In this document: one piece after another, positions 1 to 64,000 of the stretch
How the letters are laid out: each line of letters starts with the position of its first letter
Position numbering within the stretch: position 1 is the first letter of the stretch
Sequence record: PV357171.2
DNA length: 64,000 nt
Direction: 5' to 3' (one strand)
Source: a phage
The notes under the pieces: model-generated
The model's input: the letters and a program-made list of their open reading frames with translations, nothing else
The model's database searches: none
What the model was told of the DNA's origin: nothing
Program-made: the position numbers and the translations under genes

Positions 1-323
1 AAACAACTATTAATAACTTGATTGTTAATGGTGATGGTGCTACTAATGCTGTAACCGCAATTACTGTTAAATCTGCTGGTGATGCTACTACAGTAAACAA
101 CTCGGCTACTCTTCAAATGAGTGTTGAAGTTACTCCTCCTTCCGCAAAGAATAAGGAAGTTACTTGGGCTATCACCGCCGGTGATGCAGCCACAATTGAT
201 CCAGAATCTGGCCTATTAACTGCGGACACCACTAAAACTGGTGAAGTAACTGTAGAAGCTACTGCTAAAGATGGTTCTGGAGTTAAAGGTACTAAACAGA
301 TTACTGTAGCAGCAGGTGGCTAA
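1..323 (+). CDS. tail tube protein, C-terminal Ig-like (Big_2-type) domain; 5' end lies upstream of window
   Basis: Frame open back to window start; Thr/Ala/Val-rich beta-strand pattern typical of bacterial Ig-like domains; position just upstream of chaperones and tape measure gene. Confidence 0.55.
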   Translation, partial: TTINNLIVNGDGATNAVTAITVKSAGDATTVNNSATLQMSVEVTPPSAKNKEVTWAITAGDAATIDPESGLLTADTTKTGEVTVEATAKDGSGVKGTKQITVAAGG

Positions 324-327
324 TTAA

Positions 328-1227
328 ATGTACTACTCTCTAATGAGAGAGTCAAAAGTTATAGTTGAGTATGATGGTAGGGCATTTCATTTTGATGCCC
401 TATCAAACTATGATATACAGACTTCCTACGAGGAATTCAAGACTCTTCGTAGGACTGTTCATCGTAGAACTAACTATGCAGACTCTATTATAAATGCTCA
501 AACCCCCTCTTCTATCTCTCTAGCAGTAAATTTCAGTAATACTCTTACTGAGGCTAACTTCTTTGAATGGTTAGGTTTTGATAGAAAAGGTAATACTTTC
601 TTACTCCCGCTATATAGTAGTAATATTGAACCTATTATGTTCAATATCTATATAGTAAATAAAGATAATAACTGTGTATATTTTGAAAACTGTTATGTAT
701 CTACAGTAGATTTTTCTTTAGATAAGAACATACCAATTCTTAATGTTGGTATTGAGTCTGGGAAATTCTCAGAAGTATCTACGTATAGAGAAGCAGCTTC
801 TATTATACAGGGTGAAGTAATGTCTTACAGCCCAGTAATAGCTTCTACTAATGGCAGCATCTTACCCGGTCTTATTTCTGCCTCTTTATCTTTCCAGCAG
901 CAGTGCTCCTGGAGAGAGGATAAGAGTGTTTTTGATATAAATAAAATTTATAATAATAAAAGAGCCTATGTAACTGAAATGAATGCTTCGGCAACCATTT
1001 CTCTGTACTACTTAAAACGTTTTGCAGGAGATATGGTTTATAATATAGAACCGGAGACAGATGTACCTTTAATGATAAGAAATAATAATATTTCTATAGA
1101 TTTTCCTTCAGCACGTATTACAAAACGCCTAGAGTTCTCAGATGTGTATAGAGTTGAGTGGGATATTATACCTATTGCTTCTTCAGACCCAGTGAGAATA
1201 GATTTCTTTGGAGAAATTAAAAAATGA
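328..1227 (+). CDS. putative tail structural protein (p140-like position)
   Basis: 299-aa ORF between tail tube and chaperone-like genes; call is by synteny only. Confidence 0.4.
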   Translation: MYYSLMRESKVIVEYDGRAFHFDALSNYDIQTSYEEFKTLRRTVHRRTNYADSIINAQTPSSISLAVNFSNTLTEANFFEWLGFDRKGNTFLLPLYSSNIEPIMFNIYIVNKDNNCVYFENCYVSTVDFSLDKNIPILNVGIESGKFSEVSTYREAASIIQGEVMSYSPVIASTNGSILPGLISASLSFQQQCSWREDKSVFDINKIYNNKRAYVTEMNASATISLYYLKRFAGDMVYNIEPETDVPLMIRNNNISIDFPSARITKRLEFSDVYRVEWDIIPIASSDPVRIDFFGEIKK

Positions 1228-1628
1228 TTAATTTAAAAGATATTACTCTTGATACTCGTACTATTACTCTTTCCTACCCAGGTATGCCGAACTTTAAACT
1301 AGAACTTAACTATATGTCTCGTGCTACCTCTAAACGTGTTATTTCTTCTGCTAAACGCGATGAATGGGTTAATGGTACTTTGGTTCAGGTACAGGATGAT
1401 GATAAGTTCATTGAAGCCTTTGTTGACGCAGCTATTAAAGGTTGGACTGGTTTGACTGTAGGTGACGTTGAAAAACTGATGCTGATTGAAACAGACGCTG
1501 ATCCTGCTACTGAAGTTCCATTTAGTCGTGATAATGCTGTAATGCTTATGCAGAACTCTGCTGCGTTTGATTCTTGGATCAACCAGACAGTGTTCCATTT
1601 AGACACTTTTCGTAGCTCAAAAGCGTAA
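1224..1628 (+). CDS. putative tail assembly chaperone
   Basis: 134-aa ORF, start overlaps upstream stop (ATGA), sits just upstream of tape measure gene. Confidence 0.4.
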   Translation: MINLKDITLDTRTITLSYPGMPNFKLELNYMSRATSKRVISSAKRDEWVNGTLVQVQDDDKFIEAFVDAAIKGWTGLTVGDVEKLMLIETDADPATEVPFSRDNAVMLMQNSAAFDSWINQTVFHLDTFRSSKA

Positions 1629-1689
1629 AGAATTACTAGATGCTGTTGCTGACTTTGCTGATAAATGTATTAAAAGCTCAGCATCTAAA

Positions 1690-2058
1690 ATGACTAAACA
1701 ACAATATTTAATACTTTGTGAATCAATGGGTATAGAACCTGATCCTAAGGCTATGCCTGTTGAACTTGAAGACTTTCCACCTATTGTAGCTATTAGTATG
1801 AATATTTATAATAGTCTAGTTGACTGTTTCATACCTGGCGACTTTCCTATATTTATAGGTAAAGACAAGGCTGCTTTAGGTGTTTTATTCGATATTTATG
1901 GGATTACTGATCCCATAGAAAAAGAATTTGTTCTACACATTATCAATATATTTGATTCTAAAGCTGTAGACGCTGCACGTAAACGTGCTGAGAAGCATAA
2001 GCCGCAAAACGGTAGAATACCTAACGTTAAGCCACATGCTAAATCTCGAGCACGGTAA
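1690..2058 (+). CDS. putative tail assembly chaperone
   Basis: 122-aa ORF directly upstream of tape measure gene, followed by terminator hairpin. Confidence 0.4.
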   Translation: MTKQQYLILCESMGIEPDPKAMPVELEDFPPIVAISMNIYNSLVDCFIPGDFPIFIGKDKAALGVLFDIYGITDPIEKEFVLHIINIFDSKAVDAARKRAEKHKPQNGRIPNVKPHAKSRAR

Positions 2059-2093
2059 AAGTTTCCTCCAATGGGCGTTCCACGATGAGGCTT

Positions 2094-2124
2094 GGCTCTG
2101 GGTGATTTGCCCAGAGCCTTTTTT
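2094..2124 (+). terminator. rho-independent terminator
   Basis: 9-bp stem GGCTCTGGG / CCCAGAGCC, 7-nt loop, then TTTTTT. Confidence 0.7.
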
Positions 2125-2141
2125 ATTGGGAAAAATAAAAT

Positions 2142-5100
2142 ATGACTGATAAGCTAATACGAGAATTACTAATAGACGTTAAACAGAAGGGGGCAACCCG
2201 TACTGCAAAGTCTATTGAAAACGTATCTGATGCATTAGAGAACGCTGCTGCTGCTTCTGAACTAACAAATGAACAGTTAGGTAAAATGCCCAAAACTCTA
2301 TACTCCATTGAGAGGGCAGCAGATAGAGCAGCGAAAAGTCTTACTAAAATGCAAGCTAGCAGAGGTATGCTTAGTATTACTAAATCTATTAATGATATAG
2401 GAGCTAAGTTAGATGATCTCGCTATTACAATGATTGAAGTAGCAGATAAATTAGAAATCGGATTTGATGGAGTTTCTAGATCTGTTAAAACAATGGGCAA
2501 TGATGTTGCAGCTGCAACAGAGAAAGTTCAAGATAGGCTGTATGATACTAATAGAGCCTTAGGTGGTACAGCTAGAGGTTTTAATGATACTACTGGTGCC
2601 GCTGGTAGAGCTTCTAGAGCTATCGGTAATACCTCTGGCTCAGCACGCGGTGCAACTCGTGATTTCGCGGCAATGGCTAAGATAGGGGGTGGTTTACCTA
2701 TCCTGTATGCTGCAATTGCATCTAATATATTTGTTCTTCAGTCCGCTTTTGAGGGCCTAAAAGTAGGTGATCAATTAAACAGACTGGAACATTTTGGCAC
2801 TATCGTTGGGACTATAACGGGTACACCAGTACAGACGTTAGCTCTGGCACTACAAAACGCTACTAACGGTGCTGTATCCTTTGAAGAAGCTATGAGACAA
2901 GCGTCTTCTGCTTCAGCTTATGGATTTGATAGTAAACAATTAGAACAGTTCGGACTAGTAGCCCGTCGTGCTGCTGCTGTTCTTGGTGTTGACATGACCG
3001 ACGCACTTAACCGTGTAATTAAAGGCGTATCTAAGCAAGAAATAGAACTTCTAGACGAACTTGGTGTTACTATTCGCCTTAACGATGCGTATGCAAATTA
3101 TGTTAAACAGCTAAATGCTACCAGTACAGGCATTAAATATACTGTAGATAGCCTGACTACCTACCAGAGACAACAAGCATATGCAAATGAAGTTATAGCA
3201 GAATCTACTAGACGTTTCGGATACCTAGATGATGCTCTTAAGTCAACTTCTTGGGAGCTATTTGCTGCTAATGCTAACTCTGCCCTAAGAAGCCTACAAC
3301 AAAGCGCAGCAACATACTTAACCCCTGTTGTAGACACCATCAATGCTTTCTTATATCAAACTAAATCTTCTCAGATGAGGATTTCCGCAATGGCACGCAG
3401 TGCCTCTGCTAAAACCACTCCTACTGAAAATGTTACGGCTCTCATAGAAAACGCTGTAGGTGCACAAGAAGATCTAGATACTTACCTTAAAGAAAGTGAT
3501 GCTCGTGTTAAGAAAGCTCAAGAGATTAAACAGCAGTTAGATGATCTCAAGGCAAAACAAGCTGTTACTGCTCCAGTAGCTAACGCACTTACTGCTGTGG
3601 GCATTGGAGGCGATGAAAGTAATAAATTAGTAGTACAACTTACTAATGAACTGGCTCGTCAAAACCAAGAAATAGCAGAACGCGCTAAAACCGAAAAAGT
3701 TCTCAAACAAGCAGTGGAAGATACTGGGCAAGCCTTACTGCGTAATAGTAATCTAGCTAAGCAATTAGGAGCCAATATGCAGTATGCTGCCACTGCTATT
3801 CCTGGAGAGACCGGGGTATTTAAGATTGATCCTAATAATCTTAAAGCGGCTGCAGAGGTACAGAAGAACTATGACCAGCTAAAGAAAAGCTCTAGTGATA
3901 CTGCAAATAATATAAAAATGGCAGCTACTAACATTACCACTGCCAAAAAAGCATCAGGTGACTTAGTTAGCATTATAAAAGCAGTAGGAGATACTGCTAA
4001 GGTAACAGGGCAAAATACAGATACTCTAGTTAAAAATCTGAATCTAGGCTTTGAAAATCTAGATCAAATGAAGGCTGCGCAGAAAGGTCTATCAGAATAT
4101 GTAACTGCTATGGATAAGAATGAGCAGAATGCACTGGAAGTAGCTAAACGTAAAGACGAGGTTTATAACCAGACTAAAGACAAAGCTAAAGCGGAGGCAG
4201 CAGCTAGAGAGGTGCTACTACGTCAGCAACAGGAACAGCTCACAGCAGCAAAAGCACTACTGGCTGTTAATCCAAACGATCCAGAGGCTCTAAAGCAGGT
4301 AGCTAAGATAGAAACAGAGATTCTTAATACTAAAGCTCAGGGATTTGAGAACGCTAAGAAAACTAAAGATCTGACAGATAAAATTCTTGGTGTAGATCGT
4401 GAGATAGCTCTCCTGAATGACCGCACTATGACGAGTACTCAGTATCGTCTAGCACAATTAAGGCTAGAGCTACAATTAGAGCAGGAAAAAACGGAATTAT
4501 ATTCTAAACAAGCGGATGGCCAAGCTAAAGCAGAACAGTCTAGACGTGCCCAAGCACAAATAAGTAGAGAACTGTGGGAAGCAGAGAAACAAGCTACTGC
4601 CTCGCATGTGTCAGCTCTCATGGATGCCTTAGAAGTTAACCAAACTCAGAGAAATGTCACTGGTCAATCCCAGATTCTTACTGAAAGGTTATCCATTCTG
4701 CAACAACAGCTGGAGTTGTCTAAAGGTAATACTGAAGAAGAAATTAAATATCGTAATGAGATTTATAAAACTTCAGCAGCCTTAGAACAGCTTAAAAAGC
4801 AAAGAGAGAGTCAGATGCAGCAACAGGTAGGATCTTCATTAGGTGCTGTGTACACTCCTACAACTGGTCTATCTGGGGCAGATAAAGATTTTGCTGATAT
4901 GCAGAATAAGATGGCTTCTTATGACCAGGCTATTTCTAAGCTGTCTGAGTTAAATTCCGAAGCAACAGCTGTAGGTCAAAGCCTTGGTAATTTAACTAAT
5001 GCTATGATTCATTTCTCACGGGGATCTCTAGATACTACGTCTATGATTGCGGCAGGTATGCAAGCTGTATCTTCCGTAATTCAGTATAGTACTAGCCAGC

Positions 5101-5801
5101 AGGTAAGTGCTATTGATGCAGCTATTGCAGCAGAGCAAAAACGTGATGGTAAATCCGAGGAGTCTAAAGCTAAACTCAAGAAACTGGAAGCGGAAAAGGT
5201 TAAGATCCAGCAGGATGCAGCTAAGAAGCAAATCATTATTCAGACGGCAGTAGCAGTAATGCAAGCGGCAACAGCTGTACCATACCCGTTCTCTATTCCT
5301 TTGATGGTGGCGGCAGGTTTGGCAGGTGCGTTGTCTCTTGCTCAAGCATCTTCTGCATCGAGTATGTCAAGTATTGCTGATTCTGGAGCGGATACAACAA
5401 GTTATTTAACCTTAGGAGAGCGTCAAAAGAATATAGATGTGTCCATGTCTGCTAATGCAGGTGAACTATCTTATATCCGAGGCGATAAAGGAATAGGCGG
5501 TGCTAACTCTTTCGTTCCTCGTGCTGAGGGTGGTAATATGTACCCAGGGGTTAGTTACCAAATGGGTGAACATGGTACAGAAGTAGTTACCCCTATGGTT
5601 CCTATGAAAGCTACACCTAATGATGAGCTAAAAACCTCATCTAACTCAACTTCAGGAAGACCTATCATCTTGAATATTAGTGCTATGGATGCTGCAAGTT
5701 TCAGAGAGTTTGCTTCTAGTAATAGTAGTGCTCTAAGAGACGCAGTAGAATTAGCTCTGAATGAGAACGGTGCTAGTCTGAAAACATTAGGAAATTCTTA
5801 A
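2142..5801 (+). CDS. tail tape measure protein (pb2-like, 1219 aa)
   Basis: Very long Ala/Gln/Lys-rich coiled-coil ORF with hydrophobic segment and C-terminal Gly-rich region; length matches T5 pb2. Confidence 0.85.
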   Translation: MTDKLIRELLIDVKQKGATRTAKSIENVSDALENAAAASELTNEQLGKMPKTLYSIERAADRAAKSLTKMQASRGMLSITKSINDIGAKLDDLAITMIEVADKLEIGFDGVSRSVKTMGNDVAAATEKVQDRLYDTNRALGGTARGFNDTTGAAGRASRAIGNTSGSARGATRDFAAMAKIGGGLPILYAAIASNIFVLQSAFEGLKVGDQLNRLEHFGTIVGTITGTPVQTLALALQNATNGAVSFEEAMRQASSASAYGFDSKQLEQFGLVARRAAAVLGVDMTDALNRVIKGVSKQEIELLDELGVTIRLNDAYANYVKQLNATSTGIKYTVDSLTTYQRQQAYANEVIAESTRRFGYLDDALKSTSWELFAANANSALRSLQQSAATYLTPVVDTINAFLYQTKSSQMRISAMARSASAKTTPTENVTALIENAVGAQEDLDTYLKESDARVKKAQEIKQQLDDLKAKQAVTAPVANALTAVGIGGDESNKLVVQLTNELARQNQEIAERAKTEKVLKQAVEDTGQALLRNSNLAKQLGANMQYAATAIPGETGVFKIDPNNLKAAAEVQKNYDQLKKSSSDTANNIKMAATNITTAKKASGDLVSIIKAVGDTAKVTGQNTDTLVKNLNLGFENLDQMKAAQKGLSEYVTAMDKNEQNALEVAKRKDEVYNQTKDKAKAEAAAREVLLRQQQEQLTAAKALLAVNPNDPEALKQVAKIETEILNTKAQGFENAKKTKDLTDKILGVDREIALLNDRTMTSTQYRLAQLRLELQLEQEKTELYSKQADGQAKAEQSRRAQAQISRELWEAEKQATASHVSALMDALEVNQTQRNVTGQSQILTERLSILQQQLELSKGNTEEEIKYRNEIYKTSAALEQLKKQRESQMQQQVGSSLGAVYTPTTGLSGADKDFADMQNKMASYDQAISKLSELNSEATAVGQSLGNLTNAMIHFSRGSLDTTSMIAAGMQAVSSVIQYSTSQQVSAIDAAIAAEQKRDGKSEESKAKLKKLEAEKVKIQQDAAKKQIIIQTAVAVMQAATAVPYPFSIPLMVAAGLAGALSLAQASSASSMSSIADSGADTTSYLTLGERQKNIDVSMSANAGELSYIRGDKGIGGANSFVPRAEGGNMYPGVSYQMGEHGTEVVTPMVPMKATPNDELKTSSNSTSGRPIILNISAMDAASFREFASSNSSALRDAVELALNENGASLKTLGNS

Positions 5802-5808
5802 AACTGGA

Positions 5809-5835
5809 GGAGGACTTTGAGTCCTCCTTTTCTTT
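5809..5835 (+). terminator. rho-independent terminator after tape measure gene
   Basis: Stem GGAGGAC / GTCCTCC, loop TTTGA, then T-run. Confidence 0.65.
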
Positions 5836-5854
5836 ATGGAAAAATAAAAATTTC

Positions 5855-5883
5855 TTGATAAAATTTTCTAATACTATTATAAT
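5855..5883 (+). promoter_or_regulatory. sigma70-like promoter (TTGATA, 17 bp, TATAAT)
   Basis: Near-consensus -35 and -10 hexamers with 17-bp spacer upstream of Dit gene. Confidence 0.5.
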
Positions 5884-5910
5884 ATTGTTATTAAAGAGGA
5901 GAAATTAACT

Positions 5911-6525
5911 ATGAGATTACCAGACCCATACACGAATCCAGAACTTTCAGGCTTAGGATTCGAAAGTGTTAACCTGATTGATAATGACCCAGTAATTCGT
6001 GATGAGTTACCAAATGGTAAAGTTAACGAAGTTAAGGTATCTGCTCAATACTGGGGTATAAATATTTCTTATCCAGAATTATTTCCAGATGAATATAGTG
6101 TTCTAGATGCTTTTATTCTAGAATACAAAAGGACTGGTGGTTATATAGATGTTATATTACCCCAATACGAAGCTTTTAGAGTTAGAGGTAATACTAGTCT
6201 AGTAAATATACCTGCTGGACAGAAGGGTTCTAATATAACTATGGATACAAAAGGGCTTCTTACAGGTACTCCAAAACCGGGGGATCTATTTAAGCTGTCT
6301 AGCCACCCAAAAGTATATAAAATAACATCATTTAACAAATCAGGTAATACATGGTCTATAAACTTATACCCTGATTTATTTATAACTACTACTGGAGCGG
6401 AGAAGCCAGTATTCAATGGAATACTATTTAGAACAAAACTCATGAATGGTGATGCTTTTGGATCTACACTAAATAATAACGGAACATACTCCAACATCTC
6501 ATTAAATTTACGGGAAAGTCTATGA
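5911..6525 (+). CDS. distal tail protein Dit (pb9-like, 204 aa)
   Basis: 204-aa ORF immediately after tape measure gene; canonical Dit position and size. Confidence 0.6.
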   Translation: MRLPDPYTNPELSGLGFESVNLIDNDPVIRDELPNGKVNEVKVSAQYWGINISYPELFPDEYSVLDAFILEYKRTGGYIDVILPQYEAFRVRGNTSLVNIPAGQKGSNITMDTKGLLTGTPKPGDLFKLSSHPKVYKITSFNKSGNTWSINLYPDLFITTTGAEKPVFNGILFRTKLMNGDAFGSTLNNNGTYSNISLNLRESL

Positions 6526-9371
6526 AAAAAATATTAGATAGTGCTAGAAACTACTTAAAAAATAATAGCAGAATAAAAACTGCTAGTCTAATTTCTCTAG
6601 AATTACCCGGCTCTACTGGTACTAGTACTGCTTTTATTTACTTAACTGACTATTTTAGAGATGTACTATATAATGGTATTTTGTACCAGGCCGGTAAAGT
6701 TAAGTCTATTAGCACACATAAACAAAATAGAGATTTATCTATTGGCAGCCTATCTTTTACTATTACAGGTACAGCGCAGGATGAAGTACTGAAATTAGTG
6801 CAGAATGGTGTGTCTTTTTTAGATAGATTAGTATCAATTCACCAAGCAATTATTACAGAAGATGGTTCTATTTTACCTGTAGACCCAGACACAAATGGGC
6901 CTTTATTATACTTTAGAGGTAGAATTACTGGTGGAGGTATTAAGGATAATATTAGCACTTCGGGAGTTGGAACCTCCACAATTACTTGGAATTGTTCTAA
7001 CCAATTCTATGATTTTGATAGGGTTAATGGTAGATTTACTGATGATGCTTCTCATAGAGGGCTTGAAGTTGTAGCAGGGCAATTAGTTCCATCTAACGGG
7101 GCTAAAAGACTTGAGTATCAAGAAGATTATGGGTTCTTTCATGCCAATAAAAGTATCTCTATTCTAGCAAAATATCAGGTACAGGAAGAAAGATACAAGC
7201 TAAAGTCTAAGAAAAAGCTATTTGGCCTATCTAGAAGTTATAGTCTTAAAAAGTATTATGAGACTGTTACTAAAGAAGTAGATATAGATTTTAACCTTGC
7301 TGCTAAGTATCTACCAGTAGTTTATGGTGTACAGAAAATACCGGGAATACCTATTTTTGCGGATACGGAATTACACAATCCTAATATAGTTTACGTAGTA
7401 TATGCTTTTGCTGAAGGAGAGATAGACGGTTTTCTTGACTTTTCCTTTGGGGATAACCCTATGATTTGTATGGACTCTAATGATAGCTCTGCTAGAACCT
7501 GTTTCGGTGTTAAAAAAGTAGCCGGAGACACCATGCAAAGAATAGCATCAGGAACACCTTCTAGTAGTCCTTCCGTGCATGGGCAGGAGTATAAGTATAA
7601 TGATGGGAATGGTGACATAAGAATTTGGACGTATCATGGAAAACCTGACCAAACGGCTTCTGAAGTACTAGTAGATATAGCTAAAGAACGTGGGTTCTAC
7701 CTTCAGAATATGAATGGCAATGGACCGGAGTACTGGGATGCTAGGTATAAACTACTAGATACTGCATACGCAGTGGTGCGCTTCACTATTAATGAAAATA
7801 GGACTGAGATTCCTGAAGTTAGTGCTGAAATTCAAGGTAAAAAAGTAAAAGTCTATCATTCTGATGGTAGAGTAACTGCTAATAGTACTAGTTTAAATGG
7901 TATTTGGCAAACACTTGATTACTTAACCTCTGATAGATATGGCGCTAATATTACCATTGATCAGTTCCCCCTTCAGCAATTAATACAGGAAGCAGATATT
8001 TTAGATATTATAGATGAATCCTATCAGGTATCTTGGCAGCCATATTGGAGATACGTTGGGTGGACTGATCCACTAGCAGAAAATAGACAAATAGTACAAA
8101 TGAATACTATTCTGGATACATCTGAATCAGTATTTAAAAATGTGCAAGGTTTGTTAGAGTCCTATGGTGGGGCTATTAACAATTTATCTGGCCAGTATAG
8201 GGTTACTGTAGAAAAATACTCTAATACTCCATTAGAGATTAATTTTCTAGACACTTACGGTGATTTGGAGCTATCTGATACTACCGGTAGAAATAAATTC
8301 AACTCAGTTCAAGCATCTATTGTGGATCCCGCCCTTAGCTGGAAAACTAATTCCATTACCTTCTATAATTCCAAGTATAAGGAACAGGACAAAAACCTGG
8401 ATAAAAAACTACAATTATCTTTTGCAAATATAACTAACTACTATACTGCTAGAAGTTTTGCAGACAGAGAACTTAAGAAATCTAGGTATTCTAGAACCCT
8501 CTCATTCTCTTTACCATATCAATTCATTGGTATTGAGCCTAACGATGCTATTGCATTTACATACGACCGTTACGGATGGGATAAGAAGTACTTTTTAGTA
8601 GATGAAGTAGAAAACTCTAGAGAAGGAAAGATAAATGTTACTCTACAGGAATATGGTGAAGATGTATTTATCAACTCTGATCAAGTAGATAATAGTGGTA
8701 ATGATATACCAGATATTAGTAACAACGTTCTTCCTCCTAGGGATTTTAAATATACTCCTACACCCGGTGGTTTAGTTGGTTCTATAGGAAAAAATGGTGA
8801 GTTATCTTGGCTTCCAAGCTTAACTAATAACGTAGTTTATTATTCTATCGTACATTCCGGTCATGCTGAGCCTTATACTGTGCAGCAACTAGAAACAAAT
8901 CCCAATGAACGCATGATCCAAGAGATAATTGGAGAGCCTGCAGGCTTAGCGATATTTGAAATAAGAGCTGTGGATATAAACGGTAGAAGAAGTTCTCCAG
9001 TAACATTATCTATAGAACTTAACTCTGCTAAAAACCTAAGTGTAGTATCTAATTTTAGGGTAACTAATACGGCTTCCGGGGATGTAACTGAATTTGTAGG
9101 CCCAGATGTAAAACTAGCTTGGGATAGGATACCGGAAGAAGATATAATAGAAAGTATATTCTATACTCTGGAAATCTATGATTCCCAGAATAGAATGCTA
9201 AGAAGTGTACGTATTGAAAATCAGTATACTTATGACTATTTATTAATGTATAATAAGGCAGATTTTGCTCTTCATAACAGTGATGCTCTAGGAATCAATA
9301 GAAAACTATATTTTCGTATTAGAGCAGAAGGAGATGATGGGGAACAGTCTGTGGAGTGGGCATCCATTTAA
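6522..9371 (+). CDS. baseplate hub / Tal-like protein (pb3-like, 949 aa)
   Basis: 949-aa ORF following Dit, start overlaps Dit stop; synteny and size match T5 pb3. Confidence 0.6.
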   Translation: MKKILDSARNYLKNNSRIKTASLISLELPGSTGTSTAFIYLTDYFRDVLYNGILYQAGKVKSISTHKQNRDLSIGSLSFTITGTAQDEVLKLVQNGVSFLDRLVSIHQAIITEDGSILPVDPDTNGPLLYFRGRITGGGIKDNISTSGVGTSTITWNCSNQFYDFDRVNGRFTDDASHRGLEVVAGQLVPSNGAKRLEYQEDYGFFHANKSISILAKYQVQEERYKLKSKKKLFGLSRSYSLKKYYETVTKEVDIDFNLAAKYLPVVYGVQKIPGIPIFADTELHNPNIVYVVYAFAEGEIDGFLDFSFGDNPMICMDSNDSSARTCFGVKKVAGDTMQRIASGTPSSSPSVHGQEYKYNDGNGDIRIWTYHGKPDQTASEVLVDIAKERGFYLQNMNGNGPEYWDARYKLLDTAYAVVRFTINENRTEIPEVSAEIQGKKVKVYHSDGRVTANSTSLNGIWQTLDYLTSDRYGANITIDQFPLQQLIQEADILDIIDESYQVSWQPYWRYVGWTDPLAENRQIVQMNTILDTSESVFKNVQGLLESYGGAINNLSGQYRVTVEKYSNTPLEINFLDTYGDLELSDTTGRNKFNSVQASIVDPALSWKTNSITFYNSKYKEQDKNLDKKLQLSFANITNYYTARSFADRELKKSRYSRTLSFSLPYQFIGIEPNDAIAFTYDRYGWDKKYFLVDEVENSREGKINVTLQEYGEDVFINSDQVDNSGNDIPDISNNVLPPRDFKYTPTPGGLVGSIGKNGELSWLPSLTNNVVYYSIVHSGHAEPYTVQQLETNPNERMIQEIIGEPAGLAIFEIRAVDINGRRSSPVTLSIELNSAKNLSVVSNFRVTNTASGDVTEFVGPDVKLAWDRIPEEDIIESIFYTLEIYDSQNRMLRSVRIENQYTYDYLLMYNKADFALHNSDALGINRKLYFRIRAEGDDGEQSVEWASI

Positions 9372-11428
9372 TGATTTCGAATAATGCACCAGCCAAAATG
9401 GTCTTAAATAGTATAATGACTGGATATACAATGGCATATGTCCAGCACTCTATATATACTGACTATGACGTTATTGGTAGATCTTTTTGGTTAAAAACAG
9501 GGGAAAGTATAGATAGACGTGATTATACTGGTATAGATACTTTCTTCGTAATGATTAATAACCTGACCCCTTCAACCTCTTACGAGATTCAAGGGGCTTT
9601 TTATGATTCTATTATAGACTCTGAGCTATTAGAGGCTAAGATCGGTATAAATTTATCTAATAAAACTACCTTTAGTACTAAGAGAAAACCTACTATTACT
9701 GCTGCTCGATCAGAAGCAGATCCAGTAGATGTGGGTGTTGGTGCTCCAATAGTAGTTATAGAAACTACGGGAGAAGCTAGTTATTGTACTATTGAGCTAA
9801 AGAGTACTCAACCTTCAAATAGCCCGTGGGTAAAGCATTATATAGGTCCACTATCCCCCACTATTAGATTTGGTGGTGTTCCTGTTGGGGATTACAAAGT
9901 ACGCATATCAGGGCAAGTTACTATGCCTGATGGTGTAACGGTAGACTCCTCTGGGTACTTTGAATTTTCCAAAGTTCTTACTGTAGAATATAACTTTGTA
10001 CCTCCTACTGCTCCTAATAACATTACCTTCAAAGCTGCAAGAATAGCGGATGGTAAAGAGAGATATGACCTTCGTGTACAGTGGGAGTGGAATAGGGGAT
10101 CTGGAGCCAATGTTCGAGAATTTGTCGTTTCTTATATAGATTCCACAGAATTTGCAAGAACTGGATGGACTAAAGCTCAAAAAATTAACGTAGGTGCTGC
10201 ACAAGCGGCAACTATTATATCGTTCCCGTGGAAAATTGAGCATAAATTTAAAGTCTCCTCTATAGCGTGGGGGCCAGATGCTCAAGATGTAACAGATTCT
10301 GTAGTACAGACTTTTATACTAAATGAGGATACCCCTCTTGATAATAGTTTTGTTAATGAAACTGGTATAGAAGTAAACTATGCGTATATTAAAGGTAAGA
10401 TTAAAGATGGCTCCACGTGGAAGCAAACATTTTTAATCGATGCTACTACTGGTGCTATTAATATAGGTCTTCTAGATGCTGAAGGAAAAGCACCAATATC
10501 TTTTGATCCGATTAAAAAGATAGTTAACGTTGATGGTAGTGTTATAACTAAAACTATCAATGCTGCTAACTTTGTAATGACCAATCTAACTGGCCAAGAT
10601 AACCCTGCAATCTATACTCAAGGTAAAACTTGGGGGGATACAAAATCTGGTATCTGGATGGGAATGGATAACACTTCTGCTAAGCCAAAGCTAGATATAG
10701 GTAATGCTACTCAGTGGATACGCTATGATGGCGATGTGCTACGTATTTCTAGTGGAGTTGTTATTGGAACTCCTAATGGTGATGTAGATATTGGTACTGG
10801 GATGCAGGGTAAGCAAACAGTATTTGTTTATAAGTTAGCAACATCTCTACCCGCTAAACCACTAGAACAAGATTATCCGCCTCCTGGTTGGTCAAAAACT
10901 CCACCTAATCGTACAGATATGACACAAAATATCTATGCGACTACTGGTACACTTGATCCAGTTACTAACAAACTTCTTGAAGGTACTAGCTGGTCTGATG
11001 TAGTTCAATGGAGCGGTACTGAAGGTACTATTGGTGCAGATGGTCAAAGGGGTCCTGGCATGTATTCCTTAGGTATTCCAGGTCTTGGTGGTTGGGATGA
11101 TGGGCAAGCTAATACCTTCTTCCAGAATAACTTTGGTAGTCCACCCGTTAGATATGATGTATTGACTGAGTTTAATAGTAATGCTCCGCAATCTGCATTT
11201 ACTCGTCAATGGAATGGTTCCGGTTGGGTTAATCCAGCAATGGTACTGCATGGCGATATGATAGTTAACGGTACGGTAACCGCCAGTAAGATTGTAGCAA
11301 ATAATGCCTTCTTATCTCAGATCGGTGTTAACGTTATTTATGATAGAAACGCTGCATTATCTGATAATCCGGAAGCCTATTACAGAATGAAGATAGACCT
11401 GCAAAACGGGTACATCCATATAAGGTAA
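9356..11428 (+). CDS. tail tip central fibre protein (pb4-like, 690 aa)
   Basis: 690-aa ORF following hub gene; synteny with T5 pb4. Confidence 0.5.
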   Translation: MGIHLMISNNAPAKMVLNSIMTGYTMAYVQHSIYTDYDVIGRSFWLKTGESIDRRDYTGIDTFFVMINNLTPSTSYEIQGAFYDSIIDSELLEAKIGINLSNKTTFSTKRKPTITAARSEADPVDVGVGAPIVVIETTGEASYCTIELKSTQPSNSPWVKHYIGPLSPTIRFGGVPVGDYKVRISGQVTMPDGVTVDSSGYFEFSKVLTVEYNFVPPTAPNNITFKAARIADGKERYDLRVQWEWNRGSGANVREFVVSYIDSTEFARTGWTKAQKINVGAAQAATIISFPWKIEHKFKVSSIAWGPDAQDVTDSVVQTFILNEDTPLDNSFVNETGIEVNYAYIKGKIKDGSTWKQTFLIDATTGAINIGLLDAEGKAPISFDPIKKIVNVDGSVITKTINAANFVMTNLTGQDNPAIYTQGKTWGDTKSGIWMGMDNTSAKPKLDIGNATQWIRYDGDVLRISSGVVIGTPNGDVDIGTGMQGKQTVFVYKLATSLPAKPLEQDYPPPGWSKTPPNRTDMTQNIYATTGTLDPVTNKLLEGTSWSDVVQWSGTEGTIGADGQRGPGMYSLGIPGLGGWDDGQANTFFQNNFGSPPVRYDVLTEFNSNAPQSAFTRQWNGSGWVNPAMVLHGDMIVNGTVTASKIVANNAFLSQIGVNVIYDRNAALSDNPEAYYRMKIDLQNGYIHIR

Positions 11429-11431
11429 ATA

Positions 11432-11854
11432 ATGAGTACTGAAAATAGAGTTATAGACTTAGTAATAGATGAGAAAGTACCATATGGTTTAATGATGCAG
11501 TTCTTAGATGTTGATGATAGTACTTATCCACCTACAAGTACCCCTGTTAACTTAACTGGGTATTCTCTAAGGGGTACTATAAAAAATAGCCTAGATGAGA
11601 ATGCGGAGATATTGGCATCCTTTACTACTAATATTATTGATGCTGCTCAAGGGGCTGTAGCTATAAGTTTACCAGTAGAATCTGTGGAGAATATAGGAGC
11701 TAAAGCATCTAAAGATAGAGATAAATATAATCCTCGTCAGCGATTCGCAGGATACTATGATATAATTATGACTAGAGATGTTATAGGATCTGCAATTAGC
11801 TCCTTTCGTATAATGGAGGGTAAAGTATTTATCAGTGATGGGGTAACTAAATAA
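11432..11854 (+). CDS. collar protein (p132-like, 140 aa)
   Basis: 140-aa ORF immediately upstream of tail-fibre gene. Confidence 0.45.
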
Positions 11855-14202
11855 TGGCAGTAACTACTAAGATTATTGTACAACAGATACTAAATATTGA
11901 TGATACTAAAGCTACTGCTAGTAAATTTCCTAGATATACAGTAACTCTTGGTAACTCTATTAGCTCTATTACTGCAAGTGAGTTAGTATCATCTATTGAG
12001 GCCGCAGCTAAGTCTGCTGCAGCTGCAAAAGACTCTGAAATAGCTGCTAAGACTTCAGAGCTTAATGCTAAGAACTCTGAACAGGAAGCTGCTATTTCTG
12101 CTGGAGCTTCTGAAGCCTCTGCCACTCAGTCCGCTACATCTGCTACTCAATCTGCAGAATCAGCGGATAGATCTGCAGAATCAGCCGCAGCAGCTAAAGT
12201 ATCAGAGACTAATGCGAAAGCTAGTGAAACTAAAGCTAAAACATCCGAGACTAATGCAAAAGCCTCAGAAACTAATGCAAAGTCTAGTGAAACCAAAGCT
12301 AAAACCTCGGAAACTAATGCTAAAACTAGTGAAACCAACGCTGCTGCTTCCGCTGCTGCTGCAAAAATTAGTGAGACTAATGCTAAGACTAGTGAGACTA
12401 ATGCTGCTGAGTCTGCTGCGTCTGCTGCCGATTCTAAAGGTTTTAGGGATGAAGCAGAAACATTTGCTGCACAAGCGGCTGCCTCTGCTGCGGCTGCTAA
12501 AGTATCCGAGACTAAGGCAAAAACATCAGAAACTAATGCAAAGTCTAGCGAAACTAAAGCTAAGGCTAGTGAAACAAATGCTGCTAGTTCTGCAACTTCA
12601 GCTAGTCAATCAGTAACCACTATTCAAGGTCTAAAATCTGACGTTGAGGAATTAAAATCTGATACTCAAACCATAAAGAATAGTGCTGTAACTGAGACAA
12701 CAGCTTTAAAAAATCAAGCGGCTACTTCTGCAACTAATGCTGCTGCATCTGCTACTGAAGCGGGAAAACAAGCTACTAATGCTGCTAATAGTGCTAATAG
12801 TGCTAAAACTGAGGCTGACCGTTCAAAAACTGAAGCTGATCGTGCTAAAGCTGAGGCAGATAGATCTGAAGCCGCTATTAATGATACTCCTGAGCTGCAG
12901 CCGTTACCTGATGTATGGATACCTTTTAATGACTCCTTAGATATGATTACCGGCTTCTCACCTAGCTATAAAAAGATTATAATTGGTGACGATGAAATTA
13001 CAATGCCTGGTGACAAGATTGTTAAGTTTAAACGTGCATCAACTGCGACATATATTAATAAATCCGGCGTTTTCACTGTTGCGGGAATTGATGAACCACG
13101 TTTTGAACGTGATGGTCTGCTTATTGAGGGGCAAAGAACAAACTATATTCTTAACTCCCTTACTGTTTCTAAATGGGGTGCATCTTCGTGGTTGACAATC
13201 TCATCAAGCGGAGTTGATAGCTTTGGTTTTACATATGGCCGATTTGATGTTCAGTCTAGTAATGTTGGAAGCACAACATCCGGTAATATTGCTGTGGCTC
13301 CTTCACCAAGAGCTTTTGACGTTACTGGTGATGAGAAGTATTGCACTATATCTTGCCGATGCAAATGTGAATCAGACATAGATATTCGATGCAGACTCCG
13401 ATTTGAGAACTACGACGGGACTGCCACATCCTTCATTGGCGATGCGTACATGAATATGCAGACTTTAGATATAACAACTACAGGTGGAGCAGCAGGTAGA
13501 ATTACAGCTAAAGCGGTCAAGGATAATGCTACAGGATGGATATTTTTTGAAGCGACAATAAAAGCACTAGATACCGAAAATATGATTGGTGGCCAAGTTC
13601 AGATAGCACCATCTCAAAGAGTTGGATCTTTTGCAGATGGCGATCATATTATTGTTGCAACGCCGCAATTTGAAGGTGGGGCGACTGCATCGTCATTCAT
13701 CATATCTGATACAGTTGCAGCGACAAGGGCTAGCGATATGGTGACAGTGCCAATTAAAAACAATCTTTATAGCTTACCTTTTACGGTTCTTTGTGAGGTA
13801 CATAAGAATTGGTACAAAACACCGAATGCAGCACCGCGAGTTTTTGATACTGCAGGTCATCAAACTGGAGCAGCAATCATTCTTGGATTTGGTTCTTCAA
13901 CAAATTACGATGGGTTTCCATATTGCGATATTGGTGGGTCTAACCGACGTGTTAACGAAAACGCATCGCTTGAAAAAATGGTTATGGGGATGCGTGTGAA
14001 AGAAGATCAGATGACATGTGCGATAAGTAATGGGCGTATATCTAGTGAGACAAAGACAACTTGGACTTATATTCAAAGCTCTGCAACCATTCGTATAGGT
14101 GGTCAGACAACAACAGGGCAGCGTCATTTATTCGGGCATGTCAGAAATTTTCGAGTATGGCATAAAGCATTGACTGACCGTGAATTGAAGGAGTCGGTAT
14201 GA
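11854..14202 (+). CDS. L-shaped tail fibre protein (LtfA-like, 782 aa)
   Basis: Long N-terminal Ala-rich region with tandem heptad repeats SETNAK(A/T/S) and TEADR repeats; C-terminal globular domain; tail-fibre locus. Confidence 0.65.
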   Translation: MAVTTKIIVQQILNIDDTKATASKFPRYTVTLGNSISSITASELVSSIEAAAKSAAAAKDSEIAAKTSELNAKNSEQEAAISAGASEASATQSATSATQSAESADRSAESAAAAKVSETNAKASETKAKTSETNAKASETNAKSSETKAKTSETNAKTSETNAAASAAAAKISETNAKTSETNAAESAASAADSKGFRDEAETFAAQAAASAAAAKVSETKAKTSETNAKSSETKAKASETNAASSATSASQSVTTIQGLKSDVEELKSDTQTIKNSAVTETTALKNQAATSATNAAASATEAGKQATNAANSANSAKTEADRSKTEADRAKAEADRSEAAINDTPELQPLPDVWIPFNDSLDMITGFSPSYKKIIIGDDEITMPGDKIVKFKRASTATYINKSGVFTVAGIDEPRFERDGLLIEGQRTNYILNSLTVSKWGASSWLTISSSGVDSFGFTYGRFDVQSSNVGSTTSGNIAVAPSPRAFDVTGDEKYCTISCRCKCESDIDIRCRLRFENYDGTATSFIGDAYMNMQTLDITTTGGAAGRITAKAVKDNATGWIFFEATIKALDTENMIGGQVQIAPSQRVGSFADGDHIIVATPQFEGGATASSFIISDTVAATRASDMVTVPIKNNLYSLPFTVLCEVHKNWYKTPNAAPRVFDTAGHQTGAAIILGFGSSTNYDGFPYCDIGGSNRRVNENASLEKMVMGMRVKEDQMTCAISNGRISSETKTTWTYIQSSATIRIGGQTTTGQRHLFGHVRNFRVWHKALTDRELKESV
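12186..12600 (+). repeat. imperfect 21-bp tandem repeats inside tail-fibre gene
   Basis: Repeated units of the form AGTGAAACTAATGCTAAAGCT and variants visible directly; in-frame heptad repeats. Confidence 0.7.
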
Positions 14203-14474
14203 AAGACTTAACTATGAAATTTAAGGACAAGAAAGCATTTGAGGATTTTCTTGTGGTTATTGATTGGGAAGGTAATGAAACTTTGCAAAATCAAATAATA
14301 CTTGATGTTATCGGATATACTTATACACAAACTGGTGGCTCAGAGGAAGAGCCCATATATACCCAGAATGGGGGATATTATGTGAACGTAAGGGTTATTG
14401 ATGATTCAATTGACTTCACTCAATACAGTGATCATAGTGTTATTCTTGAACAGTCTCTTAGAGAGTGGGCATAA
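14199..14474 (+). CDS. hypothetical protein
   Basis: 91-aa ORF, ATG overlaps ltfA stop (ATGA). Confidence 0.4.
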   Translation: MKDLTMKFKDKKAFEDFLVVIDWEGNETLQNQIILDVIGYTYTQTGGSEEEPIYTQNGGYYVNVRVIDDSIDFTQYSDHSVILEQSLREWA

Positions 14475-14483
14475 GGTTTTATA

Positions 14484-14648
14484 ATGGTAACTAAAACAGT
14501 AATTCCTACGGATATTACAAAACTTAAAAATGAGTCACTTAATAAAAATAATAACCTGAGTGACTTAGCAGACCGTGCAGCAGCCTGGCTAAATGTGCGT
14601 CCTATTGGGTCCACCCCTCTTGCGGGGGATCCTGTTGGGGGACTATGA
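14484..14648 (+). other. out-of-frame N-terminal segment of second tail-fibre gene; frame break at G5 run 14637-14641
   Basis: ATG at 14484 after AAGG; 54-codon ORF stops at 14646-14648; removing one G from the run fuses it in frame with the 14593..16227 ORF. Confidence 0.6.
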
Positions 14649-16227
14649 TGCCGCAACTAAACGTTGGGTAGAGAATAAGATTAACACTGGTACAGTTGGA
14701 CCCACTATGAATGGTGTTATGAACTACGGTGTTGGTGATTTCCACCTTCGAGATAGCCGTGCATACATTCAACCATACGAGGTGGTTTCTGATGGGCAGC
14801 TCCTTAATAGGGCTGACTGGCCGGAGCTTTGGTCTTACGCTCAAATGGTGGGGGCAATTAGTGATGCAAAATGGTTAGCAGATCCACATGAGAGAGGCAA
14901 ATACTCAGTTGGTGATGGTCGAACAACCTTCCGTGTTCCTGATCGAAATGGTGTTCAATCTGGCTCCTTTAAAGGTCTTTTTGGACGTGGTGATAGTGGG
15001 GTAACTTCTAACCTCGGTAGAACGAATGAGTCTTCTGCTCCTAACTTAACTGCCTACTTCAGAACCGTAACTGATACGTCAATTATTGAAAATGATGCTG
15101 CAAGTGGTGCTGGATACCCATCCGAGGCATACCAAAAATATGCTCGGCTAAGCGCTATTAAAGAAGAGGCTGCACTAGAAATATACCCACGTAGATGGAA
15201 CTTTGATGCTTCTCGCCAATCTAGTGTATATGGGCGTTATGGTAATACAGATGAGATTACACCTAATAACTTCACCGGTGTATGGGTAATCCGGGCGTCT
15301 GGTGGTTTCGTTGCAGCAAATACATCTTGGAGTGTTATTAACGGCGATGCGACCAGACCAACAGACAGCACAAGAGTTGAATCAGGGAAAGTAAGCGTAG
15401 AATATAAGATTGGAACGGCTATTGAGGCGCAGGGTAAAGTCTATACTGCTGCAACAATGGGCGGGACATATTCTACCCAGCTCTCTGTTAAAAATGCCAC
15501 TACGGGTAAAGAGAAAGATATCAGCGTCACAGAAGATGGTGATCTGTGGTCTGACCGCTTTAAGGGTAGATTTGGCACCCGTATGGCTTGGAGTCAGACC
15601 GGCTGGGTCTATGGCACATTTTCCCAAGCCAACCAAGCCATCGGTAACGACTACAGTTTCTACAGTATTCTTAGCGGCTCCCAAAGTTCAAGCTCGGGCT
15701 ATAAAACTCATACCCATATTGGTCAAATCCATAATGACAATGGTTCATTTGCTGATAGCTGCTGGCATGTTGCAGGTGATGATGATAATAAATATGGTGT
15801 ACGTTTAAAAATTCAGCCTAATAATAATAGTATTTATTTCTATTCTTGGTGGCCTAATGGTGCAGCAACCTATACTTTGCAATTAAATGCTATATCTGAT
15901 TCTCGCTTAAAGCATGATATTAAGGCTATAGATGCAACTAAATCCATCGAAATATTAAAAGGATTGGAATTCCAATCCTTTGTATATAATAACGATGAAA
16001 AATCTCGTATCCGACGTGGGGTTATTGCTCAGCAAGTAGAGACTATAGAACCACTTTATGTAAAAACTAGAAGATTTTATAATAATGATGGGGTAGAGCA
16101 AGAACAGAAGGAATTAGATACGACTCCAATGCTTCTTGACACTATGCATGTCGTGCAAGAACTTATAAAACGGATTGAATCTTTGGAAGAAGAACTCAAG
16201 CAATTAAGAGCAAACCTAGTGCAATAA
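14593..16227 (+). CDS. L-shaped tail fibre protein (LtfB-like) with C-terminal S74 intramolecular chaperone domain
   Basis: C-terminal NAISDSRLKHDIKAID motif and coiled-coil tail typical of autoproteolytic chaperone domains of phage fibres; true N-terminus probably at 14484 in another frame. Confidence 0.75.
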   Translation: MCVLLGPPLLRGILLGDYDAATKRWVENKINTGTVGPTMNGVMNYGVGDFHLRDSRAYIQPYEVVSDGQLLNRADWPELWSYAQMVGAISDAKWLADPHERGKYSVGDGRTTFRVPDRNGVQSGSFKGLFGRGDSGVTSNLGRTNESSAPNLTAYFRTVTDTSIIENDAASGAGYPSEAYQKYARLSAIKEEAALEIYPRRWNFDASRQSSVYGRYGNTDEITPNNFTGVWVIRASGGFVAANTSWSVINGDATRPTDSTRVESGKVSVEYKIGTAIEAQGKVYTAATMGGTYSTQLSVKNATTGKEKDISVTEDGDLWSDRFKGRFGTRMAWSQTGWVYGTFSQANQAIGNDYSFYSILSGSQSSSSGYKTHTHIGQIHNDNGSFADSCWHVAGDDDNKYGVRLKIQPNNNSIYFYSWWPNGAATYTLQLNAISDSRLKHDIKAIDATKSIEILKGLEFQSFVYNNDEKSRIRRGVIAQQVETIEPLYVKTRRFYNNDGVEQEQKELDTTPMLLDTMHVVQELIKRIESLEEELKQLRANLVQ

Positions 16228-16237
16228 TGTAAGAAAA

Positions 16238-16270
16238 CCCCAGTGGATTTTGTCCACTGGGGTTTATTAT
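16238..16270. terminator. bidirectional terminator between convergent late and early transcription units
   Basis: 10-bp stem CCCCAGTGGA / TCCACTGGGG, loop TTTTG, flanked by A-run upstream and T-run downstream. Confidence 0.75.
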
Positions 16271-16286
16271 TTATTTGATATGTAGA

Positions 16287-16733
16287 TTATTTATTTCCCG
16301 AACTTCCAAACCCGCCTTCACCACGATCAGTTTCCCCTAGTTCATCAACAATTTCAAAATTATGTGTTGAGTAGTGTGGTACTACTACCAACTGACAAAG
16401 TCTTTCAAAATTCTCCAGAGTTTGCATTTCAGAACCGTAATTATAGAGGTTCATCTTAATAGTACCACGATAGTCTGAGTCGATCACCCCTGCGGTGTTT
16501 GCGATCATCAGATGACGCTTACCTAAAGAGCTGCGAGGAACTACCAAACCGAACCAACCTCGCGGAATTTCTACCGCGACACCGGTGTCAATCATTAAGG
16601 ATTTGCCTGGTGCAATAGCACGTAAATCTGCAGCAGGGTTAGTACCAAAGAATGCTCGCAGATCCATACCTGCGGCATCTTCGGAACCAATCTTAGGCAT
16701 ACAATCTGGATGAGTTAATTTAATTTTAATCAT
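16287..16733 (-). CDS. dut: dUTP pyrophosphatase (dUTPase)
   Basis: 148 aa; motifs RSSLG and GVIDSDYRG characteristic of trimeric dUTPases. Confidence 0.85.
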   Translation of the reverse strand: MIKIKLTHPDCMPKIGSEDAAGMDLRAFFGTNPAADLRAIAPGKSLMIDTGVAVEIPRGWFGLVVPRSSLGKRHLMIANTAGVIDSDYRGTIKMNLYNYGSEMQTLENFERLCQLVVVPHYSTHNFEIVDELGETDRGEGGFGSSGNK

Positions 16734-17605
16734 TGTTCTGCAATCTCCAAAATATCTTTTGTAAACTTATCTAATACATCTTGACCTACAGCAGCAATAG
16801 CGTCCACACAGTAGGTAGGTAAATCAACTAAAATTAGGTTTCGATAAAGCAATTCTTCCGAAGCATTTAAATTCTGTATATATTTCTGTTTTCCAGGTAG
16901 TGGAAGCTGATCAATAATATCCAGAACGTTACCAAATTCACGAATAATATTATATCCGCGTTTTGCCCCAATACCTTCAACACCTCGGATATTATCCCCT
17001 AAATCACCCATAATTGCTTTCAGAGAGATAAACTGCTCTACATCGTCAACATTATGATGCTCGTACATATCACGAAGATGATATTCACGATGTGTTGTGA
17101 AAGAGAAGCGAGAAACTTTATCAGTTAATAAAGTATCCCAGTCACCATCGGTAGAAATTAGCCAAACATGATCATATAGATGCCCAATCAACTTAACAAT
17201 ATAAGCTGCCATATCATCTGCTTCTACGCCACGAATAGTGAAGGTTGGGAATGTAGTTTCACATAGTTCGAAAGCATCTTTCAAATACTCGAAGAACTGC
17301 TCATCTAACGCTTTCTCCTCTTCCGTACGCTGAGAGTATTTCTCATCTCGATTCCCTTTATACTCAGGGAGATGCTCTAAGCGGAATGCAGACTTCCCTT
17401 TATCTCCTAAAACTATTGTAGTTCTAGCGGAATAAGATTTTGCTAGAGACTGAATAGTGGAAACATAACTTGAGGCAAATGGTTTTTTACTATTGTTATG
17501 TTTGAAGCGAAAGCCTAAGTTAGTTCCATCGACAATCATTAGGTTACGACGGGAAGCCATTTCAGCTTCCTCTTCTTCAATAAATTTTCCCCAGGATTTA
17601 CTCAT
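16730..17605 (-). CDS. flap endonuclease / 5'-3' exonuclease (T5 D15-like, 291 aa)
   Basis: 291 aa; acidic metal-binding clusters and helix-3-turn-helix region of the FEN family; size identical to T5 FEN. Confidence 0.8.
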   Translation of the reverse strand: MSKSWGKFIEEEEAEMASRRNLMIVDGTNLGFRFKHNNSKKPFASSYVSTIQSLAKSYSARTTIVLGDKGKSAFRLEHLPEYKGNRDEKYSQRTEEEKALDEQFFEYLKDAFELCETTFPTFTIRGVEADDMAAYIVKLIGHLYDHVWLISTDGDWDTLLTDKVSRFSFTTHREYHLRDMYEHHNVDDVEQFISLKAIMGDLGDNIRGVEGIGAKRGYNIIREFGNVLDIIDQLPLPGKQKYIQNLNASEELLYRNLILVDLPTYCVDAIAAVGQDVLDKFTKDILEIAEQ

Positions 17606-18087
17606 TATTTAATTAAGTCCTCAACAGATGCATGATGTAGCCACGGCTCAAATAAACCAATTACGATTTCCATGTCTTTCTTATTTAACACCATATGGGT
17701 ACGACTCATTAAGTTGTCAACCATCGGGTCTGAGCTATCCAAAGCTATTAACCACTGTCCTCTGTCTTTTTTGAATATTAATGCAGGTTTGGAGTTCATC
17801 TGCTCACCTTCACGTGAGCACTGCTGCCACCACTTCTCTAGGGTGGATTCACCAACATTAAATAAATTACTTGATAATGCGTCGTCTTTATAATGTTTTA
17901 CTTCAAAACAGTACTTACTGATTTTGCCTGTTTGTGGTGGAAGGTAGATGTCACCTTTCAGTCCGTGGCTCTGGCCAAAAGCACCAGAGCCAGGCACTCT
18001 CTCCCACTCTAGCTTTGTTCGCTCTCTAAGAATATCTCTTACTTGATACTCAGCTCTTTTTCCTTTTTCTCTACTATCTACAGCCAT
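17605..18087 (-). CDS. hypothetical protein, possible PD-(D/E)xK nuclease fold
   Basis: 160 aa; D..E.K-like spacing (GDIYLP...FEVKHYK); weak call. Confidence 0.4.
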   Translation of the reverse strand: MAVDSREKGKRAEYQVRDILRERTKLEWERVPGSGAFGQSHGLKGDIYLPPQTGKISKYCFEVKHYKDDALSSNLFNVGESTLEKWWQQCSREGEQMNSKPALIFKKDRGQWLIALDSSDPMVDNLMSRTHMVLNKKDMEIVIGLFEPWLHHASVEDLIK

Positions 18088-18578
18088 TATTCCTCTGGGA
18101 AATTTAATACTGCGAAATCTCCGAAGTATTCTTTTGCTTTAATATCATAGGCTTTTGCCGCAATTTCTTCAGTTGGGTAGCTACCAATATACTCAGTTTT
18201 TCTGCTGAAAGGATTGCCAATTCTAGCGATATAGCTCCTACCATTAAAATGGACTCCTCTAACTGTATTTGGGCTAGACCTATTAGCCATATTCTGGGAT
18301 CTAGAACAGTCTCTCAGATTTTCTATTCTATTATTACTAACATCTCTATCTATATGGTCTATTTCCTTTGGCCAATAATTATTGAACATAAAAAATATCA
18401 GTCTATGAACATACTCTTGCCTCTGGAACAAAGTAACCCTTAGATACCCGGCCTTATTAGGAGTACCTGCAGGTACTCCTGCCTTCATCCTACCCCTAGT
18501 CTGCTTATTTATTAGCAGTCCATCCCTATAATTATATCTATTCCAAAGGTATTCTACAGTAACTCTTGGATCAGCCAT
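18087..18578 (-). CDS. HNH homing endonuclease
   Basis: Motif YL..HRL.F........IDH.D....N...NLR......N shared with five other ORFs in this window. Confidence 0.7.
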   Translation of the reverse strand: MADPRVTVEYLWNRYNYRDGLLINKQTRGRMKAGVPAGTPNKAGYLRVTLFQRQEYVHRLIFFMFNNYWPKEIDHIDRDVSNNRIENLRDCSRSQNMANRSSPNTVRGVHFNGRSYIARIGNPFSRKTEYIGSYPTEEIAAKAYDIKAKEYFGDFAVLNFPEE

Positions 18579-18581
18579 GTT

Positions 18582-20420
18582 TTATTCTAAGTAGGAAAAT
18601 CCTTCTGCATCTTTTTTGACAGTAATCTTATGGGCTAATGGATGCGTATGCCCATGAGAAACAATGATAGAATTCAGACTATCTTCCTCATTTAATAATT
18701 CAACGAGAGTATCAAGTCCTTTCGTATCAATAAAGCTAATAACTTCGTCAAGGAACAGAAGATTAATATTAACTTTACTAATAGATGTTAACAGCATTCT
18801 AATAGCTAACAGAGTTGCTAGGTTAATTCTACTCTGCTGACCAGTAGAGCAGTTCTCCATGCTGGTACGGTTTCCGTCATTGAAGATTACTACTTGTAAT
18901 TTAGTTTCATCAAGTTCAAATCCAAGTGCGAACTTACCACCAGTCATAATAGAAAGATATTTATTAATCAATTCCTCAAATACTTTCACACTATGTTCTA
19001 GTTTATATCCTACCAGATTTTTCAATGCAGCGATCAGAATATCAAGATCAGCAACAGCTTCTGATACTCCATCCAGTTTGGACGTTATCTCAGACATTTC
19101 TGCCTCAGCTTTCTCAATCTGTTCTAATTTCGCTTTATATTTTGCATTGGCTAATTCGACATTTGCATTATGCTCTTTGGCAATTGCAACTTTAGAACGT
19201 CCATCAGCGATTTCCTGTTCTAATTGTCGGATTTGCACCTGTAGGATTTGCACATTGAGTTCTTCAAAAGAAGCGTCACTCATTGAATTTTTGAACTCGT
19301 CTCTAGCTGCTACTGCCTTATCTAAAGCATCTTTAGCTCTAGTATACACAGTGTACTCGACTTGTTCTTTCTTCAACTGCTCCAATGTAGCTTCAAGAGA
19401 TTGTTTCTCTTTAAACATAGGATCATATTCTGTTCTAGCCATATCCATTGCTTTTTGAGCAGCAGTTGTATCAAGATGCGTACCACAAGTAGGACATTCA
19501 GTATTTGAAGCCTCTTGCTTAAACTTCTGATAACGTTTCTTGACTTCTCCCGCACGTGAGGTAACAATCGTTAAGTCACGCGTAACACTTGAGATCTCTT
19601 CAGATTGGTCAGTGGGCGCAGGCAAATTTTTGAAAGGCTCGAAAGATTGTTCGGCAACTTGTACAGCTTTGTCCAAATTACGCAATTTAGTAATATTAGC
19701 CTCTTGAGACTTGGCTAATGCCGCCTTAATTTTCGATTCAGTAAGTTCTTGCGCTAATGGTTCTTCATCAAACTCGGGCACTTCTACTGGTTCTTGCAAA
19801 GTTCCCAAGTTATTCTTTCCATTAAGGATTTTCGTAATTACAGCCATTTGGCCCTGCAAATTATTTAAGGTATTTGCTATTTCTTTACGGTCAGCCTTAA
19901 TAGTTTCCGACATTTCTTTGTACTGTTCTTGGTTGAACAAGTTAACAAGAAAAGCCTTACGTGTTGCATCTGTTGCTTTTAGAAAGTCTAGATTGGAACC
20001 CACTGATTGATAAATTAGTTTGGTGAATGTTTGGAAGTCACCGCCCATAATCTCCTCAATCCTCTTGTATGTTTGGGTTGCCGTGTGCCCACTAATATCT
20101 TCCCCATTCTTAATAAGAGTTACTTTAGCAGTTGACTTAACTACTTTATGCAATTCATACTCATCTTCATCTTTTGAGAAGTAAGCGTGCATATCATACT
20201 CTTTTTTCGGAGAAGACCAAGAGAACAGAGCATCTTTCTTAATACCACGTGAGTTCTTATTATAGAACAGCTCTTCTATAACCGTGGCGATGGTAGATTT
20301 CCCTAGCCCATTGCCACCAATTAGTTGAGTAACTGGATTCTTATCGAAATGAATTACGATGTCCTTACCGTAAGACATAACGTTACTAAATTTTAGTGTC
20401 TTAATTGTAATCTTTGACAT
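18582..20420 (-). CDS. SbcC/Rad50-like recombination ATPase (D13-like)
   Basis: Walker A GGNGLGKS, long coiled coil with CPTCG zinc hook, C-terminal signature and D-loop; start moved to ATG at 20420 (ORF track start at 20501 is GTG). Confidence 0.7.
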   Translation of the reverse strand: MSKITIKTLKFSNVMSYGKDIVIHFDKNPVTQLIGGNGLGKSTIATVIEELFYNKNSRGIKKDALFSWSSPKKEYDMHAYFSKDEDEYELHKVVKSTAKVTLIKNGEDISGHTATQTYKRIEEIMGGDFQTFTKLIYQSVGSNLDFLKATDATRKAFLVNLFNQEQYKEMSETIKADRKEIANTLNNLQGQMAVITKILNGKNNLGTLQEPVEVPEFDEEPLAQELTESKIKAALAKSQEANITKLRNLDKAVQVAEQSFEPFKNLPAPTDQSEEISSVTRDLTIVTSRAGEVKKRYQKFKQEASNTECPTCGTHLDTTAAQKAMDMARTEYDPMFKEKQSLEATLEQLKKEQVEYTVYTRAKDALDKAVAARDEFKNSMSDASFEELNVQILQVQIRQLEQEIADGRSKVAIAKEHNANVELANAKYKAKLEQIEKAEAEMSEITSKLDGVSEAVADLDILIAALKNLVGYKLEHSVKVFEELINKYLSIMTGGKFALGFELDETKLQVVIFNDGNRTSMENCSTGQQSRINLATLLAIRMLLTSISKVNINLLFLDEVISFIDTKGLDTLVELLNEEDSLNSIIVSHGHTHPLAHKITVKKDAEGFSYLE

Positions 20421-21378
20421 ATTTCGCAGCTCTAGCCAAGATTCTATCAATGTCGCCTTGAGATAGCTTCTCGACTTCACGAAAGTAAAGTTCAAGTTCA
20501 CCTAGCATATCAAGATCAACAAGATTTAACTTAGCATCTTTAGTAACTCGATGGTTAATCTTCTTATCTAATAAATCAGAGTCTTTGATAGACTTTAATT
20601 GAACAACGTCACCAGTAACTTCATAGACTACACGATCATAATCACTAGGTTCCATCTCTTCACCAGCTCCGATTGTTTTACGAATCAGTTGTGGCAAATC
20701 ACCAAGTTCAATCCACTCTACTTTTAATGTATCGGTATCAATGATAAAGCAACCATTTGTACCTTTTGTGCGTTCTCTATGGAACGATGTAGTTAATGGA
20801 GACCCTGGGTAGAGGAGTCTAGTAGATCCGATAGTCTGGCTATTAGTATAAGAATGTAAATCGCCAGCAATTACAGTATCATAACAGTTGTACTTAGTTA
20901 GATCAATTTCTGGTTTTACATGTGGAGGGATTTCACCACGAACATGCGTGAAACATAGTTTTGATTCAGATGGTTTCCACTTAGACTTATGGATTTCATC
21001 ATATGGAACAATATCAAATTCAGGGGAACGATATGGTTTGGTAATTACTTCCCACTTACCACTCGTTACTTTATTAATAACTCCTGCATAATGATATAAA
21101 CATGAAATGGTTTTAGTTAACATTTCATGATTTCCAGTAAAGATTTTGCCTGGGTGGTCAAGTCTTGACATGAACTGTTCAAGCAGTTCTATTTCTTCTG
21201 ACGACGGGTCGGCAACATCAAGTATATCACCACCAGCAATATGAAGATCACAGTTATGATTATGGAATATATCATTTAACCGTTCTCCTAGCATTAGGAA
21301 GCGACGCTTCTGCCATTCCTTTGGAACTTTATCTTGTCCTAGTTTGATATGATGATCAGCACTAAATAATATTCTCAT
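20401..21378 (-). CDS. SbcD/Mre11-like nuclease (D12-like)
   Basis: N-terminal calcineurin-like phosphoesterase motifs (DHH, GNHE); paired with SbcC-like gene. Confidence 0.7.
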   Translation of the reverse strand: MRILFSADHHIKLGQDKVPKEWQKRRFLMLGERLNDIFHNHNCDLHIAGGDILDVADPSSEEIELLEQFMSRLDHPGKIFTGNHEMLTKTISCLYHYAGVINKVTSGKWEVITKPYRSPEFDIVPYDEIHKSKWKPSESKLCFTHVRGEIPPHVKPEIDLTKYNCYDTVIAGDLHSYTNSQTIGSTRLLYPGSPLTTSFHRERTKGTNGCFIIDTDTLKVEWIELGDLPQLIRKTIGAGEEMEPSDYDRVVYEVTGDVVQLKSIKDSDLLDKKINHRVTKDAKLNLVDLDMLGELELYFREVEKLSQGDIDRILARAAKYVKDYN

Positions 21379-21383
21379 TGGTT

Positions 21384-21406
21384 AAAAAGAAAGGGGCCGA
21401 AGCCCC
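21384..21406 (-). terminator. tetraloop hairpin terminator on minus strand
   Basis: GGGGC-UUCG-GCCCC on the minus-strand RNA followed by U-run, between two minus-strand genes. Confidence 0.5.
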
Positions 21407-21414
21407 TCTATTTA

Positions 21415-22188
21415 TTAGTCGTCCAGATCGCTTGCAGCTTCTGTGTCAATACCTTTCTGGGAGCCTGCATTGCTATTACCAGATTTGGCATCATCATCTT
21501 TATTCTCACGACCCTCCATGAAGGCTAGAATTGCTTCTTTCTGCTCTTCATAGGTAGGGACCGGATAGGTTTGTTCCAGAGAAGGAACTTTTTCGAACTT
21601 AATGATGTCGCCATCTTCGTCACACATAGCTTCACCGATCAGATCTACATCCGCAGCATATTGCTTAGATTCCGCACTGTTAGGATCTTGCAACTTAATC
21701 TGGAACTGCATAGCAGCAATCTGCTGTACATCATACTCAGTATCGAAACCTTTACCTTTTTTCTCGATAGAAATATCAATATCAAACGGAGTTGCCAGGC
21801 TCAACTGCTTCATGATAGACTGGATGCCTTTCAGAATAGTAGCCTTGACTTCCATTACTTTCAGTTTGTTATCAGAACGGTCAATAACAAAAGCGATATA
21901 GTTTTTCTTCGGTTTCAGCGGAACACGATTACCATCTTTATCCAGCTCTTTCTCGAAGAAGCCCATCTCATGAACCGGATCAGCTTTACCACGAACAAAG
22001 CTCTCTTTGTCACGGTTAAAACGGAGACATTCGAAAGGAGCTACGCTACCCTCTTTATTAGTCAGCCAATAGACATAACGTGGAAGAACACCAGAAACGA
22101 TACGAACACGAGTGATACCGTTGTTGAACTTCAGGAATTCGATTTTATCGTTAGAACCGCCAGTAGTTTCGCCCCAAGACTTAGCCAT
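21415..22188 (-). CDS. hypothetical protein; possible ssDNA-binding protein
   Basis: 257 aa with strongly acidic C-terminal tail (…ASDLDD) as seen in phage SSBs; inference only. Confidence 0.35.
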   Translation of the reverse strand: MAKSWGETTGGSNDKIEFLKFNNGITRVRIVSGVLPRYVYWLTNKEGSVAPFECLRFNRDKESFVRGKADPVHEMGFFEKELDKDGNRVPLKPKKNYIAFVIDRSDNKLKVMEVKATILKGIQSIMKQLSLATPFDIDISIEKKGKGFDTEYDVQQIAAMQFQIKLQDPNSAESKQYAADVDLIGEAMCDEDGDIIKFEKVPSLEQTYPVPTYEEQKEAILAFMEGRENKDDDAKSGNSNAGSQKGIDTEAASDLDD

Positions 22189-22465
22189 ATTTTATTTCCT
22201 CTTTAAAGATTAATTTCGATTTGTTAATTGCGATTAGTGGGTTAGTGTCGATTACTAAACGTGGTATCCATACTGGAACATATTGCATGTCCAAGCTAGG
22301 ATCGTTTGTAAACTTGTATTCGGCATAATTTCGTAGACTTAAAATTCCTAGATATTCTGCCAGTTGTCTATTAGACAATTTATTTGGATTATCAACTATC
22401 GTTGATTCATTCAAAATGAATGAGGAACCTACCAATAATTGGTGAGCATCAGGCTCTGTAAGCAT
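22181..22465 (-). CDS. hypothetical protein
   Basis: 94-aa ORF downstream of two tandem early promoters. Confidence 0.4.
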   Translation of the reverse strand: MLTEPDAHQLLVGSSFILNESTIVDNPNKLSNRQLAEYLGILSLRNYAEYKFTNDPSLDMQYVPVWIPRLVIDTNPLIAINKSKLIFKEEIKYG

Positions 22466-22572
22466 TCTTTTGAATAGCTTAATAATTAGGTCGGAATTTC
22501 CTCTAGCTAGTAAGTATAGCTTTTCATAATCGAAGAATTTAATTTTTGTTTTCTCCTCGAATTTATGTATAT

Positions 22573-22602
22573 ATTATACTAGATTTCGAGAGAATTTAGC
22601 AA
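22573..22602 (-). promoter_or_regulatory. early promoter (TTGCTA, 18 bp, TATAAT)
   Basis: Reverse complement gives TTGCTAAAT...TATAATATATACATAAATT matching the window-wide early promoter consensus. Confidence 0.65.
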
Positions 22603-22673
22603 CTAAAATTTTTATTTTTCTGCTTCGGACTTTCTTATCAATCCGAAACTTTCTCTCTCAAATTTATGTATAT

Positions 22674-22702
22674 ATTATACATCATTTATGAGCTGTTGCC
22701 AA
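22674..22702 (-). promoter_or_regulatory. early promoter, second copy (TTGGCA, 17 bp, TATAAT), overlapping 3' end of helicase gene
   Basis: Same -10 and downstream ATAAATTTGAGAGAG cassette about 100 bp upstream of the first copy. Confidence 0.55.
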
Positions 22703-24038
22703 ATGCAATTTTAGCTAATTGAACTGCTTTCTCCGGAGTCATGGTAATAGTTTTCCACCCGTTGTTACGATATACTGCCATACGTCCAGAAGCCTGTCTT
22801 AGTCCAGTACCACCTTTCATAATTAGATCTACAACAATAGGGTCGAGTTTACCCTCGACAATACGTTGAACACGTCCTGCAAGCTGTTCAATAAGAGATT
22901 CATTATTAATAAGACTTCCCATTATTAAACAAGATAGCTCATTAAGGGAAATACCTTCAGAGAAGATACTCTGAGCTGCTGCAAGTACACAAGGTCCACC
23001 TTTTGCTATATCTTCCTGGATTTTTAATCGGTCATCCAAGTGGGTTGCCCCTATAATTTCATATGTTGTAACACCACGCTGTGTAAGAGCTTCTAGTACT
23101 GTTTGGATTAACTCTGTTCTATCACTTACAATGAGTACTTTATGTCCCATATTCACGTATAAATGTGCCAGGTTTATAATGGTCTCTCGATATTCAGGAT
23201 GGTTGTACACATCATTAGCACGTAACGCCCATGGTACGTTTTGGTTTCCTGATAATTCAACAGGCACGGAGTACCTATGGATTGTAGGTGCAACAGTATT
23301 ATTAACCGGCGGACTAAATATCTTATATCCAAAGAAATCTTTGAACATAACTTGTAGACCATCTTTACGTTTTAATGTTCCAGATAGTCCAATCTTATAG
23401 CGAGCACATGATATTTCTAGGAAGTTAGTGAAAGTTGTAGCCACACAATGGTGAACTTCATCAACTATAACAGTACCGAATACTTTAGAAAGATTATTCG
23501 CATGTTTATTCACTGTTTGAATATTACTGACCACAATTGGTGGATCAATATTGTATTTCCCAGAACCTATGATACCCGGTTCAAACCCAAACCATTTACG
23601 AACTTCTGCCGCCCACATTTCACGAATAGATGTGTTAGTACAAATTACTAAAGTTTTCTGGCCAAATTTATACGCAAGTGCAAGGGCTAGGATAGTTTTA
23701 CCAAATCCAGGTTTACCATTAATAATACAGGTATCATCGCATTCTTCGTATATTGGAAGCTGATCTTCTTCACGCAGTTTGAACTTAGGTTTTGGTATAT
23801 CTACCGGAGCTAGTGTGCGTTTATCAACTAATTCGTATTTTACTCCTTTAGCATCTAGTAAGTCTAGACGTGTAATAGGAATCCACTTAATCTCTTTGGC
23901 AACAACACCACTATTCTTATACATAATAGGGTATTTACTAGTCATTGTCTCAATGTGATAAGTAGTTTGCTTACTACAATAATCCCAAAGTTCATCATCG
24001 GGCTTGAAATAGGCTTTATTAGATATAACAACCTTCAT
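22686..24038 (-). CDS. SF2 DNA helicase (D10-like, 450 aa)
   Basis: Walker A GKPGFGKT, DEVH box (VIVDEVHH), helicase C-terminal motifs. Confidence 0.7.
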   Translation of the reverse strand: MKVVISNKAYFKPDDELWDYCSKQTTYHIETMTSKYPIMYKNSGVVAKEIKWIPITRLDLLDAKGVKYELVDKRTLAPVDIPKPKFKLREEDQLPIYEECDDTCIINGKPGFGKTILALALAYKFGQKTLVICTNTSIREMWAAEVRKWFGFEPGIIGSGKYNIDPPIVVSNIQTVNKHANNLSKVFGTVIVDEVHHCVATTFTNFLEISCARYKIGLSGTLKRKDGLQVMFKDFFGYKIFSPPVNNTVAPTIHRYSVPVELSGNQNVPWALRANDVYNHPEYRETIINLAHLYVNMGHKVLIVSDRTELIQTVLEALTQRGVTTYEIIGATHLDDRLKIQEDIAKGGPCVLAAAQSIFSEGISLNELSCLIMGSLINNESLIEQLAGRVQRIVEGKLDPIVVDLIMKGGTGLRQASGRMAVYRNNGWKTITMTPEKAVQLAKIAFGNSS

Positions 24039-24532
24039 AATTTTATTCTAAGTCTAGGAATTTCAGGCTCCTCTTGATGGACTTGATAAATAACAGGGCT
24101 ATTATTTACCAGAATATAGCTTATATAAGCTGGAACATAGGATAATACAAATGGATAAGGGACTTTAGCCACATAGCATTGGTATTTTCCGTTATAAATT
24201 CTAGCTGAATGCAAAACTTTAGAGGTGACAACATCATAGAACGTAGTTTTCTTCCAGTTAATAAGATTTCCATCAGAATCTATAAATTGGCTACGCTTTG
24301 ACCCAACTAATTGAGACAACATTGATATTCTGCCCCTAATAGGATAGAGCTTGTAGGGTAATTCCTTCCGTTTCTCAAATAGAATAAGCCTACGTTGAGA
24401 AAACGTGCCAGGCAACTTCCTGTTATCTAGCACATATTTATTATACCTTGTTGTAATTACGGAATAATCACCTTCTTGCTCAATTGATACAAACGCCCGT
24501 AAAGCATATACGGGCAATTTGAAATCAAGCAC
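24035..24532 (-). CDS. hypothetical protein
   Basis: 165-aa ORF translationally coupled between polymerase and helicase genes. Confidence 0.4.
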   Translation of the reverse strand: MLDFKLPVYALRAFVSIEQEGDYSVITTRYNKYVLDNRKLPGTFSQRRLILFEKRKELPYKLYPIRGRISMLSQLVGSKRSQFIDSDGNLINWKKTTFYDVVTSKVLHSARIYNGKYQCYVAKVPYPFVLSYVPAYISYILVNNSPVIYQVHQEEPEIPRLRIKL

Positions 24533-27092
24533 CGAGAATCCTTCTCACGTTATCCAAATCTTTACATACAGCAATAAACTTATCATCCTTGTATTTGCTA
24601 TGATCTGGATGCTCTTTATCCATTGCAGCTAGTTTCTTATACTCGAATTCTGCATCAAGTAATACACCCTTGACATAACGAGTATATTCATCATCATCAA
24701 TACAAGCGATTGATGGATGCTGCTTCTTCATCTTACCACAGGAGTAGTCACGAGAACCTCCAGCCTCAGAATCAGAATCAATACCAATCGGACAGCCAGG
24801 AATACTGATACCACGGTCTTTCTGAATATTACGAATCAGGATTTCATTGTATTGGTCGATCAAATCCTCACGAACAATAGCAACTACGGAGTCATGAACC
24901 AGCATAACAATCTTCATCTCGTGTTCTAAGCCAAGAGAAATGATCTCATTATCTGCATCTACAGCACCTAAAAGGAGACTATCAGAAGAAGCAGACTGAA
25001 TGATTGCGTTAAATCCAGAACGAATTTCTTCACCCTGAACGCCACGGTCTTCGGAGTGGATATTATGCAGACGACGTTTACGACCAAAGTGACTATAGAT
25101 AAATCCATGATTCTTGATCTGATCGTGGCACTTATCAATCCAACGCTTAAGCTGTGGGAATTGACCAAAGTAAGTCTCAATGTACTCTTTAGCATCTGCA
25201 ACAGTACATTCAACAAACGGTTCCCCCGTTTTGGCTGCTTGTTCGAGCAATGCTTCGTTAACAGAATGTGCTACTTTAGCCGGGCCAGAACCGTACAAAA
25301 TACCAAAGGTAATTGCCTTAGCTGCCTGACGCAGAGCTGGGAACAGCTTCTTAACATCACGAGGTTCACATTGCAATTTAAATACCATGTGGGCGATGTT
25401 AGAGTGGAAGTCAGGGTATTTATCAGGTTCATTTCTCATGTTGATAAATACTTGTTGCATATTTCTATCACCAGATAGAACAGCAGCATAATAAACTTCC
25501 GCAGTTGTTAAGTCCCATGCGATTACACGGTATCCAGGTGGTGCAACTACACAACCCTTAATGATAGATTCATCACGAGGTAACTGTTGCAGGTTCAGTT
25601 TACCAGAAGAACTCAGACGACCAGAAGTAGTCATATGCTCATGGAAGCCAGTACGAATGCAACCATCAGCATCAATGCTCAGAAGAATCTTCTCAACGTA
25701 AGTAGAGATCAGCTTAGTCAGCTTACGAATCTCTAGTAGGGTCTTAGCAATTGGATGCTGCGTAGACAATTCGTTCAGAGCTTCTGCATCTGTAGAGTCC
25801 GCTCCAGTATCTGTCAATTTACCTGTTGGAGTTAACCCAACATAATCAAACAGAAGAACACGTAGCTGCTTAACAGAGTTTGGGTTAAACGCTTCGTTCT
25901 GGTCTTTCTCTAGCTGAACGACTTCTGGATAAGTATACAGTTTCTCACGAGCTTTATTCAGATTATGGGTTAACTGGTACTGAGCTTCTTTTAAACGATC
26001 AATAGAAATAGGTACACCACGATCCTCAACACGTTGCAGGAACACGCAACCAGGCATTAGAACATCATAATACAGACTGCAAAGTTTTTCATTCTTCTCA
26101 ATTTTTGGTAAGAAGAAGTTGTGCAAACGTATGGTGGCATCGGTATCTTTTGCAGCGTAAGGCCACATAATATCAAACGGAATTAAATCATAGGTGAAAT
26201 CTTCTTTCTTGATTTTATGTGCTTTGCAATAATCCTCCTTGAACTTATCTAGTTCAAAATCATAGTCACCCATATCGGTATACTTCATTGCTAGAGATTT
26301 CAAGCCATGAGTACCACGACGCTCATCTAGAACATAATGCTGCAACATTGTATCATGGAGCCTGCGTTCTTTATGTGCTTTATCAAAAGTAAGTCCCAGA
26401 TGGTACTTATAAAAGTGCATATCAAACTTCAGGTTGTGAAAAACAATAGTGTGGTTTTCACTATCCAGAATTTTCTGGAGATAATATACTGCAACCTCTG
26501 TGAGACAATCAGAATCGATATATACACCCTGATATTCTTGGTGAGACATAGAAACACCAAGCAGATAACCATCTCGACAGTATAGTGCTGAGGTTTCGGA
26601 GTCAAATGCTACAGGTCCGATAACCATATTATACACCATCTTGATATATTCTTCCGCCTCGTCAGGGTCAGTAATAGGACGGTAATCACCAGCTTTTGCA
26701 ATCTTCTCACGACCATTGATAATATCGTGGATATTCTCTACTGTTGCATCGAAAACTGGTTTCATTTCAGGTTTAAAGTGTAACTGGGCTGGGCTGATGC
26801 TCGCAATCCAGTTAGCATATCCATTATGCTCTACACGTTTACCAGTATAGTCACCAATGCCTTTCTTACCAGCAAAGTACAGGAAAGGTTCGGCACCTAC
26901 CAGTATAACAAAATCATAATCATTCGGATCAAATGGGTTTTCCGGAGTCCCGATAGTAATATGCTTTTTGAGCAAACGACCGGATAACTTCTCATTACAC
27001 ATATGGAATACATCAACTTCCTCGCCGTATAGCTGGAAATGTTTATCGTAACGAGTGTTATTTAGAGCTTTATCAACTACTGCGATTTTCAA
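24525..27092 (-). CDS. DNA polymerase, family A, with 3'-5' exonuclease domain (855 aa)
   Basis: Exo I motif FDSETSAL, polymerase motif B (K...FGILYGSG) and motif C (VHDS); start codon is TTG at 27092 preceded by GAGGA. Confidence 0.9.
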   Translation of the reverse strand: MKIAVVDKALNNTRYDKHFQLYGEEVDVFHMCNEKLSGRLLKKHITIGTPENPFDPNDYDFVILVGAEPFLYFAGKKGIGDYTGKRVEHNGYANWIASISPAQLHFKPEMKPVFDATVENIHDIINGREKIAKAGDYRPITDPDEAEEYIKMVYNMVIGPVAFDSETSALYCRDGYLLGVSMSHQEYQGVYIDSDCLTEVAVYYLQKILDSENHTIVFHNLKFDMHFYKYHLGLTFDKAHKERRLHDTMLQHYVLDERRGTHGLKSLAMKYTDMGDYDFELDKFKEDYCKAHKIKKEDFTYDLIPFDIMWPYAAKDTDATIRLHNFFLPKIEKNEKLCSLYYDVLMPGCVFLQRVEDRGVPISIDRLKEAQYQLTHNLNKAREKLYTYPEVVQLEKDQNEAFNPNSVKQLRVLLFDYVGLTPTGKLTDTGADSTDAEALNELSTQHPIAKTLLEIRKLTKLISTYVEKILLSIDADGCIRTGFHEHMTTSGRLSSSGKLNLQQLPRDESIIKGCVVAPPGYRVIAWDLTTAEVYYAAVLSGDRNMQQVFINMRNEPDKYPDFHSNIAHMVFKLQCEPRDVKKLFPALRQAAKAITFGILYGSGPAKVAHSVNEALLEQAAKTGEPFVECTVADAKEYIETYFGQFPQLKRWIDKCHDQIKNHGFIYSHFGRKRRLHNIHSEDRGVQGEEIRSGFNAIIQSASSDSLLLGAVDADNEIISLGLEHEMKIVMLVHDSVVAIVREDLIDQYNEILIRNIQKDRGISIPGCPIGIDSDSEAGGSRDYSCGKMKKQHPSIACIDDDEYTRYVKGVLLDAEFEYKKLAAMDKEHPDHSKYKDDKFIAVCKDLDNVRRILGA

Positions 27093-27153
27093 ATTTAATC
27101 TCCTCTTGGTAAGTAAGTATAACTTCAGTGTTTCTTCTCTAACTTACCAATAT

Positions 27154-27183
27154 ATTATACCAAATCTTTAAGCGATTCAGCAA
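27154..27183 (-). promoter_or_regulatory. early promoter upstream of DNA polymerase gene
   Basis: Reverse complement TTGCTGAAT, 18 bp, TATAATATATT. Confidence 0.65.
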
Positions 27184-28045
27184 CTAAAATTTCAATACGT
27201 TTTGCTAACATATCAATTTCATCTTTGTTTAAATCACCCGGATCTTTGCCTTCGGGCAGAAGAAAGTTAGCAACTACAGGTGTTAAACGCGTTTTTGTAC
27301 GAATTAACTTGGCCAATGCTTGTGCAGCTTTATTACCAGAAGCATCATTATCTAGTAAGATAACAACAACTTTTACACCGGCAATAATATAAGGACTGAA
27401 CTTATCTGCAATGTTATCCGAAGTAAACTGATGTGTACCAAAGCAGCAAGAAGCATAGTCTATACCATTATCCTCTAGGTTCAGCATATCAAAGATACCT
27501 TCAACTAGAATAAGAACTGGAGTATTATATCGTACAGGGAAAATCGGTGGTGAAACTTGTTTTGGTTTTACTAAGTATTTAGGAGGGGCAGAACTGTTTA
27601 TAGAACGACCCAAAAATAGGATATTGCGTCCAACAGCATCTGTGATTGGGAATACAATTCTGCCTTCCCAGTCTGCTTGATGTTGGAAAGCAAAATATTT
27701 CTTCAAGGTCTTAGAACTTATACCTCGGAAATCACCTTCGAAAAGGCAAGCAGATTCAGGAATTGCAAGATTCGTTGATCCATTCCTAATCTCTGAAATC
27801 TTTTTACGTACTTGCGATAGTCTTGGGGACTGTCGGTACTGAGTCTCATTAAAATAATGGTAAATGCTCGGTATACCTTTACCGAAGCCACAACTCAAGC
27901 AGTGCATAATACCTGTTTCAGGATCAATACGCAAACTTGGGTGTTTATCGTCATGATCTGGATTGAGACAACAGATGAGGATGTCCCCACCTGTGTCTTT
28001 ATATTCAATGCCTTTCAGATCAAGTAGTTCTGTTATTCTACTCAT
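27155..28045 (-). CDS. DNA primase (DnaG-like zinc-binding and Toprim domains)
   Basis: CxxH...C..C zinc ribbon (CLNPDHDDKHPS...HCLSCG) and Toprim EGxxD (LVEGIFDM). Confidence 0.75.
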   Translation of the reverse strand: MSRITELLDLKGIEYKDTGGDILICCLNPDHDDKHPSLRIDPETGIMHCLSCGFGKGIPSIYHYFNETQYRQSPRLSQVRKKISEIRNGSTNLAIPESACLFEGDFRGISSKTLKKYFAFQHQADWEGRIVFPITDAVGRNILFLGRSINSSAPPKYLVKPKQVSPPIFPVRYNTPVLILVEGIFDMLNLEDNGIDYASCCFGTHQFTSDNIADKFSPYIIAGVKVVVILLDNDASGNKAAQALAKLIRTKTRLTPVVANFLLPEGKDPGDLNKDEIDMLAKRIEILVAESLKDLV

Positions 28046-29565
28046 ATATCGCTGGCCTGTTCACCTGTTGAATTTTCAGCTTTGTCTTTCTTAGCACGTT
28101 TAGGTTGAGCCGGCTTATCCTTCTCAATAGGGATAACGAACTCAGCTTCCATTTGAGATATATCTTCCATTGCTAGGTTGGTAGTGTTATCCATCTGCAG
28201 GGTTTCCCAGTTCATCTTAGGCATAAACTTCACGCTATCAGAAGAACGGGTCTTAACGAAGTCAAACATAATAGCACCTTGACCATTATCAGCTTTTGCA
28301 GCATTAAGATTAGCAGCCATGTCTGCGGAATCAAGAATCCCCTTTGACATACGTGTTCTACCATCTTGATCGATCTGGTAAGGAGCTACTCCAGCCACGT
28401 TATGTTTCTGGCAGATGGATTTGAAAGATGAACTAACAACCATCTGTTCTTTCCAGTCATACATATCAATGGTCTTTGAATCTGGAAGTCTTGTTTGGTT
28501 AATATAGTCTAGAAGAGCTACAGTAACCTTATCACCATATTTAGCAACTAGTTTATTTAATTCTACGTCAACCGTCGTAATAGACAGTTCAGGATCGTAA
28601 ACGATGATCATAGGAGTGTGAAGCTCATAGCCTTCAAGGAGTTTACTTTCCATATCATAGAAGTCACTCATTTTAGCCATAGTGTATTGCTTAACGAAGT
28701 TATCGAAAAGCTCTTCACCACCATTAAACATTCTAGCCCTAGTTCTGGCTAATCTCAACAGAGCAGCACCTTCAAGAGTGTTATTACGCATTGCTAATGC
28801 AGATACTCCAGCTAACATAGCCAGATTACGTCTAAACACTTCGTGCTCTTTCATCTCAATTGAGAAATATGGAGCAATGTCTCCATTCAAATATTGCTGA
28901 ACCTGTATGTTTGAACAGATAATGGATTTACCAGTACCACGCCAACCACCAAGCAGTAACGTTTCTGTGCGAGCTAAACCAATTTGAGCGTCGAACTCAT
29001 TACAAATACCAAGAGCGATTAAGTTCAGTTTGGTATCTTCTTCTCTCTGGAAAATACGCATTGTGTCTGCGTTGAATACCTTTCCAGTATTCGTTACTTT
29101 CTCTTCTAATTTTAAGTGAAGGGAGGCAACTCGGTTGAGAATTTCTCCCTGATCCAGCATTGTTAAATCTTGAAGCACGTCTGTTTCTAGAAGCTTCAGG
29201 AATAAATCCTGTGTATATTCGGCCTCTAGGACTTCAAGTGCCTGTTCCATGCTAACTTCTGGAATTTGAGTGTTAGCTAAAACGACTAGAGCTTGAGAAA
29301 GGCGGGCGTTCCTATTAGCCTCAAGCATCAGTGCGTCAATGGATGGCATTGTGTTATATTTTTTATAATAATTCTGGACGGCTTGGTAAATTGAGGAGAA
29401 AGCGTCATTAAAATGATCTTTATGCAGTTTTGAGAATGTTTCCAATGCTATTTGCTTCTGTTCGGAAGCTAGAAGCATCTTCAACACTACAGCTTGCACG
29501 TTAAACAAGGTCATTCTCCTTTGCACGCTTTCGTGCCTTCTAAATGCAAAAAGGGGAAGGAGCAT
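28042..29565 (-). CDS. replicative DNA helicase (DnaB-like RecA-fold ATPase)
   Basis: Walker A GGWRGTGKS and Walker B-like hydrophobic-D motif; position beside primase. Confidence 0.6.
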   Translation of the reverse strand: MLLPLFAFRRHESVQRRMTLFNVQAVVLKMLLASEQKQIALETFSKLHKDHFNDAFSSIYQAVQNYYKKYNTMPSIDALMLEANRNARLSQALVVLANTQIPEVSMEQALEVLEAEYTQDLFLKLLETDVLQDLTMLDQGEILNRVASLHLKLEEKVTNTGKVFNADTMRIFQREEDTKLNLIALGICNEFDAQIGLARTETLLLGGWRGTGKSIICSNIQVQQYLNGDIAPYFSIEMKEHEVFRRNLAMLAGVSALAMRNNTLEGAALLRLARTRARMFNGGEELFDNFVKQYTMAKMSDFYDMESKLLEGYELHTPMIIVYDPELSITTVDVELNKLVAKYGDKVTVALLDYINQTRLPDSKTIDMYDWKEQMVVSSSFKSICQKHNVAGVAPYQIDQDGRTRMSKGILDSADMAANLNAAKADNGQGAIMFDFVKTRSSDSVKFMPKMNWETLQMDNTTNLAMEDISQMEAEFVIPIEKDKPAQPKRAKKDKAENSTGEQASDI

Positions 29566-29580
29566 AGCCCCCTCCCCTTA
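29548..29580 (-). terminator. hairpin terminator (minus strand)
   Basis: GGGGAGG..CCTTCCCC stem with bulge followed by T-run on minus strand. Confidence 0.45.
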
Positions 29581-29596
29581 GGTTTAATTTACCAGA

Positions 29597-30364
29597 TTAT
29601 TCAGCAGCCGCAGCTTTTGCATCCAGTTTAGCACGCTTAGCGGCACCATCATAGTCCTTAGCAACCAGACCACGACGAGACAGCATAGATTTAACACCGC
29701 GCTCAGATTTACCAGTTTTCTCAGCGATCTCAGCAACAGTCATGTTAACCAGATCCAGACCTTCTAACAGATCTTCACGAGTTTTAGCACTCGAGGTTTC
29801 CTGTACCGGCATAGCGGCGATACGACCTTCACGAAGCAGACTCAGAGCTTTACCACGGATCTGCTTGATATTACGACCGAAGTGAGCAGCGATAGCTTCA
29901 ATAGTAGCACCAGCAACAACCTGATTAACAAAATCAGTTTCTTCATCCGGAGTGAAGGAACGAACAGCAGCAGCTTTTTCAGTTGGTTTAACAGAAGCGG
30001 TCATTTCCAGACTCAGGATCTTACCCTGTACCTGCTTAGCACCGAACTGACCACCAGCTACAGCAGCAGCGATTTCAGCATAGGTATACTGACCAGCATG
30101 AGCGTTCAGGAAATCAACCAGTTCAGCTTCCTGCTCAGGAGTCCACGGAGATTTCTGCACTTCGTTAGCTTTCTGTACTTCAAAACCTTCTTTACGCAGT
30201 TTAGAGCCAACAGAGCGGGCAGTAACATCTTTGCCAGTTTCAGCAGCCAGTTCAGCAGCAATAGCAGCTACTTGTTCTTGAGAGATTACAGCAACACCCA
30301 GAGCAGTGGCTTTTGCTTTCAGAGACTCGGTTACACCTTCTACGTTCCAGTTCAGTTTAGACAT
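29597..30364 (-). CDS. putative DNA-binding protein (D5-like position)
   Basis: 255-aa Ala/Lys-rich ORF with internally repeated helix-rich segments; call by synteny. Confidence 0.4.
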   Translation of the reverse strand: MSKLNWNVEGVTESLKAKATALGVAVISQEQVAAIAAELAAETGKDVTARSVGSKLRKEGFEVQKANEVQKSPWTPEQEAELVDFLNAHAGQYTYAEIAAAVAGGQFGAKQVQGKILSLEMTASVKPTEKAAAVRSFTPDEETDFVNQVVAGATIEAIAAHFGRNIKQIRGKALSLLREGRIAAMPVQETSSAKTREDLLEGLDLVNMTVAEIAEKTGKSERGVKSMLSRRGLVAKDYDGAAKRAKLDAKAAAAE

Positions 30365-31136
30365 TATTATTTTTCTCCAATAGTTCTTTAATCGACAGGA
30401 TTTCTATCCCATTCGTTTCGGCTTTCTTATAAGATGAGGAAGAACGTTTTGATTCATCCTCACAGATCAGGTATTTGACGTCTTTGGTAACGGATTTCTT
30501 AACCGTATATCCTAGACCTTCTAAATAGTTTGTTGCATCCGTTCTATTTGCAAAATCTTGCAAAGATCCGGTAATACATACCGTTATTCCGTTTGGTTGG
30601 GCTACTAGACCATCAGTGATGATGACCTCAGCTTTAGCACCTTTAATACCAGTTGTGAATTTCCACGGTAATTCGATAACATCCTTGCCTTGTGGGGAAT
30701 TTAGCCAGGCTTTATAATTTTCTCCAGCCTTGCCGTCAGCCTTCACATCATGGAAGCTAGTGCAATTTTGGGATAATTTCTTTGCTGCAACCTCTCCGAT
30801 TAGAGGGATTCCTAAAGAACCGAGAACTGAACCAAAGTCAATGTCTCCGCGAACTTTAGTATTTAATTCGCTAATTAACTTAGCGGCAACCTTGCTACCC
30901 ACGGCTCTAACCAAATCTTCTTCGGTTAGGTAAAATAGTTCTGAAATCTTCGTCAGCTCCAGCTTCTCAATAGTTTTTGGACCAAAGCCCTTTAACTTCA
31001 TTTTTGAACAGAAGTTCTCAATTAACTTACTTGATTGCGCTGGACAGTTGGACTTATTCCGACAAAATAATTGTCCGTTGACAAGATCTAGCTTAGAACC
31101 ACAAGAGGGACATTGTGTTGGAATTTCGATTTTCAT
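30357..31136 (-). CDS. NAD-dependent DNA ligase, C-terminal subunit (Zn-finger and HhH domains)
   Basis: CPSCGSKL...FCRN...C Zn-finger typical of LigA plus helix-hairpin-helix region; ATG at 31136 one codon inside the TTG of the ORF track. Confidence 0.7.
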   Translation of the reverse strand: MKIEIPTQCPSCGSKLDLVNGQLFCRNKSNCPAQSSKLIENFCSKMKLKGFGPKTIEKLELTKISELFYLTEEDLVRAVGSKVAAKLISELNTKVRGDIDFGSVLGSLGIPLIGEVAAKKLSQNCTSFHDVKADGKAGENYKAWLNSPQGKDVIELPWKFTTGIKGAKAEVIITDGLVAQPNGITVCITGSLQDFANRTDATNYLEGLGYTVKKSVTKDVKYLICEDESKRSSSSYKKAETNGIEILSIKELLEKNNNV

Positions 31137-31166
31137 CAAATTTCTTCCTTATCAATTTATATAAAT

Positions 31167-31195
31167 ATTATAGCAAGTATTTAAGCATTTAGCAA
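31167..31195 (-). promoter_or_regulatory. early promoter for ligase C-terminal subunit
   Basis: Reverse complement TTGCTAAATGC, 17 bp, TATAATATTTATATAAATT. Confidence 0.65.
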
Positions 31196-31259
31196 CTACA
31201 ATTTTAACTAACTTTGCTTACCCTCGCCATAACTTTCTATCCCTCAACTGAATGATAAT

Positions 31260-31288
31260 AGTATATACCTAAGCGGCGAAAATGTCAA
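31260..31288 (-). promoter_or_regulatory. consensus sigma70 promoter (TTGACA, 17 bp, TATACT)
   Basis: Reverse complement TTGACATTTTCGCCGCTTAGGTATATACT in the spacer between the ligase halves. Confidence 0.5.
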
Positions 31289-31340
31289 TAACCACTTTAT
31301 AATTCCGATATGGTAGATGGGTAGCAAAGGGTTACATATA

Positions 31341-32315
31341 TTAATCGTATACTCGCTCTACTATGCACGGGATTACACCACCAGCACGAATCACTCGAAT
31401 CTGGCAACCGATCTCTAGATCAAGAGAGTTAATATAATCAACGTTATTAAGAGTCGCTTTAACAATTGTAGCGTCATCAATAATTACCGGTTCGAAATAT
31501 CCAACAGGAGTTACTTTACCAGAAGCCCCTACCTGCCACTCAACTTTGAGAAGAGTTGTAATTTCGCCTTCTTCATCTTGTTTAATTGCATAAGCACCGC
31601 GAGGATGTTTATTCGTCCAACCTTCACGGAAGAATTTATTGTTGTCATTAATACGAACAACTTTACCATCCGTTGGATACCAGTTGAAGTAGTTTTTAAT
31701 GTTCATTACAGTGATGAAATCTTCGTTAGCCAACCAAGACATATCATCTAAATAAGAACCTGTAATACCTACAGAATCTTCTGAACACTGAATACCATAA
31801 GCTACAAAGATTAATCCACCTTCCGCAATACGTTCGATGAAATCATCTTCTTCTTTTAAGTTAATAGCACCTGAAGCGTAGTTACGTTTGTTTTCTACTT
31901 CTTTAGTGATAAGAACTTCACCCGTGATTTGAGTTGGTACTTTTTGGGAAATCTTTTTCGGGATGTTCAGCAATCTAACGTTGCTTGTGACATCATTCCC
32001 TAGAATACCATTACCACGAGTTAACGCTTGAACAAACGTTCCGTCGATGTACAACAGAGAAATTGCGCAACCGTCTAGCTTATCAGTTTCTACGTCTTCA
32101 AGAGTAGTGAAGGGGGCTTTATCACCACGATCGAAGTAAACTTTTTGTAAAGAATACATACGATACAGATGTGGGATATCACCTTTCGGGCCGATAGCAT
32201 CTTCCGCCGTTGGGAAACGTTTTAACAGACGGTCATATTCTTCATCAGATATTAAAGACATACCCTGATAATATGCTTCTTGACAGCGTTTAATAAAGTC
32301 TTTTACATTAGTCAT
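31341..32315 (-). CDS. NAD-dependent DNA ligase, N-terminal adenylation/OB subunit
   Basis: KxDG adenylation motif (TDKLDGCAISL) and downstream nucleotidyltransferase motifs; ends with a stop before the Zn-finger part. Confidence 0.8.
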   Translation of the reverse strand: MTNVKDFIKRCQEAYYQGMSLISDEEYDRLLKRFPTAEDAIGPKGDIPHLYRMYSLQKVYFDRGDKAPFTTLEDVETDKLDGCAISLLYIDGTFVQALTRGNGILGNDVTSNVRLLNIPKKISQKVPTQITGEVLITKEVENKRNYASGAINLKEEDDFIERIAEGGLIFVAYGIQCSEDSVGITGSYLDDMSWLANEDFITVMNIKNYFNWYPTDGKVVRINDNNKFFREGWTNKHPRGAYAIKQDEEGEITTLLKVEWQVGASGKVTPVGYFEPVIIDDATIVKATLNNVDYINSLDLEIGCQIRVIRAGGVIPCIVERVYD

Positions 32316-32588
32316 TTATTCTGCCTCATAGTACGTGGGCTGTCTAGTGGACCCGTGCCATGTATAATTTTTGCAAAGATGCAAATATGTAGTTTTTACT
32401 AGCCTATCTGACAACGGAGAGTATATTTCAGCTGTTAATACTTCTTTTTCGTAATGAAGTGAAATCAGCTTATACCCACTTCTAGTTTTAGTATACTTTT
32501 CTCCATTAATCTTCTCCTCCCACATAAGTATAAGAGGCTGTCCGATACATGGGAAAGGTTTAAGTGTACTTATATTTATCTTTTTCAC
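32316..32588 (-). CDS. hypothetical protein
   Basis: 90-aa ORF with GTG start 8 nt after GAGAGG; own promoter. Confidence 0.4.
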   Translation of the reverse strand: MKKINISTLKPFPCIGQPLILMWEEKINGEKYTKTRSGYKLISLHYEKEVLTAEIYSPLSDRLVKTTYLHLCKNYTWHGSTRQPTYYEAE

Positions 32589-32618
32589 TTTGCAACCCTC
32601 TCATTAATTTATATAAAT

Positions 32619-32647
32619 ATTATATAACAAAACTGAGTTGAAAGCAA
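32619..32647 (-). promoter_or_regulatory. early promoter
   Basis: Reverse complement TTGCTT, 17 bp, TATAATATTTATATAAATT. Confidence 0.6.
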
Positions 32648-32660
32648 ATACATTTATAAA

Positions 32661-32689
32661 GAAAAAGCCAAGAACTAGGCATTCTTGGC
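32661..32689 (-). terminator. rho-independent terminator (minus strand)
   Basis: 8-bp stem GCCAAGAA / TTCTTGGC plus T-run on minus strand. Confidence 0.55.
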
Positions 32690-32983
32690 TTTGAGTTCTT
32701 CAGCTCGTTTCTGTACTTCATGTAAAACCTCAGATTCGCTAAGAATCTGTGTAAACGCATAGAAAAGCTGTGATGTTGTTTCTAGAGTGTAAGGAAAAGA
32801 GAAGCCAGATTTCGTTGGAAACCATTCATCATTAATATCAAGAAGCCAGTAACGAATACCCATGTATAGATTCCCACGAAATTCAGATACTGTTAATCTT
32901 ACTTGTTCTCCCTCCTTCTCCCAAAGTATGATGGACTGGTCATCAACGTGTCCTTCATAGTTTTGATTTACCTGTTCGCTCAT
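32675..32983 (-). CDS. hypothetical protein
   Basis: 102-aa ORF. Confidence 0.4.
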   Translation of the reverse strand: MSEQVNQNYEGHVDDQSIILWEKEGEQVRLTVSEFRGNLYMGIRYWLLDINDEWFPTKSGFSFPYTLETTSQLFYAFTQILSESEVLHEVQKRAEELKAKNA

Positions 32984-33033
32984 TTACATATCCCAAATAC
33001 ACAAAAAGCCCCATATAGGGGCTAATTGGTTTC

Positions 33034-33330
33034 TTATCGGCCTACTGGAGAAGCACGATCTAACTCTGATTGGAGGCTAGTCACACGACGGACTTTCTCG
33101 ACAGGAATAAAACGGAAGCTATCATTAGTGCGAGAGAAGACAAGGATTTCATCATCTTTCGCTTTACGAATACGTTCACGTTTAATACGCTCAGCTAGAT
33201 ATTTATCTTGGGCTGGGTCAAATTCCATCGTACCCTGAAGGTACGTGGTTCCTTTCTGACGAAGTTTCTCGTAATGAAGATAAAACTCACCAAATTTTTC
33301 ACATTGTGCGATAATTTCAGCTTTGGTCAT
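33034..33330 (-). CDS. hypothetical protein
   Basis: 98-aa ORF followed by GCCCC-ATATA-GGGGC hairpin terminator at 33003-33022. Confidence 0.4.
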   Translation of the reverse strand: MTKAEIIAQCEKFGEFYLHYEKLRQKGTTYLQGTMEFDPAQDKYLAERIKRERIRKAKDDEILVFSRTNDSFRFIPVEKVRRVTSLQSELDRASPVGR

Positions 33331-33366
33331 AACTGTGTTCCTTTTGTTGGTGGATTTATCTAAAAA

Positions 33367-33777
33367 TTACTTAGTGATAGCTCGGATTGCTTCTGCCAGA
33401 TGAGCAGCCGCTTTACCGGTCAGTTTGTCGATAATTGCATCATCCAGAAAATCTGGTGCTAAGCCAGCGTCAGAGAATGCTGCGCGAAGGTCGGCATGGG
33501 CTTGAGCTTTGGAGGTACGAGAACCACCGGAAGCTTTTTCTCCAGTAGATGCGCTAGATTTAGAAGTAGAACCAGCAGCTTTCTTGATATACAAACCTGC
33601 TTTAGTCAGCTTCATACGAAAACCGTTCGGAGTTACACCATTTTCCTGGGCAATTTCGCTAACAATTTCCATGCTAACACCCGGACGTTCATCCTCTGGG
33701 AATTGCTCCATACGAGCAACATATTCGGAAGACATTTTTTCAAACAGTTCATCAGTCCACTGAGTTGGAGTAGTCAT
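33367..33777 (-). CDS. hypothetical protein
   Basis: 136-aa ORF with own promoter. Confidence 0.4.
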   Translation of the reverse strand: MTTPTQWTDELFEKMSSEYVARMEQFPEDERPGVSMEIVSEIAQENGVTPNGFRMKLTKAGLYIKKAAGSTSKSSASTGEKASGGSRTSKAQAHADLRAAFSDAGLAPDFLDDAIIDKLTGKAAAHLAEAIRAITK

Positions 33778-33834
33778 ATTTTATATTTCCTTAATTAAGA
33801 ATTAAACAGAATAGTTCTTTCAAACTATGAGAAT

Positions 33835-33863
33835 ATTATATCAAGAATTATAGGATTAAGCAA
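33835..33863 (-). promoter_or_regulatory. early promoter
   Basis: Reverse complement TTGCTT, 17 bp, TATAAT. Confidence 0.6.
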
Positions 33864-33883
33864 CTGAAATTTTTCGGTAACTG

Positions 33884-34144
33884 CTACACATCTAGCTCAA
33901 CAATCTCCCAATCATCCGCTAGAGCTTCGTCTAGAGTTAATTCAACCTCTTCATCACTAGGCAGCAGCGTAGTATCTGAAGGCATCCACACATATTGGCG
34001 TACAGTATTGCTGTCTACATCAAATTTCAATAGTACAGTATACTCTTTATTATTTTCCCAGCTATCCCGCTGGAGATACTTTACATCTCCATCTTTAAGC
34101 AAGTCTGTTAGCTTACTCACGGCGTTTTCCTTTTTCTTTATCAA
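33884..34144 (-). CDS. hypothetical protein
   Basis: 86-aa acidic ORF. Confidence 0.35.
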   Translation of the reverse strand: MIKKKENAVSKLTDLLKDGDVKYLQRDSWENNKEYTVLLKFDVDSNTVRQYVWMPSDTTLLPSDEEVELTLDEALADDWEIVELDV

Positions 34145-34817
34145 GTTTCAGGGCAGCCTTAACAGCTTCGTTAATCAACGAAATTACTTCTTCCCGGGTC
34201 CATTTATACCCTAGAGATTTTACATCAACCCCCAGCTTTTCCAGATGTTTAACAGAGGCCAACTCGTAATTCATATAATGGACGTTCTGTTGTTTGCCTT
34301 CTGATAGGAGCCATACACGGTAACAACCAACAGGATTATCCATTGCTTTTTTGATTTCACCGATACACTGGTATCCAGGAACCCAAACAAGTTCACCAAC
34401 TGCAAATTCTTCTGCTACAGCATCATCAGGAATAATTGGAGGATTCAATGGATCTACAATATCGTTCAAACGAAGCAGAGCACCATATCGTTCCAGAACA
34501 GATTTAACCATTGCTACAGAGCGGTAATTACGATCGGCAATTTCTTCAAAAGAATCACCAGATAAATACTGCTCAATAACGTTAGCTAACTCAATACCTT
34601 CAATGAGTGTGCCACGTTTCTTTTTCTTCATTTCGGCAACTTGAATCTGGCGGTCTTGCCATTCTTCAATCATCCTTTCCATAGTTGGATTGGATGATAC
34701 GCCGAGCATTTCACATGCTGCTTTCTTAGTACCACCGTTCTCCAGATGCTCTATAACTTTTTTAAAGACTTCATCCGGGATTTCATGGATATGTTTCTTT
34801 CTGCGAGAACCAGCCAT
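34113..34817 (-). CDS. hypothetical protein with helix-turn-helix-like segment
   Basis: 234-aa ORF; ATG preceded by GAGGAG; C-terminal basic tail. Confidence 0.4.
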   Translation of the reverse strand: MAGSRRKKHIHEIPDEVFKKVIEHLENGGTKKAACEMLGVSSNPTMERMIEEWQDRQIQVAEMKKKKRGTLIEGIELANVIEQYLSGDSFEEIADRNYRSVAMVKSVLERYGALLRLNDIVDPLNPPIIPDDAVAEEFAVGELVWVPGYQCIGEIKKAMDNPVGCYRVWLLSEGKQQNVHYMNYELASVKHLEKLGVDVKSLGYKWTREEVISLINEAVKAALKLDKEKGKRRE

Positions 34818-34848
34818 ATTTAAACTCCTCTCTCAAATTTATGAATCT

Positions 34849-34877
34849 ATTATACAGAAAAATTTTCCTGAAAGCAA
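34849..34877 (-). promoter_or_regulatory. early promoter
   Basis: Reverse complement TTGCTT, 17 bp, TATAATAGATTCATAAATTTGAGAGAGGAG. Confidence 0.6.
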
Positions 34878-34885
34878 ATAAATTT

Positions 34886-35344
34886 TTAATTTGGATAGAG
34901 TTCGGACTTAAAATTAGCCCTAACTTTTTTAGCCTCTTCTATAGTATTGCACTGCTGGTACTTACGAATAGATCCTTTCTGCATTAGCACACAATATTTA
35001 TCGCCCCTCATGTAGATATTAGGCTCGCCCAACTTATTGTCTTTACGCACATTAATATTGTGCATTTGCTTAGATCTATTGGAGTCTTCTAAATTCTCTA
35101 TAAAGTTGCAATCTTTAATCCTGTTTTTGTGGTCTATCTCTTCTGGTATGTACCCCTTATGATATAAGAATACCAGCTGATGCTCTCCCCAGTGCCTACG
35201 CTTAAACCCTATTCTTATATACCCTTTATGTTTACCCCCGGCAAACTTACCTACTAGACTCTTCTGTCTTGTTTTCTTCCATTTAAGATGGCCTGTTTCA
35301 GGATCATACTCAAAAGCCTCTCTAACCTCTTCCTGTGTTATCAT
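34886..35344 (-). CDS. HNH homing endonuclease
   Basis: GYIRIGF...HQLVFLYHKGYIP..IDHKNRIKDCNFIENLE motif. Confidence 0.7.
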   Translation of the reverse strand: MITQEEVREAFEYDPETGHLKWKKTRQKSLVGKFAGGKHKGYIRIGFKRRHWGEHQLVFLYHKGYIPEEIDHKNRIKDCNFIENLEDSNRSKQMHNINVRKDNKLGEPNIYMRGDKYCVLMQKGSIRKYQQCNTIEEAKKVRANFKSELYPN

Positions 35345-35582
35345 TTTCTTTAATCAATTCTCCTAATTCTCTATAGATTTGATCTAACTCAAAAGATATA
35401 CGTAGTGATATGCTTTGCTTTCTCTGCTTTAGCAACCATGCGCCTATGCCATTTATGGATGCTAGTCTAGCAGGAACCACCCTACATAGCTTCTCCGAAG
35501 TATCATAAACAGGAACTTTGCGTTCTTTTACTGGAAACTTCCTTGTTTCCCATTTTTTATTCTTCACTGTCATTTCTAGCAC
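35322..35582 (-). CDS. hypothetical protein
   Basis: 86-aa ORF overlapping neighbours. Confidence 0.35.
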   Translation of the reverse strand: MLEMTVKNKKWETRKFPVKERKVPVYDTSEKLCRVVPARLASINGIGAWLLKQRKQSISLRISFELDQIYRELGELIKENDNTGRG

Positions 35583-38346
35583 CTAGCTCTGACATTGCTT
35601 CCTCGTGCATCTGACGTTCTTCCTCTGTCATGAATTTGAAAGGAATTGGCATACACTCGATTTTACAATAGGTTCTGTACCAGTCTACGATATTCTCCGT
35701 GTTCATATCTTTACCAATACCCATCATACCAAGATACATTCTAGCATATTTTGGGTTAGCACTCTGACCTGTTTTAAGGAAGAAATCTTTCTTCTTACCT
35801 TTCAGAGCTTCTATGAAAGGTTTGATAGTGACATTTGAACACTTCTTAATATCTTCCCAGAACATCTCATGCATCTTATGGAAGAATGCAGCTCGATCAT
35901 TCGGCTTATCTTTGATATATTGTTCAACATGCTCAACGGTTACATCTTTAATAGACTCCAGATGATAATAGCGAACAAGAAGTAGTTTAGCTTCATACGC
36001 ATCCGCATGACGTGGAGCACAATAATCAGGAGTTGAGTGCAGAATAGCTTTGATTCGCTCTTCTGTATACTCTTTACCAGCACCTTCAATAGTTCCCCAG
36101 CTTTCACTGAAAATATCAATAGTTGCACCCTGATCAAGTAAGTAATAACGTAAAGTACTAGTATAGTTCCTAGATTCCAGCTCCCTGCGACGTGCGTATA
36201 ATTGCTGTGCTAACTCCAGCCAACCCTCATCAATATTATATTGTTCAGAACCTGCGGAGAATCCACTAGTGGATTTATCAATAAAATAATAGATATTCTG
36301 AGCACCACGGTCGCGCCTGATTGCTTGGAAACGCATGTTTGGCGCTTGATTACTGGTTCTAGTAATAACAAATACGTTATCAAAATAGTTGAAGTCAACT
36401 CCACTCGTTACGGATGGACTACATAATAAGCAATCAATTTGTTGATCAATTAGCTCATTAGTTGTATAATCCAGAATACGTCGAATATCCACATCTGAGG
36501 TAGAGTTTGAATGGATTTCCTTAACTAACGCACCCGTATTACGACGCAGTGCCATACCCTTCTCATTCAGTTCATCCGGTCCACAGTCAGATACTAGGAT
36601 AGATTTTTCACCCATCTCTAGAGATGTCTGAAGTGCAACCCAAATACTGGATTCATCCGGGAACTCATAAGCATGAGCTTTTGATAGCATTTTACGGTGA
36701 TGATTATAGAATGCAACTGGTTTATCGAACTCAATCAAAGAACCATATGCTTCAATTGTTTCAGCACTAATATCACCATCTGATAGTATAATGATTTTTG
36801 CAGTTGCAAGAATATCACGAAGAACCTGAATACACTCACGACGTTGTTTAACAACCGGGGCGAATAATAGGTCATTCATTACTGCATCACATTCATCGAT
36901 AAAGATTGCATCAATTTGACCAATAAAACTCTTGAACTTATGCAAAGAGTGAATAGTTGTGGACATACGGTCAATAGCACCACGCTTAAAATTAAGCATA
37001 TCTACAGACTTATCATATTGTCCTGCACTAAATTTCTTGGCATTTGAAGACACCAGTGCTCTAGTATTGGTAATTGCTAAGAAATTACCTTTAATAACTC
37101 CTGAATCCAGCCAACGAACAACAGCCGTTGTTTTACCTGTGCCTAGACTTGCTTTTACAAAAGTCATATAGCCTTCTGGTGGTACAGTATTTAATTTCAA
37201 GAAGTTGTCGGTCTCTAGTGAATTAGTTTCTAGCTTTTTAAGTGGAATACCTTTTAAAATATCCGGTATATCACGTTTAGAATTATTAACAAACGCTTTC
37301 AGAGCCTGCTTACGACCGTTGTTAAAGTAATCTTGAATATTACGACTATTATCTTTAGTTGCAATATATTCTGATAAGGCTGGACGGATTTCTTTTTCTA
37401 GCCATGCGAAGTCAACACCATCCTCTAAAGCTCTGTGATAGAGTTTAGGTATGATACGTAGGTACACTCCATCCTCAGCTTCTTCTAGTTCGCTGATAGT
37501 TTCCTCTACTTTATCAGAGGCAGCTTTTTTACCTTTAATTTGATCGAGTAAAGAGTAAAACTCCTCTTTAAACTCACCTCTAGTTGTTTCATAATCAACT
37601 AGATTATTGGGTAAGTTTACCTTAGAACCCTTAACAAATACCAGACGTGAAGCACCCTCCGCTTTAAACGGATCTACTATACCATCATTAAATAACGGAT
37701 CTGCAAAATAATGGAGCTGTACGGAAGAGTAATAAGCTAAGTCGGCAATATCAAAGCCATACTTTTGTCTACTACTTTCGTTGATAGATGTAAATAAGAA
37801 TTTGATTTGACCCTGAGTCACTTTAATATTAGATTCTAGTATTAAGTGCATTCGGATACCTGGTTTTAGCCCGGCCGAAGACGATGCATGAGCGATAAAC
37901 CCTGCATCAAGAGGAAACATATCCTCACTAATACTATTTAACATTCTAATAATATGTCGAGCCATGCCAACAAGATCAAACTTGTTACAACCACCTGTAT
38001 CTACAATACCATCCACGTCCATTGCGATTATATGACTTGGGTTAGATACATTAAAGTTGCCCTTCTTACGTCGCACATTATTTTTAGGTGCAAGACATCG
38101 ACCTCGTACCGCAACGATATGAGGGTCAGACGTTAAACGTCTCATAAGAGGAAGCATTTCTACTAGGGTTTGAGGATCAACTTCATCAATTACATCAAAC
38201 TTGAAGGGCATTGAAGCTGGTTTACCTTCAGGATGCTTTGAGGAAAATCTTTTAGCAAAAAGATAATCTTCTGCTTTAACTTCTCGCCAATTACCTGTGG
38301 CTAAATCGCGATGAAATCCTGCATGACCTTGTAGGATTGAGAACAC
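35557..38346 (-). CDS. replication origin-binding-protein-like SF2 helicase/ATPase
   Basis: Walker A (ASLGTGKTTAV), DExx-like box (FIDECDA), about 930 aa; probable GTG start at 38346 seven nt after AGGAG (ORF track extends to 38424 with TTG). Confidence 0.55.
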   Translation of the reverse strand: MFSILQGHAGFHRDLATGNWREVKAEDYLFAKRFSSKHPEGKPASMPFKFDVIDEVDPQTLVEMLPLMRRLTSDPHIVAVRGRCLAPKNNVRRKKGNFNVSNPSHIIAMDVDGIVDTGGCNKFDLVGMARHIIRMLNSISEDMFPLDAGFIAHASSSAGLKPGIRMHLILESNIKVTQGQIKFLFTSINESSRQKYGFDIADLAYYSSVQLHYFADPLFNDGIVDPFKAEGASRLVFVKGSKVNLPNNLVDYETTRGEFKEEFYSLLDQIKGKKAASDKVEETISELEEAEDGVYLRIIPKLYHRALEDGVDFAWLEKEIRPALSEYIATKDNSRNIQDYFNNGRKQALKAFVNNSKRDIPDILKGIPLKKLETNSLETDNFLKLNTVPPEGYMTFVKASLGTGKTTAVVRWLDSGVIKGNFLAITNTRALVSSNAKKFSAGQYDKSVDMLNFKRGAIDRMSTTIHSLHKFKSFIGQIDAIFIDECDAVMNDLLFAPVVKQRRECIQVLRDILATAKIIILSDGDISAETIEAYGSLIEFDKPVAFYNHHRKMLSKAHAYEFPDESSIWVALQTSLEMGEKSILVSDCGPDELNEKGMALRRNTGALVKEIHSNSTSDVDIRRILDYTTNELIDQQIDCLLCSPSVTSGVDFNYFDNVFVITRTSNQAPNMRFQAIRRDRGAQNIYYFIDKSTSGFSAGSEQYNIDEGWLELAQQLYARRRELESRNYTSTLRYYLLDQGATIDIFSESWGTIEGAGKEYTEERIKAILHSTPDYCAPRHADAYEAKLLLVRYYHLESIKDVTVEHVEQYIKDKPNDRAAFFHKMHEMFWEDIKKCSNVTIKPFIEALKGKKKDFFLKTGQSANPKYARMYLGMMGIGKDMNTENIVDWYRTYCKIECMPIPFKFMTEEERQMHEEAMSELGARNDSEE

Positions 38347-38843
38347 AACAATACTCCTGTGTTGGAAATGAAATAAGTTTTCTTTAGGACTATTCAGAAA
38401 GAATAGAACAACTGTTACTGTCAATTTCTCAACAAATTAATCGCAAATACTGAAGTGGGGTGGCAACTTCCACTTTCACGCTACACTGCCGCTTCACTAT
38501 ACCGCACAAATCCTTGAGGATGGCCGCTAAGCCAGATTTGCTCACCTAATGCTTCATGTACTAGCTCATACTAGATGCAGTATACCTTACGTCATCACTT
38601 CTCAGAGTTTTTCACTCTTCCCGTCTCACTTCACAACCACCTCACACTAGGTTGCTTCGAGGCCTTACCAGGGTTCCTACGGGGTGTAGATCGCTAAGTA
38701 TTCTATTAACTATTTGTTTAAAAACTAACACGTAACAGTTAAAACAACCCTTAATGGGGCAGCCTAACTGTTCCGTATCGCGGATTGTAAACAAGAAAAA
38801 TTAGCAAAATCAGTTTTTACTAATGTCTCTCAATTATGGGAAT

Positions 38844-38873
38844 ATTATACTATAAAATAATACTCCCTTGCAA
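38844..38873 (-). promoter_or_regulatory. early promoter directing transcription into ORF-free region 38430-38836
   Basis: Reverse complement TTGCAA, 18 bp, TATAATATTCCCATAATTGAGAGA. Confidence 0.55.
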
Positions 38874-38881
38874 ATGAAATT

Positions 38882-39334
38882 TTACTGGATTGATTCCCTA
38901 CCGTATAATTGACCTCTAAACATCTTGGCCATAGAACATGCAACCTCATAGTTATCATATGTTCCTTTAACTATACGTTTACGGTTAATAGTAAATACTA
39001 CTTGCCAGTTCTTACTACCAGAAGGGTAAACATGCATTCCTTTCTTATACTTGATATTTCTTAGATTACCGGATACTGTCTGCTCTCTAAGATTTTCAAT
39101 ACGATCATCACCTTTTACAGTATTCACATGATCTACTAAATCAGGTAAGTATCCGTGATGCATTAAGAAGATAGCTCTGTGTCGGAGCATAGTTCTACTC
39201 CCTAGAGAAATACGGTAATAACCATTTCCCGTTGAAACACAACATTCCTTGCCTGCATTTCTTCCTGTAGTTCTAAATAATTTTCCATCTTCATATCGGA
39301 AATTATCTAAAAGTTCCTGTTGTGTGAGCGACAT
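38882..39334 (-). CDS. HNH homing endonuclease
   Basis: HNH motif (HRAIFLMHHGYLPDLVDHVN....DDRIENLRE); start at ATG 39334 after GGAGG. Confidence 0.65.
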   Translation of the reverse strand: MSLTQQELLDNFRYEDGKLFRTTGRNAGKECCVSTGNGYYRISLGSRTMLRHRAIFLMHHGYLPDLVDHVNTVKGDDRIENLREQTVSGNLRNIKYKKGMHVYPSGSKNWQVVFTINRKRIVKGTYDNYEVACSMAKMFRGQLYGRESIQ

Positions 39335-39473
39335 CTTTACCTCCAATACATATATTATTACATAATCCACCCAATTTGTCAATGACAATTTATTCATACT
39401 GTCAATTAACTGGAAAGATTATATAATAATCCGAGCCAAAATGACTCGGTAGTCAGAGTTCAGCTAATAAAAA

Positions 39474-39866
39474 TCATTCATCATTCAGACCTGGAACATA
39501 GATCCCAACATGGTTTAACTGTTCTTTAGCTTCTTTGAGAATATCTGGAGTGTACTCCCAAATATCATCTTCCACCTGTAAAAGATGGGGCGAACAACCA
39601 TCATCAGGCATACGACATATAGCCAAACCACGTGGATGGAACAAAGAGAAATTTAGGGCAACAATTAAACCCATAGCAGACAACTCATTCCAATCCAATT
39701 CCCATTCCCTAGCGTAGCCTGATAGGAAAACACCAATACAGGGATCGTCTATTTGCTGCTCCGGAAAAGTGAAGGAGGCTTGTCTTACCCCCAACCAACG
39801 TTGTAGCAGCTTCTCCGCACGCTTCACCAAACTAGGATCAATCTGACGCCAATATACTTGTTCCAT
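39474..39866 (-). CDS. hypothetical protein (paralog of adjacent ORF)
   Basis: Shares PCIG...W.EL.EMGL..ALN..LF.P block with 39876..40304. Confidence 0.45.
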   Translation of the reverse strand: MEQVYWRQIDPSLVKRAEKLLQRWLGVRQASFTFPEQQIDDPCIGVFLSGYAREWELDWNELSAMGLIVALNFSLFHPRGLAICRMPDDGCSPHLLQVEDDIWEYTPDILKEAKEQLNHVGIYVPGLNDE

Positions 39867-39875
39867 TCTGCCTCC

Positions 39876-40304
39876 TTAAGCAGTTAAATCTGGGATCATA
39901 TACCCGAAACGTCGAAGTTTCTGAATCCCCTCATTTACTTCTTCCGGTGAATAAGACCAACCATAACGTTCATTAACCTGAAAACCAGGAGATTCACTAG
40001 TTTTATAGTTAACAACTAGGCGATGCTTAGCAGGCATAAACAGCTTATAATTTAACGCAAAAACTAAGCCCATTTCATCTAACTCTTTCCAGCCTACAAT
40101 CTCTTCAAGACCCTCCTCTACCTGAACAATTAAACCAATACAGGGGGCCTCATCAATATCATCTTTAAAAGCAAAGGAGATTTCATTATTCTCACACCAT
40201 ATTTTCAAGGAGTTAATAGCCTCATTATACAGGCTAGCTGGGAGAGTACGCCAAAAGTTAATCAAAATTGGATTAGCTTCTTTAGAGAATACATTATTGA
40301 ACAT
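39876..40304 (-). CDS. hypothetical protein (paralog of adjacent ORF)
   Basis: Tandem paralog of 39474..39866. Confidence 0.45.
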   Translation of the reverse strand: MFNNVFSKEANPILINFWRTLPASLYNEAINSLKIWCENNEISFAFKDDIDEAPCIGLIVQVEEGLEEIVGWKELDEMGLVFALNYKLFMPAKHRLVVNYKTSESPGFQVNERYGWSYSPEEVNEGIQKLRRFGYMIPDLTA

Positions 40305-40306
40305 AT

Positions 40307-40813
40307 TTACACCTTAAATTGTTGTAAGGATTTACACATTTCAAGATCTGGGCTAAATTCTAGCATATAGCTAACAGCTTTTAAATCTTGAAGATTTATC
40401 CCAGTCCTACCGTTGACTATAACCGTTGGATACTGATACATCATAGCACCCGCATCATCAAGCACACACCAATGTTTGAGCTTATGCTTTTCAACGAAAC
40501 GAAGAACAGAATTACCCCTAGATAATCCACCCCCCGTAAAATCCGTTGTACCAAGAAAACGATCGATAAGACCTAATCCGGTCATAATCTGAACGTTCTC
40601 CATCTCATTTCTAACAGAGAACCAAGATGATACCCCAACAATCATTATCGGAGAAGGACGAATAAAATCCTGAAAAGCCTTGAGAAGCGGTTTGAAAACC
40701 CAGTCACTTCCAAAGAAAATCTTTTCATTATCAGGTGCATGATGGTGGGAGATGCTCGAATTGAGCACCCCATCAATATCTAGAAAAATAATTGGAGTAT
40801 TACTTATTTCCAT
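40307..40813 (-). CDS. HAD-superfamily phosphatase-like protein
   Basis: N-terminal motif I FLDIDGVLN (DxDGxL-type). Confidence 0.5.
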   Translation of the reverse strand: MEISNTPIIFLDIDGVLNSSISHHHAPDNEKIFFGSDWVFKPLLKAFQDFIRPSPIMIVGVSSWFSVRNEMENVQIMTGLGLIDRFLGTTDFTGGGLSRGNSVLRFVEKHKLKHWCVLDDAGAMMYQYPTVIVNGRTGINLQDLKAVSYMLEFSPDLEMCKSLQQFKV

Positions 40814-40982
40814 TTTTGTTCCTTTCTAAGAACGTATCATACTCAACCGTATCAACATATATGACGCCATAGTCATCGGATTTATAGTCCATTTCCCATA
40901 ACTCACATCGATAGCACCAACTACCATCTGCCCATACAAATATATCATCGGGATGTGTATATACAGATTTAACTATGGACAT
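40800..40982 (-). CDS. hypothetical protein
   Basis: 60-aa ORF overlapping neighbours. Confidence 0.3.
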   Translation of the reverse strand: MSIVKSVYTHPDDIFVWADGSWCYRCELWEMDYKSDDYGVIYVDTVEYDTFLERNKNGNK

Positions 40983-41805
40983 ATCTGTTTACCTTGCTTC
41001 TCGACACATAAGGTCTACCCTCTAAATGAGCTTCTACACGAGCAATAAAATCAGGATCACTGAAAGCATCTACCGCACCTTTACTCCAGTAAGGGATACC
41101 ACGTTCTTCCAGCTGGTACATCTCACTACGAGTCATACCTTGATAGCCCGGTTCTGCCGCTAGGCCACTATCATAGTAGTTAACAACCATAAGTTTCGCA
41201 GCAGTCAAATTAAGAACAGGAAATAATTCCCAGTAGAAGTTAATTACTTGGTTAGAGCAACCAACCACAATGATCATATCTTGACTGGTAATACCATCAA
41301 AAACATTATACATTTCTGCGTATGCAGGAGCATGTTCTCCAAAGAAGATTACATTAGGTTTAACCCATTTATAATCATCTGGATCAATAGAATTATACCC
41401 TACATCAATAATCCGTTTATTGCTACTATTGTAGCTATCAGCTACAACAACCTCTTTTAAATATCCGTGAATGTGCAGAATGTCACTATGTGGAACACCA
41501 GCACGCTCAATAAGGTCATCAACGTTGGTAGTCAAGTTTACTACTTGACCTGGGTATTGTTTATACCATTCACCAATACGCAAATGCGCAAGATTGGGTT
41601 CAACAGTTTTTAGCTCTTCACGACGCTTGTTGTAAAACATATGGGTTTTATGATAAAAATTACCACGAAAGGCATGAATATTACATACTTCTTCTAGATC
41701 ATAATCATCCCACAATGCTTTACCACTAGCAGTATCAGTACGGAAGGCTCGTACACCACTTTCAACGCTCAAACCTGCACCGCTAATAATAATTAATCTA
41801 CGCAC
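40969..41805 (-). CDS. Sir2-family (sirtuin-like) NAD-dependent protein
   Basis: GAGLSVESGVRAFR (sirtuin GAGIS..SGIP.FR), TTNVDDLIERAG, HIHG catalytic His, VIFFGE and VVGCS blocks; no Zn-ribbon cysteines. Confidence 0.65.
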   Translation of the reverse strand: MRRLIIISGAGLSVESGVRAFRTDTASGKALWDDYDLEEVCNIHAFRGNFYHKTHMFYNKRREELKTVEPNLAHLRIGEWYKQYPGQVVNLTTNVDDLIERAGVPHSDILHIHGYLKEVVVADSYNSSNKRIIDVGYNSIDPDDYKWVKPNVIFFGEHAPAYAEMYNVFDGITSQDMIIVVGCSNQVINFYWELFPVLNLTAAKLMVVNYYDSGLAAEPGYQGMTRSEMYQLEERGIPYWSKGAVDAFSDPDFIARVEAHLEGRPYVSRSKVNRYVHS

Positions 41806-41999
41806 TATACGATTCCTCGCTTAAATCCTTCGATAATATTTCGGAGTAAAATTGCTTCCTCCGGGCGTACCTTTTCTTGCTTAATAAGCATATCCAATCC
41901 AGCAATACAACTAGTTACACCAGCATTATAACCAGAGTTCCATTGCTCAATGAGCATGTTTTCTAGATTACTTTTTAGATTCTGATTCAAGAAGTCCAT
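41805..41999 (-). CDS. hypothetical protein
   Basis: 64-aa ORF. Confidence 0.3.
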   Translation of the reverse strand: MDFLNQNLKSNLENMLIEQWNSGYNAGVTSCIAGLDMLIKQEKVRPEEAILLRNIIEGFKRGIV

Positions 42000-42171
42000 A
42001 AAGTCTCTCCTCTAATTCCATAATACGATTTTCATAAGAGGCACGCAACTTTTCAATTGCCAGCGCACGCACTGTAACCTCATTAGAGTTAATAGCTAAT
42101 TGGGCCAGATCTTCTGTTTCCATACGTCCGTTGTAAATTAAGCGATATTTAAGATGTTTTACGTTTTTCAT
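41968..42171 (-). CDS. hypothetical protein
   Basis: 67-aa ORF. Confidence 0.3.
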   Translation of the reverse strand: MKNVKHLKYRLIYNGRMETEDLAQLAINSNEVTVRALAIEKLRASYENRIMELEERLYGLLESESKK

Positions 42172-42180
42172 TCTTGTTCC

Positions 42181-42462
42181 TTAGTTCTGTACTGTAAATT
42201 CATTCTTATCACAGTGAGCGTAATAATACCCATACATGCGATAAATTTTCACAGCCTTAGTAGACCCCTTCGATTCTTCATAATCAATCCAGAGCCACTT
42301 GTCTTTACCTACATAATGTACCCGAAACTTCTTAACTTTCTTATCATTCCATGTTGCAACAACACGACGATAATCAAATCCACCCAACCAATCTAGAGCC
42401 TTACGTTCTTCACTAGGCCCTCCAAGATGGGAGACATCTACTTTAGGAAGCAACTCGCTCAT
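42181..42462 (-). CDS. hypothetical protein
   Basis: 93-aa ORF with own promoter. Confidence 0.4.
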   Translation of the reverse strand: MSELLPKVDVSHLGGPSEERKALDWLGGFDYRRVVATWNDKKVKKFRVHYVGKDKWLWIDYEESKGSTKAVKIYRMYGYYYAHCDKNEFTVQN

Positions 42463-42490
42463 AGCTTTCTCCTCTCAAATTTATAAATCA

Positions 42491-42519
42491 ATTATACATA
42501 AATTTTTGGCTGAAAGCAA
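42491..42519 (-). promoter_or_regulatory. early promoter
   Basis: Reverse complement TTGCTT, 17 bp, TATAATTGATTTATAAATTTGAGAGGAG. Confidence 0.6.
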
Positions 42520-42520
42520 A

Positions 42521-42553
42521 TAAAATAAAAGCCAGGTCGACTAGCAACCTGGC
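42521..42553 (-). terminator. rho-independent terminator after nrdD (minus strand)
   Basis: Stem GCCAGGT / ACCTGGC followed by T-rich run on minus strand. Confidence 0.55.
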
Positions 42554-42561
42554 TGATTAGC

Positions 42562-44388
42562 TTACTTAAGATTTAAGTGTTTTACTCTACCAAGTACTTC
42601 TTTTTGTTTCCCAGAATTGAAAGGCCTACTGCCCGGGGATCCCAGGTACCCGCAAACCCTACGTGTAACCTCTATTTCTTCAGATCCACAACTCGGACAT
42701 ACAAACCCACGTTCAGAGGCAACAGATTCACCCATATACCCACAGTTGAAGCACTCATCAATTGGTATATTAACACCAATATAATGACTACATTCTAGTC
42801 CCTTATCTACTACGTATTCAAGAGCTTTATGGAACTTTTTCATTTGTGGTAGTTCCACAAACGATATATTACCACCATTAGCTATTTTGGTGAAATGAGC
42901 TTCATACTCAAATTTAGTATCCGGAGCTACCTTCTCCCTTACGTCCAAATGATGACTATTAGTGAGATAGCCTTTATCTGTTAGCCAAGAATACTCAGGG
43001 AACCTACGTTCCAGTAGTTTATTAAAGCGATTACATAGAGACTCACTAGGAGTAGCATACAAGCTAAACCCAAGATTAGTCTCATTAGCTTTAACTTCGC
43101 AACGATTTTTTAGGTGAGTAAGAACTTCCTCTGTAAATTCAATACAGTCCCTATGAGTCTGCGGTAAACTAAACATTATTTGGCACATCTCATAGACCCC
43201 AATATACCCAAGAGATACAGAAGATCTACCCTCAAAAATTGGCCATACATACTCTTCCCTATCTAAACGCACACCAAAACCACCGTGCATATAAAGAATA
43301 GGGGCTTGTTTAGCCTTCACTTTCTTAAGTCTATCCAAGAAAAAATCATGAGCTTCAAAAGCCTCATCCACATATTTGTCCAGAATATCCCAGAAATCTT
43401 CAAAAACCCCATCTGCCTCAGCAGCAACCATAGGTAGATTAATAGACACTACACCTAAATTATTGCGCCCTGCAATTTCTCCGGAGGGGATAGCAGATAA
43501 AAAGCTACGACAACCCATAGGGGCTTTAAAATCACCAGTAACAGCTATAACTTTCTCATAGCTTAAATAGTCTGGGTACATACGGGTAGCAGAACACTCA
43601 AGTGCTAGCTGTTTTATATCATAGTTAGGATCGCCTGGATTTTTATTTAACCCTTCTTTAACTGAGAATACTAGTTTAGGGAAGATAGGGGTTGACTCGG
43701 CAGCACCTAAACCTTTAATACGATTTTGGAGGATGGCTTTCTGAATCATCCTTTCCTCCCACTCCTGACCTAATCCAAAGCCAAGCGTAACAAAAGGGGT
43801 CTGCCCGTTAGAGTTAAATAATGAATTAGTTTCATACTCTAGAGCTTGGAATGCATCATAACACTCTTTTTCAGTAAGCTCAGTAGCATACACAGCAGCT
43901 TTTCTTTCATCCTTGAGCCAACGTAGCCCACGACCCAGATGTTTATTGTAAGACTTTCTGACATACGGGGCTAGAACCTCGTCGATACGATCAATAGAGG
44001 TACCACCATACTGAGCACCAGATACTTGGGCAATAATCTGAGCAGTGATTGCACATGCAGTAGTTATGGATTTAGGAGTTTCAATATTTGCATTACCGAT
44101 TTTAGTACCATTCTTCAGCATGCCCCCCAGATCTACTAAACAACAGTTGGTGTACCCTTGTGCTCTGTAGTCCATGTCATGAATGTGTATTTTACCTAGA
44201 TTATGCGCGTCTAACAGGTGTTTAGGTAATTCTTGCGATACTAAATACTTGTTAATTTCCCCAGCTAATAAGTCCCTTTGAGTATGGAACATCTCACTAG
44301 GCTTATTAGCATTATTATGTTGTAAGTCTTTATCCGCAGTTAGAGTGAGCAGACCTTTGCAATTTTCAATTAATTCATTCTCTGTCAT
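42562..44388 (-). CDS. nrdD: anaerobic ribonucleoside-triphosphate reductase (class III)
   Basis: C-terminal CxxC...CxxC zinc site (CFNC...CPSC) and glycyl-radical motif RVCGYLGS. Confidence 0.8.
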   Translation of the reverse strand: MTENELIENCKGLLTLTADKDLQHNNANKPSEMFHTQRDLLAGEINKYLVSQELPKHLLDAHNLGKIHIHDMDYRAQGYTNCCLVDLGGMLKNGTKIGNANIETPKSITTACAITAQIIAQVSGAQYGGTSIDRIDEVLAPYVRKSYNKHLGRGLRWLKDERKAAVYATELTEKECYDAFQALEYETNSLFNSNGQTPFVTLGFGLGQEWEERMIQKAILQNRIKGLGAAESTPIFPKLVFSVKEGLNKNPGDPNYDIKQLALECSATRMYPDYLSYEKVIAVTGDFKAPMGCRSFLSAIPSGEIAGRNNLGVVSINLPMVAAEADGVFEDFWDILDKYVDEAFEAHDFFLDRLKKVKAKQAPILYMHGGFGVRLDREEYVWPIFEGRSSVSLGYIGVYEMCQIMFSLPQTHRDCIEFTEEVLTHLKNRCEVKANETNLGFSLYATPSESLCNRFNKLLERRFPEYSWLTDKGYLTNSHHLDVREKVAPDTKFEYEAHFTKIANGGNISFVELPQMKKFHKALEYVVDKGLECSHYIGVNIPIDECFNCGYMGESVASERGFVCPSCGSEEIEVTRRVCGYLGSPGSRPFNSGKQKEVLGRVKHLNLK

Positions 44389-45046
44389 TGATTATTTCCT
44401 CGATAAACCTTGCTACTATTTCTGGCTCAATACTAAAAAATTCTGTAGCACCATCAAAATCTTTGTACTGACAATTATATTCCTTAAACTGTAAATGGGC
44501 CTCTCTTTCAATACGCATAGCTTTTGATCTATCTGAAAAGCTATATTCCTTAAATATTTTTAAATCATGTATGTTAGAAGAAGTTTTAATATCTCTGAGT
44601 CTATCTTTAGTTCTGCTAGACACCCCTATTTTGGTTCCCACACTACTTATTAAAATATATACGTTAGTAGGATAATTATCCTTCTCTAATAAACATATAG
44701 GACAACCAGAATTATGATTTCTAACACTATCAAGTGTAGACTCCCATCTATGATTATTCTCACAGCTGAACATAATTTTACTCTTAGAATTGATGTATTT
44801 ACCTTCCATCTTTATTCCACGAGCAGCTAAGGATTCATTTACCTCTTTAAGATCTAAAGTACGACTAGCACAATAAGGGCAACCTCTCCCACCTTTTACA
44901 TTATCTACTCTAGCCTCCCAGATATGTCCATTAGAGCACTTAAATACAGCATTGGATTTAGCTGATATATACGTGCTTAGCATAATTATTCCTCTGGGAG
45001 CAAGTGTTAAGTTCACATCTTCTGTAGTTATTTTCTTTCTTACCAT
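44375..45046 (-). CDS. T5orf172/GIY-YIG-like domain protein with N-terminal duplicated zinc ribbons
   Basis: Two C..H...C..C repeats, then NVYILISSVGTKIGVS..R block resembling the T5orf172 (GIY-YIG superfamily) domain. Confidence 0.5.
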   Translation of the reverse strand: MVRKKITTEDVNLTLAPRGIIMLSTYISAKSNAVFKCSNGHIWEARVDNVKGGRGCPYCASRTLDLKEVNESLAARGIKMEGKYINSKSKIMFSCENNHRWESTLDSVRNHNSGCPICLLEKDNYPTNVYILISSVGTKIGVSSRTKDRLRDIKTSSNIHDLKIFKEYSFSDRSKAMRIEREAHLQFKEYNCQYKDFDGATEFFSIEPEIVARFIEEIINDRE

Positions 45047-45067
45047 TAAATTCTCCTTAATTCACAT

Positions 45068-45096
45068 ATTATACACAATTCCACCCCATAAGTCAA
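45068..45096 (-). promoter_or_regulatory. consensus sigma70 promoter (TTGACT, 17 bp, TATAAT)
   Basis: Reverse complement TTGACTTATGGGGTGGAATTGTGTATAAT, then AAGGAG RBS. Confidence 0.6.
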
Positions 45097-45268
45097 CTAC
45101 ATTTTTCTAATACTATTTGACTTTTGATTTTTATCAATTTTTATTGATGCTATACAGCATAATATCTTTACATATAAATAAATGATTATCTAGTATCATA
45201 TTTTTACCTTTATAAGCAAGTAAATTTTTTACTTAAAAGCAATATCATAGGTTTATTTAAAATTATAC

Positions 45269-45297
45269 TTGCTTTTTGCTGTAAACCTTGTTATAAT
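45269..45297 (+). promoter_or_regulatory. early promoter (TTGCTT, 17 bp, TATAAT)
   Basis: Divergent promoter region between minus- and plus-strand early gene blocks. Confidence 0.6.
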
Positions 45298-45373
45298 ATA
45301 TTTGTAAGTTGATAAACAAGATCTCTTTGTTGATCCTCTGTTAGAAGCGAAGTACACTATAGGAGTGTTATTT

Positions 45374-46126
45374 ATGGGAAAAGCACGTCAAAAAAGAGAG
45401 AACCGCAATGGTTCAAGAAAGCGTGGCAACAAATATGAGAATAACGTAATTCAGGCTGATTTTTCTAATGATTACGCTAACCCAGTTGCTAAATCCCTAG
45501 TAGGTAAAAACCGCGAGCAAAAATCATATATCAATATGATCAAGAACAACACAGTGACTGTGGGTATCGGTGAGCCAGGTACTGGTAAAACCTTTATTCC
45601 GTCCGTTCTTGCAGCTCAGGAACTCGTAGACATTCACTCAGATATTGAGCAAGTGATTCTCGTACGTCCTAATGAACCTCTAGGTAAGTCTCTTGGTATG
45701 CTTCCTGGTGATCTGGCGGAAAAGCTAGAGCCTTGGTTAGAGCCAATAGCTGATGGTATGAAATGGGCCATCGGCGATCATGCCTATAAGGGATATGTCG
45801 AACGTCAGAAAATTAAATTTTTGGCTGTCGAACATGCTCGTGGCAGAACTTTCAACAACTCCTATGTAATTGTCGATGAAGCTCAGAATATTTCCGTTGA
45901 GGCAATGATTTGTCTCCTAACTCGTGTAGGGCAAGACTGCCGTTTAATTATCTGCGGAGATATAGCTCAGAAAGACATTAAAGGTGACTCAGGTCTAGCA
46001 CTCCTTATGGAAGTCTATGAGAAATATGAAAATGCCCCATTCTCAATGATCGAATTGATTGATAACGTTCGTTCTGTTGAGTCTAAAGCATTCTATGATA
46101 TTTTTAAAGATATGGGAAAGGTGTAA
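45374..46126 (+). CDS. phoH: PhoH-like ATPase
   Basis: Walker A GEPGTGKT and Walker B VIVDEAQN; ATG at 45374 after GGAG. Confidence 0.75.
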   Translation: MGKARQKRENRNGSRKRGNKYENNVIQADFSNDYANPVAKSLVGKNREQKSYINMIKNNTVTVGIGEPGTGKTFIPSVLAAQELVDIHSDIEQVILVRPNEPLGKSLGMLPGDLAEKLEPWLEPIADGMKWAIGDHAYKGYVERQKIKFLAVEHARGRTFNNSYVIVDEAQNISVEAMICLLTRVGQDCRLIICGDIAQKDIKGDSGLALLMEVYEKYENAPFSMIELIDNVRSVESKAFYDIFKDMGKV

Positions 46127-46127
46127 T

Positions 46128-46370
46128 ATGGGAAACGTCGTTCATCTGAGCCGTAAAACTAAAATACATCGTACTTCACTGAGTGCTGCTAATATGATTA
46201 CACGTAAGGAAGGGGAAGAAAGTCCTAAGACAGCCCTAGCGTGGAAAATTGTAACCTCAAATCCAAATAAACCATTCAATTATAACGAGCTGAGCACCTC
46301 TATAGATATTCTATTAAAAGAAGTAGCTAGAGCTAAAGTAATTGAACAAGCTAAAAAGCTAGACTGGTAA
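46128..46370 (+). CDS. hypothetical protein
   Basis: 80-aa ORF from ATG at 46128 overlapping phoH stop; ORF track extends upstream in same frame. Confidence 0.4.
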   Translation: MGNVVHLSRKTKIHRTSLSAANMITRKEGEESPKTALAWKIVTSNPNKPFNYNELSTSIDILLKEVARAKVIEQAKKLDW

Positions 46371-46379
46371 TATACAGGG

Positions 46380-46409
46380 CCTGGGTATGAAAATACTCGG
46401 GCCTTTTCT
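46380..46409 (+). terminator. rho-independent terminator with GAAA tetraloop
   Basis: 9-bp stem (two G-U pairs) CCTGGGTAT / ATACTCGGG, GAAA loop, then CCTTTTCT. Confidence 0.5.
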
Positions 46410-46424
46410 ATCAGAAAATTTTAT

Positions 46425-46453
46425 TTGCCTAATGACAGATAATAAAGTAGAAT
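46425..46453 (+). promoter_or_regulatory. candidate promoter (TTGCCT, 17 bp, TAGAAT) upstream of nrdA
   Basis: Hexamers with 17-bp spacer; weaker match than the main family. Confidence 0.35.
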
Positions 46454-46491
46454 ATTCCTTAAATCCTGATAACTATAAAAAGGAAAGCCAA

Positions 46492-48822
46492 ATGAGCCAT
46501 CGCATTGAAAAAGTAATTAAACGTGACGGTACTGTAGAAGACTTTGCTCCTGAAAAACTCAATGGTTGGGCAGAGTATGGTTGCAAAACAGTTGATGTAA
46601 GTTGGTCAGCCATTACTATGGCTGCTCAAAAAACTCTGCCTAAGGGGGTTGTAGATTCCGACACTCTGATGGACGCATTAATTAAAGCTGCTGAAAGTCT
46701 TATCAAAGATAACCCAGCATACGATGTGCCAGCAAAGGAATTACGTCTTGCGCAAATGCGTAAACGCCTTTACGACTCTTTCGAACCACCTTCTCTACGC
46801 TTCTTCCATGACCATATGGTTAGCGTAGGTGCATGGGAAGACATGAGTGCATGGATTACCGATGAGCAGTTCGAAGCTCTGAATCAGGTTATCGACCATG
46901 ATCGTGACCGTCTTTTTACTAGTGGTGGACTGAAACAGTTCTTTGATAAGTATTCCCGTCGTAACATAGCCACTGGTGAAATTTATGAAACTCCGCAGTT
47001 TGCCTACATGGGTATGGCAATGGCGATGTTATCTCAACCTAACTGGACAATTCTAGATGCAATCGACCTCTACAACGCAATGTCACTCCACAAAATCAAC
47101 GTTCCTACGCCGCCACTGGTTGGTCTGCGCTCTAGTGACCGTGGATTTGCTAGTTGCTGCCTCGTGGATTCCACTGACACGTTGGATTCAATCGACACCG
47201 CCGAGCACATCGTCTTCAAAATGGTCGCAGCCAGAGCGGGAATCGGGTATCATCTTGAAAGCCGATCAATTGCTGATCCGGTGCGAAATGGGGCATTCCC
47301 GCATTCCGGAAAACTGCCATATTATCGACACATTGACCGCTCAGTAAAGGCCAATACTCAGCAAACTCGTGGTGGTTCTGCCACAGTGTCTTATCCGTAC
47401 TTCGACCCTGAAATCATTCAATTGATGCAGGTTAAGCAACAACGTGCTACAGATGAGAATAAAATCGATAAGATGGATTATTCTCTGAGCTTCAACAATC
47501 TTTTGTTAAAACGTTATCTGAAAAATGAAGATATTACGCTAATGTCATACTTCTATGCTCCAGAAGTTCATGAAGCGTTTTATAGTGATGACGAGGCTAA
47601 ATTTGAAGAAATCTATGTGGCAGCGGAGAAACGTGTGGCATCTCTTACAAAGATCGACCATGAAGGAAAAACAGTTCCAGCAGCTCCTAAAGTCTCTGCA
47701 AAAGAAATCCTAGATACTTGGCTACGTATCCGAATGGAAACAGGACGTATGTATGCCCACCACATCGGGGAATCTAATCGTCACGGTAACTTCCTTGATC
47801 CGATCCGTATGACAAACCTTTGTGTTGAAATTACTCAGCCTACGCGCCCGTTCCACCACATTACAGAGTTGTATAAGACAAAAGAACAACTTGATCAAAT
47901 GAAGCCGGAGGATATTGGTGAAGTATCTCTGTGTAACTTAGGTGGTGTTGTACTTGGACGCATGGAATCTCTGGCTGAGTGGGAAAAAACTTGCTACATC
48001 CTCCTGAAATTCGTTGATACAATTATTGAAATTCAGGATTACCCATTCCCAACTATGGAATATACGGCTAAGAAACGTCGTAATGTTGGTATTGGTCTGA
48101 TGAACGCAGCAGGTGCAATGGCAGCAGAAGGTCTGGCTTACGAAGGTATTGAAGCACGTAACTGGATTCATCGTGAAGCTGAAAAATTGTCCTACTTCCT
48201 GCATAAAGCCTCTGTACGTCTAGCCAAAGAGCAAGGTGCATGTGAGTGGTTTGATCGTACTAAACCATCTAAAGGAATTCTGGTAATCGACACGTACAAG
48301 AAAACTGTTGATGAACTGGTATCCGTAGGTCTAGAAATGGATTGGGAGTCTCTGCGTGCAGATATTCTGAAATACGGTATGCGTAACTCTGTTCTGACTG
48401 CGCAGATGCCGGGAGAAAGTTCTTCCGTTCTATTAGGGGTTACTAACTCTATTGAACCACCTCGTAAGATTGTATCTATCAAGGGTAGTGCAGTGAATAA
48501 AGTAATTGCAATTGCTCCAGGTGCAACCGACTGGGAAACGTTAATGAGCTATAAACTGGCTTATGATATTGATCGCACTGAGTGGATCAAGTGGAATGCC
48601 GTTTACCAAAAATTCTTGAGTCAGTCATCAAGTTTCCAGATGTATTATGATTACTCTAAATTCGAGAATGAAATCATCCCTGGCCCAGTAGTAATTCGTG
48701 ATTTTATGACTGCGGTTAAGTATGGCATAAAAACCTGGTATTATGCTAACTTTAACACTGCGAATGGTGGAGGAGCTGGTGAGGAAGCAGCGGGTTGTGC
48801 TTCTGGTGGTTGCCAGTTATAA
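46492..48822 (+). CDS. nrdA: ribonucleoside-diphosphate reductase large subunit (class Ia)
   Basis: ATP-cone N-terminus, active-site NLCVEI, C-terminal Cys pair (CASGGC); ATG at 46492 after AAAGGAAAG. Confidence 0.85.
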   Translation: MSHRIEKVIKRDGTVEDFAPEKLNGWAEYGCKTVDVSWSAITMAAQKTLPKGVVDSDTLMDALIKAAESLIKDNPAYDVPAKELRLAQMRKRLYDSFEPPSLRFFHDHMVSVGAWEDMSAWITDEQFEALNQVIDHDRDRLFTSGGLKQFFDKYSRRNIATGEIYETPQFAYMGMAMAMLSQPNWTILDAIDLYNAMSLHKINVPTPPLVGLRSSDRGFASCCLVDSTDTLDSIDTAEHIVFKMVAARAGIGYHLESRSIADPVRNGAFPHSGKLPYYRHIDRSVKANTQQTRGGSATVSYPYFDPEIIQLMQVKQQRATDENKIDKMDYSLSFNNLLLKRYLKNEDITLMSYFYAPEVHEAFYSDDEAKFEEIYVAAEKRVASLTKIDHEGKTVPAAPKVSAKEILDTWLRIRMETGRMYAHHIGESNRHGNFLDPIRMTNLCVEITQPTRPFHHITELYKTKEQLDQMKPEDIGEVSLCNLGGVVLGRMESLAEWEKTCYILLKFVDTIIEIQDYPFPTMEYTAKKRRNVGIGLMNAAGAMAAEGLAYEGIEARNWIHREAEKLSYFLHKASVRLAKEQGACEWFDRTKPSKGILVIDTYKKTVDELVSVGLEMDWESLRADILKYGMRNSVLTAQMPGESSSVLLGVTNSIEPPRKIVSIKGSAVNKVIAIAPGATDWETLMSYKLAYDIDRTEWIKWNAVYQKFLSQSSSFQMYYDYSKFENEIIPGPVVIRDFMTAVKYGIKTWYYANFNTANGGGAGEEAAGCASGGCQL

Positions 48823-48830
48823 TAAAAACA

Positions 48831-48858
48831 AGGAGATCTTCGGGTCTCCTTTTTCTTT
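48831..48858 (+). terminator. rho-independent terminator with UUCG tetraloop
   Basis: AGGAGATC-TTCG-GGTCTCCT followed by TTTTCTTT. Confidence 0.7.
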
Positions 48859-48868
48859 GAAATTTTAC

Positions 48869-48897
48869 TTGCTAATCGCTACCTGATTTGCTATAAT
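48869..48897 (+). promoter_or_regulatory. early promoter for HNH gene between nrdA and nrdB
   Basis: TTGCTA, 17 bp, TATAAT. Confidence 0.6.
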
Positions 48898-48903
48898 ATC
48901 TAT

Positions 48904-49401
48904 ATGAAATTAACACAGAGTAGATTAAAAGAGCTAATCTCCTATGACCCTGAAACTGGCGAATTTACCTGGCTCCCAAGAAAAACTTTAGCAAAGCATT
49001 TATGGAATGCTAAAGCAGGAACCTACGATAAATTAGGGTATCTTCGTATAAAAGTTGAAGGAGTTCAATATTTAGCTCATCGCCTAGCCTTCTTGTATAT
49101 GACTGGAGAAATACCGGAAGGAAAAATCGACCATAAAGATACTAATCCGTCTAATTGTGCCTGGGATAATCTCCGTGAAGCCACGAGTTCTCAAAATTCT
49201 ATGAACTCGTGTGCAAGATCGGATAACCAGCTTGGAATGAAAAATATTCGTGTAAAAGGCACTTCATTTCAGGTTAGGATAGGCAAAGACGGCAAATCTT
49301 ATACAAAAACTTTTAAAACCCTAGAAGAAGCTATAGAATGGAGAGACACCAAACTACTAGAACTTCATGGGGACTTTGCAAACAACGGAGAAGCTAAATG
49401 A
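48904..49401 (+). CDS. HNH homing endonuclease inserted between nrdA and nrdB
   Basis: GYLRIKVEGVQYLAHRLAFLYMTGEIPEGKIDHKDTNPSNCAWDNLRE motif. Confidence 0.7.
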   Translation: MKLTQSRLKELISYDPETGEFTWLPRKTLAKHLWNAKAGTYDKLGYLRIKVEGVQYLAHRLAFLYMTGEIPEGKIDHKDTNPSNCAWDNLREATSSQNSMNSCARSDNQLGMKNIRVKGTSFQVRIGKDGKSYTKTFKTLEEAIEWRDTKLLELHGDFANNGEAK

Positions 49402-50543
49402 CTACTTTACTTAACTTAGAATGGGATCATACTAACGCTGACCTTTTCCTGGGAGATTCTCTTGGTATCGCAGACTATGTTCGTGTTGCTCATCCCGAGC
49501 TAGAACGACTCGCCCTACTGCAGAGGAGCCAGTTTTGGACTGAGACAGAAATCAGTTTAGAAGCTGATAAAAAGCAGTGGGGTAATCTCCCGCGTGAAAT
49601 TCAGGAAATTACACTCCTGAACTTAGCATGGCAAACTCAAACTGATTCCTTTATCAGTCGTGCTCCTGAAGCAGCTATTATGCCACTTGTAAGTCGCCCA
49701 GAATTGGAAGGTATGCTCAAGCAGTGGAGCTACTTCGAAGATCTGCATAGCCGTGCATATAGTAATATTATTCGTAATGTGCTGACTGATCCAGCAGAAT
49801 TTATTGATTCTGTAACCAAAAACCAGGAAGCATTCGCACGCATCGCTGATTCTGTTGAGCTATTTGATGAGCTATATCAGTTAGGTCAGTATTTCCTAGC
49901 AGTACGTGATCATCGTGGCGATAATACTTACCCAGAAACCGAGTTTCCTGAAGTTAAACGTGAAACTCAGGCTAAGCTATTAGACGCTTACTTTGCAATC
50001 TACGGTCTGGAAGCAATGCAGTTTTACGCATCCTTTGCATGTACCTTTGCATTAGCGGAGAACGATATTCTGCAAGGTATTGCTAAAAACCTGCAATTAA
50101 TCGCTAAAGATGAAGCTCTGCACACTCAGATGTCCAAAGCAATCATCCAGATTATGTTTCAGCAATTTGACAAAGATCTGGTAGATGAAGCAGTGGCTAA
50201 AGCACCAGCACAGCTCCTGAAAACTCTGAAAACTGAAATTGAATGGGGTCATTTCATTTTCAAAGGTCGTAGTCTGATTGGTTTAAATGCAGAACTTCTA
50301 GAAGAATATCTGTATTTTGTGGGACGTAATGCATTTATGCACATCGGTGTAGAATGGCCTAGTCATTTACCAGTAATCACCAAAAACCCTATTCCGTGGA
50401 TCATGAACTGGTTGGATACCACTTCTTTACAGCCTGCTCCACAAGAAATCCAGATTGGTGCAGCATATCGTGTAGGTCAAGTCACCGAAACCTCTACTGA
50501 TACTCTGAAAGATCTGGGTAATGAATTTGGAGATTTCTTATGA
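49398..50543 (+). CDS. nrdB: ribonucleoside-diphosphate reductase small subunit
   Basis: Di-iron ligand helices (E..H pairs) and C-terminal acidic tail; follows nrdA. Confidence 0.8.
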   Translation: MTTLLNLEWDHTNADLFLGDSLGIADYVRVAHPELERLALLQRSQFWTETEISLEADKKQWGNLPREIQEITLLNLAWQTQTDSFISRAPEAAIMPLVSRPELEGMLKQWSYFEDLHSRAYSNIIRNVLTDPAEFIDSVTKNQEAFARIADSVELFDELYQLGQYFLAVRDHRGDNTYPETEFPEVKRETQAKLLDAYFAIYGLEAMQFYASFACTFALAENDILQGIAKNLQLIAKDEALHTQMSKAIIQIMFQQFDKDLVDEAVAKAPAQLLKTLKTEIEWGHFIFKGRSLIGLNAELLEEYLYFVGRNAFMHIGVEWPSHLPVITKNPIPWIMNWLDTTSLQPAPQEIQIGAAYRVGQVTETSTDTLKDLGNEFGDFL

Positions 50544-51073
50544 TTACAGCAATGTATGCAGTTGGGCCGAATGGGGAGTTCGGCCTCCGCGGTAAACTTC
50601 CATGGGGTTCCTTCAAAGAAGAACTAGATGCTTTCTATTCTCAACTGGACGTGTTGAATCCAGATAACATCATCATTGGTGCGGGTACTTATTTAGCACT
50701 TCCAGAAGTTGTTCGGCAACGTATGATTGGAGAATCAGACCTCTTTATTCGTGCGGATCGTCCTCTGCCTGATGATATTAAACAGGGTATCTATACCCCA
50801 ATTTCAAAGATTGGGGATACATTACCTACATTCTTAAAAGATCAGCAAACAGTAGTTCTAGGCGGTGCAACATTACTGTACGAAATGTATATTCATGGGC
50901 ATATTGAAAGCGCTTTTGTATCCACAATCTTTAGTAATCAAAAACTAGAGGCAGATGTACATCTGGATAATACGATTCTAGATTACAACTATGAATCTAC
51001 TCGTTTAGTTTACGCAACTGGCGCAAACAGTGATAACAGCCTGCGATTTGTACAGGAATTGGTTACTTATTAA
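50540..51073 (+). CDS. dihydrofolate reductase
   Basis: N-terminal IxAM..N..IG...LPW motif of DHFR; 177 aa; beside thymidylate synthase. Confidence 0.7.
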
Positions 51074-51927
51074 TGGATCAGTATATCGAAGTTGGAAAAC
51101 GTATTCTATCAGAGGGTCAGTGGGTAACGAATCCCAGAACAGGGGTTCGTTGCCTCACCATTATTAACGCAGATTTTACTTTTAATGTAGGTGCAGGTGA
51201 ATTTCCACTTATTACTACCCGTAAGGCGTTTGCAAAACAAGCAATAATGGAAATGATTGGGTATCTACGTGGGTATGATTCAGCAGCACAATTCCGCGCT
51301 ATTGGTGTTAACACATGGAATGCTAATGCAAATGAAAACTTAGCTTGGCTAGACAATCCATACCGTAAAGGTGAGGATGATATGGGACGAGTCTATGGTG
51401 TTCAAGGACGTCAGTGGACTAATTCCGATGGTCTTATGTTTGACCAACTAGCCAAGATTTATCATAACCTGAAGAAGGGCATTGATGATCGTGGGGAAAT
51501 TCTAACGTTCTGGAATCCTGGAGAGTTCTCGAAAGGTTGCTTACGTCCATGTATGCACACTCATCAGTTCTCTATTTTGGGGGATACATTATACCTGAAC
51601 TCTTTCCAGAGATCTAATGACTTCCTGTTAGGCCAAGTATTTAACATGGTTCAGTGCTACACGCTTCTAGCATTAATGGCACAGATTACAGGCCTTAAAC
51701 CAGGGATTGCACGCCAGAAGATTATCAATCTTCATATCTATGAGGATCAGTATAATGTTTTGATGGAGCATAAGCAATTCGATCGTGAACCTTTTGCACC
51801 TCCTACTCTAGAAATCAACCCAAATATCCGAACTCTAGAGGATGTATTGACCTGGGTAAGCAAGGATGACTTTACTGTTCGTGGTTACGAGCACCACCCT
51901 GCTATTGCATATCCATTCACTGTGTAA
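51073..51927 (+). CDS. thyA: thymidylate synthase
   Basis: Active-site region [10 protein letters not shown] and conserved ThyA blocks; 284 aa, uninterrupted. Confidence 0.8.
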
Positions 51928-51944
51928 TTCAAATAAAATATTAC

Positions 51945-51973
51945 TTGCTTGATGTCTAAATTTATAATATAAT
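51945..51973 (+). promoter_or_regulatory. early promoter
   Basis: TTGCTT, 17 bp, TATAAT. Confidence 0.55.
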
Positions 51974-52006
51974 ATTTCCTATATGTATATTATAGGGGAT
52001 TTACTT

Positions 52007-52561
52007 ATGATTATAAAAGAAGGATGGACAAAAGAGTCCGCACGAGCTAGATTTATATACAACCCTGATACAGGGGAGATTTTTAACAGAGTAAATAGCG
52101 GACGTGCTAGAAAAGGAGAATTAGCCGGGTATATTGATAAATCTACGGGGTATGTTAGACTAGTATTATCTGGTAAAAGGATTAAAGGACATCAGCTAGC
52201 CTTCTTATATATGGAAGGCTATATACCTGATACCATAGACCATATTAATAGAATAAAATCAGATAATAAATGGACTAATCTAAGGGAATCATCGGCTCAA
52301 GAAAATGCTAGAAATATTAGGGCAAGAAGTAAATCGGGCTATTTAGGTGTTGGTTGGTATAAGCCAACCCAAAACTGGTGTGTTTATACTAAGGATAAAG
52401 ATGGAGTCCAAGTTAACGGAGGCTACTTTGCATACAAAGAACTAGAGTTAGCAGTTCAAAAGGCTAATGAACTTCGCTTACAGTTACATGGAGAAAACGC
52501 TGTTATAGAAGCTTTTGATTCCACAAAACCACTTCCCACATTAGAGGATCTTAATAAATGA
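52007..52561 (+). CDS. HNH homing endonuclease
   Basis: GYVRLVLSGKRIKGHQLAFLYMEGYIPDTIDHINRIKSDNKWTNLRE; ATG at 52007. Confidence 0.7.
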   Translation: MIIKEGWTKESARARFIYNPDTGEIFNRVNSGRARKGELAGYIDKSTGYVRLVLSGKRIKGHQLAFLYMEGYIPDTIDHINRIKSDNKWTNLRESSAQENARNIRARSKSGYLGVGWYKPTQNWCVYTKDKDGVQVNGGYFAYKELELAVQKANELRLQLHGENAVIEAFDSTKPLPTLEDLNK

Positions 52562-53037
52562 GTACATTCCACGTTTACACAGATGGTGCTTGTAAGTCTA
52601 ATCCGGGTTTAGGTGCTTGGGGATTTATTGTCTATGATGATAATGATGATCGTTTAGGTTCTAAATCTGGCTATAACCCTAAAACCACAAATAACGAGAT
52701 GGAACTCACGGCTATTGTAGAGGCTCTTCGCTGGTCTGTTAAAAAAGATAATAGACCAATTGCTATCTATACTGATTCTGCTTATTGCAAAAATGGTATG
52801 GAAAGTTGGATGTTTTCTTGGCAAAGGAAAGGCTGGAAGAAAGCAGATGGTGAAGTTCCTCTTAATCTAGAACTTTGGCAGGAAGCATTTAAATTAACAC
52901 AGCAGTATATCAACTTTCATAATACTAATCCTACCTTTATTAAGGTTAAAGGACATTCTGGTATTAGTGGTAATGAAGCTGTAGACGCCTTATGTAATAC
53001 AGTTATTACTGAAGCTGAAATGGCTGAGATGTTATAA
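52558..53037 (+). CDS. ribonuclease H
   Basis: YTDGAC...G.GAWG, TNNEMEL, YTDS motifs of RNase H1. Confidence 0.75.
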   Translation: MSTFHVYTDGACKSNPGLGAWGFIVYDDNDDRLGSKSGYNPKTTNNEMELTAIVEALRWSVKKDNRPIAIYTDSAYCKNGMESWMFSWQRKGWKKADGEVPLNLELWQEAFKLTQQYINFHNTNPTFIKVKGHSGISGNEAVDALCNTVITEAEMAEML

Positions 53038-53054
53038 ATAAATTAAAAATTTTC

Positions 53055-53083
53055 TTGCTTAAAGCCCTCTAATTTAGTATAAT
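53055..53083 (+). promoter_or_regulatory. early promoter with palindrome arm in its spacer
   Basis: TTGCTT, 17 bp, TATAAT; spacer AAAGCCCTC is the inverted repeat of GAGGGCTTT at 53102-53110. Confidence 0.6.
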
Positions 53084-53110
53084 ATTCGTATTGAAAGTGA
53101 GGAGGGCTTT

Positions 53111-53389
53111 ATGCGAATTTATAACTCAAATTCATTAGGATTTAAACCATTGAGAAAACGTGCACAATCACCTCGTCAAATAAGAAAGGCTAATATTGGT
53201 GAGCCAGAGACACGCCTTCCACCTCCTCCAGAACAACGTTTAGTTTATCTGGACGAAGAATTAGCTGAACGCGAAAGAAAAGCTCAAGAAGAGATTGAGC
53301 GTAAGAAAATGTGTACTGCTCCAGCGTATAATAAAGGGGCGTATCAATACGTCTCAGATGCCGAACAAGCTAAGATGGTTGGTAGATAA
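53111..53389 (+). CDS. hypothetical protein
   Basis: 92-aa ORF. Confidence 0.4.
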   Translation: MRIYNSNSLGFKPLRKRAQSPRQIRKANIGEPETRLPPPPEQRLVYLDEELAERERKAQEEIERKKMCTAPAYNKGAYQYVSDAEQAKMVGR

Positions 53390-53405
53390 TTTTTAAAAAA
53401 TTCAT

Positions 53406-53434
53406 TTGCTAAACGCTTCAAATTCTTGTATAAT
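53406..53434 (+). promoter_or_regulatory. early promoter
   Basis: TTGCTA, 17 bp, TATAATATACTTCATAAATT. Confidence 0.65.
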
Positions 53435-53472
53435 ATACTTCATAAATTGATAAACAAAAAGGAAAACAAATA

Positions 53473-53988
53473 ATGGCTAAGCAGAAAAACGCAAAAACTC
53501 AAGCAGCTCCGGCAGTTAAAACTTTCCCGAAGACTGAGGCTAATCGCAAAGCTCGGCTGGAACGTCACCTGCGTAAGCATCCTACCGATGCTCAGGCTGC
53601 GCAAGCACTGAATAATCCGGCTCCGATTCGTAAGAAGCCTAAAGCTAAAAATGCCACCCGTAAATCCTACAAAATGGTTATGTATGTAGAAAATTACGGC
53701 CACAAATCTGTCCCAGTTTCCCTGAGCTTCAACGCTGGAGCTGAATTGTTCTCTCGTAATGGTATGTCTATGAAAGACTATGAGAAGGCAGTTAACCAGA
53801 AGCGTAAACCAACAGCAGATGTATTGCGTGATACTCGTGGACAGTTTGGTTCTGTTAAGCCAAATATCTTTGGCGTAGAGTATAGTAAAGATAATGTTCG
53901 TGCTCTGTGTTACGGTGTAGGCATTAAGTTCACGGGTGATTCTGCTCGTAAATCTGCTAAACCAGCTCGTAAACGTAAAGCGAAGTAA
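53473..53988 (+). CDS. hypothetical basic protein
   Basis: 171-aa Lys/Arg/Ala-rich ORF. Confidence 0.4.
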   Translation: MAKQKNAKTQAAPAVKTFPKTEANRKARLERHLRKHPTDAQAAQALNNPAPIRKKPKAKNATRKSYKMVMYVENYGHKSVPVSLSFNAGAELFSRNGMSMKDYEKAVNQKRKPTADVLRDTRGQFGSVKPNIFGVEYSKDNVRALCYGVGIKFTGDSARKSAKPARKRKAK

Positions 53989-54052
53989 TAGATAAATAGG
54001 GGCAGAAGCCCCTACAATCTACTAATTCTCTAACTAATCAAGGATATTTTTT

Positions 54053-54268
54053 ATGTTCTCTAAGAAACCACGTTCCGTTACTGAAATCGTTGCTTCCTTT
54101 ACCACTATCACTGATGAGCTTCAAGCTCGTATTGAGGCTGATCAAAAAATTGCGGCGGATATTCAGAAACAGCAGGAAGAACTCGCTTTAAAGTTGGCTG
54201 AAACCAACAAGAGTGAAAAATCTGCCCAAACTATTATGGAAAATATTCTTAAACTGCTGGGCGAGTAA
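54053..54268 (+). CDS. hypothetical protein
   Basis: 71-aa ORF flanked by GGGGC-NNNN-GCCCC tetraloop hairpins. Confidence 0.35.
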   Translation: MFSKKPRSVTEIVASFTTITDELQARIEADQKIAADIQKQQEELALKLAETNKSEKSAQTIMENILKLLGE

Positions 54269-54310
54269 TTTAAGTTAGGGGGCGAAAGCCCCTCTTAGTT
54301 TGGAGAAACT

Positions 54311-54547
54311 ATGCGTAATTTTGTAGCAAAGAATGATTTTAACCGTGCTAGCACTCATAAGTCCGCTAGAGATTATACACGACTTTCTAGTCACGAGGTA
54401 ATGGATACCTGTTATGAAGAGCTGGAAGGTAGCTGGGATGAATGGCCCGACTTCTCTATGGAAGAGAACTGGGATGTCAGTGAGGATATGCTTCCTGGTT
54501 TTAAAGACCCCAAGAAGTGGGAGTCTATTAAAGAGACAGCTCTTTAA
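54311..54547 (+). CDS. hypothetical protein
   Basis: 78-aa acidic ORF. Confidence 0.35.
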   Translation: MRNFVAKNDFNRASTHKSARDYTRLSSHEVMDTCYEELEGSWDEWPDFSMEENWDVSEDMLPGFKDPKKWESIKETAL

Positions 54548-54575
54548 TAGTTTTCTACACAGTAAAGGATAAGTT

Positions 54576-55277
54576 ATGAAAGTAAAACCATTTGGTATGC
54601 TAGATATTGAATCTCTAGGAACTCCAGGAGATTGTGGTACTACTCATATCGTAATGCCTTCTTTCGCTTTTGTGGCTATGCATGGGGTTGATAAAGACCC
54701 TGATCTAGTATTTGTTACTTTGGATGTGCAGGATCAGCTTAATTCTGGTGCCAAAGTTACAGCATCTACTCTAGCATTCTGGATGGATCAAGCTAAAAAT
54801 AGCCCGTCTGCTATCCACATTATGGAAGCTATGAAGGAACGTAATCCAAAACTGATTGCCTTCCAAAATGGTAAACATCATTGCACTAATAAATTAGGCT
54901 CAAACTATGCTGCCTTCTCTATGGCTCAAAATATTATGGAGTTGGCTCTAGGCGAAAATGCTTTGTATTATGGCAATGGCCCAGAGTTTGATATGACTAT
55001 CTACTCTGCAAATACGTTCCATGCTGGAACCAATGAAGAGGTAGTTCCGTGGAAATTCTGGAATTTGGGCAATGTTCGATCTCTTCGTAATCTCTGGATG
55101 CAAGCTGGATACAGTTATAAGGCTCTAGAGACCGAAGGTATTAGCTGGGCAATAGCTAAAATGGAGAAGATGGACACTATTCGTTATGGGATATATCCGG
55201 TTAAGCACGACCCAGCATTCGATGCCTTAGTTGAGAGCTATTGTGTTGCGGCTATGATCGAAAAAATGAAAATTTGA
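54576..55277 (+). CDS. putative DEDDh-type 3'-5' exonuclease
   Basis: Exo I-like MLDIESLG near N-terminus and H-x4-D (HDPAFDA) near C-terminus. Confidence 0.4.
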   Translation: MKVKPFGMLDIESLGTPGDCGTTHIVMPSFAFVAMHGVDKDPDLVFVTLDVQDQLNSGAKVTASTLAFWMDQAKNSPSAIHIMEAMKERNPKLIAFQNGKHHCTNKLGSNYAAFSMAQNIMELALGENALYYGNGPEFDMTIYSANTFHAGTNEEVVPWKFWNLGNVRSLRNLWMQAGYSYKALETEGISWAIAKMEKMDTIRYGIYPVKHDPAFDALVESYCVAAMIEKMKI

Positions 55278-55278
55278 T

Positions 55279-55307
55279 TTGCTTCCGGCTCCAAAATTCT
55301 GTATAAT
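55279..55307 (+). promoter_or_regulatory. early promoter
   Basis: TTGCTT, 17 bp, TATAATATATTCATAAATTTGAGA. Confidence 0.65.
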
Positions 55308-55347
55308 ATATTCATAAATTTGAGAAAACAATAAAAGGAAAACAAAT

Positions 55348-55530
55348 ATGCCAGTATCTAAAAATGTTCGTAAAAATGGTAAGAAAGCTACTCGTAATCT
55401 GGGTATCCGTCGTATGGCTGAACGTCAATCAGGTATCCAGAAAATCTTTGATCTGTTAAATCGTGCTAATCCTAAAATTGATAACAGTAAAGATACTGTT
55501 CTGCGTACCTTACTGGCAATGGGTCTGTAA
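55348..55530 (+). CDS. hypothetical protein
   Basis: 60-aa basic ORF 20 nt after AAAGGAAAAC. Confidence 0.35.
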   Translation: MPVSKNVRKNGKKATRNLGIRRMAERQSGIQKIFDLLNRANPKIDNSKDTVLRTLLAMGL

Positions 55531-55582
55531 TAGACCAACTTTAAACAAATTCAAATCTTAAACTTCATATAAGGAAGAAACA

Positions 55583-56221
55583 ATGACTACTCGTATTTCT
55601 AAAACTCGCGATCTGGCAACTATCAAATCTCTGGAAGCTAAAATCCGTAAAGCTACTGAACAACAGCTTCTGATCGCTGTTGGTGAAGGTAAGGATAAAA
55701 ATAAGGTTGTAGTTGGCGCTGCAATCGAAGTAGACGATCTGTCTGCTCGTATTAAGGCAGATTTCCAATCTCTCCTAGATATGATGTCCCAGCGTGATCG
55801 TATCAAAGCTGCTCTGATTAAGAGCAATGCGGAAACAGTAGTTGAGATTGGTTCTCGTAAAATGACTGTTGCAGAAGCAATTGAAGCTAAGCGTTCTATG
55901 GAGCTTAAAGCTCAGTTGCTGGCTAATATGCGTAAGCAGTTCCATGCCGCTACGGTTAAGTTTAATACGCAGAAAGCACAGTTTGATGCTAAATATGAGC
56001 GTTTGCAGGATAGCATGGCTACCCGCGATAAGAAAACTTCCGAAGATGAAGTTAAAATGCAGCTCAACCTGCTGGAACTCAAGAATACTCCATTCTTGAT
56101 TGATCCGCTGGAGCTGGAGAAGCTGATCAAGCAGCACGACGAAGAATATCAGGACTTTGCAACTAATGTTGACTTTGTTCTGTCTGAGTCTAATGCCTCT
56201 ACTTTCATTGAAGTAGAGTAA
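55583..56221 (+). CDS. hypothetical protein
   Basis: 212-aa ORF. Confidence 0.4.
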   Translation: MTTRISKTRDLATIKSLEAKIRKATEQQLLIAVGEGKDKNKVVVGAAIEVDDLSARIKADFQSLLDMMSQRDRIKAALIKSNAETVVEIGSRKMTVAEAIEAKRSMELKAQLLANMRKQFHAATVKFNTQKAQFDAKYERLQDSMATRDKKTSEDEVKMQLNLLELKNTPFLIDPLELEKLIKQHDEEYQDFATNVDFVLSESNASTFIEVE

Positions 56222-56604
56222 TAATTTAAAAGCTAGTAAATCGGTAGACGAAAGCCCAAGCATCTTACCTCGCAGCAGCGGTTGAAATACGAGGTTAAAT
56301 AAGACCGCTGACCATACTATAAAGTATAATCTATTGGAGATTATGTTTATTACATCAGACATTTAATCTGACACGTAAAAACAAAGAGTCGTTGATATTA
56401 CCGACACAACTTCAAAGATCAACATTTAAGTATGAAAGCTGAAAAGTTTAAAGAACTCAAACTTCTAAACTTCTAAAGCTAAAAGATGCAAAGTATTCGT
56501 TGATGATTCAAACCCTAGATCAAAGGTACATGGCTCATAAGATATGGCCTGTGGCGCCTCTAGGCTGTTTATCGGTTTACTAGTTTCACAATTTAAAAAT
56601 GTAT

Positions 56605-56633
56605 TTGCTAATCTACTAAATTATATGTATAAT
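56605..56633 (+). promoter_or_regulatory. early promoter
   Basis: TTGCTA, 17 bp, TATAATATATTT. Confidence 0.65.
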
Positions 56634-56663
56634 ATATTTTTAAATTGATGAAACGAGGCTATT

Positions 56664-57485
56664 ATGGGTAAATTACAAAAACAAATACTACCACATATAG
56701 ATTATATTCGAGAAATTATAGAGTATAATCCTTATACTGGTAAATTATTTTATAAGCCTAATAAATACAAGAATAAAACTTGGCACACCCTATATGCTGG
56801 GAGAGAAATATGTAGTAAGAACTCTGATGGGTATATCAGAGTTAGTTTGCTCTTAGATAATAAACCCACAATTATTTATGGACACCGAATAGCGTGGTTG
56901 CTCCATTATGGTGAAGAGCCTCCTTATATGATCGACCATATAAATACCATACCGTGGGATAACAGAATTGTTAATCTAAGAGAGACAAATTTTAAGTTAA
57001 ATAGGATTAATACTAATAAAACCGTAGGTGTAGAACTCCTCCCCGAGGGTTTTGTGTATAGCATTACATTAGGTGGAAAGTTTTTCGTATCTCCTGGCTT
57101 CACCACTTTCGAACAAGCTAAAGGGGAAAGAGAAAAACTAGTAAATGGTTTATGTAATGCAGAAATTGGGAAGCAGACCAATATTCTAATAGACGATGTT
57201 AGAGATCTACCTGAAATGTCCATTATTTGTCGTACAGTTATAGGTGCGCTGGAACTATCAGATATGTTTAGTTTTACTGGTTCCTACCTATTTATGGACT
57301 CAGATCTAGGAGACCCAGAAGTACAAGGAAAAGACTTATTAGATTATATACTCTTTTTAGGTCAAAGACCTTTGAAAGTAGTTCTAGTAACATCCAACCC
57401 TGTTGACGCAGAGTACATGAGAGGTACTCTTACGTCTTATGGTTATCGAGAAAATCCCAATAGGTTAGAATATGACCTATTTTAA
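56664..57485 (+). CDS. HNH homing endonuclease with C-terminal extension
   Basis: GYIRVSLLLDNKPTIIYGHRIAWLLHYGEEPPYMIDHINTIPWDNRIVNLRE. Confidence 0.65.
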   Translation: MGKLQKQILPHIDYIREIIEYNPYTGKLFYKPNKYKNKTWHTLYAGREICSKNSDGYIRVSLLLDNKPTIIYGHRIAWLLHYGEEPPYMIDHINTIPWDNRIVNLRETNFKLNRINTNKTVGVELLPEGFVYSITLGGKFFVSPGFTTFEQAKGEREKLVNGLCNAEIGKQTNILIDDVRDLPEMSIICRTVIGALELSDMFSFTGSYLFMDSDLGDPEVQGKDLLDYILFLGQRPLKVVLVTSNPVDAEYMRGTLTSYGYRENPNRLEYDLF

Positions 57486-57497
57486 GGAGTAAAAAGA

Positions 57498-57947
57498 ATG
57501 AAGGCAGCTTTGCTTTTAGTAGCTGCCCTTACCTTCAGCTTTAGTAGTCAGGCATCGCACGATGCAAAAGAAATAGATTGCATTGCTAAAAATATCTATT
57601 TTGAAAGTCGTGGTGAGGGCATAAATGGAATGATGGCGATTGCACATGTTACTAAAAACCGTGTAAACTCCGGTAAATTCCCAGATTCCTACTGTAAAGT
57701 AGTATATCAGTCTACCCAGTTCTCTTGGGTATCTAAGAGACCAAAAGTTGATAAAACGGATGAGGCTTGGCAAACCGCTAAGAATTTAGCTAGAGTGATA
57801 TACTACGTTGATTTACCACAAGATCCAACACATGGAGCACTATACTTCCATAGTGGTAAAGATAAACCTTACTGGACAAAGAAGTTTAAGAAAACAACGA
57901 AGATTCAAGGCCATACGTTCTACAAGCCTGCGGTCACTAAAACTTAA
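57498..57947 (+). CDS. secreted SleB/CwlJ-like cell wall hydrolase
   Basis: Signal peptide MKAALLLVAALTFSFSSQA, then NIYFESRGEG...MMAIAHVTKNR block typical of the SleB/CwlJ (Hydrolase_2) family. Confidence 0.5.
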   Translation: MKAALLLVAALTFSFSSQASHDAKEIDCIAKNIYFESRGEGINGMMAIAHVTKNRVNSGKFPDSYCKVVYQSTQFSWVSKRPKVDKTDEAWQTAKNLARVIYYVDLPQDPTHGALYFHSGKDKPYWTKKFKKTTKIQGHTFYKPAVTKT

Positions 57948-57955
57948 AAATTTAT

Positions 57956-57984
57956 TTGCTTAAATACTTAAACTTCTGTATAAT
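57956..57984 (+). promoter_or_regulatory. early promoter
   Basis: TTGCTT, 17 bp, TATAATACTTTCATAAATTAATGAGAGGAAG. Confidence 0.65.
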
Positions 57985-58015
57985 ACTTTCATAAATTAAT
58001 GAGAGGAAGCGAAAT

Positions 58016-58186
58016 ATGAAGAACTTGATCGTCATTGGTGTTAACACTCGCGGTATTCGTACTACGAAAACTATTAAAACTTCTAACGTTGCTGAAATCA
58101 CTACGAACCCTAAAAAGTTTGATTTCGCCAAAGTCTCAGCAGTTATGACGGAGCAATCTTTTAACCAAGCGTTAGGACTGAAATAA
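58016..58186 (+). CDS. small hypothetical protein (56 aa), below ORF-track threshold
   Basis: ATG 7 nt after GAGAGGAAG and directly behind a family promoter; stop overlaps next ATG (TAATG). Confidence 0.45.
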   Translation: MKNLIVIGVNTRGIRTTKTIKTSNVAEITTNPKKFDFAKVSAVMTEQSFNQALGLK

Positions 58187-58629
58187 TGGAAGAGAATATT
58201 TTAGATGTTTTGCGTAGAGCTTTGCAGGATTCTAAGTTTAATGGTTCTGATAAAGAAGTCGCTAAAAGCTATCAGACCATAATCGGGGATCTTCAGCGTA
58301 TTGATAAAGATTTCATCACTTCTGAACAATTTGTGTCTTATCTCAAAGCTCAACTAAAAAGCATTAACCAGATGAAAGCTAAACTTCATGGTCAAGATCT
58401 TGATAGTTATAGCTTGCAGTCCGCTCAGTATGAATACATTCTAAATAAGTGGTTGCAGGAGTATCTGCCTCCTCAGTTATCTGATACTGAGATTCGTAAA
58501 TACTTTGCAGAATTAGTTAAGCTAAACCCTGGAATTACAAAAGGTATGCTGATGAAAGCGATTAAGGAAGAATTTCCTGGGCGTTATGATGGTGGTACTG
58601 CTGCTCAGATTGCTGGCGAATTTAATTAA
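58186..58629 (+). CDS. hypothetical protein
   Basis: 147-aa ORF. Confidence 0.45.
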   Translation: MEENILDVLRRALQDSKFNGSDKEVAKSYQTIIGDLQRIDKDFITSEQFVSYLKAQLKSINQMKAKLHGQDLDSYSLQSAQYEYILNKWLQEYLPPQLSDTEIRKYFAELVKLNPGITKGMLMKAIKEEFPGRYDGGTAAQIAGEFN

Positions 58630-58637
58630 AAATTTAC

Positions 58638-58666
58638 TTGCTAAATGCTTATAAATTCTGTATAAT
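58638..58666 (+). promoter_or_regulatory. early promoter driving ORF-free RNA region
   Basis: TTGCTA, 17 bp, TATAATATATTCATAAATT. Confidence 0.65.
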
Positions 58667-59463
58667 ATATTCATAAATTAGGGAACAGCGAGCCGATTAC
58701 GCTGAGTGCAGAATCCCAACCGGAGCGCATTGAATAGAGTCGGTGGGTTAGTTGTAAAACTAGTACACAGGGGGCGGCAATCCCGGTTAGTGGCTAGAAC
58801 GTGTAAAATGAGGCGTCTGAAACCTCTCCCCTAAACTCTTCTCTAATTTATAAATAGTGGGGTGTGGAAATCACTTATGTAGTAACACTGCCGTCCTAGT
58901 ATAATTGGTATTATCAAGCCGTAACTGGTGGAAGATGTAGGTTCGAATCCTACGGTCGGTAAGAACTGGATAACTGATGCTTTTAACGTAAAAGCTTCCG
59001 AGGTTAGTTGCGCACTGCCTAAACCACGCGGTAGTTGGTTCCAGACTAACCAACCAGTCTGCTGAATAGTTTTATTACGATTTAACTATGCCCAGGCTAA
59101 AGAAGAACTTTAGAAGGTATTCTAGGATAGTGAAGTTCTTTCTCCATATCGGAGTAGTTTTTCAAGCTATCCACAAAGTGGGAAATGCTGACATGAGAGA
59201 TGTCACTAATGGTGCACAATAGCACAGGTAATTCGCGATAACCCCTGTTGAGTAGCAGCAAAAGGCGGGAAGTCATGACCCCAAGCCTAACCGAGTCCTC
59301 AATATACCGCAGGACATAACCACTAAGTCCCCCTGACTTAAACTGGAAAATAATAGACGTTACTGTATTTTGTCTTGAAATACTTAATGAGTGAGACTTA
59401 TGACTCTCCCGGTATCGTCTGTATTTTTAAGAGTTTTTACGAGAGTTCTTAAAAATACTTAAA

Positions 59464-59535
59464 CGGGGTGTAGTCTAAGGGAGAGGCAGGAGTCTTCTAA
59501 ATTCCTTTATGCAGGTTCGAATCCTGTCACCTCGG
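59464..59535 (+). tRNA. tRNA-Arg (anticodon UCU)
   Basis: Hand-folded cloverleaf: acceptor CGGGGTG / CACCTCG, D-stem GTCT / AGGC, anticodon stem GGAGT / ATTCC with loop CTTCTAA, T-arm GCAGG-TTCGAAT-CCTGT, CCA encoded. Confidence 0.75.
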
Positions 59536-59572
59536 CCAATTTTATTAACTGTAGCTAAAACAAAGGAAATAT

Positions 59573-60520
59573 ATGTTTAATACTAAAAATATGAAAGAAC
59601 TGACTTCTGAGCAGAAAGTAATTCGTACTATTAAACGTTGGGGTATTGGTGCTGTAGTTGGTTTAGCAGGTTTAATCCTAGCTTTTAATTCATATACTGT
59701 TGTTCAAGACGGTACTGTTAAAACCCAGACTTTCCTGGGTAAAGTTGACCCTAGCCCAGTATTACCCGGCTTTCATATTGTAAATCCTTTTGCTTCTTTC
59801 GATACTTTTAGTACTAAAGATATTGCCCTAAAATTAGATAAACTTCAGGTTCCTAGCCAGGATAAGTTTAAATCCACTGTTGACCTGACTGTTATGTTGC
59901 AGTTTGATGGTTCTAAGGCACCAATTAACCGTATTAACGCAGGTACTCAGGATCAGGCGTTAGACAAGTATGTAACTGAAAAATTACTGTCTACTATTCG
60001 TGAGTTTGGTAAGTCTGTACCTAAAGCACAAGATTTGTTTGATGCTAAAATTCAGGCTCAATTGCAAACTGCAATTCAACAGGAAGTTGAAGAGTATGCA
60101 CGCCCATATGGTTACACAGTTAAGCAGGTATTCCTTCAGGATATTACTTTGCCACCGGTAATCATGGAACAGGTACAGAATACCAAAGTTCGTGAAGAGC
60201 AAGTTAATGCTGCGAAAGCTGAACTGGCCCGCGTTGAACAAGAAGCGCAGCAAAAGGTTAAACAAGCAGAAGCAGACCGTGAAGCTCGCAACAACCAAGC
60301 TATTGCTAATGAACGTGACGCAGATGCTAAACTGTACGCAGCTAAGAAAGAAGCTGAAGCTAACGCCGCATTGCAACGTACCATTACTCCTGAGATGATT
60401 CGCTGGAAGCAACTGGAAGTTGAAATGCTTCGTGCTGAAAAATACCAAGGTGGTGTACCGCAAACAGTAGTGGGAACTGGTTACGATGGCCAGATGATCA
60501 TGGATATGCGTAATAAGTAA
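59573..60520 (+). CDS. SPFH/band-7 (HflK/C-like) domain membrane protein
   Basis: N-terminal TM helix, then SPFH-type core and Ala/Glu/Gln-rich coiled coil; 315 aa. Confidence 0.5.
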   Translation: MFNTKNMKELTSEQKVIRTIKRWGIGAVVGLAGLILAFNSYTVVQDGTVKTQTFLGKVDPSPVLPGFHIVNPFASFDTFSTKDIALKLDKLQVPSQDKFKSTVDLTVMLQFDGSKAPINRINAGTQDQALDKYVTEKLLSTIREFGKSVPKAQDLFDAKIQAQLQTAIQQEVEEYARPYGYTVKQVFLQDITLPPVIMEQVQNTKVREEQVNAAKAELARVEQEAQQKVKQAEADREARNNQAIANERDADAKLYAAKKEAEANAALQRTITPEMIRWKQLEVEMLRAEKYQGGVPQTVVGTGYDGQMIMDMRNK

Positions 60521-60544
60521 TATCCGCATGTAATCTCTGAAGTA

Positions 60545-60582
60545 AGCCCTGTGTTCCCTGGAGAGCGCAGGGCTTTTCTGTA
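60545..60582 (+). terminator. rho-independent terminator
   Basis: Stem AGCCCTG / CAGGGCT with structured loop, then TTTTCTGTATTT. Confidence 0.55.
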
Positions 60583-60725
60583 TTTAAGGCAAAAGAAAAA
60601 GCCCATAAGTTATTCAACTAAGGTCTTTAGTATTTAATTCTTTAGAATCATATAATATTATTGCAGCAACAACGTGCTAACCTTAAGTGCCCTGCAATTT
60701 TCCTCTAAAAAGTTAAAAAATTCGA

Positions 60726-60754
60726 TTGCTTGAATGCTAAATTCTCTGTATAAT
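60726..60754 (+). promoter_or_regulatory. early promoter
   Basis: TTGCTT, 17 bp, TATAATATATTTATAAATTTGAGAGAGG. Confidence 0.65.
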
Positions 60755-60784
60755 ATATTTATAAATTTGAGAGAGGAATCAAAT

Positions 60785-61840
60785 ATGATTAAGACTGGTC
60801 TAGTAATTGGTAAGTTCGCACCATTAACGCGTGGTCATATTAACCTAATAAACACAGCAGCAACTATGTGTGAACGAGTTATTGTTGTAGTTAGTCATGA
60901 TAATCGTTGGCTGGATAAGCAGAACACACGTGATCAGGAAGTATTACAGTTAAAGAATCGACTTCGTTGGTTAGAACAAACTTACGCGGATATTGAGCAC
61001 ATTTCGGTAGAGTACATTATTGAAGATGATATTCCTGAATATCCGAATGGTTGGCCGGAATATGCTAGAATCCTTAATGAAAATTACGGACATTTGCCTG
61101 AGATCACCGTTTTCTCTAGCGAACTAGACTATGATGCAGAATATAAGAAATATCTGCCGAAGTTTGGTCATTATATTGTAGATTCTGATCGGACTCGTGT
61201 TCCAATCTCAGCTACAATGATTCGTAATGATCTTATGAAGTATTGGGAGTTTCTTCCTAGCTTAGTTCGTAAAGATTACGTGCGTAAGGTTGTAATCATT
61301 GGGACTGAAAGCTCGGGAAAGACTACTTTAACAAAATACCTTGCGAAGCTATACAACACTTCGTGGGTAGAAGAATATGGCCGAACGTATTGTGAAGTTG
61401 ATCTAGTTGGTAACGAAAATCTACTTACCAGTGAAGATTACAGTAAAATTGCGTTCAGACACAAAGAGCTAGAGTTTGAAGCAGAACGTACTGCAAATAA
61501 GATCATGTTTGTGGATACAAATGCTTTTATTACTGAGTTCTACCACAGACTTTATGAACATAGTAAGAACCCTGTGGTTACAGCAATTGCAAAAGTAGAA
61601 CATTACGATTTAGTAATTGTTCTAGCGCCTACTGTCAAGTGGGTAGATGATGATTTACGTATTAACTCCGATCGTTCAATTACTTCTGAACTGTTCGAGC
61701 AGATGAAGAAAGAATTTCCAAATCAGTTCCCTGAAGGGCGTACTGTTTACATCGACTCTCCGGACTACAAAGTTCGTATGGACGAAGCAGTAAACGCAGT
61801 AGACTGGCTGATTCATCACTTTAACGTTGGAGAGTTTTAA
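60785..61840 (+). CDS. nadR: NadR-like bifunctional NMN adenylyltransferase / ribosylnicotinamide kinase
   Basis: N-terminal GKFAPLTRGH (nucleotidyltransferase H/T-x-G-H) and C-terminal P-loop IGTESSGKTTL; ATG at 60785 after GAGAGG. Confidence 0.6.
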   Translation: MIKTGLVIGKFAPLTRGHINLINTAATMCERVIVVVSHDNRWLDKQNTRDQEVLQLKNRLRWLEQTYADIEHISVEYIIEDDIPEYPNGWPEYARILNENYGHLPEITVFSSELDYDAEYKKYLPKFGHYIVDSDRTRVPISATMIRNDLMKYWEFLPSLVRKDYVRKVVIIGTESSGKTTLTKYLAKLYNTSWVEEYGRTYCEVDLVGNENLLTSEDYSKIAFRHKELEFEAERTANKIMFVDTNAFITEFYHRLYEHSKNPVVTAIAKVEHYDLVIVLAPTVKWVDDDLRINSDRSITSELFEQMKKEFPNQFPEGRTVYIDSPDYKVRMDEAVNAVDWLIHHFNVGEF

Positions 61841-61841
61841 T

Positions 61842-62519
61842 ATGACTAACTATCTCGTAAATGACTTTAAAAACTGGAAACCTCTGGAATATCTGTGGCT
61901 GCTCATAGCGGTTGTCTTCATTAGTTTAGCAAACTATAATGGTACAGCTCTAGATTGGGCTACTGCAATAACCAATGTGGTTTGTGTTATTCTGGTTGCA
62001 AAAGGACGTGTTTCCAACTATATTTGGGGCTTAGTGGGTGTTCTTACATATGGTATTACAGCTTTAAACGCAGATCTTTATGGTAACGCTGCACTAAACC
62101 TGCTATACTACGTTCCTATGCAGTTTTATGGAATGTACTTATGGCATAAAAATAAACCAAGTAATCTGCCAGACGTTCCAACTAAGGTTCTGACTAAAGC
62201 TCAGGCTTTATTAACTCTTGGGATTCTAGCAGTAGCTACTCTAGGCTATGGCAGCTTCCTCGCTACCACAGCAGATCCGTTCCCAATGCTCGATGCATTT
62301 ACTGCGGTTGGTAGTGTAATTGCTATGTGGCTTATGGTCAAGCAGTATGCTGAACAATGGCTAATCTGGATTGCCATTAATATTGGTACTGTATACATTT
62401 GGTTTGTAACTGCTCAGTCTACAGGTGCTTCTTATGCAATCCTAGCAATGTGGCTGGTATTCTTTGGTAACTCTGTACTTGGAGCCTATAAAGGGTACTT
62501 TGTACGCGTTAACAAATAA
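61842..62519 (+). CDS. pnuC: PnuC-like nicotinamide riboside transporter
   Basis: About 226 aa, multiple predicted TM helices, Trp-rich motifs; immediately after NadR-like gene; ATG at 61842 after GGAGAG. Confidence 0.55.
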   Translation: MTNYLVNDFKNWKPLEYLWLLIAVVFISLANYNGTALDWATAITNVVCVILVAKGRVSNYIWGLVGVLTYGITALNADLYGNAALNLLYYVPMQFYGMYLWHKNKPSNLPDVPTKVLTKAQALLTLGILAVATLGYGSFLATTADPFPMLDAFTAVGSVIAMWLMVKQYAEQWLIWIAINIGTVYIWFVTAQSTGASYAILAMWLVFFGNSVLGAYKGYFVRVNK

Positions 62520-62526
62520 AATAGTT

Positions 62527-62552
62527 ATAGCCCTCAAAGCGAGGGCTATTAT
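62527..62552 (+). terminator. hairpin, terminator-like
   Basis: 9-bp stem ATAGCCCTC / GAGGGCTAT, loop AAAGC; weak U-run. Confidence 0.4.
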
Positions 62553-62566
62553 CCAGAAAATTTCAC

Positions 62567-62595
62567 TTGCTAAATGCCGAGATTTTCTGTATAAT
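62567..62595 (+). promoter_or_regulatory. early promoter driving tRNA pair
   Basis: TTGCTA, 17 bp, TATAATATATTTATAAATT. Confidence 0.65.
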
Positions 62596-62609
62596 ATATT
62601 TATAAATTC

Positions 62610-62701
62610 GGAAGATTAACCCTAATTGGTAAGGGAGCATCTTGCTAAGTTGCCAGTAGCTGTGGAAACACGGTGTATCGGTTCAAGTCCGATATCTTCC
62701 T
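62610..62701 (+). tRNA. type II tRNA, probably tRNA-Ser (anticodon GCU)
   Basis: Perfect 7-bp acceptor GGAAGAT / ATCTTCC, T-arm ATCGG-TTCAAGT-CCGAT, anticodon loop TTGCTAA, long variable arm with GAAA-capped stem, CCA encoded. Confidence 0.55.
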
Positions 62702-62709
62702 CCAAATTT

Positions 62710-62784
62710 GGTTCTCAAGCTCATTTGGTATGAGCCGTCGCCTCATAAGCGAAAGGTAGGTAGGTTCGAATCCTCCGGGAGCCA
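62710..62784 (+). tRNA. tRNA with CAU anticodon (Met, or Ile if lysidine-modified)
   Basis: Acceptor GGTTCTC / GGGAGCC (two G-U), D-stem GCTC / GAGC, anticodon loop CTCATAA, T-loop TTCGAAT, CCA encoded. Confidence 0.65.
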
Positions 62785-62804
62785 CCAGATAACTAGGAGA
62801 CTTT

Positions 62805-62993
62805 ATGTCACGCTTTCACGAAATTAAGCAAGAACTGGAAGAACTCGCCTGTCCTGAATGCTTTGGGACAGGTGAATGGAATGATGCTGAACCCGGGGAT
62901 ACGCGGTTTAACACTTACGTTTGCACTCACTGTGAAGGTACTGGTGTAAACCCTCTTTACACTATTTCTCTTTTTGTAGGGGTTGCTAAATAA
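62805..62993 (+). CDS. small zinc-ribbon protein
   Basis: 62 aa with CPEC...CTHC. Confidence 0.4.
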   Translation: MSRFHEIKQELEELACPECFGTGEWNDAEPGDTRFNTYVCTHCEGTGVNPLYTISLFVGVAK

Positions 62994-62999
62994 TGCACT

Positions 63000-63347
63000 T
63001 TGAAGATGATGAAAAAAGAAGCGTTCTACACTGTCCCAGCAATTAATCTGCTCGGTACTGTACTATTTCAGATTAAGTTCTACCTGCGAGACGACTACAC
63101 TGAAGTGGTAAACGCTATTGTACCTGAGTTCTTCGTAAATAATTTCCAAAAGGACTTTAAGTTCTTTATTGATGATGTTTACGATGGTGTGGTTGATCCG
63201 GCAGTAGCTCCAGCTATATACAATGTATTTAATTCTCTGCCAGATCTAGATTTTGATCTAGGACTTATTGAGTCTGGTGAGATTATCTGGGCACTTAATG
63301 TTCCAGTGACTGGATTCCCTGGTTGGCTGCAAGGTTACGAACTCTAA
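63000..63347 (+). CDS. hypothetical protein
   Basis: 115-aa ORF. Confidence 0.4.
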   Translation: MKMMKKEAFYTVPAINLLGTVLFQIKFYLRDDYTEVVNAIVPEFFVNNFQKDFKFFIDDVYDGVVDPAVAPAIYNVFNSLPDLDFDLGLIESGEIIWALNVPVTGFPGWLQGYEL

Positions 63348-63355
63348 CAAAATTT

Positions 63356-63438
63356 GGATCTGTGGTGGAATTGGCAATACACACCATGCTTAAAACGTGG
63401 CGCTTAAATGATTGAGGGTTCGAGCCCCTCCAGATCCA
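63356..63438 (+). tRNA. type II tRNA-Leu (anticodon UAA)
   Basis: Perfect 7-bp acceptor GGATCTG / CAGATCC, anticodon stem CCATG / CGTGG with loop CTTAAAA, T-arm GAGGG-TTCGAGC-CCCTC, CCA encoded. Confidence 0.75.
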
Positions 63439-63457
63439 CCAAATTAAGGAAGTAAAA

Positions 63458-63580
63458 ATGAAATCTATTAAGAAAGCACTGCGTAAATTTATGTATTGTC
63501 GTTTTCATAGCATCAAGGCTTCAACTAATGGTACTACTTACGATCGCTATGATCCTAAGTTTGGCTTACATTCTAAATAA
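63458..63580 (+). CDS. small hypothetical protein (40 aa), below ORF-track threshold
   Basis: ATG 6 nt after AAGGAAG directly after tRNA-Leu. Confidence 0.3.
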   Translation: MKSIKKALRKFMYCRFHSIKASTNGTTYDRYDPKFGLHSK

Positions 63581-63593
63581 CTGGAGAAAACAA

Positions 63594-63800
63594 ATGGCTA
63601 ATCCTGAAATTACGGCACAACGCTTTATGCTGAAAGGAATTATTGCTGAAGCAGGCATGACAGAAGAAGTTGCAGATTTTCAAAAGCAATTCCTCAATAT
63701 TCTCACTCAAGCCAAAGAGCTAGGAGAGAAAGAACATGGCGCGGCTATTATGGCAATCACATTGGTTGGGCTTGATCTGGCTGAAGAATCAGGAGTTTAA
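63594..63800 (+). CDS. hypothetical protein
   Basis: 68-aa ORF from ATG at 63594 after GGAGA; ORF track extends upstream across a hydrophobic stretch. Confidence 0.4.
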   Translation: MANPEITAQRFMLKGIIAEAGMTEEVADFQKQFLNILTQAKELGEKEHGAAIMAITLVGLDLAEESGV

Positions 63801-63830
63801 CTCCTCCAAGCAGAAATTTTAAAAATGTAC

Positions 63831-63860
63831 TTGCTTTTTACTTAAGATTTCTGCTATAAT
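63831..63860 (+). promoter_or_regulatory. early promoter
   Basis: TTGCTT, 18 bp, TATAAT. Confidence 0.6.
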
Positions 63861-63889
63861 AGTTATATAAGTTGATGAGAGGAATCAGA

Positions 63890-64000
63890 ATGTTAAAACG
63901 TTTTGCAGCAACTGGTATTGAAAGCTCAGTATGTAAATCCTGGGGTGGTTGGGAAGGTGAGATCGAGTGGCTTTATTTCTACAATGTAGAACTTCTTCCA
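63890..64000 (+). CDS. hypothetical protein, 3' end beyond window
   Basis: ATG 8 nt after GAGAGGAATC; ORF open to window end. Confidence 0.4.
   Translation, partial: MLKRFAATGIESSVCKSWGGWEGEIEWLYFYNVELLP

Follow-up and report, generated by a model that had tools for sequence, protein, structure and literature searches.

The literature found on phage sirtuins comprises annotations, a single study based on modelling and transcripts, and a single prediction from comparative genomics; it contained no experiment, biochemical or genetic, on these proteins. Skliros et al. (2016; PMC5107563) described phage sirtuins that lack the zinc ligands but keep the catalytic His residue and the acetyl-lysine tunnel, listed T5 among the carriers of a Sir2/CobB gene, and proposed, from modelling and transcripts only, that the sirtuin of schizoT4-like Vibrio phages activates acetyl-CoA synthetase. 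Iyer, Burroughs, Anantharaman, and Aravind (2022; PMC9503650) recognized a “distinct clade” of phage sirtuins, for which they predicted a role in RNA repair. The phage sirtuin was thus already known, its zinc-less state having been noted in 2016 and its RNA-repair role proposed in 2022. In T5-like phages, sir2 is a long-annotated “Sir2-like” early gene, and its occurrence is ordinary; ∼200 phage records carry it at no less than 90% identity, and many of these annotate it as Sir2-like. For E. coli CobB, the active-site and cofactor-loop residues include F60, W67, A76, Y92, R95, I131, and V187 (Spinck et al., 10.1101/723684); desuccinylation by this enzyme needs Y92 and R95, and de-2-hydroxyisobutyrylation needs R95 (PMC6636992).

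The sir2 gene considered here comes from the genome of PV357171.2, a Tequintavirus (T5-like phage), represented by a window of 64,000 nucleotides. Its product is a member of the clade of Iyer et al. (PHROG 2162, the T5 “Sir2-like protein”), from which nothing material sets it apart, and has the HAD-linked neighborhood described for phage SP15 (PMC9503650). This copy is one further allele, 93 to 99% identical to Tequintavirus genes in the viral-contig collection. The zinc-less Sir2/CobB proteins of phages KVP40, phiSt2, and phiGrn1 are 36 to 41% identical to the query; unlike the T5-type locus, the Vibrio-phage sirtuin locus examined has no recognizable RNA-repair neighbor. The gene belongs to a block of eight genes, given here from its upstream to its downstream limit:

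42530-42554, minus strand: terminator-like hairpin after nrdD, the upstream limit of the block (10-bp stem with 6 GC pairs, T run; pattern match only)
41805-42462, minus strand: three small upstream ORFs in the same direction and the same block (42181-42462, 41968-42171, and 41805-41999)
40969-41805, minus strand: sir2, Sir2-family coding sequence from the ORF list (278 aa, start codon GTG)
40800-40982, minus strand: 60-aa ORF between sir2 and the phosphatase gene (PHROG 5116, E 6e-30)
40307-40813, minus strand: HAD phosphatase of the “Swiss Army Knife” RNA-repair type (PF18143, HAD_SAK_2, E 7.4e-20; motif I FLDIDGV)
39474-40304, minus strand: two DUF7415 paralogs closing the block (39876-40304 and 39474-39866)
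39431-39449, minus strand: terminator-like hairpin after the second DUF7415 gene, the downstream limit of the block (8-bp stem with 5 GC pairs; pattern match only)

The GTG start of sir2 shares one base with the stop codon of the preceding ORF and has a GAGGA Shine-Dalgarno sequence 8 to 13 nt upstream; this start is supported by the N-terminal MRRL that the query and its homologs have in common. The initial annotation had placed a Sir2-family protein at these positions without naming the strand, and had allowed that profile searches might point to a non-Sir2 Rossmann family. The profiles assign it to Sir2: the protein matches PF02146 (SIR2) with an E value of 8.2e-25 and 88.2 bits against a cutoff of 24, over profile positions 1 to 178 of 180, and the “Sir2” family PHROG 2162 with an E value of 4.6e-121, and among solved structures, E. 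coli CobB is the closest to it (1s5p; E 1.9e-17, ∼25% identity). Sequence comparison thus confirms a genuine, intact Sir2-family protein, with an assignment well past chance. The proposed comparison of a predicted structure with sirtuins led to the same family. The AF2 model (pLDDT 87.6, pTM 0.86) has the two-domain sirtuin fold, its top Foldseek match is CobB 1s5p (E 2e-17, TM 0.84 normalized to target length, over 264 aligned columns), and all of the best 50 fold matches listed are sirtuins. The best matches by both sequence and fold are the deacylases CobB, Sir2Af1, and SIRT5. The protein is not a CobB equivalog, as it scores far below the cutoffs of the NCBIfam CobB models (NF040867, NF001755, and related ones; 99.7 bits at best against 243, and 89.6 against 320).

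All five sequence blocks quoted in the initial annotation are found in the translation: GAGLSVESGVRAFR at residues 9 to 22, TTNVDDL at 92 to 98, HIHG at 111 to 114, VIFFGE at 152 to 157, and VVGCS at 180 to 184. The elements of the putative active site and of the small domain are as follows:

41740-41781, minus strand: NAD-binding loop GAGLSVESGVRAFR, residues 9-22, aligned to CobB GAGISAESGIRTFR and including F21 (CobB F60) and R22
41620-41634, minus strand: YxxR motif of class III sirtuins, Y58-N-K-R61-R62, aligned to CobB FYNARRR (Y92/R95)
41518-41532, minus strand: T92-T93-N94-V95-D96, a TQNxD motif in which Thr stands in place of Gln, aligned to CobB TQNID
41464-41469, minus strand: H113-G114, with the predicted catalytic His, aligned to CobB HMHG (H147); codon CAC at 41469-41467
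41350-41463, minus strand: small-domain beta module, residues 115-152, cysteine-free, in place of the Cys4 zinc ribbon

Conservation was scored over 28 aligned phage homologs that are 55 to 86% identical to the query. Invariant in all of them are G9, A10, G11, S13, S16, G17, F21, and R22 of the NAD-binding loop (GAGLS being residues 9 to 13), Y58, R61, and R62 of the YxxR motif, T93, N94, V95, and D96, and H113. The catalytic His and Asn, whose absence on careful alignment would have spoken against a sirtuin, are both present and invariant as His113 and Asn94. Residues N94, D96, and H113 align to CobB N130, D132, and H147, and N94 and D96 make up the predicted nicotinamide pocket. The CobB positions F60, W67, A76, Y92, R95, I131, V187, and H147 correspond to F21, W32, C41, Y58, R61, V95, V152, and H113, respectively; of these eight pocket and catalytic positions, six have the same residue as CobB and two a conservative replacement, so that every acyl-pocket position studied in CobB is either kept or conservatively changed, and all eight are invariant among the 28 homologs. 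In comparison with CobB, the pocket has gained no basic residue. With the class III sirtuins CobB (NpdA), Sir2Af1, and human SIRT5, the phage protein shares the Pfam family, the GAGxS, F/R, NxD, HG, and FGE motifs, and the YxxR pair. Unlike CobB, it lacks the Cys4 zinc site, has Thr for Gln in TQNxD, carries a C-terminal extension of 60 to 70 residues with a T5-specific insert, and is phage encoded and linked to a HAD_SAK_2 phosphatase. Asn189, located at the proline of the VxP substrate loop, was considered as a sign of a changed substrate and dropped because this column is equally variable in zinc-containing and zinc-less sirtuins among 145 representatives.

Since each acyl-lysine-pocket and catalytic residue of CobB is matched by a residue that does not vary within the phage clade, the favored reading is that the phage sirtuin is an NAD-dependent lysine deacylase, a proposal to which we give an even chance on the strength of the alignments. 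In such an enzyme, NAD+ would be held by the Rossmann domain through GAGLS 9-13, F21/R22, and N94/D96, and a hydrophobic tunnel formed by F21, W32, C41, V95, V152, and F155 would admit the acyl-lysine (amide) substrate. The carbonyl oxygen of the substrate would attack C1' of the nicotinamide ribose with departure of nicotinamide, and a ribose hydroxyl activated by His113 would then lead to free lysine and O-acyl-ADP-ribose. The invariant Y58 and R61 may allow acidic or polar acyl groups (succinyl, 2-hydroxyisobutyryl) to be used in addition to acetyl, as in CobB. On this reading, about as likely as not, the gene encodes a catalytically competent, zinc-less, CobB-like sirtuin of the class III type made early in infection. 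It would be an accessory function cotranscribed with the HAD_SAK_2 phosphatase. Its targets are probably components or regulators of the RNA/tRNA damage response and the NAD economy of the infected cell. Among the three roles suggested in the initial annotation, that of a protein-modifying enzyme is the one favored by the active-site conservation, while a decoy is unlikely in view of the complete invariance of the catalytic residues. Should the protein prove to be a deacylase, T5-like phages and many other virulent enterobacterial phages supply the infected cell with a protein-deacylating enzyme of their own, and host takeover would extend to lysine acylation, a level unstudied in phage biology.

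Several features count against a deacylase, namely the missed NCBIfam CobB cutoffs, the loss of the zinc site, and the clade-wide replacement of the TQNxD Gln by Thr. The zinc site is a structural requirement of the characterized sirtuins. As the initial annotation had observed, the zinc ribbon is absent here: the protein has just two cysteines, C41 and C183, with none in residues 114 to 152, and none of the 28 aligned homologs has a four-Cys set in the small domain. In the AF2 model, the small-domain module still has three predicted strands (residues 114-122, 131-134, and 147-152). The Gln of the (T/S)QNxD motif is replaced by Thr93 across the clade; among 145 representatives, 45 have Thr and 86 have Gln at this position, and the change tracks the loss of the zinc site. 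In favor of a deacylase, zinc-less relatives of the TTN type lie amid ordinary metabolic genes on Marinobacterium chromosomes, surroundings that make the zinc-less variant compatible with a housekeeping sirtuin role, and one zinc-less homolog (L061) adjoins a gene for NAMPT, the recycler of the sirtuin product nicotinamide. The phage sirtuin indicates that the zinc site can be dispensed with by a sirtuin.

The RNA-repair-type HAD_SAK_2 neighbor is the most informative context of sir2; the initial annotation overlooked it, as it did the long record of the gene in earlier annotations and the looseness of its link to NadR/PnuC. The phosphatase gene is the second gene 3' of sir2 in the overlapping codirectional block and was found 3' of sir2 in 28 Demerecviridae loci (all 23 Tequintavirus loci, four Epseptimavirus-type loci, and L036); the phosphatase itself occurs in 473 phage records. 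The intervening 60-aa ORF overlaps both sir2 and the phosphatase gene by 14 nt, sits with sir2 in most T5-like loci, and diverges alongside it. The three small upstream ORFs belong to PHROGs 7953, 5236, and 5827, which have no known function, and gave no Pfam match. No promoter is claimed for the block, since a promoter scan returned no more sites than did shuffled sequence. In phage DT57C, both the sirtuin and the HAD phosphatase have been lost, so this pair is dispensable; DT571/2 has an intact sir2. Sir2 is also a divergence hotspot, with an identity of 51 to 52% as against 89 to 99% for the genes on either side. The genes that recur beside the phage sirtuins encode enzymes of RNA-end processing rather than of metabolism or protein modification; this pattern, the basis of the alternative in PMC9503650, speaks against a deacylase.

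That alternative, the main one to a deacylase, has the sirtuin remove RNA 2'-phosphates as an analog of the RNA 2'-phosphotransferase Tpt1/KptA, as set out in section 3.7.3 of Iyer et al. (PMC9503650), where the T5-like phage SP15 represents the HAD-linked type; we regard it as possible but rather unlikely. The 2'-phosphate of a broken or religated RNA would attack C1' of NAD+ with departure of nicotinamide, the ribose 2''-OH, activated by His113, would attack the phosphate, and 2'-OH RNA and ADP-ribose 1'',2''-cyclic phosphate would be released; together with the HAD_SAK_2 phosphatase, the enzyme would repair the ends left in tRNA or mRNA by metal-independent nucleases of the host. The genomic context behind this scheme was reproduced here independently. 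HAD_SAK_2 (E 7e-20) two genes 3' of sir2 is a constant of the Tequintavirus and Epseptimavirus-type loci sampled, the neighborhood that characterizes the clade of Iyer et al., RNA-end processing without a macrodomain, is conserved in the 28 Demerecviridae loci, and the sirtuin and HAD genes were lost jointly in DT57C. On a viral contig where no other gene of the T5 block was detected (L060), a zinc-less homolog at 46% identity has HAD_SAK_2 (E 4e-21) at a distance of 2.4 kb. In rV5-, 4MG-, and Erwinia-type phages, whose orthologs are 57 to 63% identical to the query, Sir2 clusters with Rnl1, cREC (“cyclic-phosphate processing”), and an AAA_33 kinase, and a calcineurin-like phosphoesterase and MazG are encoded nearby; a jumbo contig of 608 kb (L063) carries a sirtuin gene with an Rnl1 ligase 1.2 kb away. 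The invariant Y58, R61, and R62 could conceivably hold a phosphate as well as a carboxylate, and Tpt1 chemistry would be formally analogous to the first step of the sirtuin reaction.

The likeness to Tpt1/KptA is one of functional analogy only, in that Tpt1/KptA takes the ADP-ribosyl group from NAD+, freeing nicotinamide, and is associated with genes for RNA ligases, kinases, and phosphoesterases (PMC9503650). No sequence similarity to Tpt1 is seen, as Pfam matched SIR2 alone, and the best 50 fold matches listed include none but sirtuins. Tpt1 has a fold different from that of sirtuins and a phosphate-binding Arg/His cluster, an equivalent of which has not been gained by the phage sirtuin relative to CobB. 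Instead, the residues of the hydrophobic acyl-lysine tunnel of CobB are kept and invariant, with no polar or basic replacement, which is mildly against action on an RNA 2'-phosphate. The clade is also acidic, with pI values (a crude proxy for surface charge) of 4.6 to 5.8, and such a pI is atypical among RNA-binding enzymes; this, too, counts against an RNA 2'-phosphotransferase. The T5-type gene set looks incomplete for break repair because no RNA ligase was found in the Sir2 block or among the annotated neighboring genes. About one-third of the sirtuin contexts outside T5-like phages (the DUF7275/DUF7277 block, the Vibrio schizoT4 type, and Marinobacterium) have no recognizable RNA-repair gene, and accessory nucleic-acid genes cluster in phage early regions regardless. 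The third conserved sirtuin neighborhood, in phages of ∼150 kb, gave no functional lead, as Pfam matched only DUF7275/DUF7277 and a cytosine methylase there. No report of sirtuin action on an RNA phosphate was found in the literature, and we know of no demonstrated sirtuin with nucleic-acid repair as its physiological role.

A broader form of the proposal, again possible but rather unlikely, is that the sirtuin repairs RNA instead of acting on proteins and uses NAD+ to clear a blocking group from damaged RNA, which could be a 2'-phosphate or, more speculatively, an amide-type lesion such as the N-acetyl group put on aminoacyl-tRNA by GNAT toxins. It is likewise conceivable, with low confidence, that such a sirtuin and the HAD_SAK_2 phosphatase would reverse tRNA-targeting immunity of the host. 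T5-like phages carry tRNA genes of their own, and if RNA repair is the true function, they hold an enzymatic countermeasure to tRNA-cutting defenses, and sirtuin chemistry reaches nucleic acids.

The macrodomain-linked SirTM-type sirtuins, and some activities of SIRT4 and SIRT6, transfer ADP-ribose, and the phage sirtuin could be a mono-ADP-ribosyltransferase that modifies a host or phage protein or a nucleic-acid end for host takeover. We consider this improbable. The NAD-binding and nicotinamide-release residues are intact, and the Gln-to-Thr change and the loss of zinc could shift the outcome of the reaction; the catalytic His, however, which is replaced in SirTM enzymes and drives deacylation, is kept. 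The eight-gene block was found to encode neither a macrodomain nor any other partner that would remove ADP-ribose. Takeover by ADP-ribosylation is used by phages, as in the case of T4 Alt, ModA, and ModB (PMC9503650), but the F21 equivalent, said to shield the reaction intermediate from side reactions (10.1101/723684), is invariant here.

The initial annotation had also framed the protein in terms of the NAD-consuming Sir2 effectors of bacterial defense. ThsA, DSR1/2, Sir2-HerA, and SPARSA are distant members of the same superfamily and likewise lack the zinc ribbon, but they are NADases of the SIR2_2 type fused to or paired with sensors, whereas the phage sirtuin is a stand-alone, single-domain protein of 278 aa in a phage early block and a canonical PF02146/CobB/SIRT5 match. 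At E≤1, the PADLOC defense profiles gave no match and Pfam matched PF02146 only, not SIR2_2; neither a fused sensor domain nor a partner gene (SLOG, HerA, Argonaute, or TIR) was found, the neighbors being small ORFs, HAD_SAK_2, and DUF7415. A defense-type SIR2 identity was rejected on these searches, and the framing is not supported. That the sirtuin is an NAD+ glycohydrolase or an anti-defense factor, decoy, or sponge that depletes NAD+ or destroys NAD-derived immune signals is very improbable: the Thoeris, DSR, and Sir2-HerA systems use Sir2 domains as NADases (PMC10973363, PMC9503650), the divergence of Sir2 between conserved flanks is a pattern common at host-virus interfaces, and the sirtuin-HAD module is dispensable, but the nearest relatives are deacylases rather than defense effectors, a decoy would have no need of an invariant set of catalytic residues, and wasting NAD+ would be self-defeating for a phage that needs it for its own ligase and carries an NAD-rebuilding pair.

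These NAD genes, both of which the initial annotation had named as present in the same genome, are borne out by profile matches:

60734-61840, plus strand: NadR-like NMN adenylyltransferase/ribosylnicotinamide kinase (Pfam and PHROG matches)
61827-62519, plus strand: PnuC-like transporter (Pfam and PHROG matches)
30357-32315, minus strand: split NAD-dependent DNA ligase, with A at 31341-32315 and B at 30357-31139 (NCBIfam LigA, E 2e-51 and 1e-31)

The NadR/PnuC pair is the published NARP3 NAD-rebuilding pair (PMC13464706), and in JLBYU40 the annotation names the split ligase genes as subunits A and B. Sir2 and NadR/PnuC were considered as a dedicated module, which was rejected: they are 19 kb apart on opposite strands, which puts the pair outside the Sir2 block, and NadR occurs in about half as many phage records as the genes of the Sir2-HAD block (∼207 against ∼438 for the HAD partner at no less than 80% identity). 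With the sirtuin, the NAD-dependent ligase, and NadR/PnuC, T5-like phages both use and rebuild NAD+ heavily. For annotation, sir2 is a real gene, and its family-level name is correct, with “NAD-dependent deacetylase” describing a predicted activity only. The neighboring phosphatase, in turn, often carries a wrong “Sir2” label.

The sirtuin gene (Sir2) lies within a run of eight co-directional ORFs, tightly packed or overlapping, which comprises three small ORFs without known function, Sir2, a 60-aa ORF, a HAD_SAK_2 phosphatase gene and two DUF7415 paralogues, in that order, and is edged by terminator-like hairpins:

42554-42530, minus strand: terminator-like hairpin, upstream edge of the run
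40969-41805, minus strand: Sir2 ORF, 278 codons, GTG start
40307-40813, minus strand: HAD_SAK_2 phosphatase (PF18143, E 7.4e-20)
39449-39431, minus strand: terminator-like hairpin, downstream edge of the run

The start codon of the Sir2 ORF shares one base with the stop codon of the ORF before it and is preceded, 8-13 nt upstream, by a GAGGA ribosome-binding site; the choice of the GTG codon is supported by the MRRL N-terminus common to homologues. The Sir2-family identity proposed in the initial annotation is borne out by profile searches, which match the protein to SIR2 of Pfam (PF02146, E 8.2e-25, 88.2 bits with a cut-off of 24) over nearly the full profile and to phrog_2162, “Sir2 (NAD-dependent deacetylase)” (E 4.6e-121). 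All five sequence blocks listed there are found (residues 9-22, 92-98, 111-114, 152-157, and 180-184), and the reported absence of the zinc ribbon holds as well: the whole protein contains just two cysteines, C41 and C183, and therefore lacks a four-Cys zinc site. Its score of 99.7 bits does not reach the NCBIfam CobB equivalog cut-off of 243. By sequence, the closest solved structure is that of CobB, the class III sirtuin deacylase of Escherichia coli (1s5p, E 1.9e-17), followed by Sir2Af1/Af2, SIRT5, Sir2Tm, SIRT3, and SIRT2.

Alignment with 28 homologues (55-86% identity to the query) reveals invariant residues G9, A10, G11, S13, F21, R22, W32, C41, Y58, R61, R62, N94, V95, D96, H113, G114, V152, F154, F155, E157, G182, S184, V187, I188, F190, and N209, so that the catalytic His (H113) and Asn (N94) are present in every sequence. 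The active site was compared with that of CobB through chain 6rxj, where the published residue number is the chain index plus 25, an offset checked on the A76G and I131C mutant chains. The CobB active-site and cofactor-loop residues F60, W67, A76, Y92, R95, I131, and V187 (Spinck et al., 10.1101/723684) correspond to F21, W32, C41, Y58, R61, V95, and V152 of Sir2, and the catalytic H147 corresponds to H113. Six of these eight positions are identical and two are conservative; all eight are invariant across the phage clade. In CobB, desuccinylation requires Y92 and R95, and de-2-hydroxyisobutyrylation requires R95 (PMC6636992). Unlike CobB-type sirtuins, members of the phage clade replace the conserved Gln of the TQNxD motif by Thr, lack the zinc ligands, and carry a C-terminal extension, inside which the T5 subgroup has an additional insert. 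The AlphaFold2 model of Sir2, a confident prediction (pLDDT 87.6, pTM 0.86), retains a three-stranded sheet at the zinc-ribbon position, and a Foldseek search of the PDB with this model ranks CobB first (E 2e-17, TM 0.84 by target length), ahead of Sir2Af1 and SIRT5.

In a profile search, 5,810 relatives of Sir2 were recovered from 1.84 billion representative proteins. Of the best 150 (P0121-P0270), 145 allowed scoring of two traits, the Gln-to-Thr replacement and zinc loss, which co-occur in this set: 35 of the 45 relatives with Thr have 0-1 small-domain Cys residues, and 75 of the 86 with Gln have at least four, with the YxxR motif retained in both groups. Such zinc-less sirtuins with the TTN motif are also encoded outside phages, on the chromosomes of many Marinobacterium species (L066-L086; 38-46% identity to the phage protein), which may represent a cellular source of the phage clade or a sink for it. 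In the loci scanned, their neighbors are genes for an ELFV-type amino-acid dehydrogenase, an SNF sodium symporter, and 2-oxoacid:ferredoxin oxidoreductases, and include no RNA-repair genes.

The Sir2 active site thus mapped is of the CobB-like lysine-deacylase type, hydrophobic tunnel included. It has gained, relative to CobB, no basic residues hinting at a phosphate or RNA substrate, and the whole phage clade is acidic (pI 4.6-5.8). Active-site evidence and gene-context evidence point in different ways. Because the residue-level evidence is weighted most, the reading ranked first, which could well go either way, is that Sir2 is a putative NAD-dependent lysine deacylase, whose targets may belong to the RNA-damage response or the NAD economy of infected cells.

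The gene context favors a different activity. Of 58 scanned viral-contig loci with relatives of Sir2, 15 belong to phages of the rV5, 4MG, and Erwinia types. Here Sir2, at 48-63% identity, is always adjoined by genes for a MazG-like protein and an ATP-dependent DNA ligase; T4-type RNA ligase 1 is encoded in 13 of them (10 of these 13 with a cREC “cyclic-phosphate processing” domain), and an AAA_33 kinase and a nearby calcineurin-like phosphoesterase in 14 each. On a 608-kb jumbo contig (L063, 3582-4805), T4-type RNA ligase 1 and arginase-family genes lie upstream of a zinc-type sirtuin. That enzymes for healing and sealing RNA ends recur beside the gene in phages with unrelated backbones is unlikely to be due to chance. 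This recurrence underlies the published proposal (Iyer et al. 2022; PMC9503650, section 3.7.3) of a distinct clade, comprising the majority of viral sirtuins, with a KptA-like role in RNA repair. A Tpt1-like enzyme that removes RNA 2'-phosphates is therefore possible but rather doubtful for Sir2, given the CobB-like pocket and acidity of the clade as well as contexts that do not fit: in a group of ∼150-kb phages, sirtuin neighbors are limited to unknown proteins and DUF7275/7277, and no neighbor is recognizable at the Vibrio schizoT4-type locus. In ∼150-kb phages and a Vibrio schizoT4-like phage (L039, L041, L042, L049, L051, L055, and L004), DUF7275/DUF7277 are found 2-3 kb upstream of the sirtuin, separated from it by four more conserved genes without a Pfam match. 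On a 120-kb viral contig (L061, 4057-5493), the gene immediately upstream of a zinc-less sirtuin encodes NAMPT. A putative ADP-ribosyltransferase activity is improbable. Least credible of all is a putative NADase or anti-defense decoy, since Sir2 shows no similarity to defense SIR2 proteins and the phage itself depends on NAD; the protein also matches no PADLOC defense-system model, which leaves the defense-type framing of the initial annotation unsupported.

That annotation placed Sir2 in the same genome as other NAD-related genes, and both are indeed there:

60734-62519, plus strand: NadR-like/PnuC pair
30357-32315, minus strand: NAD-dependent DNA ligase, split into two ORFs (A, B) ∼200 bp apart

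The former constitutes NARP3, a pathway for rebuilding NAD that was published in 2026 (PMC13464706). NadR at ≥80% identity is found in ∼207 phage records, about half as many as have the Sir2-HAD block.

Among the 58 viral-contig loci with relatives of Sir2, the order Sir2, HAD_SAK_2, and two DUF7415 genes, in which the 60-aa ORF may or may not be included, is found in all 23 Tequintavirus loci and four Epseptimavirus-type loci, and in a looser form in L036. Another viral contig (L060) encodes HAD_SAK_2 2.4 kb from a zinc-less Sir2 homologue, with no other genes of the T5 block detected on it. The family phrog_18062, labeled “Sir2 (NAD-dependent deacetylase),” matches the last 92 residues of the HAD_SAK_2 phosphatase (E 6e-58) and the real Sir2 only with E 3.8e-6 (residues 169-215); it seems to derive from truncated ORFs together with ORFs in which Sir2 and HAD are fused, as in Escherichia phage DT57C, and this label is probably why many RefSeq phage records show two adjacent “Sir2” genes.

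Relative to window positions 40416-41961, DT57C (L005, NC_027356; 2480-2752) carries two deletions, one removing Sir2 residues 1-164 and the other taking out the Sir2 C-terminus and the 60-aa ORF along with the N-terminal, catalytic part of HAD. The remnant is a 90-aa fusion ORF annotated as “sir2 (defective)”; Sir2 is intact in the close relative DT571/2. Both Sir2 and HAD are thus inactivated in one phage, and the pair is therefore unnecessary for laboratory growth. Sir2 and the 60-aa ORF (40800-41805) are also a local divergence hotspot: compared with Epseptimavirus-type loci L044-L047, they are 51-52% and 57-65% identical, respectively, whereas the upstream genes are 89-99% and HAD 90% identical. 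Such low identity between well-matched flanks means that two old sirtuin alleles, both keeping every catalytic residue, circulate in an otherwise uniform block; the pattern suggests cassette exchange or diversifying selection.

The 2 kb around Sir2 match 446 phage records, with 96-97.5% identity to Salmonella phage SP01 and Escherichia phage JLBYU40 (Tequintavirus, Demerecviridae). In tblastn searches, the protein is found in 207 records at ≥90% identity and, at lower identity, in at least ∼1,000 from phages whose hosts include Escherichia, Salmonella, Klebsiella, Vibrio, and Erwinia; many of these records already carry the label “Sir2-like” or “NAD-dependent deacetylase.” Skliros et al. 2016 (PMC5107563) noted the absence of zinc ligands from Sir2/CobB of KVP40-type phages and named T5 as a carrier, and Iyer et al. 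2022 gave T5-like SP15 as representing sirtuins that are joined to a HAD phosphatase of the “Swiss-army-knife” kind (PMC9503650). The literature or database annotation thus already covers the gene and its family as well as the lack of zinc ligands and the hypothesis of RNA repair, and the gene itself will not surprise a specialist; literature searches turned up no phage sirtuin that had been put to an enzymatic or genetic test. Added here are the residue-by-residue map of the CobB pocket, the covariation of the Gln-to-Thr replacement with zinc loss, the relatives on Marinobacterium chromosomes, the joint deletion in DT57C, and the pattern of allele cassettes.

Two further ORFs are found on either side of the block, the first between it and the gene for the replication-origin-binding helicase:

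38882-39397, minus strand: HNH endonuclease (PF13392, E 3e-11)
44375-45046, minus strand: 223-aa ORF with repeated CPxC motifs, overlapping the nrdD start by 14 nt

The sequence pattern of the latter suggests that it could be another homing-endonuclease-like insertion.

Follow-up and report, generated by a model that had tools for sequence, protein, structure and literature searches.

Phage T4 encodes MobE, a free-standing HNH endonuclease whose gene lies between nrdA and nrdB. MobE nicks phage T2's nrdB at nucleotides 122-126 and drives the co-conversion of the flanking sequences, and its gene has no promoter of its own but uses resident transcription (Wilson & Edgell 2009, PMC2790892). As for T5-like phages, ORF96 of AKFV33 has been described as a homing endonuclease gene between nrdA and nrdB, whose product is 42% identical to the T5 enzyme and was compared with T4 mobE (Niu et al. 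2012, PMC3326045). According to the BF23 genome paper, homing-endonuclease genes account for most of the local differences between T5-like genomes. Homing endonuclease genes (HEGs) were also reported to cluster by ribonucleotide reductase (RNR) and replisome genes and to bracket exchanged segments, and, depending on the phage, the HEGs at equivalent sites are homologous or unrelated (Barth, Dunham & Seed 2023, PMC10448857). The work concerns ICP1 and the families T5orf172 and IPA-HNH; T5-like phages are mentioned for T5orf172 only.

Here we analysed a window of 64,000 nucleotides, the whole stretch of phage DNA considered, from record PV357171.2. It carries six HNH endonuclease genes, one of which (48904-49401, plus strand) lies between nrdA and nrdB. 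The same site is occupied in AKFV33 (ORF96) and Spc35 (SPC35_0087), whose proteins are 98.8% identical to that of the window. It is also occupied in T5, where the gene called 'P-TflVIII' represents a different lineage, with 42% identity, its own AAGGAG ribosome-binding site (RBS) and a TTG start codon. This kind of selfish gene is well known, and an essentially identical gene at the nrdA-nrdB site was reported from AKFV33 in 2012. The new details are the capture of a promoter and leader, a probable leaderless start, a patch of silent substitutions in nrdB and an HNH-cREC fusion. The published descriptions of the AKFV33, Spc35 and T5 enzymes make no mention of the first three.

The window gene resembles mobE in being a free-standing HNH gene between nrdA and nrdB that lacks a promoter of its own and relies on resident transcription. 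The nick made by MobE falls in the 5' region of nrdB in the phage that lacks the HEG. Unlike the window protein, MobE responds to the Pfam HNH model PF01844 and not to HNH_3, there is no detectable sequence similarity between the two proteins, and in T4 nrdB.1 lies between mobE and nrdB. On sequence criteria, MobE is an analogue and not a homologue, and the two genes have come to the same site by convergence. The general picture of free-standing homing endonucleases drawn from T4 is unchanged by our analysis.

I-HmuI of phage SPO1 is an intron-encoded HNH nickase with a different C-terminal DNA-binding region, unlike the window protein, which is free-standing and has a C-terminal domain predicted to be of the AP2 type. 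In 2004, Magnani et al. reportedly described HNH-AP2 homing endonucleases of phages and cyanobacteria and proposed them as the ancestors of plant AP2/ERF domains. The same architecture, an HNH domain followed by a three-strand-plus-helix domain, is predicted for the window protein, although the Pfam AP2 model remains unmatched.

Six HNH genes in a T5-like genome

In its nrd region, the window is 95-96% identical to the T5-like phages Spc35, SE11, Th1 and AKFV33 (Demerecviridae, Markadamsvirinae). The gene order is that of T5 in reverse orientation: tail genes, D14/D13, DNA polymerase, ligase, obp-like helicase, nrdD, phoH, nrdA, nrdB, frd, thyA, rnh, sleB and tRNAs. An Rfam scan of the whole window returned tRNAs only. 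The HNH_3 domain was detected in exactly six ORFs (Pfam, above the gathering score; E 2e-10 to 1e-16, 40-60 bits for a cut-off of 24.8), and each also matches PHROG 99 'HNH endonuclease' along its entire length. They are the ORFs that a previous sequence-only reading of this DNA had picked out. A profile of the six run against all six reading frames of the window yielded no further copy or remnant at E<1. Regarding their coordinates, the start at 52007 given in that reading is the likely one, whereas the positions that it gave for minus-strand genes are the 3' ends of the ORFs. The six genes are as follows:

18087-18578, minus strand: HNH ORF (HNH_3, PHROG 99) between D13 (exo2) and D14, using D14's former ATG as its start
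34886-35344, minus strand: HNH ORF (HNH_3, PHROG 99) downstream of the obp-like helicase gene, its start overlapping the end of a conserved 86-aa ORF
38882-39397, minus strand: HNH ORF (HNH_3, PHROG 99) upstream of the obp promoter; gene probably 38882-39334, with its own promoter TTGACA-17-AATAAT (39382-39354) and Shine-Dalgarno sequence GGAGG
48904-49401, plus strand: HNH ORF (HNH_3, PHROG 99) between nrdA and nrdB
51983/52007-52561, plus strand: HNH ORF (HNH_3, PHROG 99) between thyA and rnh; gene probably 52007-52561, with its own promoter (TTGCTT at 51945-51950, 17 nt, TATAAT at 51968-51973)
56664-57485, plus strand: HNH ORF (HNH_3, PHROG 99), continuous, with an additional cREC_REC match; read as an in-frame fusion of 273 aa between HNH (residues ~1-170) and cREC_REC (~172-273)

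Pairwise comparison of the six proteins, which the sequence-only reading had proposed as a check, gave 28-37% identity, making them old paralogues rather than recent duplicates. The D-H and N-L motifs are invariant across all copies. The final catalytic Asn is kept in five of them, and the 34886 copy has Q-M-H-N at this position. Five of the genes lie between intact genes; the sixth, at 56664, forms one reading frame with cREC. In all likelihood, judging from their sequences, the six copies are intact, free-standing homing-endonuclease-type genes of the I-HmuI-like HNH_3 class.

The closest solved relative of the 48904 protein (HNH_3 E=1e-16, Pfam) is I-HmuI (PDB 1U3E, E=9e-4), and its residues D76, H77, N89 and N98 align with D74, H75, N87 and N96 of that enzyme. 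A structural model predicted from the six window paralogues (pLDDT 77.7) comprises an N-terminal HNH domain and a C-terminal three-strand-plus-helix domain. The latter is predicted to be a DNA-binding domain of the AP2 type, an assignment made at the fold level from a model built from only six sequences. A Pfam scan of the C-terminal halves at E<=10 returned no AP2 or other significant DNA-binding family, and a Foldseek search of the model against the PDB gave no significant match. Homology to T4 MobE was also considered and was rejected (BLASTP E=40; different Pfam HNH models).

Anatomy of the insertion between nrdA and nrdB

The structure of the insertion was established by aligning the window with Spc35, in which the site is occupied, and with ABTNLsp9 and ESCO30, in both of which it is empty. 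The region comprises:

46387-48822, plus strand: nrdA, class Ia ribonucleotide reductase large subunit, annotated nrdA in relatives
48830-48858, plus strand: resident intrinsic terminator (9-bp stem, TTCG loop, T-run)
48869-48897, plus strand: resident early promoter of the nrdB-frd-thyA operon (TTGCTA, 17 nt, TG-TATAAT)
48904-49401, plus strand: free-standing HNH endonuclease gene, predicted HNH-AP2, 165 aa, lineage 'type A', equivalent of AKFV33 ORF96
49387-49390, plus strand: nrdB RBS GGAG inside the final HNH codons, read from the sequence
49398-50543, plus strand: nrdB, its start overlapping the HNH stop (ATGA, 49398-49401)
49410-49601, plus strand: part of the nrdB 5' region with mostly silent substitutions, a patch that goes with HNH occupancy

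As the sequence-only reading had it, one HNH gene lies between nrdA, which ends at 48822, and nrdB, whose ATG is overlapped by the HNH stop codon. The distance between nrdA and nrdB is 575 nt in the window versus 106 nt in HNH-free relatives. The '80-bp gap' of that reading therefore does not describe this interval, but it fits the spacing of 81 nt between the nrdA stop and the HNH start. That the HNH gene has its own promoter directly after the nrdA terminator was not borne out, as both elements are resident and are kept in HNH-free phages, where the promoter drives nrdB. The terminator is identical in the HNH-free phages ABTNLsp9 and ESCO30, and the promoter at 48869-48897 is kept nearly base for base in empty-site genomes, upstream of the nrdB leader. 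A putative early promoter is also annotated at the same site in the T5 record.

In the empty genomes, a 29-nt leader, TCCTGAAATAGTGAGAAAGAGGAAAATCA, separates the promoter from nrdB. In the window, CTAT and the HNH ORF stand in place of this leader, in an exact splice with the -10 box of the nrdB promoter on one side and the start codon of nrdB on the other. The HNH ATG is found 6 nt past the -10 box and has no Shine-Dalgarno sequence. In T5 promoters, the usual spacing between the -10 box and +1 is 7 nt, and with the ATG 6 nt after the -10 box, +1 is predicted to be at the A of that ATG. The HNH mRNA is therefore probably leaderless, as read from these spacings. A literature search on leaderless homing-endonuclease mRNAs found nothing directly relevant. 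At the other end of the gene, the last HNH codons (…AAC GGA GAA GCT AAA TGA) provide a GGAG motif 7 nt before the nrdB ATG. With this rebuilt GGAG and the overlapping ATGA stop/start, the nrdB-frd-thyA operon would stay expressed. An (A)GGAG motif is present at an equal distance from the nrdB ATG in every HNH lineage that occupies the leader.

Occupancy of the site in relatives

Among 27 T5-like genomes of IMG/VR, the site between nrdA and nrdB is empty in 15, and it is occupied by an HNH gene of the window type in 2, of the T5 type in 5, of the S113 type in 4 and of the SE24 type in 1. In INPHARED, 32 of the 440 matching records have the window-type gene there; like all INPHARED and IMG/VR counts given here, these numbers include duplicate and fragmentary records, many phages are recorded in both collections, and the genomes are not phylogenetically independent. 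The left junction, TATAATAT followed by CT, is common to the other leader-occupying lineages. The occupants found in T5 (174 aa), phiLLS (166 aa) and SE24 (172 aa) have a leader of ~25 nt that contains AAGGAG or GGGAG. Their start codon is TTG or GTG, and all three genes end in (A)GGAG just upstream of nrdB. As for the S113 lineage (160 aa), it is inserted upstream of the promoter, with the terminator replaced and the nrdB leader intact. The existence of two alternative insertion points at one site is a new detail. All four combinations of presence and absence of the nrdA-nrdB and thyA-rnh copies exist, and the HNH proteins group by site at identities of at least 60%.

A silent patch at the start of nrdB

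The 5' region of nrdB differs between occupied and empty genomes. The sequence CTTAACTTA is present in 8/8 type A or B genomes with an occupied leader, versus CTAAACCTG in 15/15 empty ones, counts in which the genomes are not phylogenetically independent. In all 15 empty genomes, the start of nrdB reads …CTAAACCTGAA…. Between nucleotides 85 and 204 of nrdB, there are 0-10 differences among the empty-site Tequintavirus genomes, and 13-27 differences, almost all silent, in genomes of types A, B and D. Between nucleotides 91 and 180, 19-26 of the 90 positions set the window apart from each genome in the comparison; the protein is unchanged in five of the six comparisons and has one amino-acid change in the other. 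The silent run at 49482-49601 tracks HNH occupancy. The patch is not one haplotype shared by type A carriers, since the window and AKFV33/SE11 differ at 19 of these 90 positions.

Such a patch would be expected of an enzyme that has its recognition site in the nrdB leader or 5' region, with carriers being immune or co-converted. From its sequence features, the patch is a candidate for a target or immunity region, or for a co-conversion tract. Different donors may have left it behind by co-conversion, with no selection for immunity involved.

Lateral spread and mosaicism

The type A HNH gene is 98.4-99.0% identical in Spc35, AKFV33 and SE11, which belong to Tequintavirus, and in SmurfNell, fuchur and SB13, which belong to Epseptimavirus. 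Next to the gene, identity in these six genomes is 80-86% over 323 nt of nrdA and 85-86% over the initial 200 nt of nrdB. The junction that makes the start probably leaderless is the same in the three Tequintavirus and three Epseptimavirus genomes. A comparable profile is found for the cassette between obp and ORF102, which is 97-99% identical in L065, with sharp drops to ~81-83% on both sides and flanks that are ~80-87% identical. At both sites the HNH gene is thus far more conserved than its surroundings, which points to lateral spread. Overall, HNH cassettes reach 97-100% identity in genomes with flanks of only 80-90%.

Within ~250 bp on each side of the nrdA-nrdB site, nucleotide diversity is about twice the background (28 genomes). 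Apart from its first ~200 nt, the nrdB gene of the window hardly differs from that of L014. The final ~270 nt of nrdA (48548-48822) are ~80% identical to AKFV33/SE11 and 95-98% identical to other genomes. With a nrdA 3' end unlike that of the genomes of its own HNH type, the region seems to have arisen through more than one exchange. These ~270 nt match the S113-type carriers L029 and L034 (98%) and the empty-site genome L015. The best-matching relative switches every few hundred bp across the entire nrd-thyA region. Thus, HNH sites do coincide with mosaic boundaries in the alignments, as the sequence-only reading had considered likely, although T5-like genomes are finely mosaic throughout. 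The 38882 copy, for instance, sits exactly at the start of two obp-leader alleles that are ~50% identical.

Homing and alternative explanations

On the strength of the domain matches and genome comparisons, we consider it quite probable that the 48904 ORF and its five paralogues are free-standing homing-endonuclease genes with a C-terminal AP2-type domain in a T5-like phage. In a mixed infection, the HNH enzyme would be made early from the nrdB promoter, probably off a leaderless mRNA. It would recognise the HNH-less allele, most likely at the nrdB leader or in the first ~200 nt of nrdB, and nick or cut it. Recombinational repair off the HNH-carrying genome would then copy in the HNH gene with a few hundred bp of flanking sequence. 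Carriers would be protected because their leader is gone and the 5' region of nrdB bears silent substitutions. Repeated rounds with different donors would generate the local mosaic.

Alternatively, the HNH genes might be passive cargo comparable to morons, spread by ordinary, frequent homologous recombination in which the nuclease is not involved; it might be inactive or serve another purpose. The regular change of the best-matching relative over the whole region, beyond the surroundings of the HNH genes, is in keeping with this idea. Nevertheless, none of the six copies has lost the catalytic D-H...N...N/H residues, and dN/dS values of 0.03-0.16 (five pairwise comparisons in which synonymous divergence was measurable, from five of the six sites) indicate that the proteins are under purifying selection. 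The insertions are found at exact gene boundaries with rebuilt translation signals, and peaks of diversity flank the nrdA-nrdB site. Furthermore, the characterised relatives, I-HmuI, the T5 F-Tfl enzymes and T4 MobE, are site-specific nickases. Altogether, passive spread appears improbable.

That the proteins are instead housekeeping phage enzymes, such as virion-DNA nickases or packaging-associated HNH proteins, is very unlikely: T5-like virions do carry specific single-strand nicks (PMC10644984) and I-HmuI-type enzymes are nickases, but each HNH gene is missing from ~90% or more of T5-like records, the nicks are described as general to T5 and BF23, the D13-D14, thyA-rnh and ORF080-sleB copies do not occur in T5, and none of the six genes adjoins the terminase. 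A literature search on the T5 nicking enzyme found nothing directly relevant.

In practice, the six genes mark where T5-like genomes exchange segments, and they explain much of the difference in gene content between biocontrol phages that are otherwise collinear. They also represent a possible source of site-specific nickases. Several of the resulting hypotheses are cheaply testable, namely a probable target in the first 200 nt of nrdB, the leaderless start and the fusion annotated elsewhere as an intein.

The other insertion sites

All six sites are empty or otherwise occupied in most relatives, and several of them carry unrelated HNH lineages, depending on the phage, which agrees with the description of these genes as free-standing homing-type genes at polymorphic sites. 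Identical HNH content at identical positions in all relatives, the observation named beforehand as able to refute that description, was not seen, as the window-type genes are present in 12-43 of ~365-490 INPHARED records per site.

The 18087 copy starts 3 nt past the D13 stop codon, and a 7-bp sequence, ATGGCTG, is duplicated. It is present in 14 of 442 INPHARED records. In 27 of the 29 IMG/VR relatives the site is empty, D13 and D14 being separated by 2-4 nt or overlapping by 4 nt.

Between obp and ORF102, the window HNH gene (34886) is found in 36 of 490 INPHARED records; in IMG/VR, the site harbours a window-type gene in 4 genomes and a T5-type gene (26% identical) in 3, and it is empty in 25. 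The small ORF at 35322-35582 (minus strand), which encodes 86 aa here and 80 aa in HNH-free relatives, is conserved. It overlaps the obp-like gene at its end as well as the first part of the 34886 HNH gene, and it is unannotated in the T5 record.

The 38882 copy likely starts at the ATG at 39334, given the GGAGG Shine-Dalgarno sequence, and not at 39397. In addition to its own promoter, its cassette carries its own version of the obp promoter. This gene is present between orf130 and obp in 43 of 437 INPHARED records, and the site is occupied in 5 of 31 IMG/VR relatives. Between the obp promoter and the start of the obp-like helicase gene lies an ORF-free leader of ~420 nt (38425-38840, minus strand), present in all T5-like genomes examined in two forms that are ~47-57% identical. 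The leader gave no Rfam match, and it folds marginally better than shuffled sequence (z=-1.88).

The 52007 copy had been placed after thyA, and it is indeed found between thyA and rnh, with its stop codon overlapping the rnh ATG. Its start is likely at 52007, as read from the sequence. The cassette stands in place of a 93-aa ORF of Spc35 and ABTNLsp9, and the ESCO30 homologue is 75% identical at the protein level. The window-type gene is found at this site in 12 of 365 INPHARED records. The interval between thyA and rnh (51928-52557 in the window; compared in L008-L034) is hypervariable, ranging from 131 to 1144 bp among IMG/VR genomes. Depending on the genome, it is occupied by the 93-aa ORF, one of several HNH lineages, a 192-aa ORF or other small ORFs, and in L033 by a gene for a 257-aa GIY-YIG endonuclease. 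As for thyA (51073-51927, plus strand), two alleles with ~30% protein identity are present in T5-like phages (L008-L034). The window has the Spc35/AKFV33 type and T5 the other, and the allele switch adjoins the hypervariable spot.

Lastly, between ORF080 and sleB the window-type HNH gene (56664) is present in 29 of 442 INPHARED records and in 2 of 27 IMG/VR genomes.

The expression signals of the six genes differ from site to site. The proposal that most of them have their own promoter did not hold, as only the 38882 and 52007 cassettes carry one. Resident promoters are found upstream of the copies at 48904 and 56664. Those at 18087 and 34886 lack a promoter, and they start at or overlap resident coding signals inside operons.

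An HNH-cREC fusion

The 56664 ORF starts at a resident ATG, behind a resident promoter at 56605-56633. In 24 of 27 relatives, a stand-alone ORF of 105 aa encoding a cREC protein is present at the same site. Residues 172-273 of the 56664 product are 52% identical to this stand-alone cREC_REC protein, a predicted cyclic-phosphate phosphoesterase. The fusion is kept at 98% in at least two other genomes. The T5 annotation shows only ORF079, of 55 aa, at this position.

We read the 56664 ORF, from its sequence and domain matches, as an HNH-cREC fusion rather than an intein. An intein inserted after residue 2 of cREC and removed by protein splicing would account for the continuity of the ORF and for the replacement of the first residues of the resident cREC protein by the HNH part, and the record of phage SelmaRatti annotates the equivalent gene as 'intein-containing hypothetical protein'. 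However, the only Pfam matches are HNH_3 and cREC_REC, with no Hint or intein domain, and the ~170 residues are explained by the HNH-plus-DNA-binding architecture of the free-standing paralogues. Inteins have Cys or Ser at their N-terminus and His-Asn at their C-terminus. The junctions MG/KLQ...GKQ/TN have neither, and we regard protein splicing as highly improbable here.

Several HNH genes appear to use signals of the genes next to them: the type A gene is placed at the predicted +1 of nrdB and contains the nrdB RBS, the D13-D14 copy uses the D14 start, and the 56664 copy is fused to cREC. One could speculate that the HNH genes have captured expression signals of essential genes, so that regulatory or coding entanglement contributes to their retention on top of homing, a possibility that we consider tentative and rather doubtful. 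If true, simple deletion of the selfish gene would damage an operon that the phage needs, and leaderless translation would keep the dose of nuclease low.

Other homing-type genes

A seventh homing-type gene, which the sequence-only reading had missed, is present in the window:

44375-45046, minus strand: zinc-ribbon (DUF4379) and T5orf172 (GIY-YIG clan) protein gene, from domain matches

This gene is located directly upstream of nrdD and overlaps its start, and its product has treble-clef zinc fingers. It is found behind a promoter, TTGACT-17-TATAAT (45096-45068), and is absent from T5. The nrdD allele of T5 is a different one, so that aligning the T5orf172-nrdD upstream region of the window with T5 gave no information. 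In the eight IMG/VR genomes with the window's nrdD allele, the position is taken by one of two lineages (95% and ~45% identity) or by a 36-aa remnant.

L125 (IMGVR_UViG_2706796127) harbours a 154-aa HNH gene between cREC and sleB, whose product is 46% identical to the 48904 protein. It shares the C-terminal '...HGDFANKGEK' end with the HNH protein encoded between nrdA and nrdB in the window, which suggests a move of one HNH lineage between sites.

Follow-up and report, generated by a model that had tools for sequence, protein, structure and literature searches.

A hairpin spanning a promoter and a ribosome-binding site is predicted to mask the T5.090 homologue in read-through RNA of T5-like phages

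Introduction

Why should the promoter of a small phage gene be complementary to the ribosome-binding site (RBS) of the same gene? The question is raised by a 73-nt gap between an RNase H gene and a 92-codon open reading frame (ORF) in a 64-kb stretch of phage DNA, the whole of which is called the window here. The initial annotation of this DNA described a 9-nt inverted repeat with one arm in the promoter spacer and the other on the RBS. It proposed that the repeat sequesters the RBS in transcripts arriving from upstream and leaves transcripts of the local promoter free, or alternatively that the palindrome is a DNA operator.

The window comes from a T5-like siphovirus (Tequintavirus). T5 has long served as a model phage, and expression vectors make heavy use of its early promoters; to our knowledge, post-transcriptional control in T5 is almost unexplored. 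Our literature search found no paper mentioning T5.090, the promoter sequence at this locus, or the hairpin element described below. Here, we analyze the fold, energetics, and phylogenetic distribution of this element and weigh the explanations that could account for it.

Results

The region from 52900 to 53500 is 99.7% identical to Escherichia coli phage AZ23 and is matched by 442 phage records, nearly all of them Escherichia or Salmonella T5 relatives; the intergenic sequence of T5 itself (IMG/VR L018) is identical to that of the window. The upstream gene in the ORF list (52558..53037, plus strand) is the homologue of T5.091, annotated as rnhA or RNase H in relatives, and 23 nt separate its stop codon (53035-37) from the hairpin. 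The downstream gene, in the same orientation (53111..53389, plus strand), encodes a 92-amino-acid (aa) protein that the ORF list, existing annotation, and PHROG identify as the T5.090 homologue, a member of phrog_4593, which is of unknown function. In phage AKFV33, annotation notes likewise name the T5 RNase H gene and T5.090 as the equivalents of this gene pair.

The gap carries a promoter on the plus strand. An A/T-rich, UP-like stretch, aaattaaaaattttc (53038..53054), resembling stretches before other T5-type promoters in the window, is followed by the -35 hexamer TTGCTT (53055..53060), a spacer of 17 nt (53061-77), and the -10 hexamer TATAAT (53078..53083). From the usual distance between -10 and +1, transcription is predicted to start at ~53090, 7 nt past the -10 hexamer. 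The promoter matches the T5 early-promoter consensus, which is of the sigma-70 type, and a T5-consensus promoter is annotated at exactly the same site in AKFV33. A generic promoter scan missed the site because TTGCTT matches TTGACA at only three of six positions. The Shine-Dalgarno (SD) sequence, GAGGAGGG (53099..53106, plus strand), has its core, AGGAGG (53100-05), 5 nt before the ATG at 53111.

When checked on the sequence, the two arms of the original description, AAAGCCCTC (53061-53069) and GAGGGCTTT (53102-53110), were exact reverse complements, and they lie where they had been placed: the 5' arm constitutes the first 9 nt of the spacer between the -35 and -10 hexamers, and the 3' arm covers the GGAGG of the SD sequence and extends as far as the start codon. 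Each arm of the perfect repeat has one base more than first noted (10 of 10 positions; TAAAGCCCTC at 53060-69 and GAGGGCTTTA at 53102-11), so that the 5' arm includes the final T of the -35 hexamer and the 3' arm includes the A of the ATG. The repeat grows to 11 bp through a U53070-G53101 pair, and past one U-U mismatch it is extended outward by TTGC/GCGA (53055-58 / 53113-16), which takes in more of the -35 hexamer and reaches codon 2. Perfect inverted repeats of at least 9 nt with a loop of at most 40 nt occur 29 times in the window, compared with 10.5 +/- 3.0 expected from composition-preserving block shuffles of the window. With 29 comparable repeats present and about 10 arising by chance, the 9-nt repeat alone is therefore unremarkable; it is the complete hairpin, not the short repeat, that stands out.

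Folded as sense-strand RNA, positions 53055-53116 form an interrupted hairpin of 22-23 predicted pairs. The lower stem comprises 11 bp (53060-70 / 53101-11). Its 5' strand, UAAAGCCCUCU (53060..53070), occupies the first half of the spacer and contains the arm at 53061-69; its 3' strand, GGAGGGCUUUA (53101..53111), contains the arm at 53102-10 and takes in most of the SD sequence, the spacer between SD and AUG, and the A of the AUG. An asymmetric internal loop (AA / AGUGA, 2x5) leads to an upper stem of 8 bp (53073-80 / 53088-95). The last 3 nt of its 5' strand, UUUAGUAU (53073..53080), are the first three of the -10 hexamer, and its 3' strand, GUAUUGAA (53088..53095), encloses the predicted start at ~53090. 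The -10 hexamer thus straddles the upper stem and the apical loop, AAUAUUC (53081-87), which holds its end, while the -35 hexamer also supplies outer pairs of the hairpin (53055-58 with 53113-16, and 53060 with 53111). Because the upper stem includes three G-U pairs, it exists on the sense strand only. The pairing in the original description stands, but its size does not: rather than a 9-bp stem closing a 32-nt loop, the predicted fold is an interrupted hairpin of ~23 bp whose apex is formed by the -10 hexamer. The window also has an extra outer helix of its own, in which GTTATAAAT (53031..53039) pairs with ATTTATAAC (53117-25); the 5' half of this helix differs in most relatives (TGATAAAT or TAATAAAT), and it is probably incidental.

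The minimum free energy of 53038-53130 was -24.5 kcal/mol (z = -4.0), and none of 200 dinucleotide shuffles was as stable. For RNA beginning at the predicted +1 (53090), the corresponding values were -4.4 kcal/mol and z = -0.3. Ranked against all 70-nt segments of the window on both strands, the hairpin came 113th of 25,572, and the segments above it were mostly GC-rich, terminator-like, or coding-region structures. In a context of 371 nt, pair probabilities were 0.90-0.999 in the lower stem and 0.51-0.96 in the upper stem.

We then considered the accessibility of the RBS. Opening the RBS (53096-53114) was predicted to cost 17-20 kcal/mol in read-through RNA, in which the SD sequence and AUG are paired with a predicted probability of 0.90-0.999; these values agree with the proposal that the RBS is sequestered in transcripts from upstream. 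The companion proposal, that transcripts of the own promoter are free, is likewise borne out by prediction: opening cost 4.7-4.9 kcal/mol in the primary transcript from the predicted +1 up to 53150, and a separate calculation gave 19.2 kcal/mol for read-through RNA and 3.7 kcal/mol for RNA from the predicted +1. At equilibrium, CCUCCUC at 53222-28, in a run of Pro-Pro-Pro-Pro codons, is also a potential pairing partner for the SD sequence of the primary transcript, whose opening energy is 14.2 kcal/mol once the coding sequence to 53230 is included. Given this equilibrium pairing, the contrast between long and short transcripts is partly kinetic, with the ribosome loading before 53222-28 has been made.

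If complementarity between spacer and RBS were a general feature of T5 promoters, the hairpin would say little about this gene. We therefore compared the 17 T5-type promoters of the window in a 17x17 swap matrix, in which each promoter was joined to each leader and the RBS opening energy was computed. The own promoter of the T5.090 homologue raised the RBS opening energy by 17.8 kcal/mol, the largest value among the 289 combinations; behind the other T5 promoters, the same RBS showed a mean increase of 4.9 kcal/mol and a maximum of 12.2 kcal/mol. Promoter-to-ATG segments gave a z-score of -4.5 here versus +1.5 to -2.4 for the other 16. A general T5 rule of anti-RBS spacers was rejected, as the other 16 own pairs were no more masked than swapped pairs (permutation p = 0.40). 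The swap matrix and the promoter z-scores together indicate that the hairpin is a property of the T5.090-homologue gene and not of T5 promoters generally.

Among close relatives, we inspected 36 sequences out of the 442 matching records, covering Tequintavirus, Epseptimavirus, and Yersinia phage phiR2-01. The -35 and -10 hexamers were invariant in 36-37 relatives, and the whole cassette was nearly so. Changes in the arms fell into two classes, namely, transitions that preserve pairing as G-U (C53066T, C53067T, and A53103G) and substitutions where the lower stem meets the internal loop (53068-70), after which 8 bp or more remain. Among the close relatives, we found no double change that was truly compensatory. 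The spacer of the neighboring promoter had an equal number of variable sites (6/17), so that spacer conservation in this set is not decisive. In UTK0009, the upstream gene is a different one, yet the cassette is intact beside the T5.090-family gene.

Distant homologues were gathered by tblastn, IMG/VR, metagenome, and protein-cluster searches, with a 7-sequence alignment used for the metagenome scan. Column-wise covariation is impossible in this material, since the close relatives are nearly invariant and the distant ones form the helix in shifted registers from unrelated sequence; swap and permutation tests, shuffle z-scores, and strand asymmetry were used for this reason. A comparison of the region across relatives had been suggested in the initial annotation, and it revealed that the pairing is rebuilt with different arms in other lineages: six distant lineages have the same architecture with different arm sequences, at z-scores of -3.7 to -8.2.

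Serratia phage Kamaji, at 67% protein identity, shares the -35 hexamer, -10 hexamer, and upper stem with T5 but has the arms AAACCTCC/GGAGGTTT (z = -4.9). Of its differences from T5, ~12 are clustered in the two arms and 1 falls in the other ~36 promoter positions; the arms are still complementary, in a register shifted by one. In L140 (73%; z about -3.7 to -4.0), the 3' sequence GAAAGTGAGG is T5-like, but its partner on the 5' side, CCTCACTTTT, is new. A perfect stem of 12 bp, CCTAACTTTCTG/CAGAAAGTTAGG, encloses the -10 hexamer of L141 (70%; z = -5.4), with outer pairs between the -35 hexamer and the SD sequence. The freshwater contig L126, in which the gene is placed between a DnaB-like helicase and a primase, forms 12 bp, CTTCTGTTATTT/AAATAACAGGAG, over its SD sequence, AGGAG (z = -7.1). 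Stems of 9 and 14 bp with the loop AAUG of TATAAT occur in L054, a 350-kb jumbo-phage contig (z = -8.2), where the start codon, and hence the coverage of the SD sequence, is uncertain. Finally, the loci of the Stenotrophomonas phages form a GC stem of 14 bp that has TATAAT in its loop and is followed by GUUUUGUG (z = -5.4). Both in these phages and in L141, the SD sequence is downstream of the main stem and is covered by weaker outer pairs only.

Across the family, z-scores below -3.5 were obtained for 7 of 25 non-redundant promoters versus 2 of 37 controls, which were promoters of other genes in the same loci chosen by uniform criteria (Fisher p = 0.018; Mann-Whitney p = 0.0065). One of these two controls drives an operon in which the family gene itself lies. 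The swap test applied to 30 family promoters gave a permutation p of 0.0002, or 0.006 when the window was left out. A family-wide rule was only partly true and was not retained, as 18 of the 25 non-redundant family promoters are without the hairpin. Most of these 18 belong to homologues from marine metagenomes that have only the C-terminal motif in common with the family, and the distribution is bimodal. The hairpin was also missing from lineages in which the gene lacks its own promoter, overlaps or abuts the upstream ORF, and is translationally coupled (Sugarland, Pectobacterium phages, L139, L143, L144, L146, and L149). A Providencia-type inverted repeat, TCTCAAAT/ATTTGAGA, was also set aside; it is weak (z about 0) and partly due to the generic T5 leader motif 'ATAAATTTGAGA'.

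The two strands of the element were not equivalent. The sense strand was more stable than the antisense strand by 4-13 kcal/mol in all seven structured lineages, and over these lineages the folds contained 25 G-U pairs on the sense strand versus 0 on the antisense strand. A sense-strand bias is unexpected for duplex DNA and is expected of rightward read-through RNA. These observations favor an element that acts as RNA over a DNA operator or cruciform.

Discussion

We propose, with moderate confidence, that the hairpin is a promoter-dependent translational mask of the T5.090 homologue, with the RBS hidden in read-through RNA and open in RNA from the gene's own promoter. T5-type promoters are present upstream, for example, at 51945, and the co-oriented RNase H gene ends 73 nt before the ATG, with no terminator-like site detected by our scan between that gene and the promoter. 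RNA initiated at 51945 or further up would contain both strands of the hairpin; its SD sequence and AUG would be buried in the lower stem, where 30S subunits could not bind. A ribosome terminating on the RNase H gene would halt 23 nt before the stem and, at the usual size of the ribosome footprint, would be unable to open it. In contrast, RNA from the own sigma-70 promoter would begin at ~53090, within the 3' half of the hairpin, and would be devoid of the 5' strand; its 21-nt leader is predicted to be essentially unstructured and should be translatable. Production of the 92-aa protein would in this way depend on the activity of the gene's own promoter and be shielded from read-through. The start site, read-through in vivo, and the effect on translation are the parts of the masking model that we infer, and cleavage of the hairpin by RNase III could alter the outcome of masking.

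Masking of this type is established experimentally for the T4 genes e, soc, 49, and I-TevI, with ~100-fold repression at e; there, the hairpins form in early and middle read-through RNA, and a late promoter lies within the DNA of the 5' strand (PMC3014915). As in these T4 genes, the SD sequence and/or AUG of the T5-like element lies in a helix of the longer RNA, here in a predicted fold, and a promoter just upstream of the RBS gives rise to RNA without the 5' strand, here from a predicted +1. Unlike the gp55-dependent late promoters of T4, the internal promoter in T5 is of the host sigma-70 early type, and no difference in temporal class is visible between the upstream and internal promoters. 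The T5 hairpin, which is known from sequence and belongs to Demerecviridae, is also longer (~23 bp, interrupted). Because the upstream and own promoters both look like early sigma-70 promoters, the early/late rationale of the T4 cases is not evident here; early and late promoters of T5 have been reported to differ mainly in the discriminator (PMC7472727). Expression from polycistronic RNA does not appear to be generally harmful, since several lineages co-translate the gene with upstream genes. The source on T4 also cites an RBS-sequestering hairpin at mobE of Aeromonas phage Aeh1, a homing-endonuclease gene located in the nrd genes (PMC3014915, its refs. 105-106). The resemblance to that case is that an RBS is masked within a nucleotide-metabolism gene cluster and that read-through RNA would go untranslated; the difference is that the T5.090 homologue, judged by its sequence, is no homing endonuclease and is another gene in another phage. 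Our analysis supports the interpretation that the T5-like element may represent T4-type promoter-dependent RBS masking, a known mode of regulation in a new phage group.

The main rival to RBS masking, with which it could coexist, is an RNase III site laid over the promoter. Host RNase III would cut the hairpin in read-through RNA, and RBS masking would be incidental or would be relieved by cleavage; the cut would separate an RNase H message with a protective 3' hairpin from a T5.090 message that begins close to where the primary transcript does. Phage T7 has several RNase III sites that adjoin or overlap T7 promoters, and the 8-bp upper stem, 2x5 loop, and 11-bp lower stem at our locus resemble the layout of T7 R1.1. 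Such a site would also account for the strong stems that do not cover the SD sequence in L141 and the Stenotrophomonas phages. The 23 predicted pairs plus the 2x5 internal loop amount to about two helical turns of double-stranded RNA, the criterion for RNase III signals; like the R1.1-type signals, the element has an asymmetric internal loop and is intergenic, just upstream of an RBS, and internal loops limit RNase III cleavage to one strand, leaving a 3' hairpin (PMC1540722). However, a search of Rfam returned no matching family, only generic hairpins below threshold (e.g., MIR473 at 22.8 bits versus a threshold of 52), and, terminator-like structures aside, we saw no other comparable intergenic hairpin in the 64-kb window, although several such sites are usual in phages dependent on RNase III and T7 carries many. 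We know of no RNase III site reported in T5, and cleavage at this one is hypothetical. The reading is weakened further by the fact that ~23 bp follow from the geometry of pairing the -35-to-ATG segment around an apex at the -10 hexamer, and we regard it as rather unlikely. A leaky intrinsic terminator or insulator of the upstream operon, overlapping the next promoter, in which a GC-rich stem base (GCCCUC/GAGGGC) and the UUUAU behind it would halt part of the read-through polymerases, is very unlikely in our estimation. The Stenotrophomonas homologue loci, with the -10 hexamer in the loop of the GC hairpin and the U tract of GUUUUGUG behind it, do look like a convincing terminator on a promoter; UUUU follows the Kamaji stem, and a short hairpin with the same GCCCTC/GAGGGC core lies at 62527-49 in the window, just upstream of another promoter. 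The T5 element, however, has neither a usable U tract nor a short loop, with only UUU after the stem and 32 nt between the GC arms, and the terminator scan found no terminator-like site on the plus strand from 52621 to 53725, a range that includes 53055-53120. Since L126, L140, L141, and L054 are all without a U tract after the stem, termination cannot be the function that the lineages share.

The hairpin might also have no function, as a chance by-product of the constraints on promoter and RBS that is kept through the conservation of those two elements. About 10 perfect 9-nt inverted repeats are expected by chance in 64 kb, the close relatives offer no true compensatory double change beside a neighboring spacer that is equally variable (6/17), and the majority of distant members of the family are without the hairpin. 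Against this stand z-scores of -4 to -8 in seven lineages with unrelated arms, compared with 0 of 16 and 2 of 37 control promoters, and the concentration of T5-Kamaji differences in the arms (~12 versus 1 in ~36), both pairs of which are still complementary. Seven independent sequence solutions and a strand asymmetry in seven of seven lineages make chance unlikely, and we give this explanation little credence. An element that acts in DNA, whether an operator for autoregulation by the 92-aa protein or for another phage regulator or a cruciform that modulates the promoter, would suit a repeat that brackets the core promoter, a natural place for a repressor, with arm centers 41 bp apart, or about four helical turns. 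Its restriction to the T5.090 family would likewise be expected of an autoregulator with co-evolving specificity. Nevertheless, the arms keep their complementarity but not their sequence, and some lineages pair without a break over ~50 bp rather than in two short half-sites. The half-site motif, with at most one mismatch allowed, was found 13 times in the window against 12.95 expected, showing no enrichment. In addition, no Pfam domain was detected in the 92-aa protein, and its AF2 model is of low confidence (pLDDT 66), with one helix at residues 49-66 and otherwise coil. With arms that vary between lineages, half-sites that are not enriched, and G-U pairs (25 versus 0) on the sense strand only, the antisense strand being the weaker in seven of seven lineages, the operator alternative of the initial annotation is disfavored, and a DNA-level element appears very improbable.

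If promoter-dependent masking is confirmed, the element would do in T5 what the masks of e, soc, 49, and I-TevI do in T4, but would be built on a host sigma-70 promoter, and single genes in long, terminator-poor early operons could be translationally insulated from read-through. The recurrence of one architecture in different sequences, specific to the sense strand, flags the 92-aa protein as being under unusual expression selection; this protein of unknown function is a sensible target for functional study. The layout would also amount to a compact natural 'promoter-only' expression cassette that ignores upstream transcription, and it could serve synthetic biology.

The cassette is spread over T5-like phages, a freshwater phage, a jumbo-phage contig, and Stenotrophomonas phages. 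A more speculative idea, which we consider doubtful, is that a sigma-70 promoter within a two-turn hairpin is a portable cassette of the phrog_4593 family, re-invented or maintained, that possibly does more than mask the RBS. One possibility for such an extra role is an RNase III-dependent switch that would turn read-through RNA into an mRNA like that of the own promoter; another possibility is an element that unites terminator, promoter, and RBS insulator. Either role, if true, would make the dose or timing of this small protein critical to infection.

Pairing of the RBS region in the 92-aa gene and at other promoters

The Shine-Dalgarno (SD) sequence of the 92-aa gene, GAGGAGG (window positions 53099 to 53105), is complementary to the sequence CCTCCTC located 116 nucleotides downstream (53222 to 53228), within the Pro-Pro-Pro-Pro codons of the gene itself. 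For the primary transcript, initiated at the gene's own promoter, the computed cost of opening the RBS at equilibrium rises to 14.2 kcal/mol when this downstream segment is included.

Pairing between the −35 element and the RBS region is also predicted at another promoter. In L144, one of the relative sequences compared at this locus, the promoter of a small open reading frame (ORF) (positions 414 to 472) folds unusually well, with a z of −4.4 for the stability of the promoter-to-ATG segment against shuffled sequences; here the −35 sequence TTGCT pairs with AGCAA just 3′ of the SD. The small ORF precedes and overlaps the homologue of the 92-aa gene. In the statistics this promoter was placed among the controls, even though the operon it serves includes that homologue. 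Weak pairing was seen at three further T5 promoters, at window positions 57956 (+), 42519 (−), and 32647 (−), with z values of about −2.3 to −2.4, none of the three being individually significant. At these sites the −35 region TTGCTT pairs with an AAGC(A/G)AA-like sequence between the SD and the start codon.

Promoters and terminator-like hairpins

About 25 T5-type promoters are present in the 64-kb window, and those at 34877 (−), 5855 (+), and 53406 (+) presumably correspond to the classical T5 promoters PN25, PD/E20, and PH207 of expression vectors. Between 22546 and 22720, several matches to T5-type promoters lie on opposite strands and overlap one another (22546 +, 22602 −, and 22702 −), in a stretch that is apparently non-coding; a simple rule assigned no downstream gene start to these matches.

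In three Stenotrophomonas phages, a 14-bp GC-rich hairpin carrying TATAAT in its loop and followed by GTTTTGTG lies directly upstream of the 92-aa gene homologue (L036, 1040 to 1101; L048, 1248 to 1308; and L056, 1248 to 1309). At these loci a sigma-70 promoter is superimposed on what appears to be an intrinsic terminator. A short hairpin in the window, ATAGCCCTC-aaagc-GAGGGCTAT (62527 to 62549), lies a short way upstream of the T5-type promoter at 62567. It shares a GCCCTC/GAGGGC core with the hairpin of the 92-aa gene and is terminator-like, but with a weak U tract.

Gene content around the 92-aa gene

Around the 92-aa gene, relatives carry a mobile indel, a NADAR/YbiA-like gene roughly 450 bp long (L002, 1994 to 2443; L037, 1482 to 1931; L033, 574 to 1023; and L149, 190 to 699), which is located downstream in some T5 relatives and upstream in L149 and UTK0009. 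In the latter phage the cassette of promoter and hairpin remains joined to the 92-aa gene, with the NADAR/YbiA-like gene ahead of it.

The homologue in Klebsiella phage Sugarland (L035, 1189 to 1479) lacks its own promoter, and the ORF upstream ends within it. This homologue, the true gene, is unannotated in the record, which instead annotates an overlapping out-of-frame ORF at 1205 to 1555.

An HNH_3 homing-endonuclease-like ORF (window 51983 to 52561, +; Pfam E = 4e-12) lies between the gene for thymidylate synthase and that for RNase H. Small ORFs occupy its position in AKFV33 and T5_ev212, where the HNH_3 ORF is missing, and in contig L141 an HNH_3 gene instead sits between the RNase H gene and the 92-aa gene.

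Follow-up and report, generated by a model that had tools for sequence, protein, structure and literature searches.

Short hairpins with GGGGC and GCCCC arms in the early operons of this T5-like phage are probably RNA stem-loops of the intrinsic-terminator type that would let part of transcription pass, and two of them, as direct repeats, would recombine to remove or restore a small gene. This account draws on the sequence, position and conservation of the hairpins, on compensatory changes in their stems, on their tails, on the absence of downstream promoters and on an exact insertion/deletion junction. At the level of prediction, the four hairpins considered here (hp1–hp4) were already known from terminator annotations: the T5 RefSeq record (NC_005859) lists the homologues of hp3 (76783–76805) and hp4 (64929–64948) as putative rho-independent terminators, and that of Escherichia phage HASG4 assigns putative terminators to precisely the 14-mers of hp1 and hp2 (dG −10.5 and −14.1). 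What appears to be new is that hp1 and hp2 form direct repeats around a 71-aa gene that has been repeatedly gained or lost.

The DNA analysed (the window, ~64 kb in all) comes from a T5-like phage (Demerecviridae, Markadamsvirinae) with 90–98% identity to Salmonella and Escherichia Tequintavirus genomes. Gene layout was assigned by synteny with oldekolle and T5. Late tail genes occupy position 1 to ~16.2 kb on the plus strand, an early replication block (dut, D15 ... D2, origin-binding protein, nrdD) runs from ~16.3 to 46 kb on the minus strand, and a second early block (nrdA/B, thy, rnh, small ORFs, tRNAs) extends from ~46.3 kb onward on the plus strand. Five plus-strand tRNA genes (58890–58961, 59464–59535, 62611–62700, 62710–62784 and 63356–63438) form part of the T5-type tRNA region; a whole-window Rfam scan at gathering thresholds matched these five tRNAs only and nothing at the hairpins.

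Terminator-type hairpins and their operons

The motif GGGGCNNNNGCCCC (GGGGC-N4-GCCCC) has three exact matches in the window, at 21393–21406, 53999–54012 and 54279–54292, whereas 100 shuffles that preserved dinucleotide content yielded none (mean 0.00, maximum 0). These coordinates bear out an earlier note on this DNA, which had reported identical 5-bp GC stems at three sites. All three copies are intergenic, in a window whose non-coding share is ~11% by a rough ORF map, and each begins 8–10 nt past a stop codon in the sense orientation, the placement expected of an intrinsic terminator. The same note placed the hairpins after short genes, which does not hold at 21393, where the preceding gene encodes the 257-aa SSB (D11). 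One might suppose that a GC-rich palindrome without function has recurred by chance, given that exact copies number only three and that two of these are related by descent through one duplication. The shuffles, the intergenic positions and the retention of hairpins in ~30 related genomes and several genera effectively refute this.

Stems of 5–8 bp and folding energies of −9 to −13 kcal/mol place hp1 to hp4 within the stem/loop range of intrinsic terminators, and the four differ chiefly in what follows the stem. On the minus strand, hp3 (AGAGGGGC-UUCG-GCCCCUUU; 21384–21409, core 21393–21406) lies between the SSB/D11 gene and the D12 gene. Its core reads GGGGCCGAAGCCCC, with a UUCG loop in minus-strand RNA, and it runs into the U-tract UUUCUUUUU (21384–21392; following sequence also written as CUUUUUAA), which has 7 U in 8. 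Also on the minus strand, hp4 (AGCCCC-UAUAU-GGGGCU, or AGCCCC-ATATA-GGGGCT on the plus strand; 32995–33023, hairpin 33007–33023) follows the T5.114 homologue and is succeeded by the U-tract UUUUGUGUAUUU, with 6 U in 8. On the plus strand, hp1 (UAGGGGC-AGAA-GCCCCUA; 53997–54014, core 53999–54012; dG −12.1, fold z −4.06) stands 8–10 nt past the stop codon of the DUF7022 gene, and its tail CAAUCUACUAAUU (also written as UACAAUCUAC) has no U-tract, with 3 U in 8. The plus-strand hp2 (GGGGGC-GAAA-GCCCCU; 54278–54293, core 54279–54292) stands 10 nt past the stop codon of the 71-aa gene; its weakly U-rich tail UCUUAGUUU (5 U in 8) leads into a Shine–Dalgarno (SD) sequence, GGAG, and the AUG at 54311.

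We scored each tail (nT, the U-tract score) and combined stem and tail in a d'Aubenton-Carafa-type score (d). Both hp3 (nT 4.05, d +23) and hp4 (nT 3.92, d +18) pass as terminators and compare with six other canonical terminators in the window (d +12 to +43), whereas hp2 (nT 2.21, d −8) and hp1 (nT 0.36–1.09, d −34 to −45) score much lower; ViennaRNA energies were combined here with a threshold from 1990, so the ranking alone is reliable. By these measures, hp3 and hp4 are predicted to have the form of canonical intrinsic terminators. The earlier claim that most of the hairpins lack a strong U-run is right for hp1 (nT 1.09) and in part for hp2, and fails for hp3 and hp4 once these are read on the minus strand; across the five hairpins it covered, it is wrong for two and right for one or two. 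Like the rho-independent terminators of E. coli and its phages, including those annotated in T5 (NC_005859), all four combine a GC-rich stem and a 4–5-nt loop with a position just past a stop codon, and hp3 and hp4 add a U-tract. They depart from that model in the missing tract of hp1, the weak tract of hp2 and the location of all four in operons with no downstream promoter.

Related hairpins had also been noted at 33008 and 29553. Both exist, the former as hp4 (33007–33023) and the latter at 29552–29578. The second is of another kind, since it overlaps the SD and AUG annotated for D6, and it falls outside the GGGGC-N4-GCCCC set. It is a 13-bp minus-strand hairpin (AGGGGAGGGGGC-UAU-GCUCCUUCCCCU, dG −21.5, then UUUUGCAUUU) with a U-rich tail, is identical in T5 and oldekolle, and encloses both the SD (GGAGG) and the AUG (29565) that the annotation gives to the D6 helicase gene. 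A second hairpin, GCACG-AAAG-CGUGC (29523–29536), and alternative start codons come after it. A Pfam scan of the D6 N-terminus, run as a test of the annotated start at 29565, returned no match. The structure would be either a terminator after D5, with the D6 start mis-annotated, or a hairpin that couples translation of D6 to that of D5.

The setting of hp1 and hp2 is defined by a plus-strand T5-type early promoter (53387–53436; TTGCTA-17-TATAAT at 53406–53434; repeat families D1/D2), the homologue of T5 P-H207. It is followed on the same strand by the DUF7022 gene (53473–53988, 171 aa, T5.089 homologue), hp1, the 71-aa gene, hp2, the T5.088 homologue (54311–54547, 78 aa, with a DUF7230-type N-terminus) and the T5.087 homologue (54576–55277, 233 aa, with an Rv2179c-like 3′–5′ exoribonuclease domain). 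T5-type early promoters make up a 50–62-nt repeat family with 12 copies in the 46–64 kb region (46406–63835), each a module of an A-rich upstream region, TTGCTA or TTGCTT, 17 nt, TATAAT and then the leader CATAAATT. No member of this family was found between 53436 and 55260, which places hp1 and hp2 inside one operon comprising the DUF7022, 71-aa, T5.088 and T5.087 homologues. The T5 annotation likewise has no promoter from the hp3 homologue to the bidirectional terminator after dut, nor from the hp4 homologue to T5.115. With no promoter downstream, expression of D12, D13, D14, D15 and dut, of T5.115 and of T5.088/087 needs read-through transcription, and hp1–hp4, all inside such operons, therefore cannot be efficient terminators.

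Several other assignments were considered and set aside. A promoter overlapping hp1 (TAGATA-18-TACAAT, 9/12 match) is a minor possibility, as 46 such matches were found against 50.8 expected from shuffles. An outer helix around hp1, which folding predicts as UAGAU/AUCUA, is broken in two relatives (L008 and L013). The hairpins contain no GCGC and do not fit the T5-annotated nick-site consensus Pu-GCGC, and stems of 5–8 bp are too short for RNase III sites. Elsewhere in the window, some early-promoter copies lie directly after terminator hairpins (48830–48899, and 42530–42554 on the minus strand), forming terminator-promoter composites that resemble the PeSL cassettes discussed below. Another hairpin, at 62527–62549 (AUAGCCCUC-AAAGC-GAGGGCUAU, 9 bp, dG −14.3), stands directly after the gene at 61842–62519 and directly before an early promoter, and it too is tail-less, with no U-tract on the plus strand.

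Conserved stems and changing loops

Comparison with 19–30 IMG/VR relatives per hairpin site showed the GGGGC/GCCCC cores to be unchanged throughout Tequintavirus. A core that never varies among close relatives offers no evidence of covariation, and we drew this evidence instead from the outer pairs and from more remote genera, in which sites were taken to be homologous on the basis of gene order. At the hp3 site, relatives carry GGGGAGC-UACG-GCUCCC or GGGAGC-CUAACA-AGCUCCC, followed every time by a U-tract, and at the hp4 site some carry GGAGAGC-UUCG-GCUCUCC. At the site after the DUF7022 gene, outer UA/AU pairs are swapped to AU/UA in Epseptimavirus-like loci; the stem is flipped in phage Eos (GCCCCGGC-UGAA-GUCGGGGC) and reads GGGGCG-GCAA-CGCCCC in Serratia phage Slocum. 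The site lacks a hairpin in Klebsiella phages (Roth49, L126/L127), whose genes overlap there, and an IMG/VR scan for more distant DUF7022 loci added only two Klebsiella-phage loci, both without a hairpin.

The loops, by contrast with the stems, are not conserved. Among relatives, the hp1 loop is GAAA in 5, TTCT in 5, AGAA in 3, GAGA in 2 and TTTA in 1; the hp2 loop is GAAA in 13, TTTC in 1 and GTAA in 1; and the hp3 loop is TTCG in 21 and CGAA in 1. The hairpins had been described as capped by stable tetraloops. In the window, the loops of hp2 (GAAA) and hp3 (UUCG) match the GNRA and UNCG types and that of hp1 (AGAA) matches neither; with the variation among relatives, the stress on tetraloop stability is not supported. 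Extra-stable C(UUCG)G and GNRA tetraloop hairpins were reportedly described in intercistronic regions of T4 by Tuerk et al. in 1988. The present hairpins resemble these in hp3, with C(UUCG)G, in hp2, with C(GAAA)G, and in their placement, as short GC stems that separate cistrons in a virulent coliphage; they differ in hp1, which is of neither type, and in relatives with UUCU, UUUC, UUUA or CGAA. These comparisons suggest that no strong selection acts on loop identity, and that it is the stem-loop, rather than a specific stable tetraloop, that is under selection.

Exact reverse-complement loops occur at all three sites (AGAA/TTCT, GAAA/TTTC and TTCG/CGAA), with stems unchanged and flanks near-identical, when the window is compared with L004, L005, L007, L012, L022, L041 and L118. 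Monttinen and Loytynoja (2022; PMC8794818) attributed exact loop inversions in hairpins to inter-strand template switching, and the inversions here, between near-identical relatives, appear to carry the same signature. Their study concerned rRNA and microRNA, in which such events were rare, whereas here they are found at all three sites within a few dozen genomes, a frequency that seems unusually high for so few genomes.

A gene unit bounded by hp1 and hp2

The window differs from T5 at this locus by exactly one repeat period of 280 bp. The corresponding plus-strand insertion/deletion unit (53999–54278) consists of one hairpin copy and the 71-aa gene (54053–54268, phrog_2380), with hp1 as its left and hp2 as its right direct repeat. 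T5, DT571/2, STyj5-1 and JNwz02 lack the unit, and each keeps one chimeric hairpin, a form counted in four genomes besides T5: the single T5 hairpin (...gaagtaatagataaaTAGGGGCGAAAGCCCCTcatattttggagaaactATGcgtaat) has a left flank like that of hp1, a right flank like that of hp2 and no 71-aa gene beside it. BLAST blocks between the window and T5 break at window positions 54013 and 54279 (T5 locus L023, 5434 and 5448) and have in common a 15-nt stretch of T5, the hairpin. Through this history the U-rich tail and SD of the ancestral site would have remained with hp2, leaving hp1 without a U-tract.

Among IMG/VR loci, the 71-aa gene is present in 16 of 24 and absent from the other 8, T5 among them. 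Judged by the flanking DUF7022 gene, no locus without the 71-aa gene is closer to another such locus than to one that carries it; presence and absence are thus phylogenetically intermixed, which implies repeated gain, loss or exchange of the gene. The link between hairpins and recombination rests on this single locus: comparison of the window with T5 and oldekolle revealed no other hairpin-bounded insertion or deletion, and most other indels against these genomes are accounted for by five HNH endonuclease genes and are not hairpin-bounded. These HNH_3 homing-endonuclease genes lie at 18087–18578, 34886–35344 and 38882–39397 on the minus strand and at 48904–49401 and 51983–52561 on the plus strand, and most of the five mark indel positions that separate the window genome from oldekolle and T5. 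One relative (L005, 1214–1485) has an extra small ORF between the 71-aa gene, which it overlaps at TAATATG, and hp2, its right boundary again lying beside the hairpin.

A similar arrangement occurs in T4-like phages. A tblastn search with the 71-aa protein (phrog_2380) matched 407 phage records, 34 of them below 60% identity; the four listed from the latter are ~177-kb, Straboviridae-sized genomes of Citrobacter, Enterobacter and Klebsiella phages, at 43–45% identity. In Citrobacter phage Miller (Pseudotevenvirus), GGGGC-GAAA-GCCCC stands 5 nt past the stop codon of the 71-aa homologue, and eight further T4-like loci have GGGGC-GAAA-GCCCC, GGGGCU-GAAA-AGCCCC or GGGGCU-AAAA-AGCCCC in the same position. 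The gene that comes next in Miller opens with MNNPVAKHDFNRASTH, and this stretch is homologous to the beginning of the T5.088 homologue, MRNFVAKNDFNRASTH (pair E = 1e-7; DUF7230 match). With these hairpins and this homologous gene start, the order 71-aa gene, hairpin, DUF7230-type gene is common to two phage families. Six of the T4-like loci carry an additional, inserted ORF of ~250 bp directly 3′ of the hairpin.

The DUF7230 N-terminal peptide (MxNxVAKxDFNRASTH) heads several unrelated small-protein families (phrog_4586, 5724, 1359, 15229 and 255) and is kept beside the hairpin in both T5-like and T4-like phages (window 54311–54360; L091 991–1040), with roughly 75% nucleotide identity by a hand count over the first ~50 nt. 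This N-terminal segment may serve both groups of phages as a recombination joint that lies within coding sequence. The T5.088 and T5.087 homologues (54311–54547 and 54576–55277) both match one PHROG, phrog_255, and in Klebsiella phage Roth49 (L024, 1988–2992) one 334-aa ORF corresponds to the pair. The split found in T5-like phages falls at an AT-rich hairpin (54525–54550), which overlaps the stop codon and carries the tail UUUUCU.

A close known parallel is the PeSL (promoter-early stem-loop) cassette of T4-type phages (Comeau et al. 2014; PMC4122927). As described by Arbiol et al. (2010; PMC2839356), PeSL stem-loops often have polyG followed by polyC, are combined with early promoters and flank ORFans, and ORF192 of RB49 lies between two PeSL copies at a site where phi1 has a single chimeric copy. 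The intergenic hp1 and hp2 share the polyG/polyC stem type and flank the 71-aa gene as stem-loops flank an ORFan; they also show the same contrast between two copies around a gene and a single chimeric copy in relatives (T5, DT571/2, STyj5-1 and JNwz02), and the 71-aa homologues, followed by the same GGGGC-GAAA-GCCCC hairpin, occur in a Pseudotevenvirus, a member of the genus of RB49 and phi1. On the other hand, the defining sigma-70 early promoter is absent here, the repeat is 14–16 nt rather than ~100 nt, and only one locus in the window shows the pattern, for which reasons we liken hp1/hp2 to the PeSL stem-loop and do not file them as PeSL. It is conceivable, though we think it rather unlikely, that the stem-loop is a promoter-less relative of PeSL, a shared recombination joint that moves small genes within T5-like phages and between Demerecviridae and Straboviridae phages. 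The shared order of the 71-aa gene, GGGGC-GAAA-GCCCC and the DUF7230-type gene start in both families, and the indels that begin at the hairpin in both, are what suggest it. Miller nevertheless contains six GGGGC-N3-6-GCCCC hairpins in 50 kb (128200–178171, L101), three of them exactly GGGGCGAAAGCCCC and most with U-tracts. The GGGGC/GCCCC stem-loop thus looks like a recurrent terminator design in Pseudotevenvirus, and part of the coincidence between T5-like and T4-like loci could be convergent.

Leaky termination and competing explanations

From the features described above, we infer partial termination, read-through, the efficiency of termination, 3′-end protection and the recombination mechanism, as follows. 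Host RNA polymerase, which transcribes the phage, would encounter terminator-type stem-loops 8–10 nt past stop codons in the early operons. At hp3 and hp4, canonical in form and probably leaky given that no promoter follows either, attenuation would yield more of the upstream product (for example, SSB) than of downstream gene products. In hp2 the design would recur in a weaker form, one that is conserved immediately before the T5.088-type gene, and hp1 would be a second copy of the hp2 hairpin, parted from the U-rich tail by the 280-bp unit with the 71-aa gene. So parted, hp1 would be limited to pausing RNA polymerase or to shielding RNA 3′ ends. Recombination between the 14–16-nt direct repeats of hp1 and hp2 would remove or restore the 71-aa gene. 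All four hairpins would act as leaky attenuators that tune expression ratios and may also shield upstream RNA from 3′ exonucleases. In the literature searched, we found no usable transcript 3′-end or terminator mapping for any T5-like phage.

For the plus-strand hairpins, a role without termination is possible, and we keep it as a tentative alternative that narrows the suggestion of the earlier note to these two: hp1 and hp2 would be RNA stability or processing elements that block 3′–5′ exonucleases (PNPase, RNase II or the phage Rv2179c-like exoribonuclease encoded just downstream) and set stable 3′ ends of upstream cistrons after read-through transcripts are trimmed. A U-tract is essentially absent at hp1 and poor at hp2, both hairpins sit inside an operon that requires read-through, their stems, at −9 to −12 kcal/mol, are strong for such short helices, and the T4-like hairpin after the 71-aa homologue often has an A-rich, U-poor tail (e.g. 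AAUAAGGAAAAUAAU), all of which would suit such elements. Protection of this kind is, however, compatible with weak termination; moreover, T5 (UCAUAUUUU), Slocum (UUAUCCUU) and Eos (UUAGUUU) have U-rich tails at the hp2 position, as a weak terminator predicts, and the terminator prediction of the HASG4 authors accepts both hp1 and hp2. It is improbable, in our judgement, that hp2 instead belongs to the gene that follows, as a 5′ element of the T5.088/T5.087 (DUF7230/exoribonuclease-like) gene acting as a translational operator or a post-processing 5′ stabiliser. A GC hairpin does lie 18–30 nt before the T5.088-type start regardless of the upstream gene, which is DUF7022 in T5, Slocum and Eos and the 71-aa gene in the window and T4-like phages, and in T5, Slocum and the window precisely 18 nt separate the hairpin from the AUG. 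Yet the hairpin is missing from Roth49 and L126/L127, whose genes overlap, an extra ORF separates it from the T5.088-type gene in some T4-like loci, and loops that vary and invert argue against recognition by a sequence-specific protein.

The palindromes might also act as DNA, either by binding a dimeric phage protein or by serving in site-specific recombination or cruciform formation. Close relatives keep the perfectly symmetric arms unchanged and differ in the loops, and the hairpin is the exact indel junction, as such a site would have it. We regard this as very improbable, because distant relatives keep the pairing and not the sequence (the flipped stem and the different GC stems), all copies are sense-oriented just past stop codons, the U-tracts of hp3 and hp4 are strand-specific, and no recombinase is associated with the hairpin sites. 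Leaky terminator-type stem-loops, two of which would serve as recombining repeats, remain the reading that we favor.

As regulatory elements, such hairpins are routine, and their interest here is that they would show how T5-like early operons can grade expression with no extra promoters, for example by providing abundant SSB ahead of catalytic nucleases. The 280-bp unit would be a concrete case in which short terminator hairpins serve as the microhomology through which T5-like phages gain and lose accessory genes, and for phage engineering the hairpin sites may offer natural, tolerated insertion points. More broadly, a gene-plus-hairpin module shared by T5-like and T4-like phages is suggested; if it is real, the PeSL idea would reach beyond T4-type genomes.
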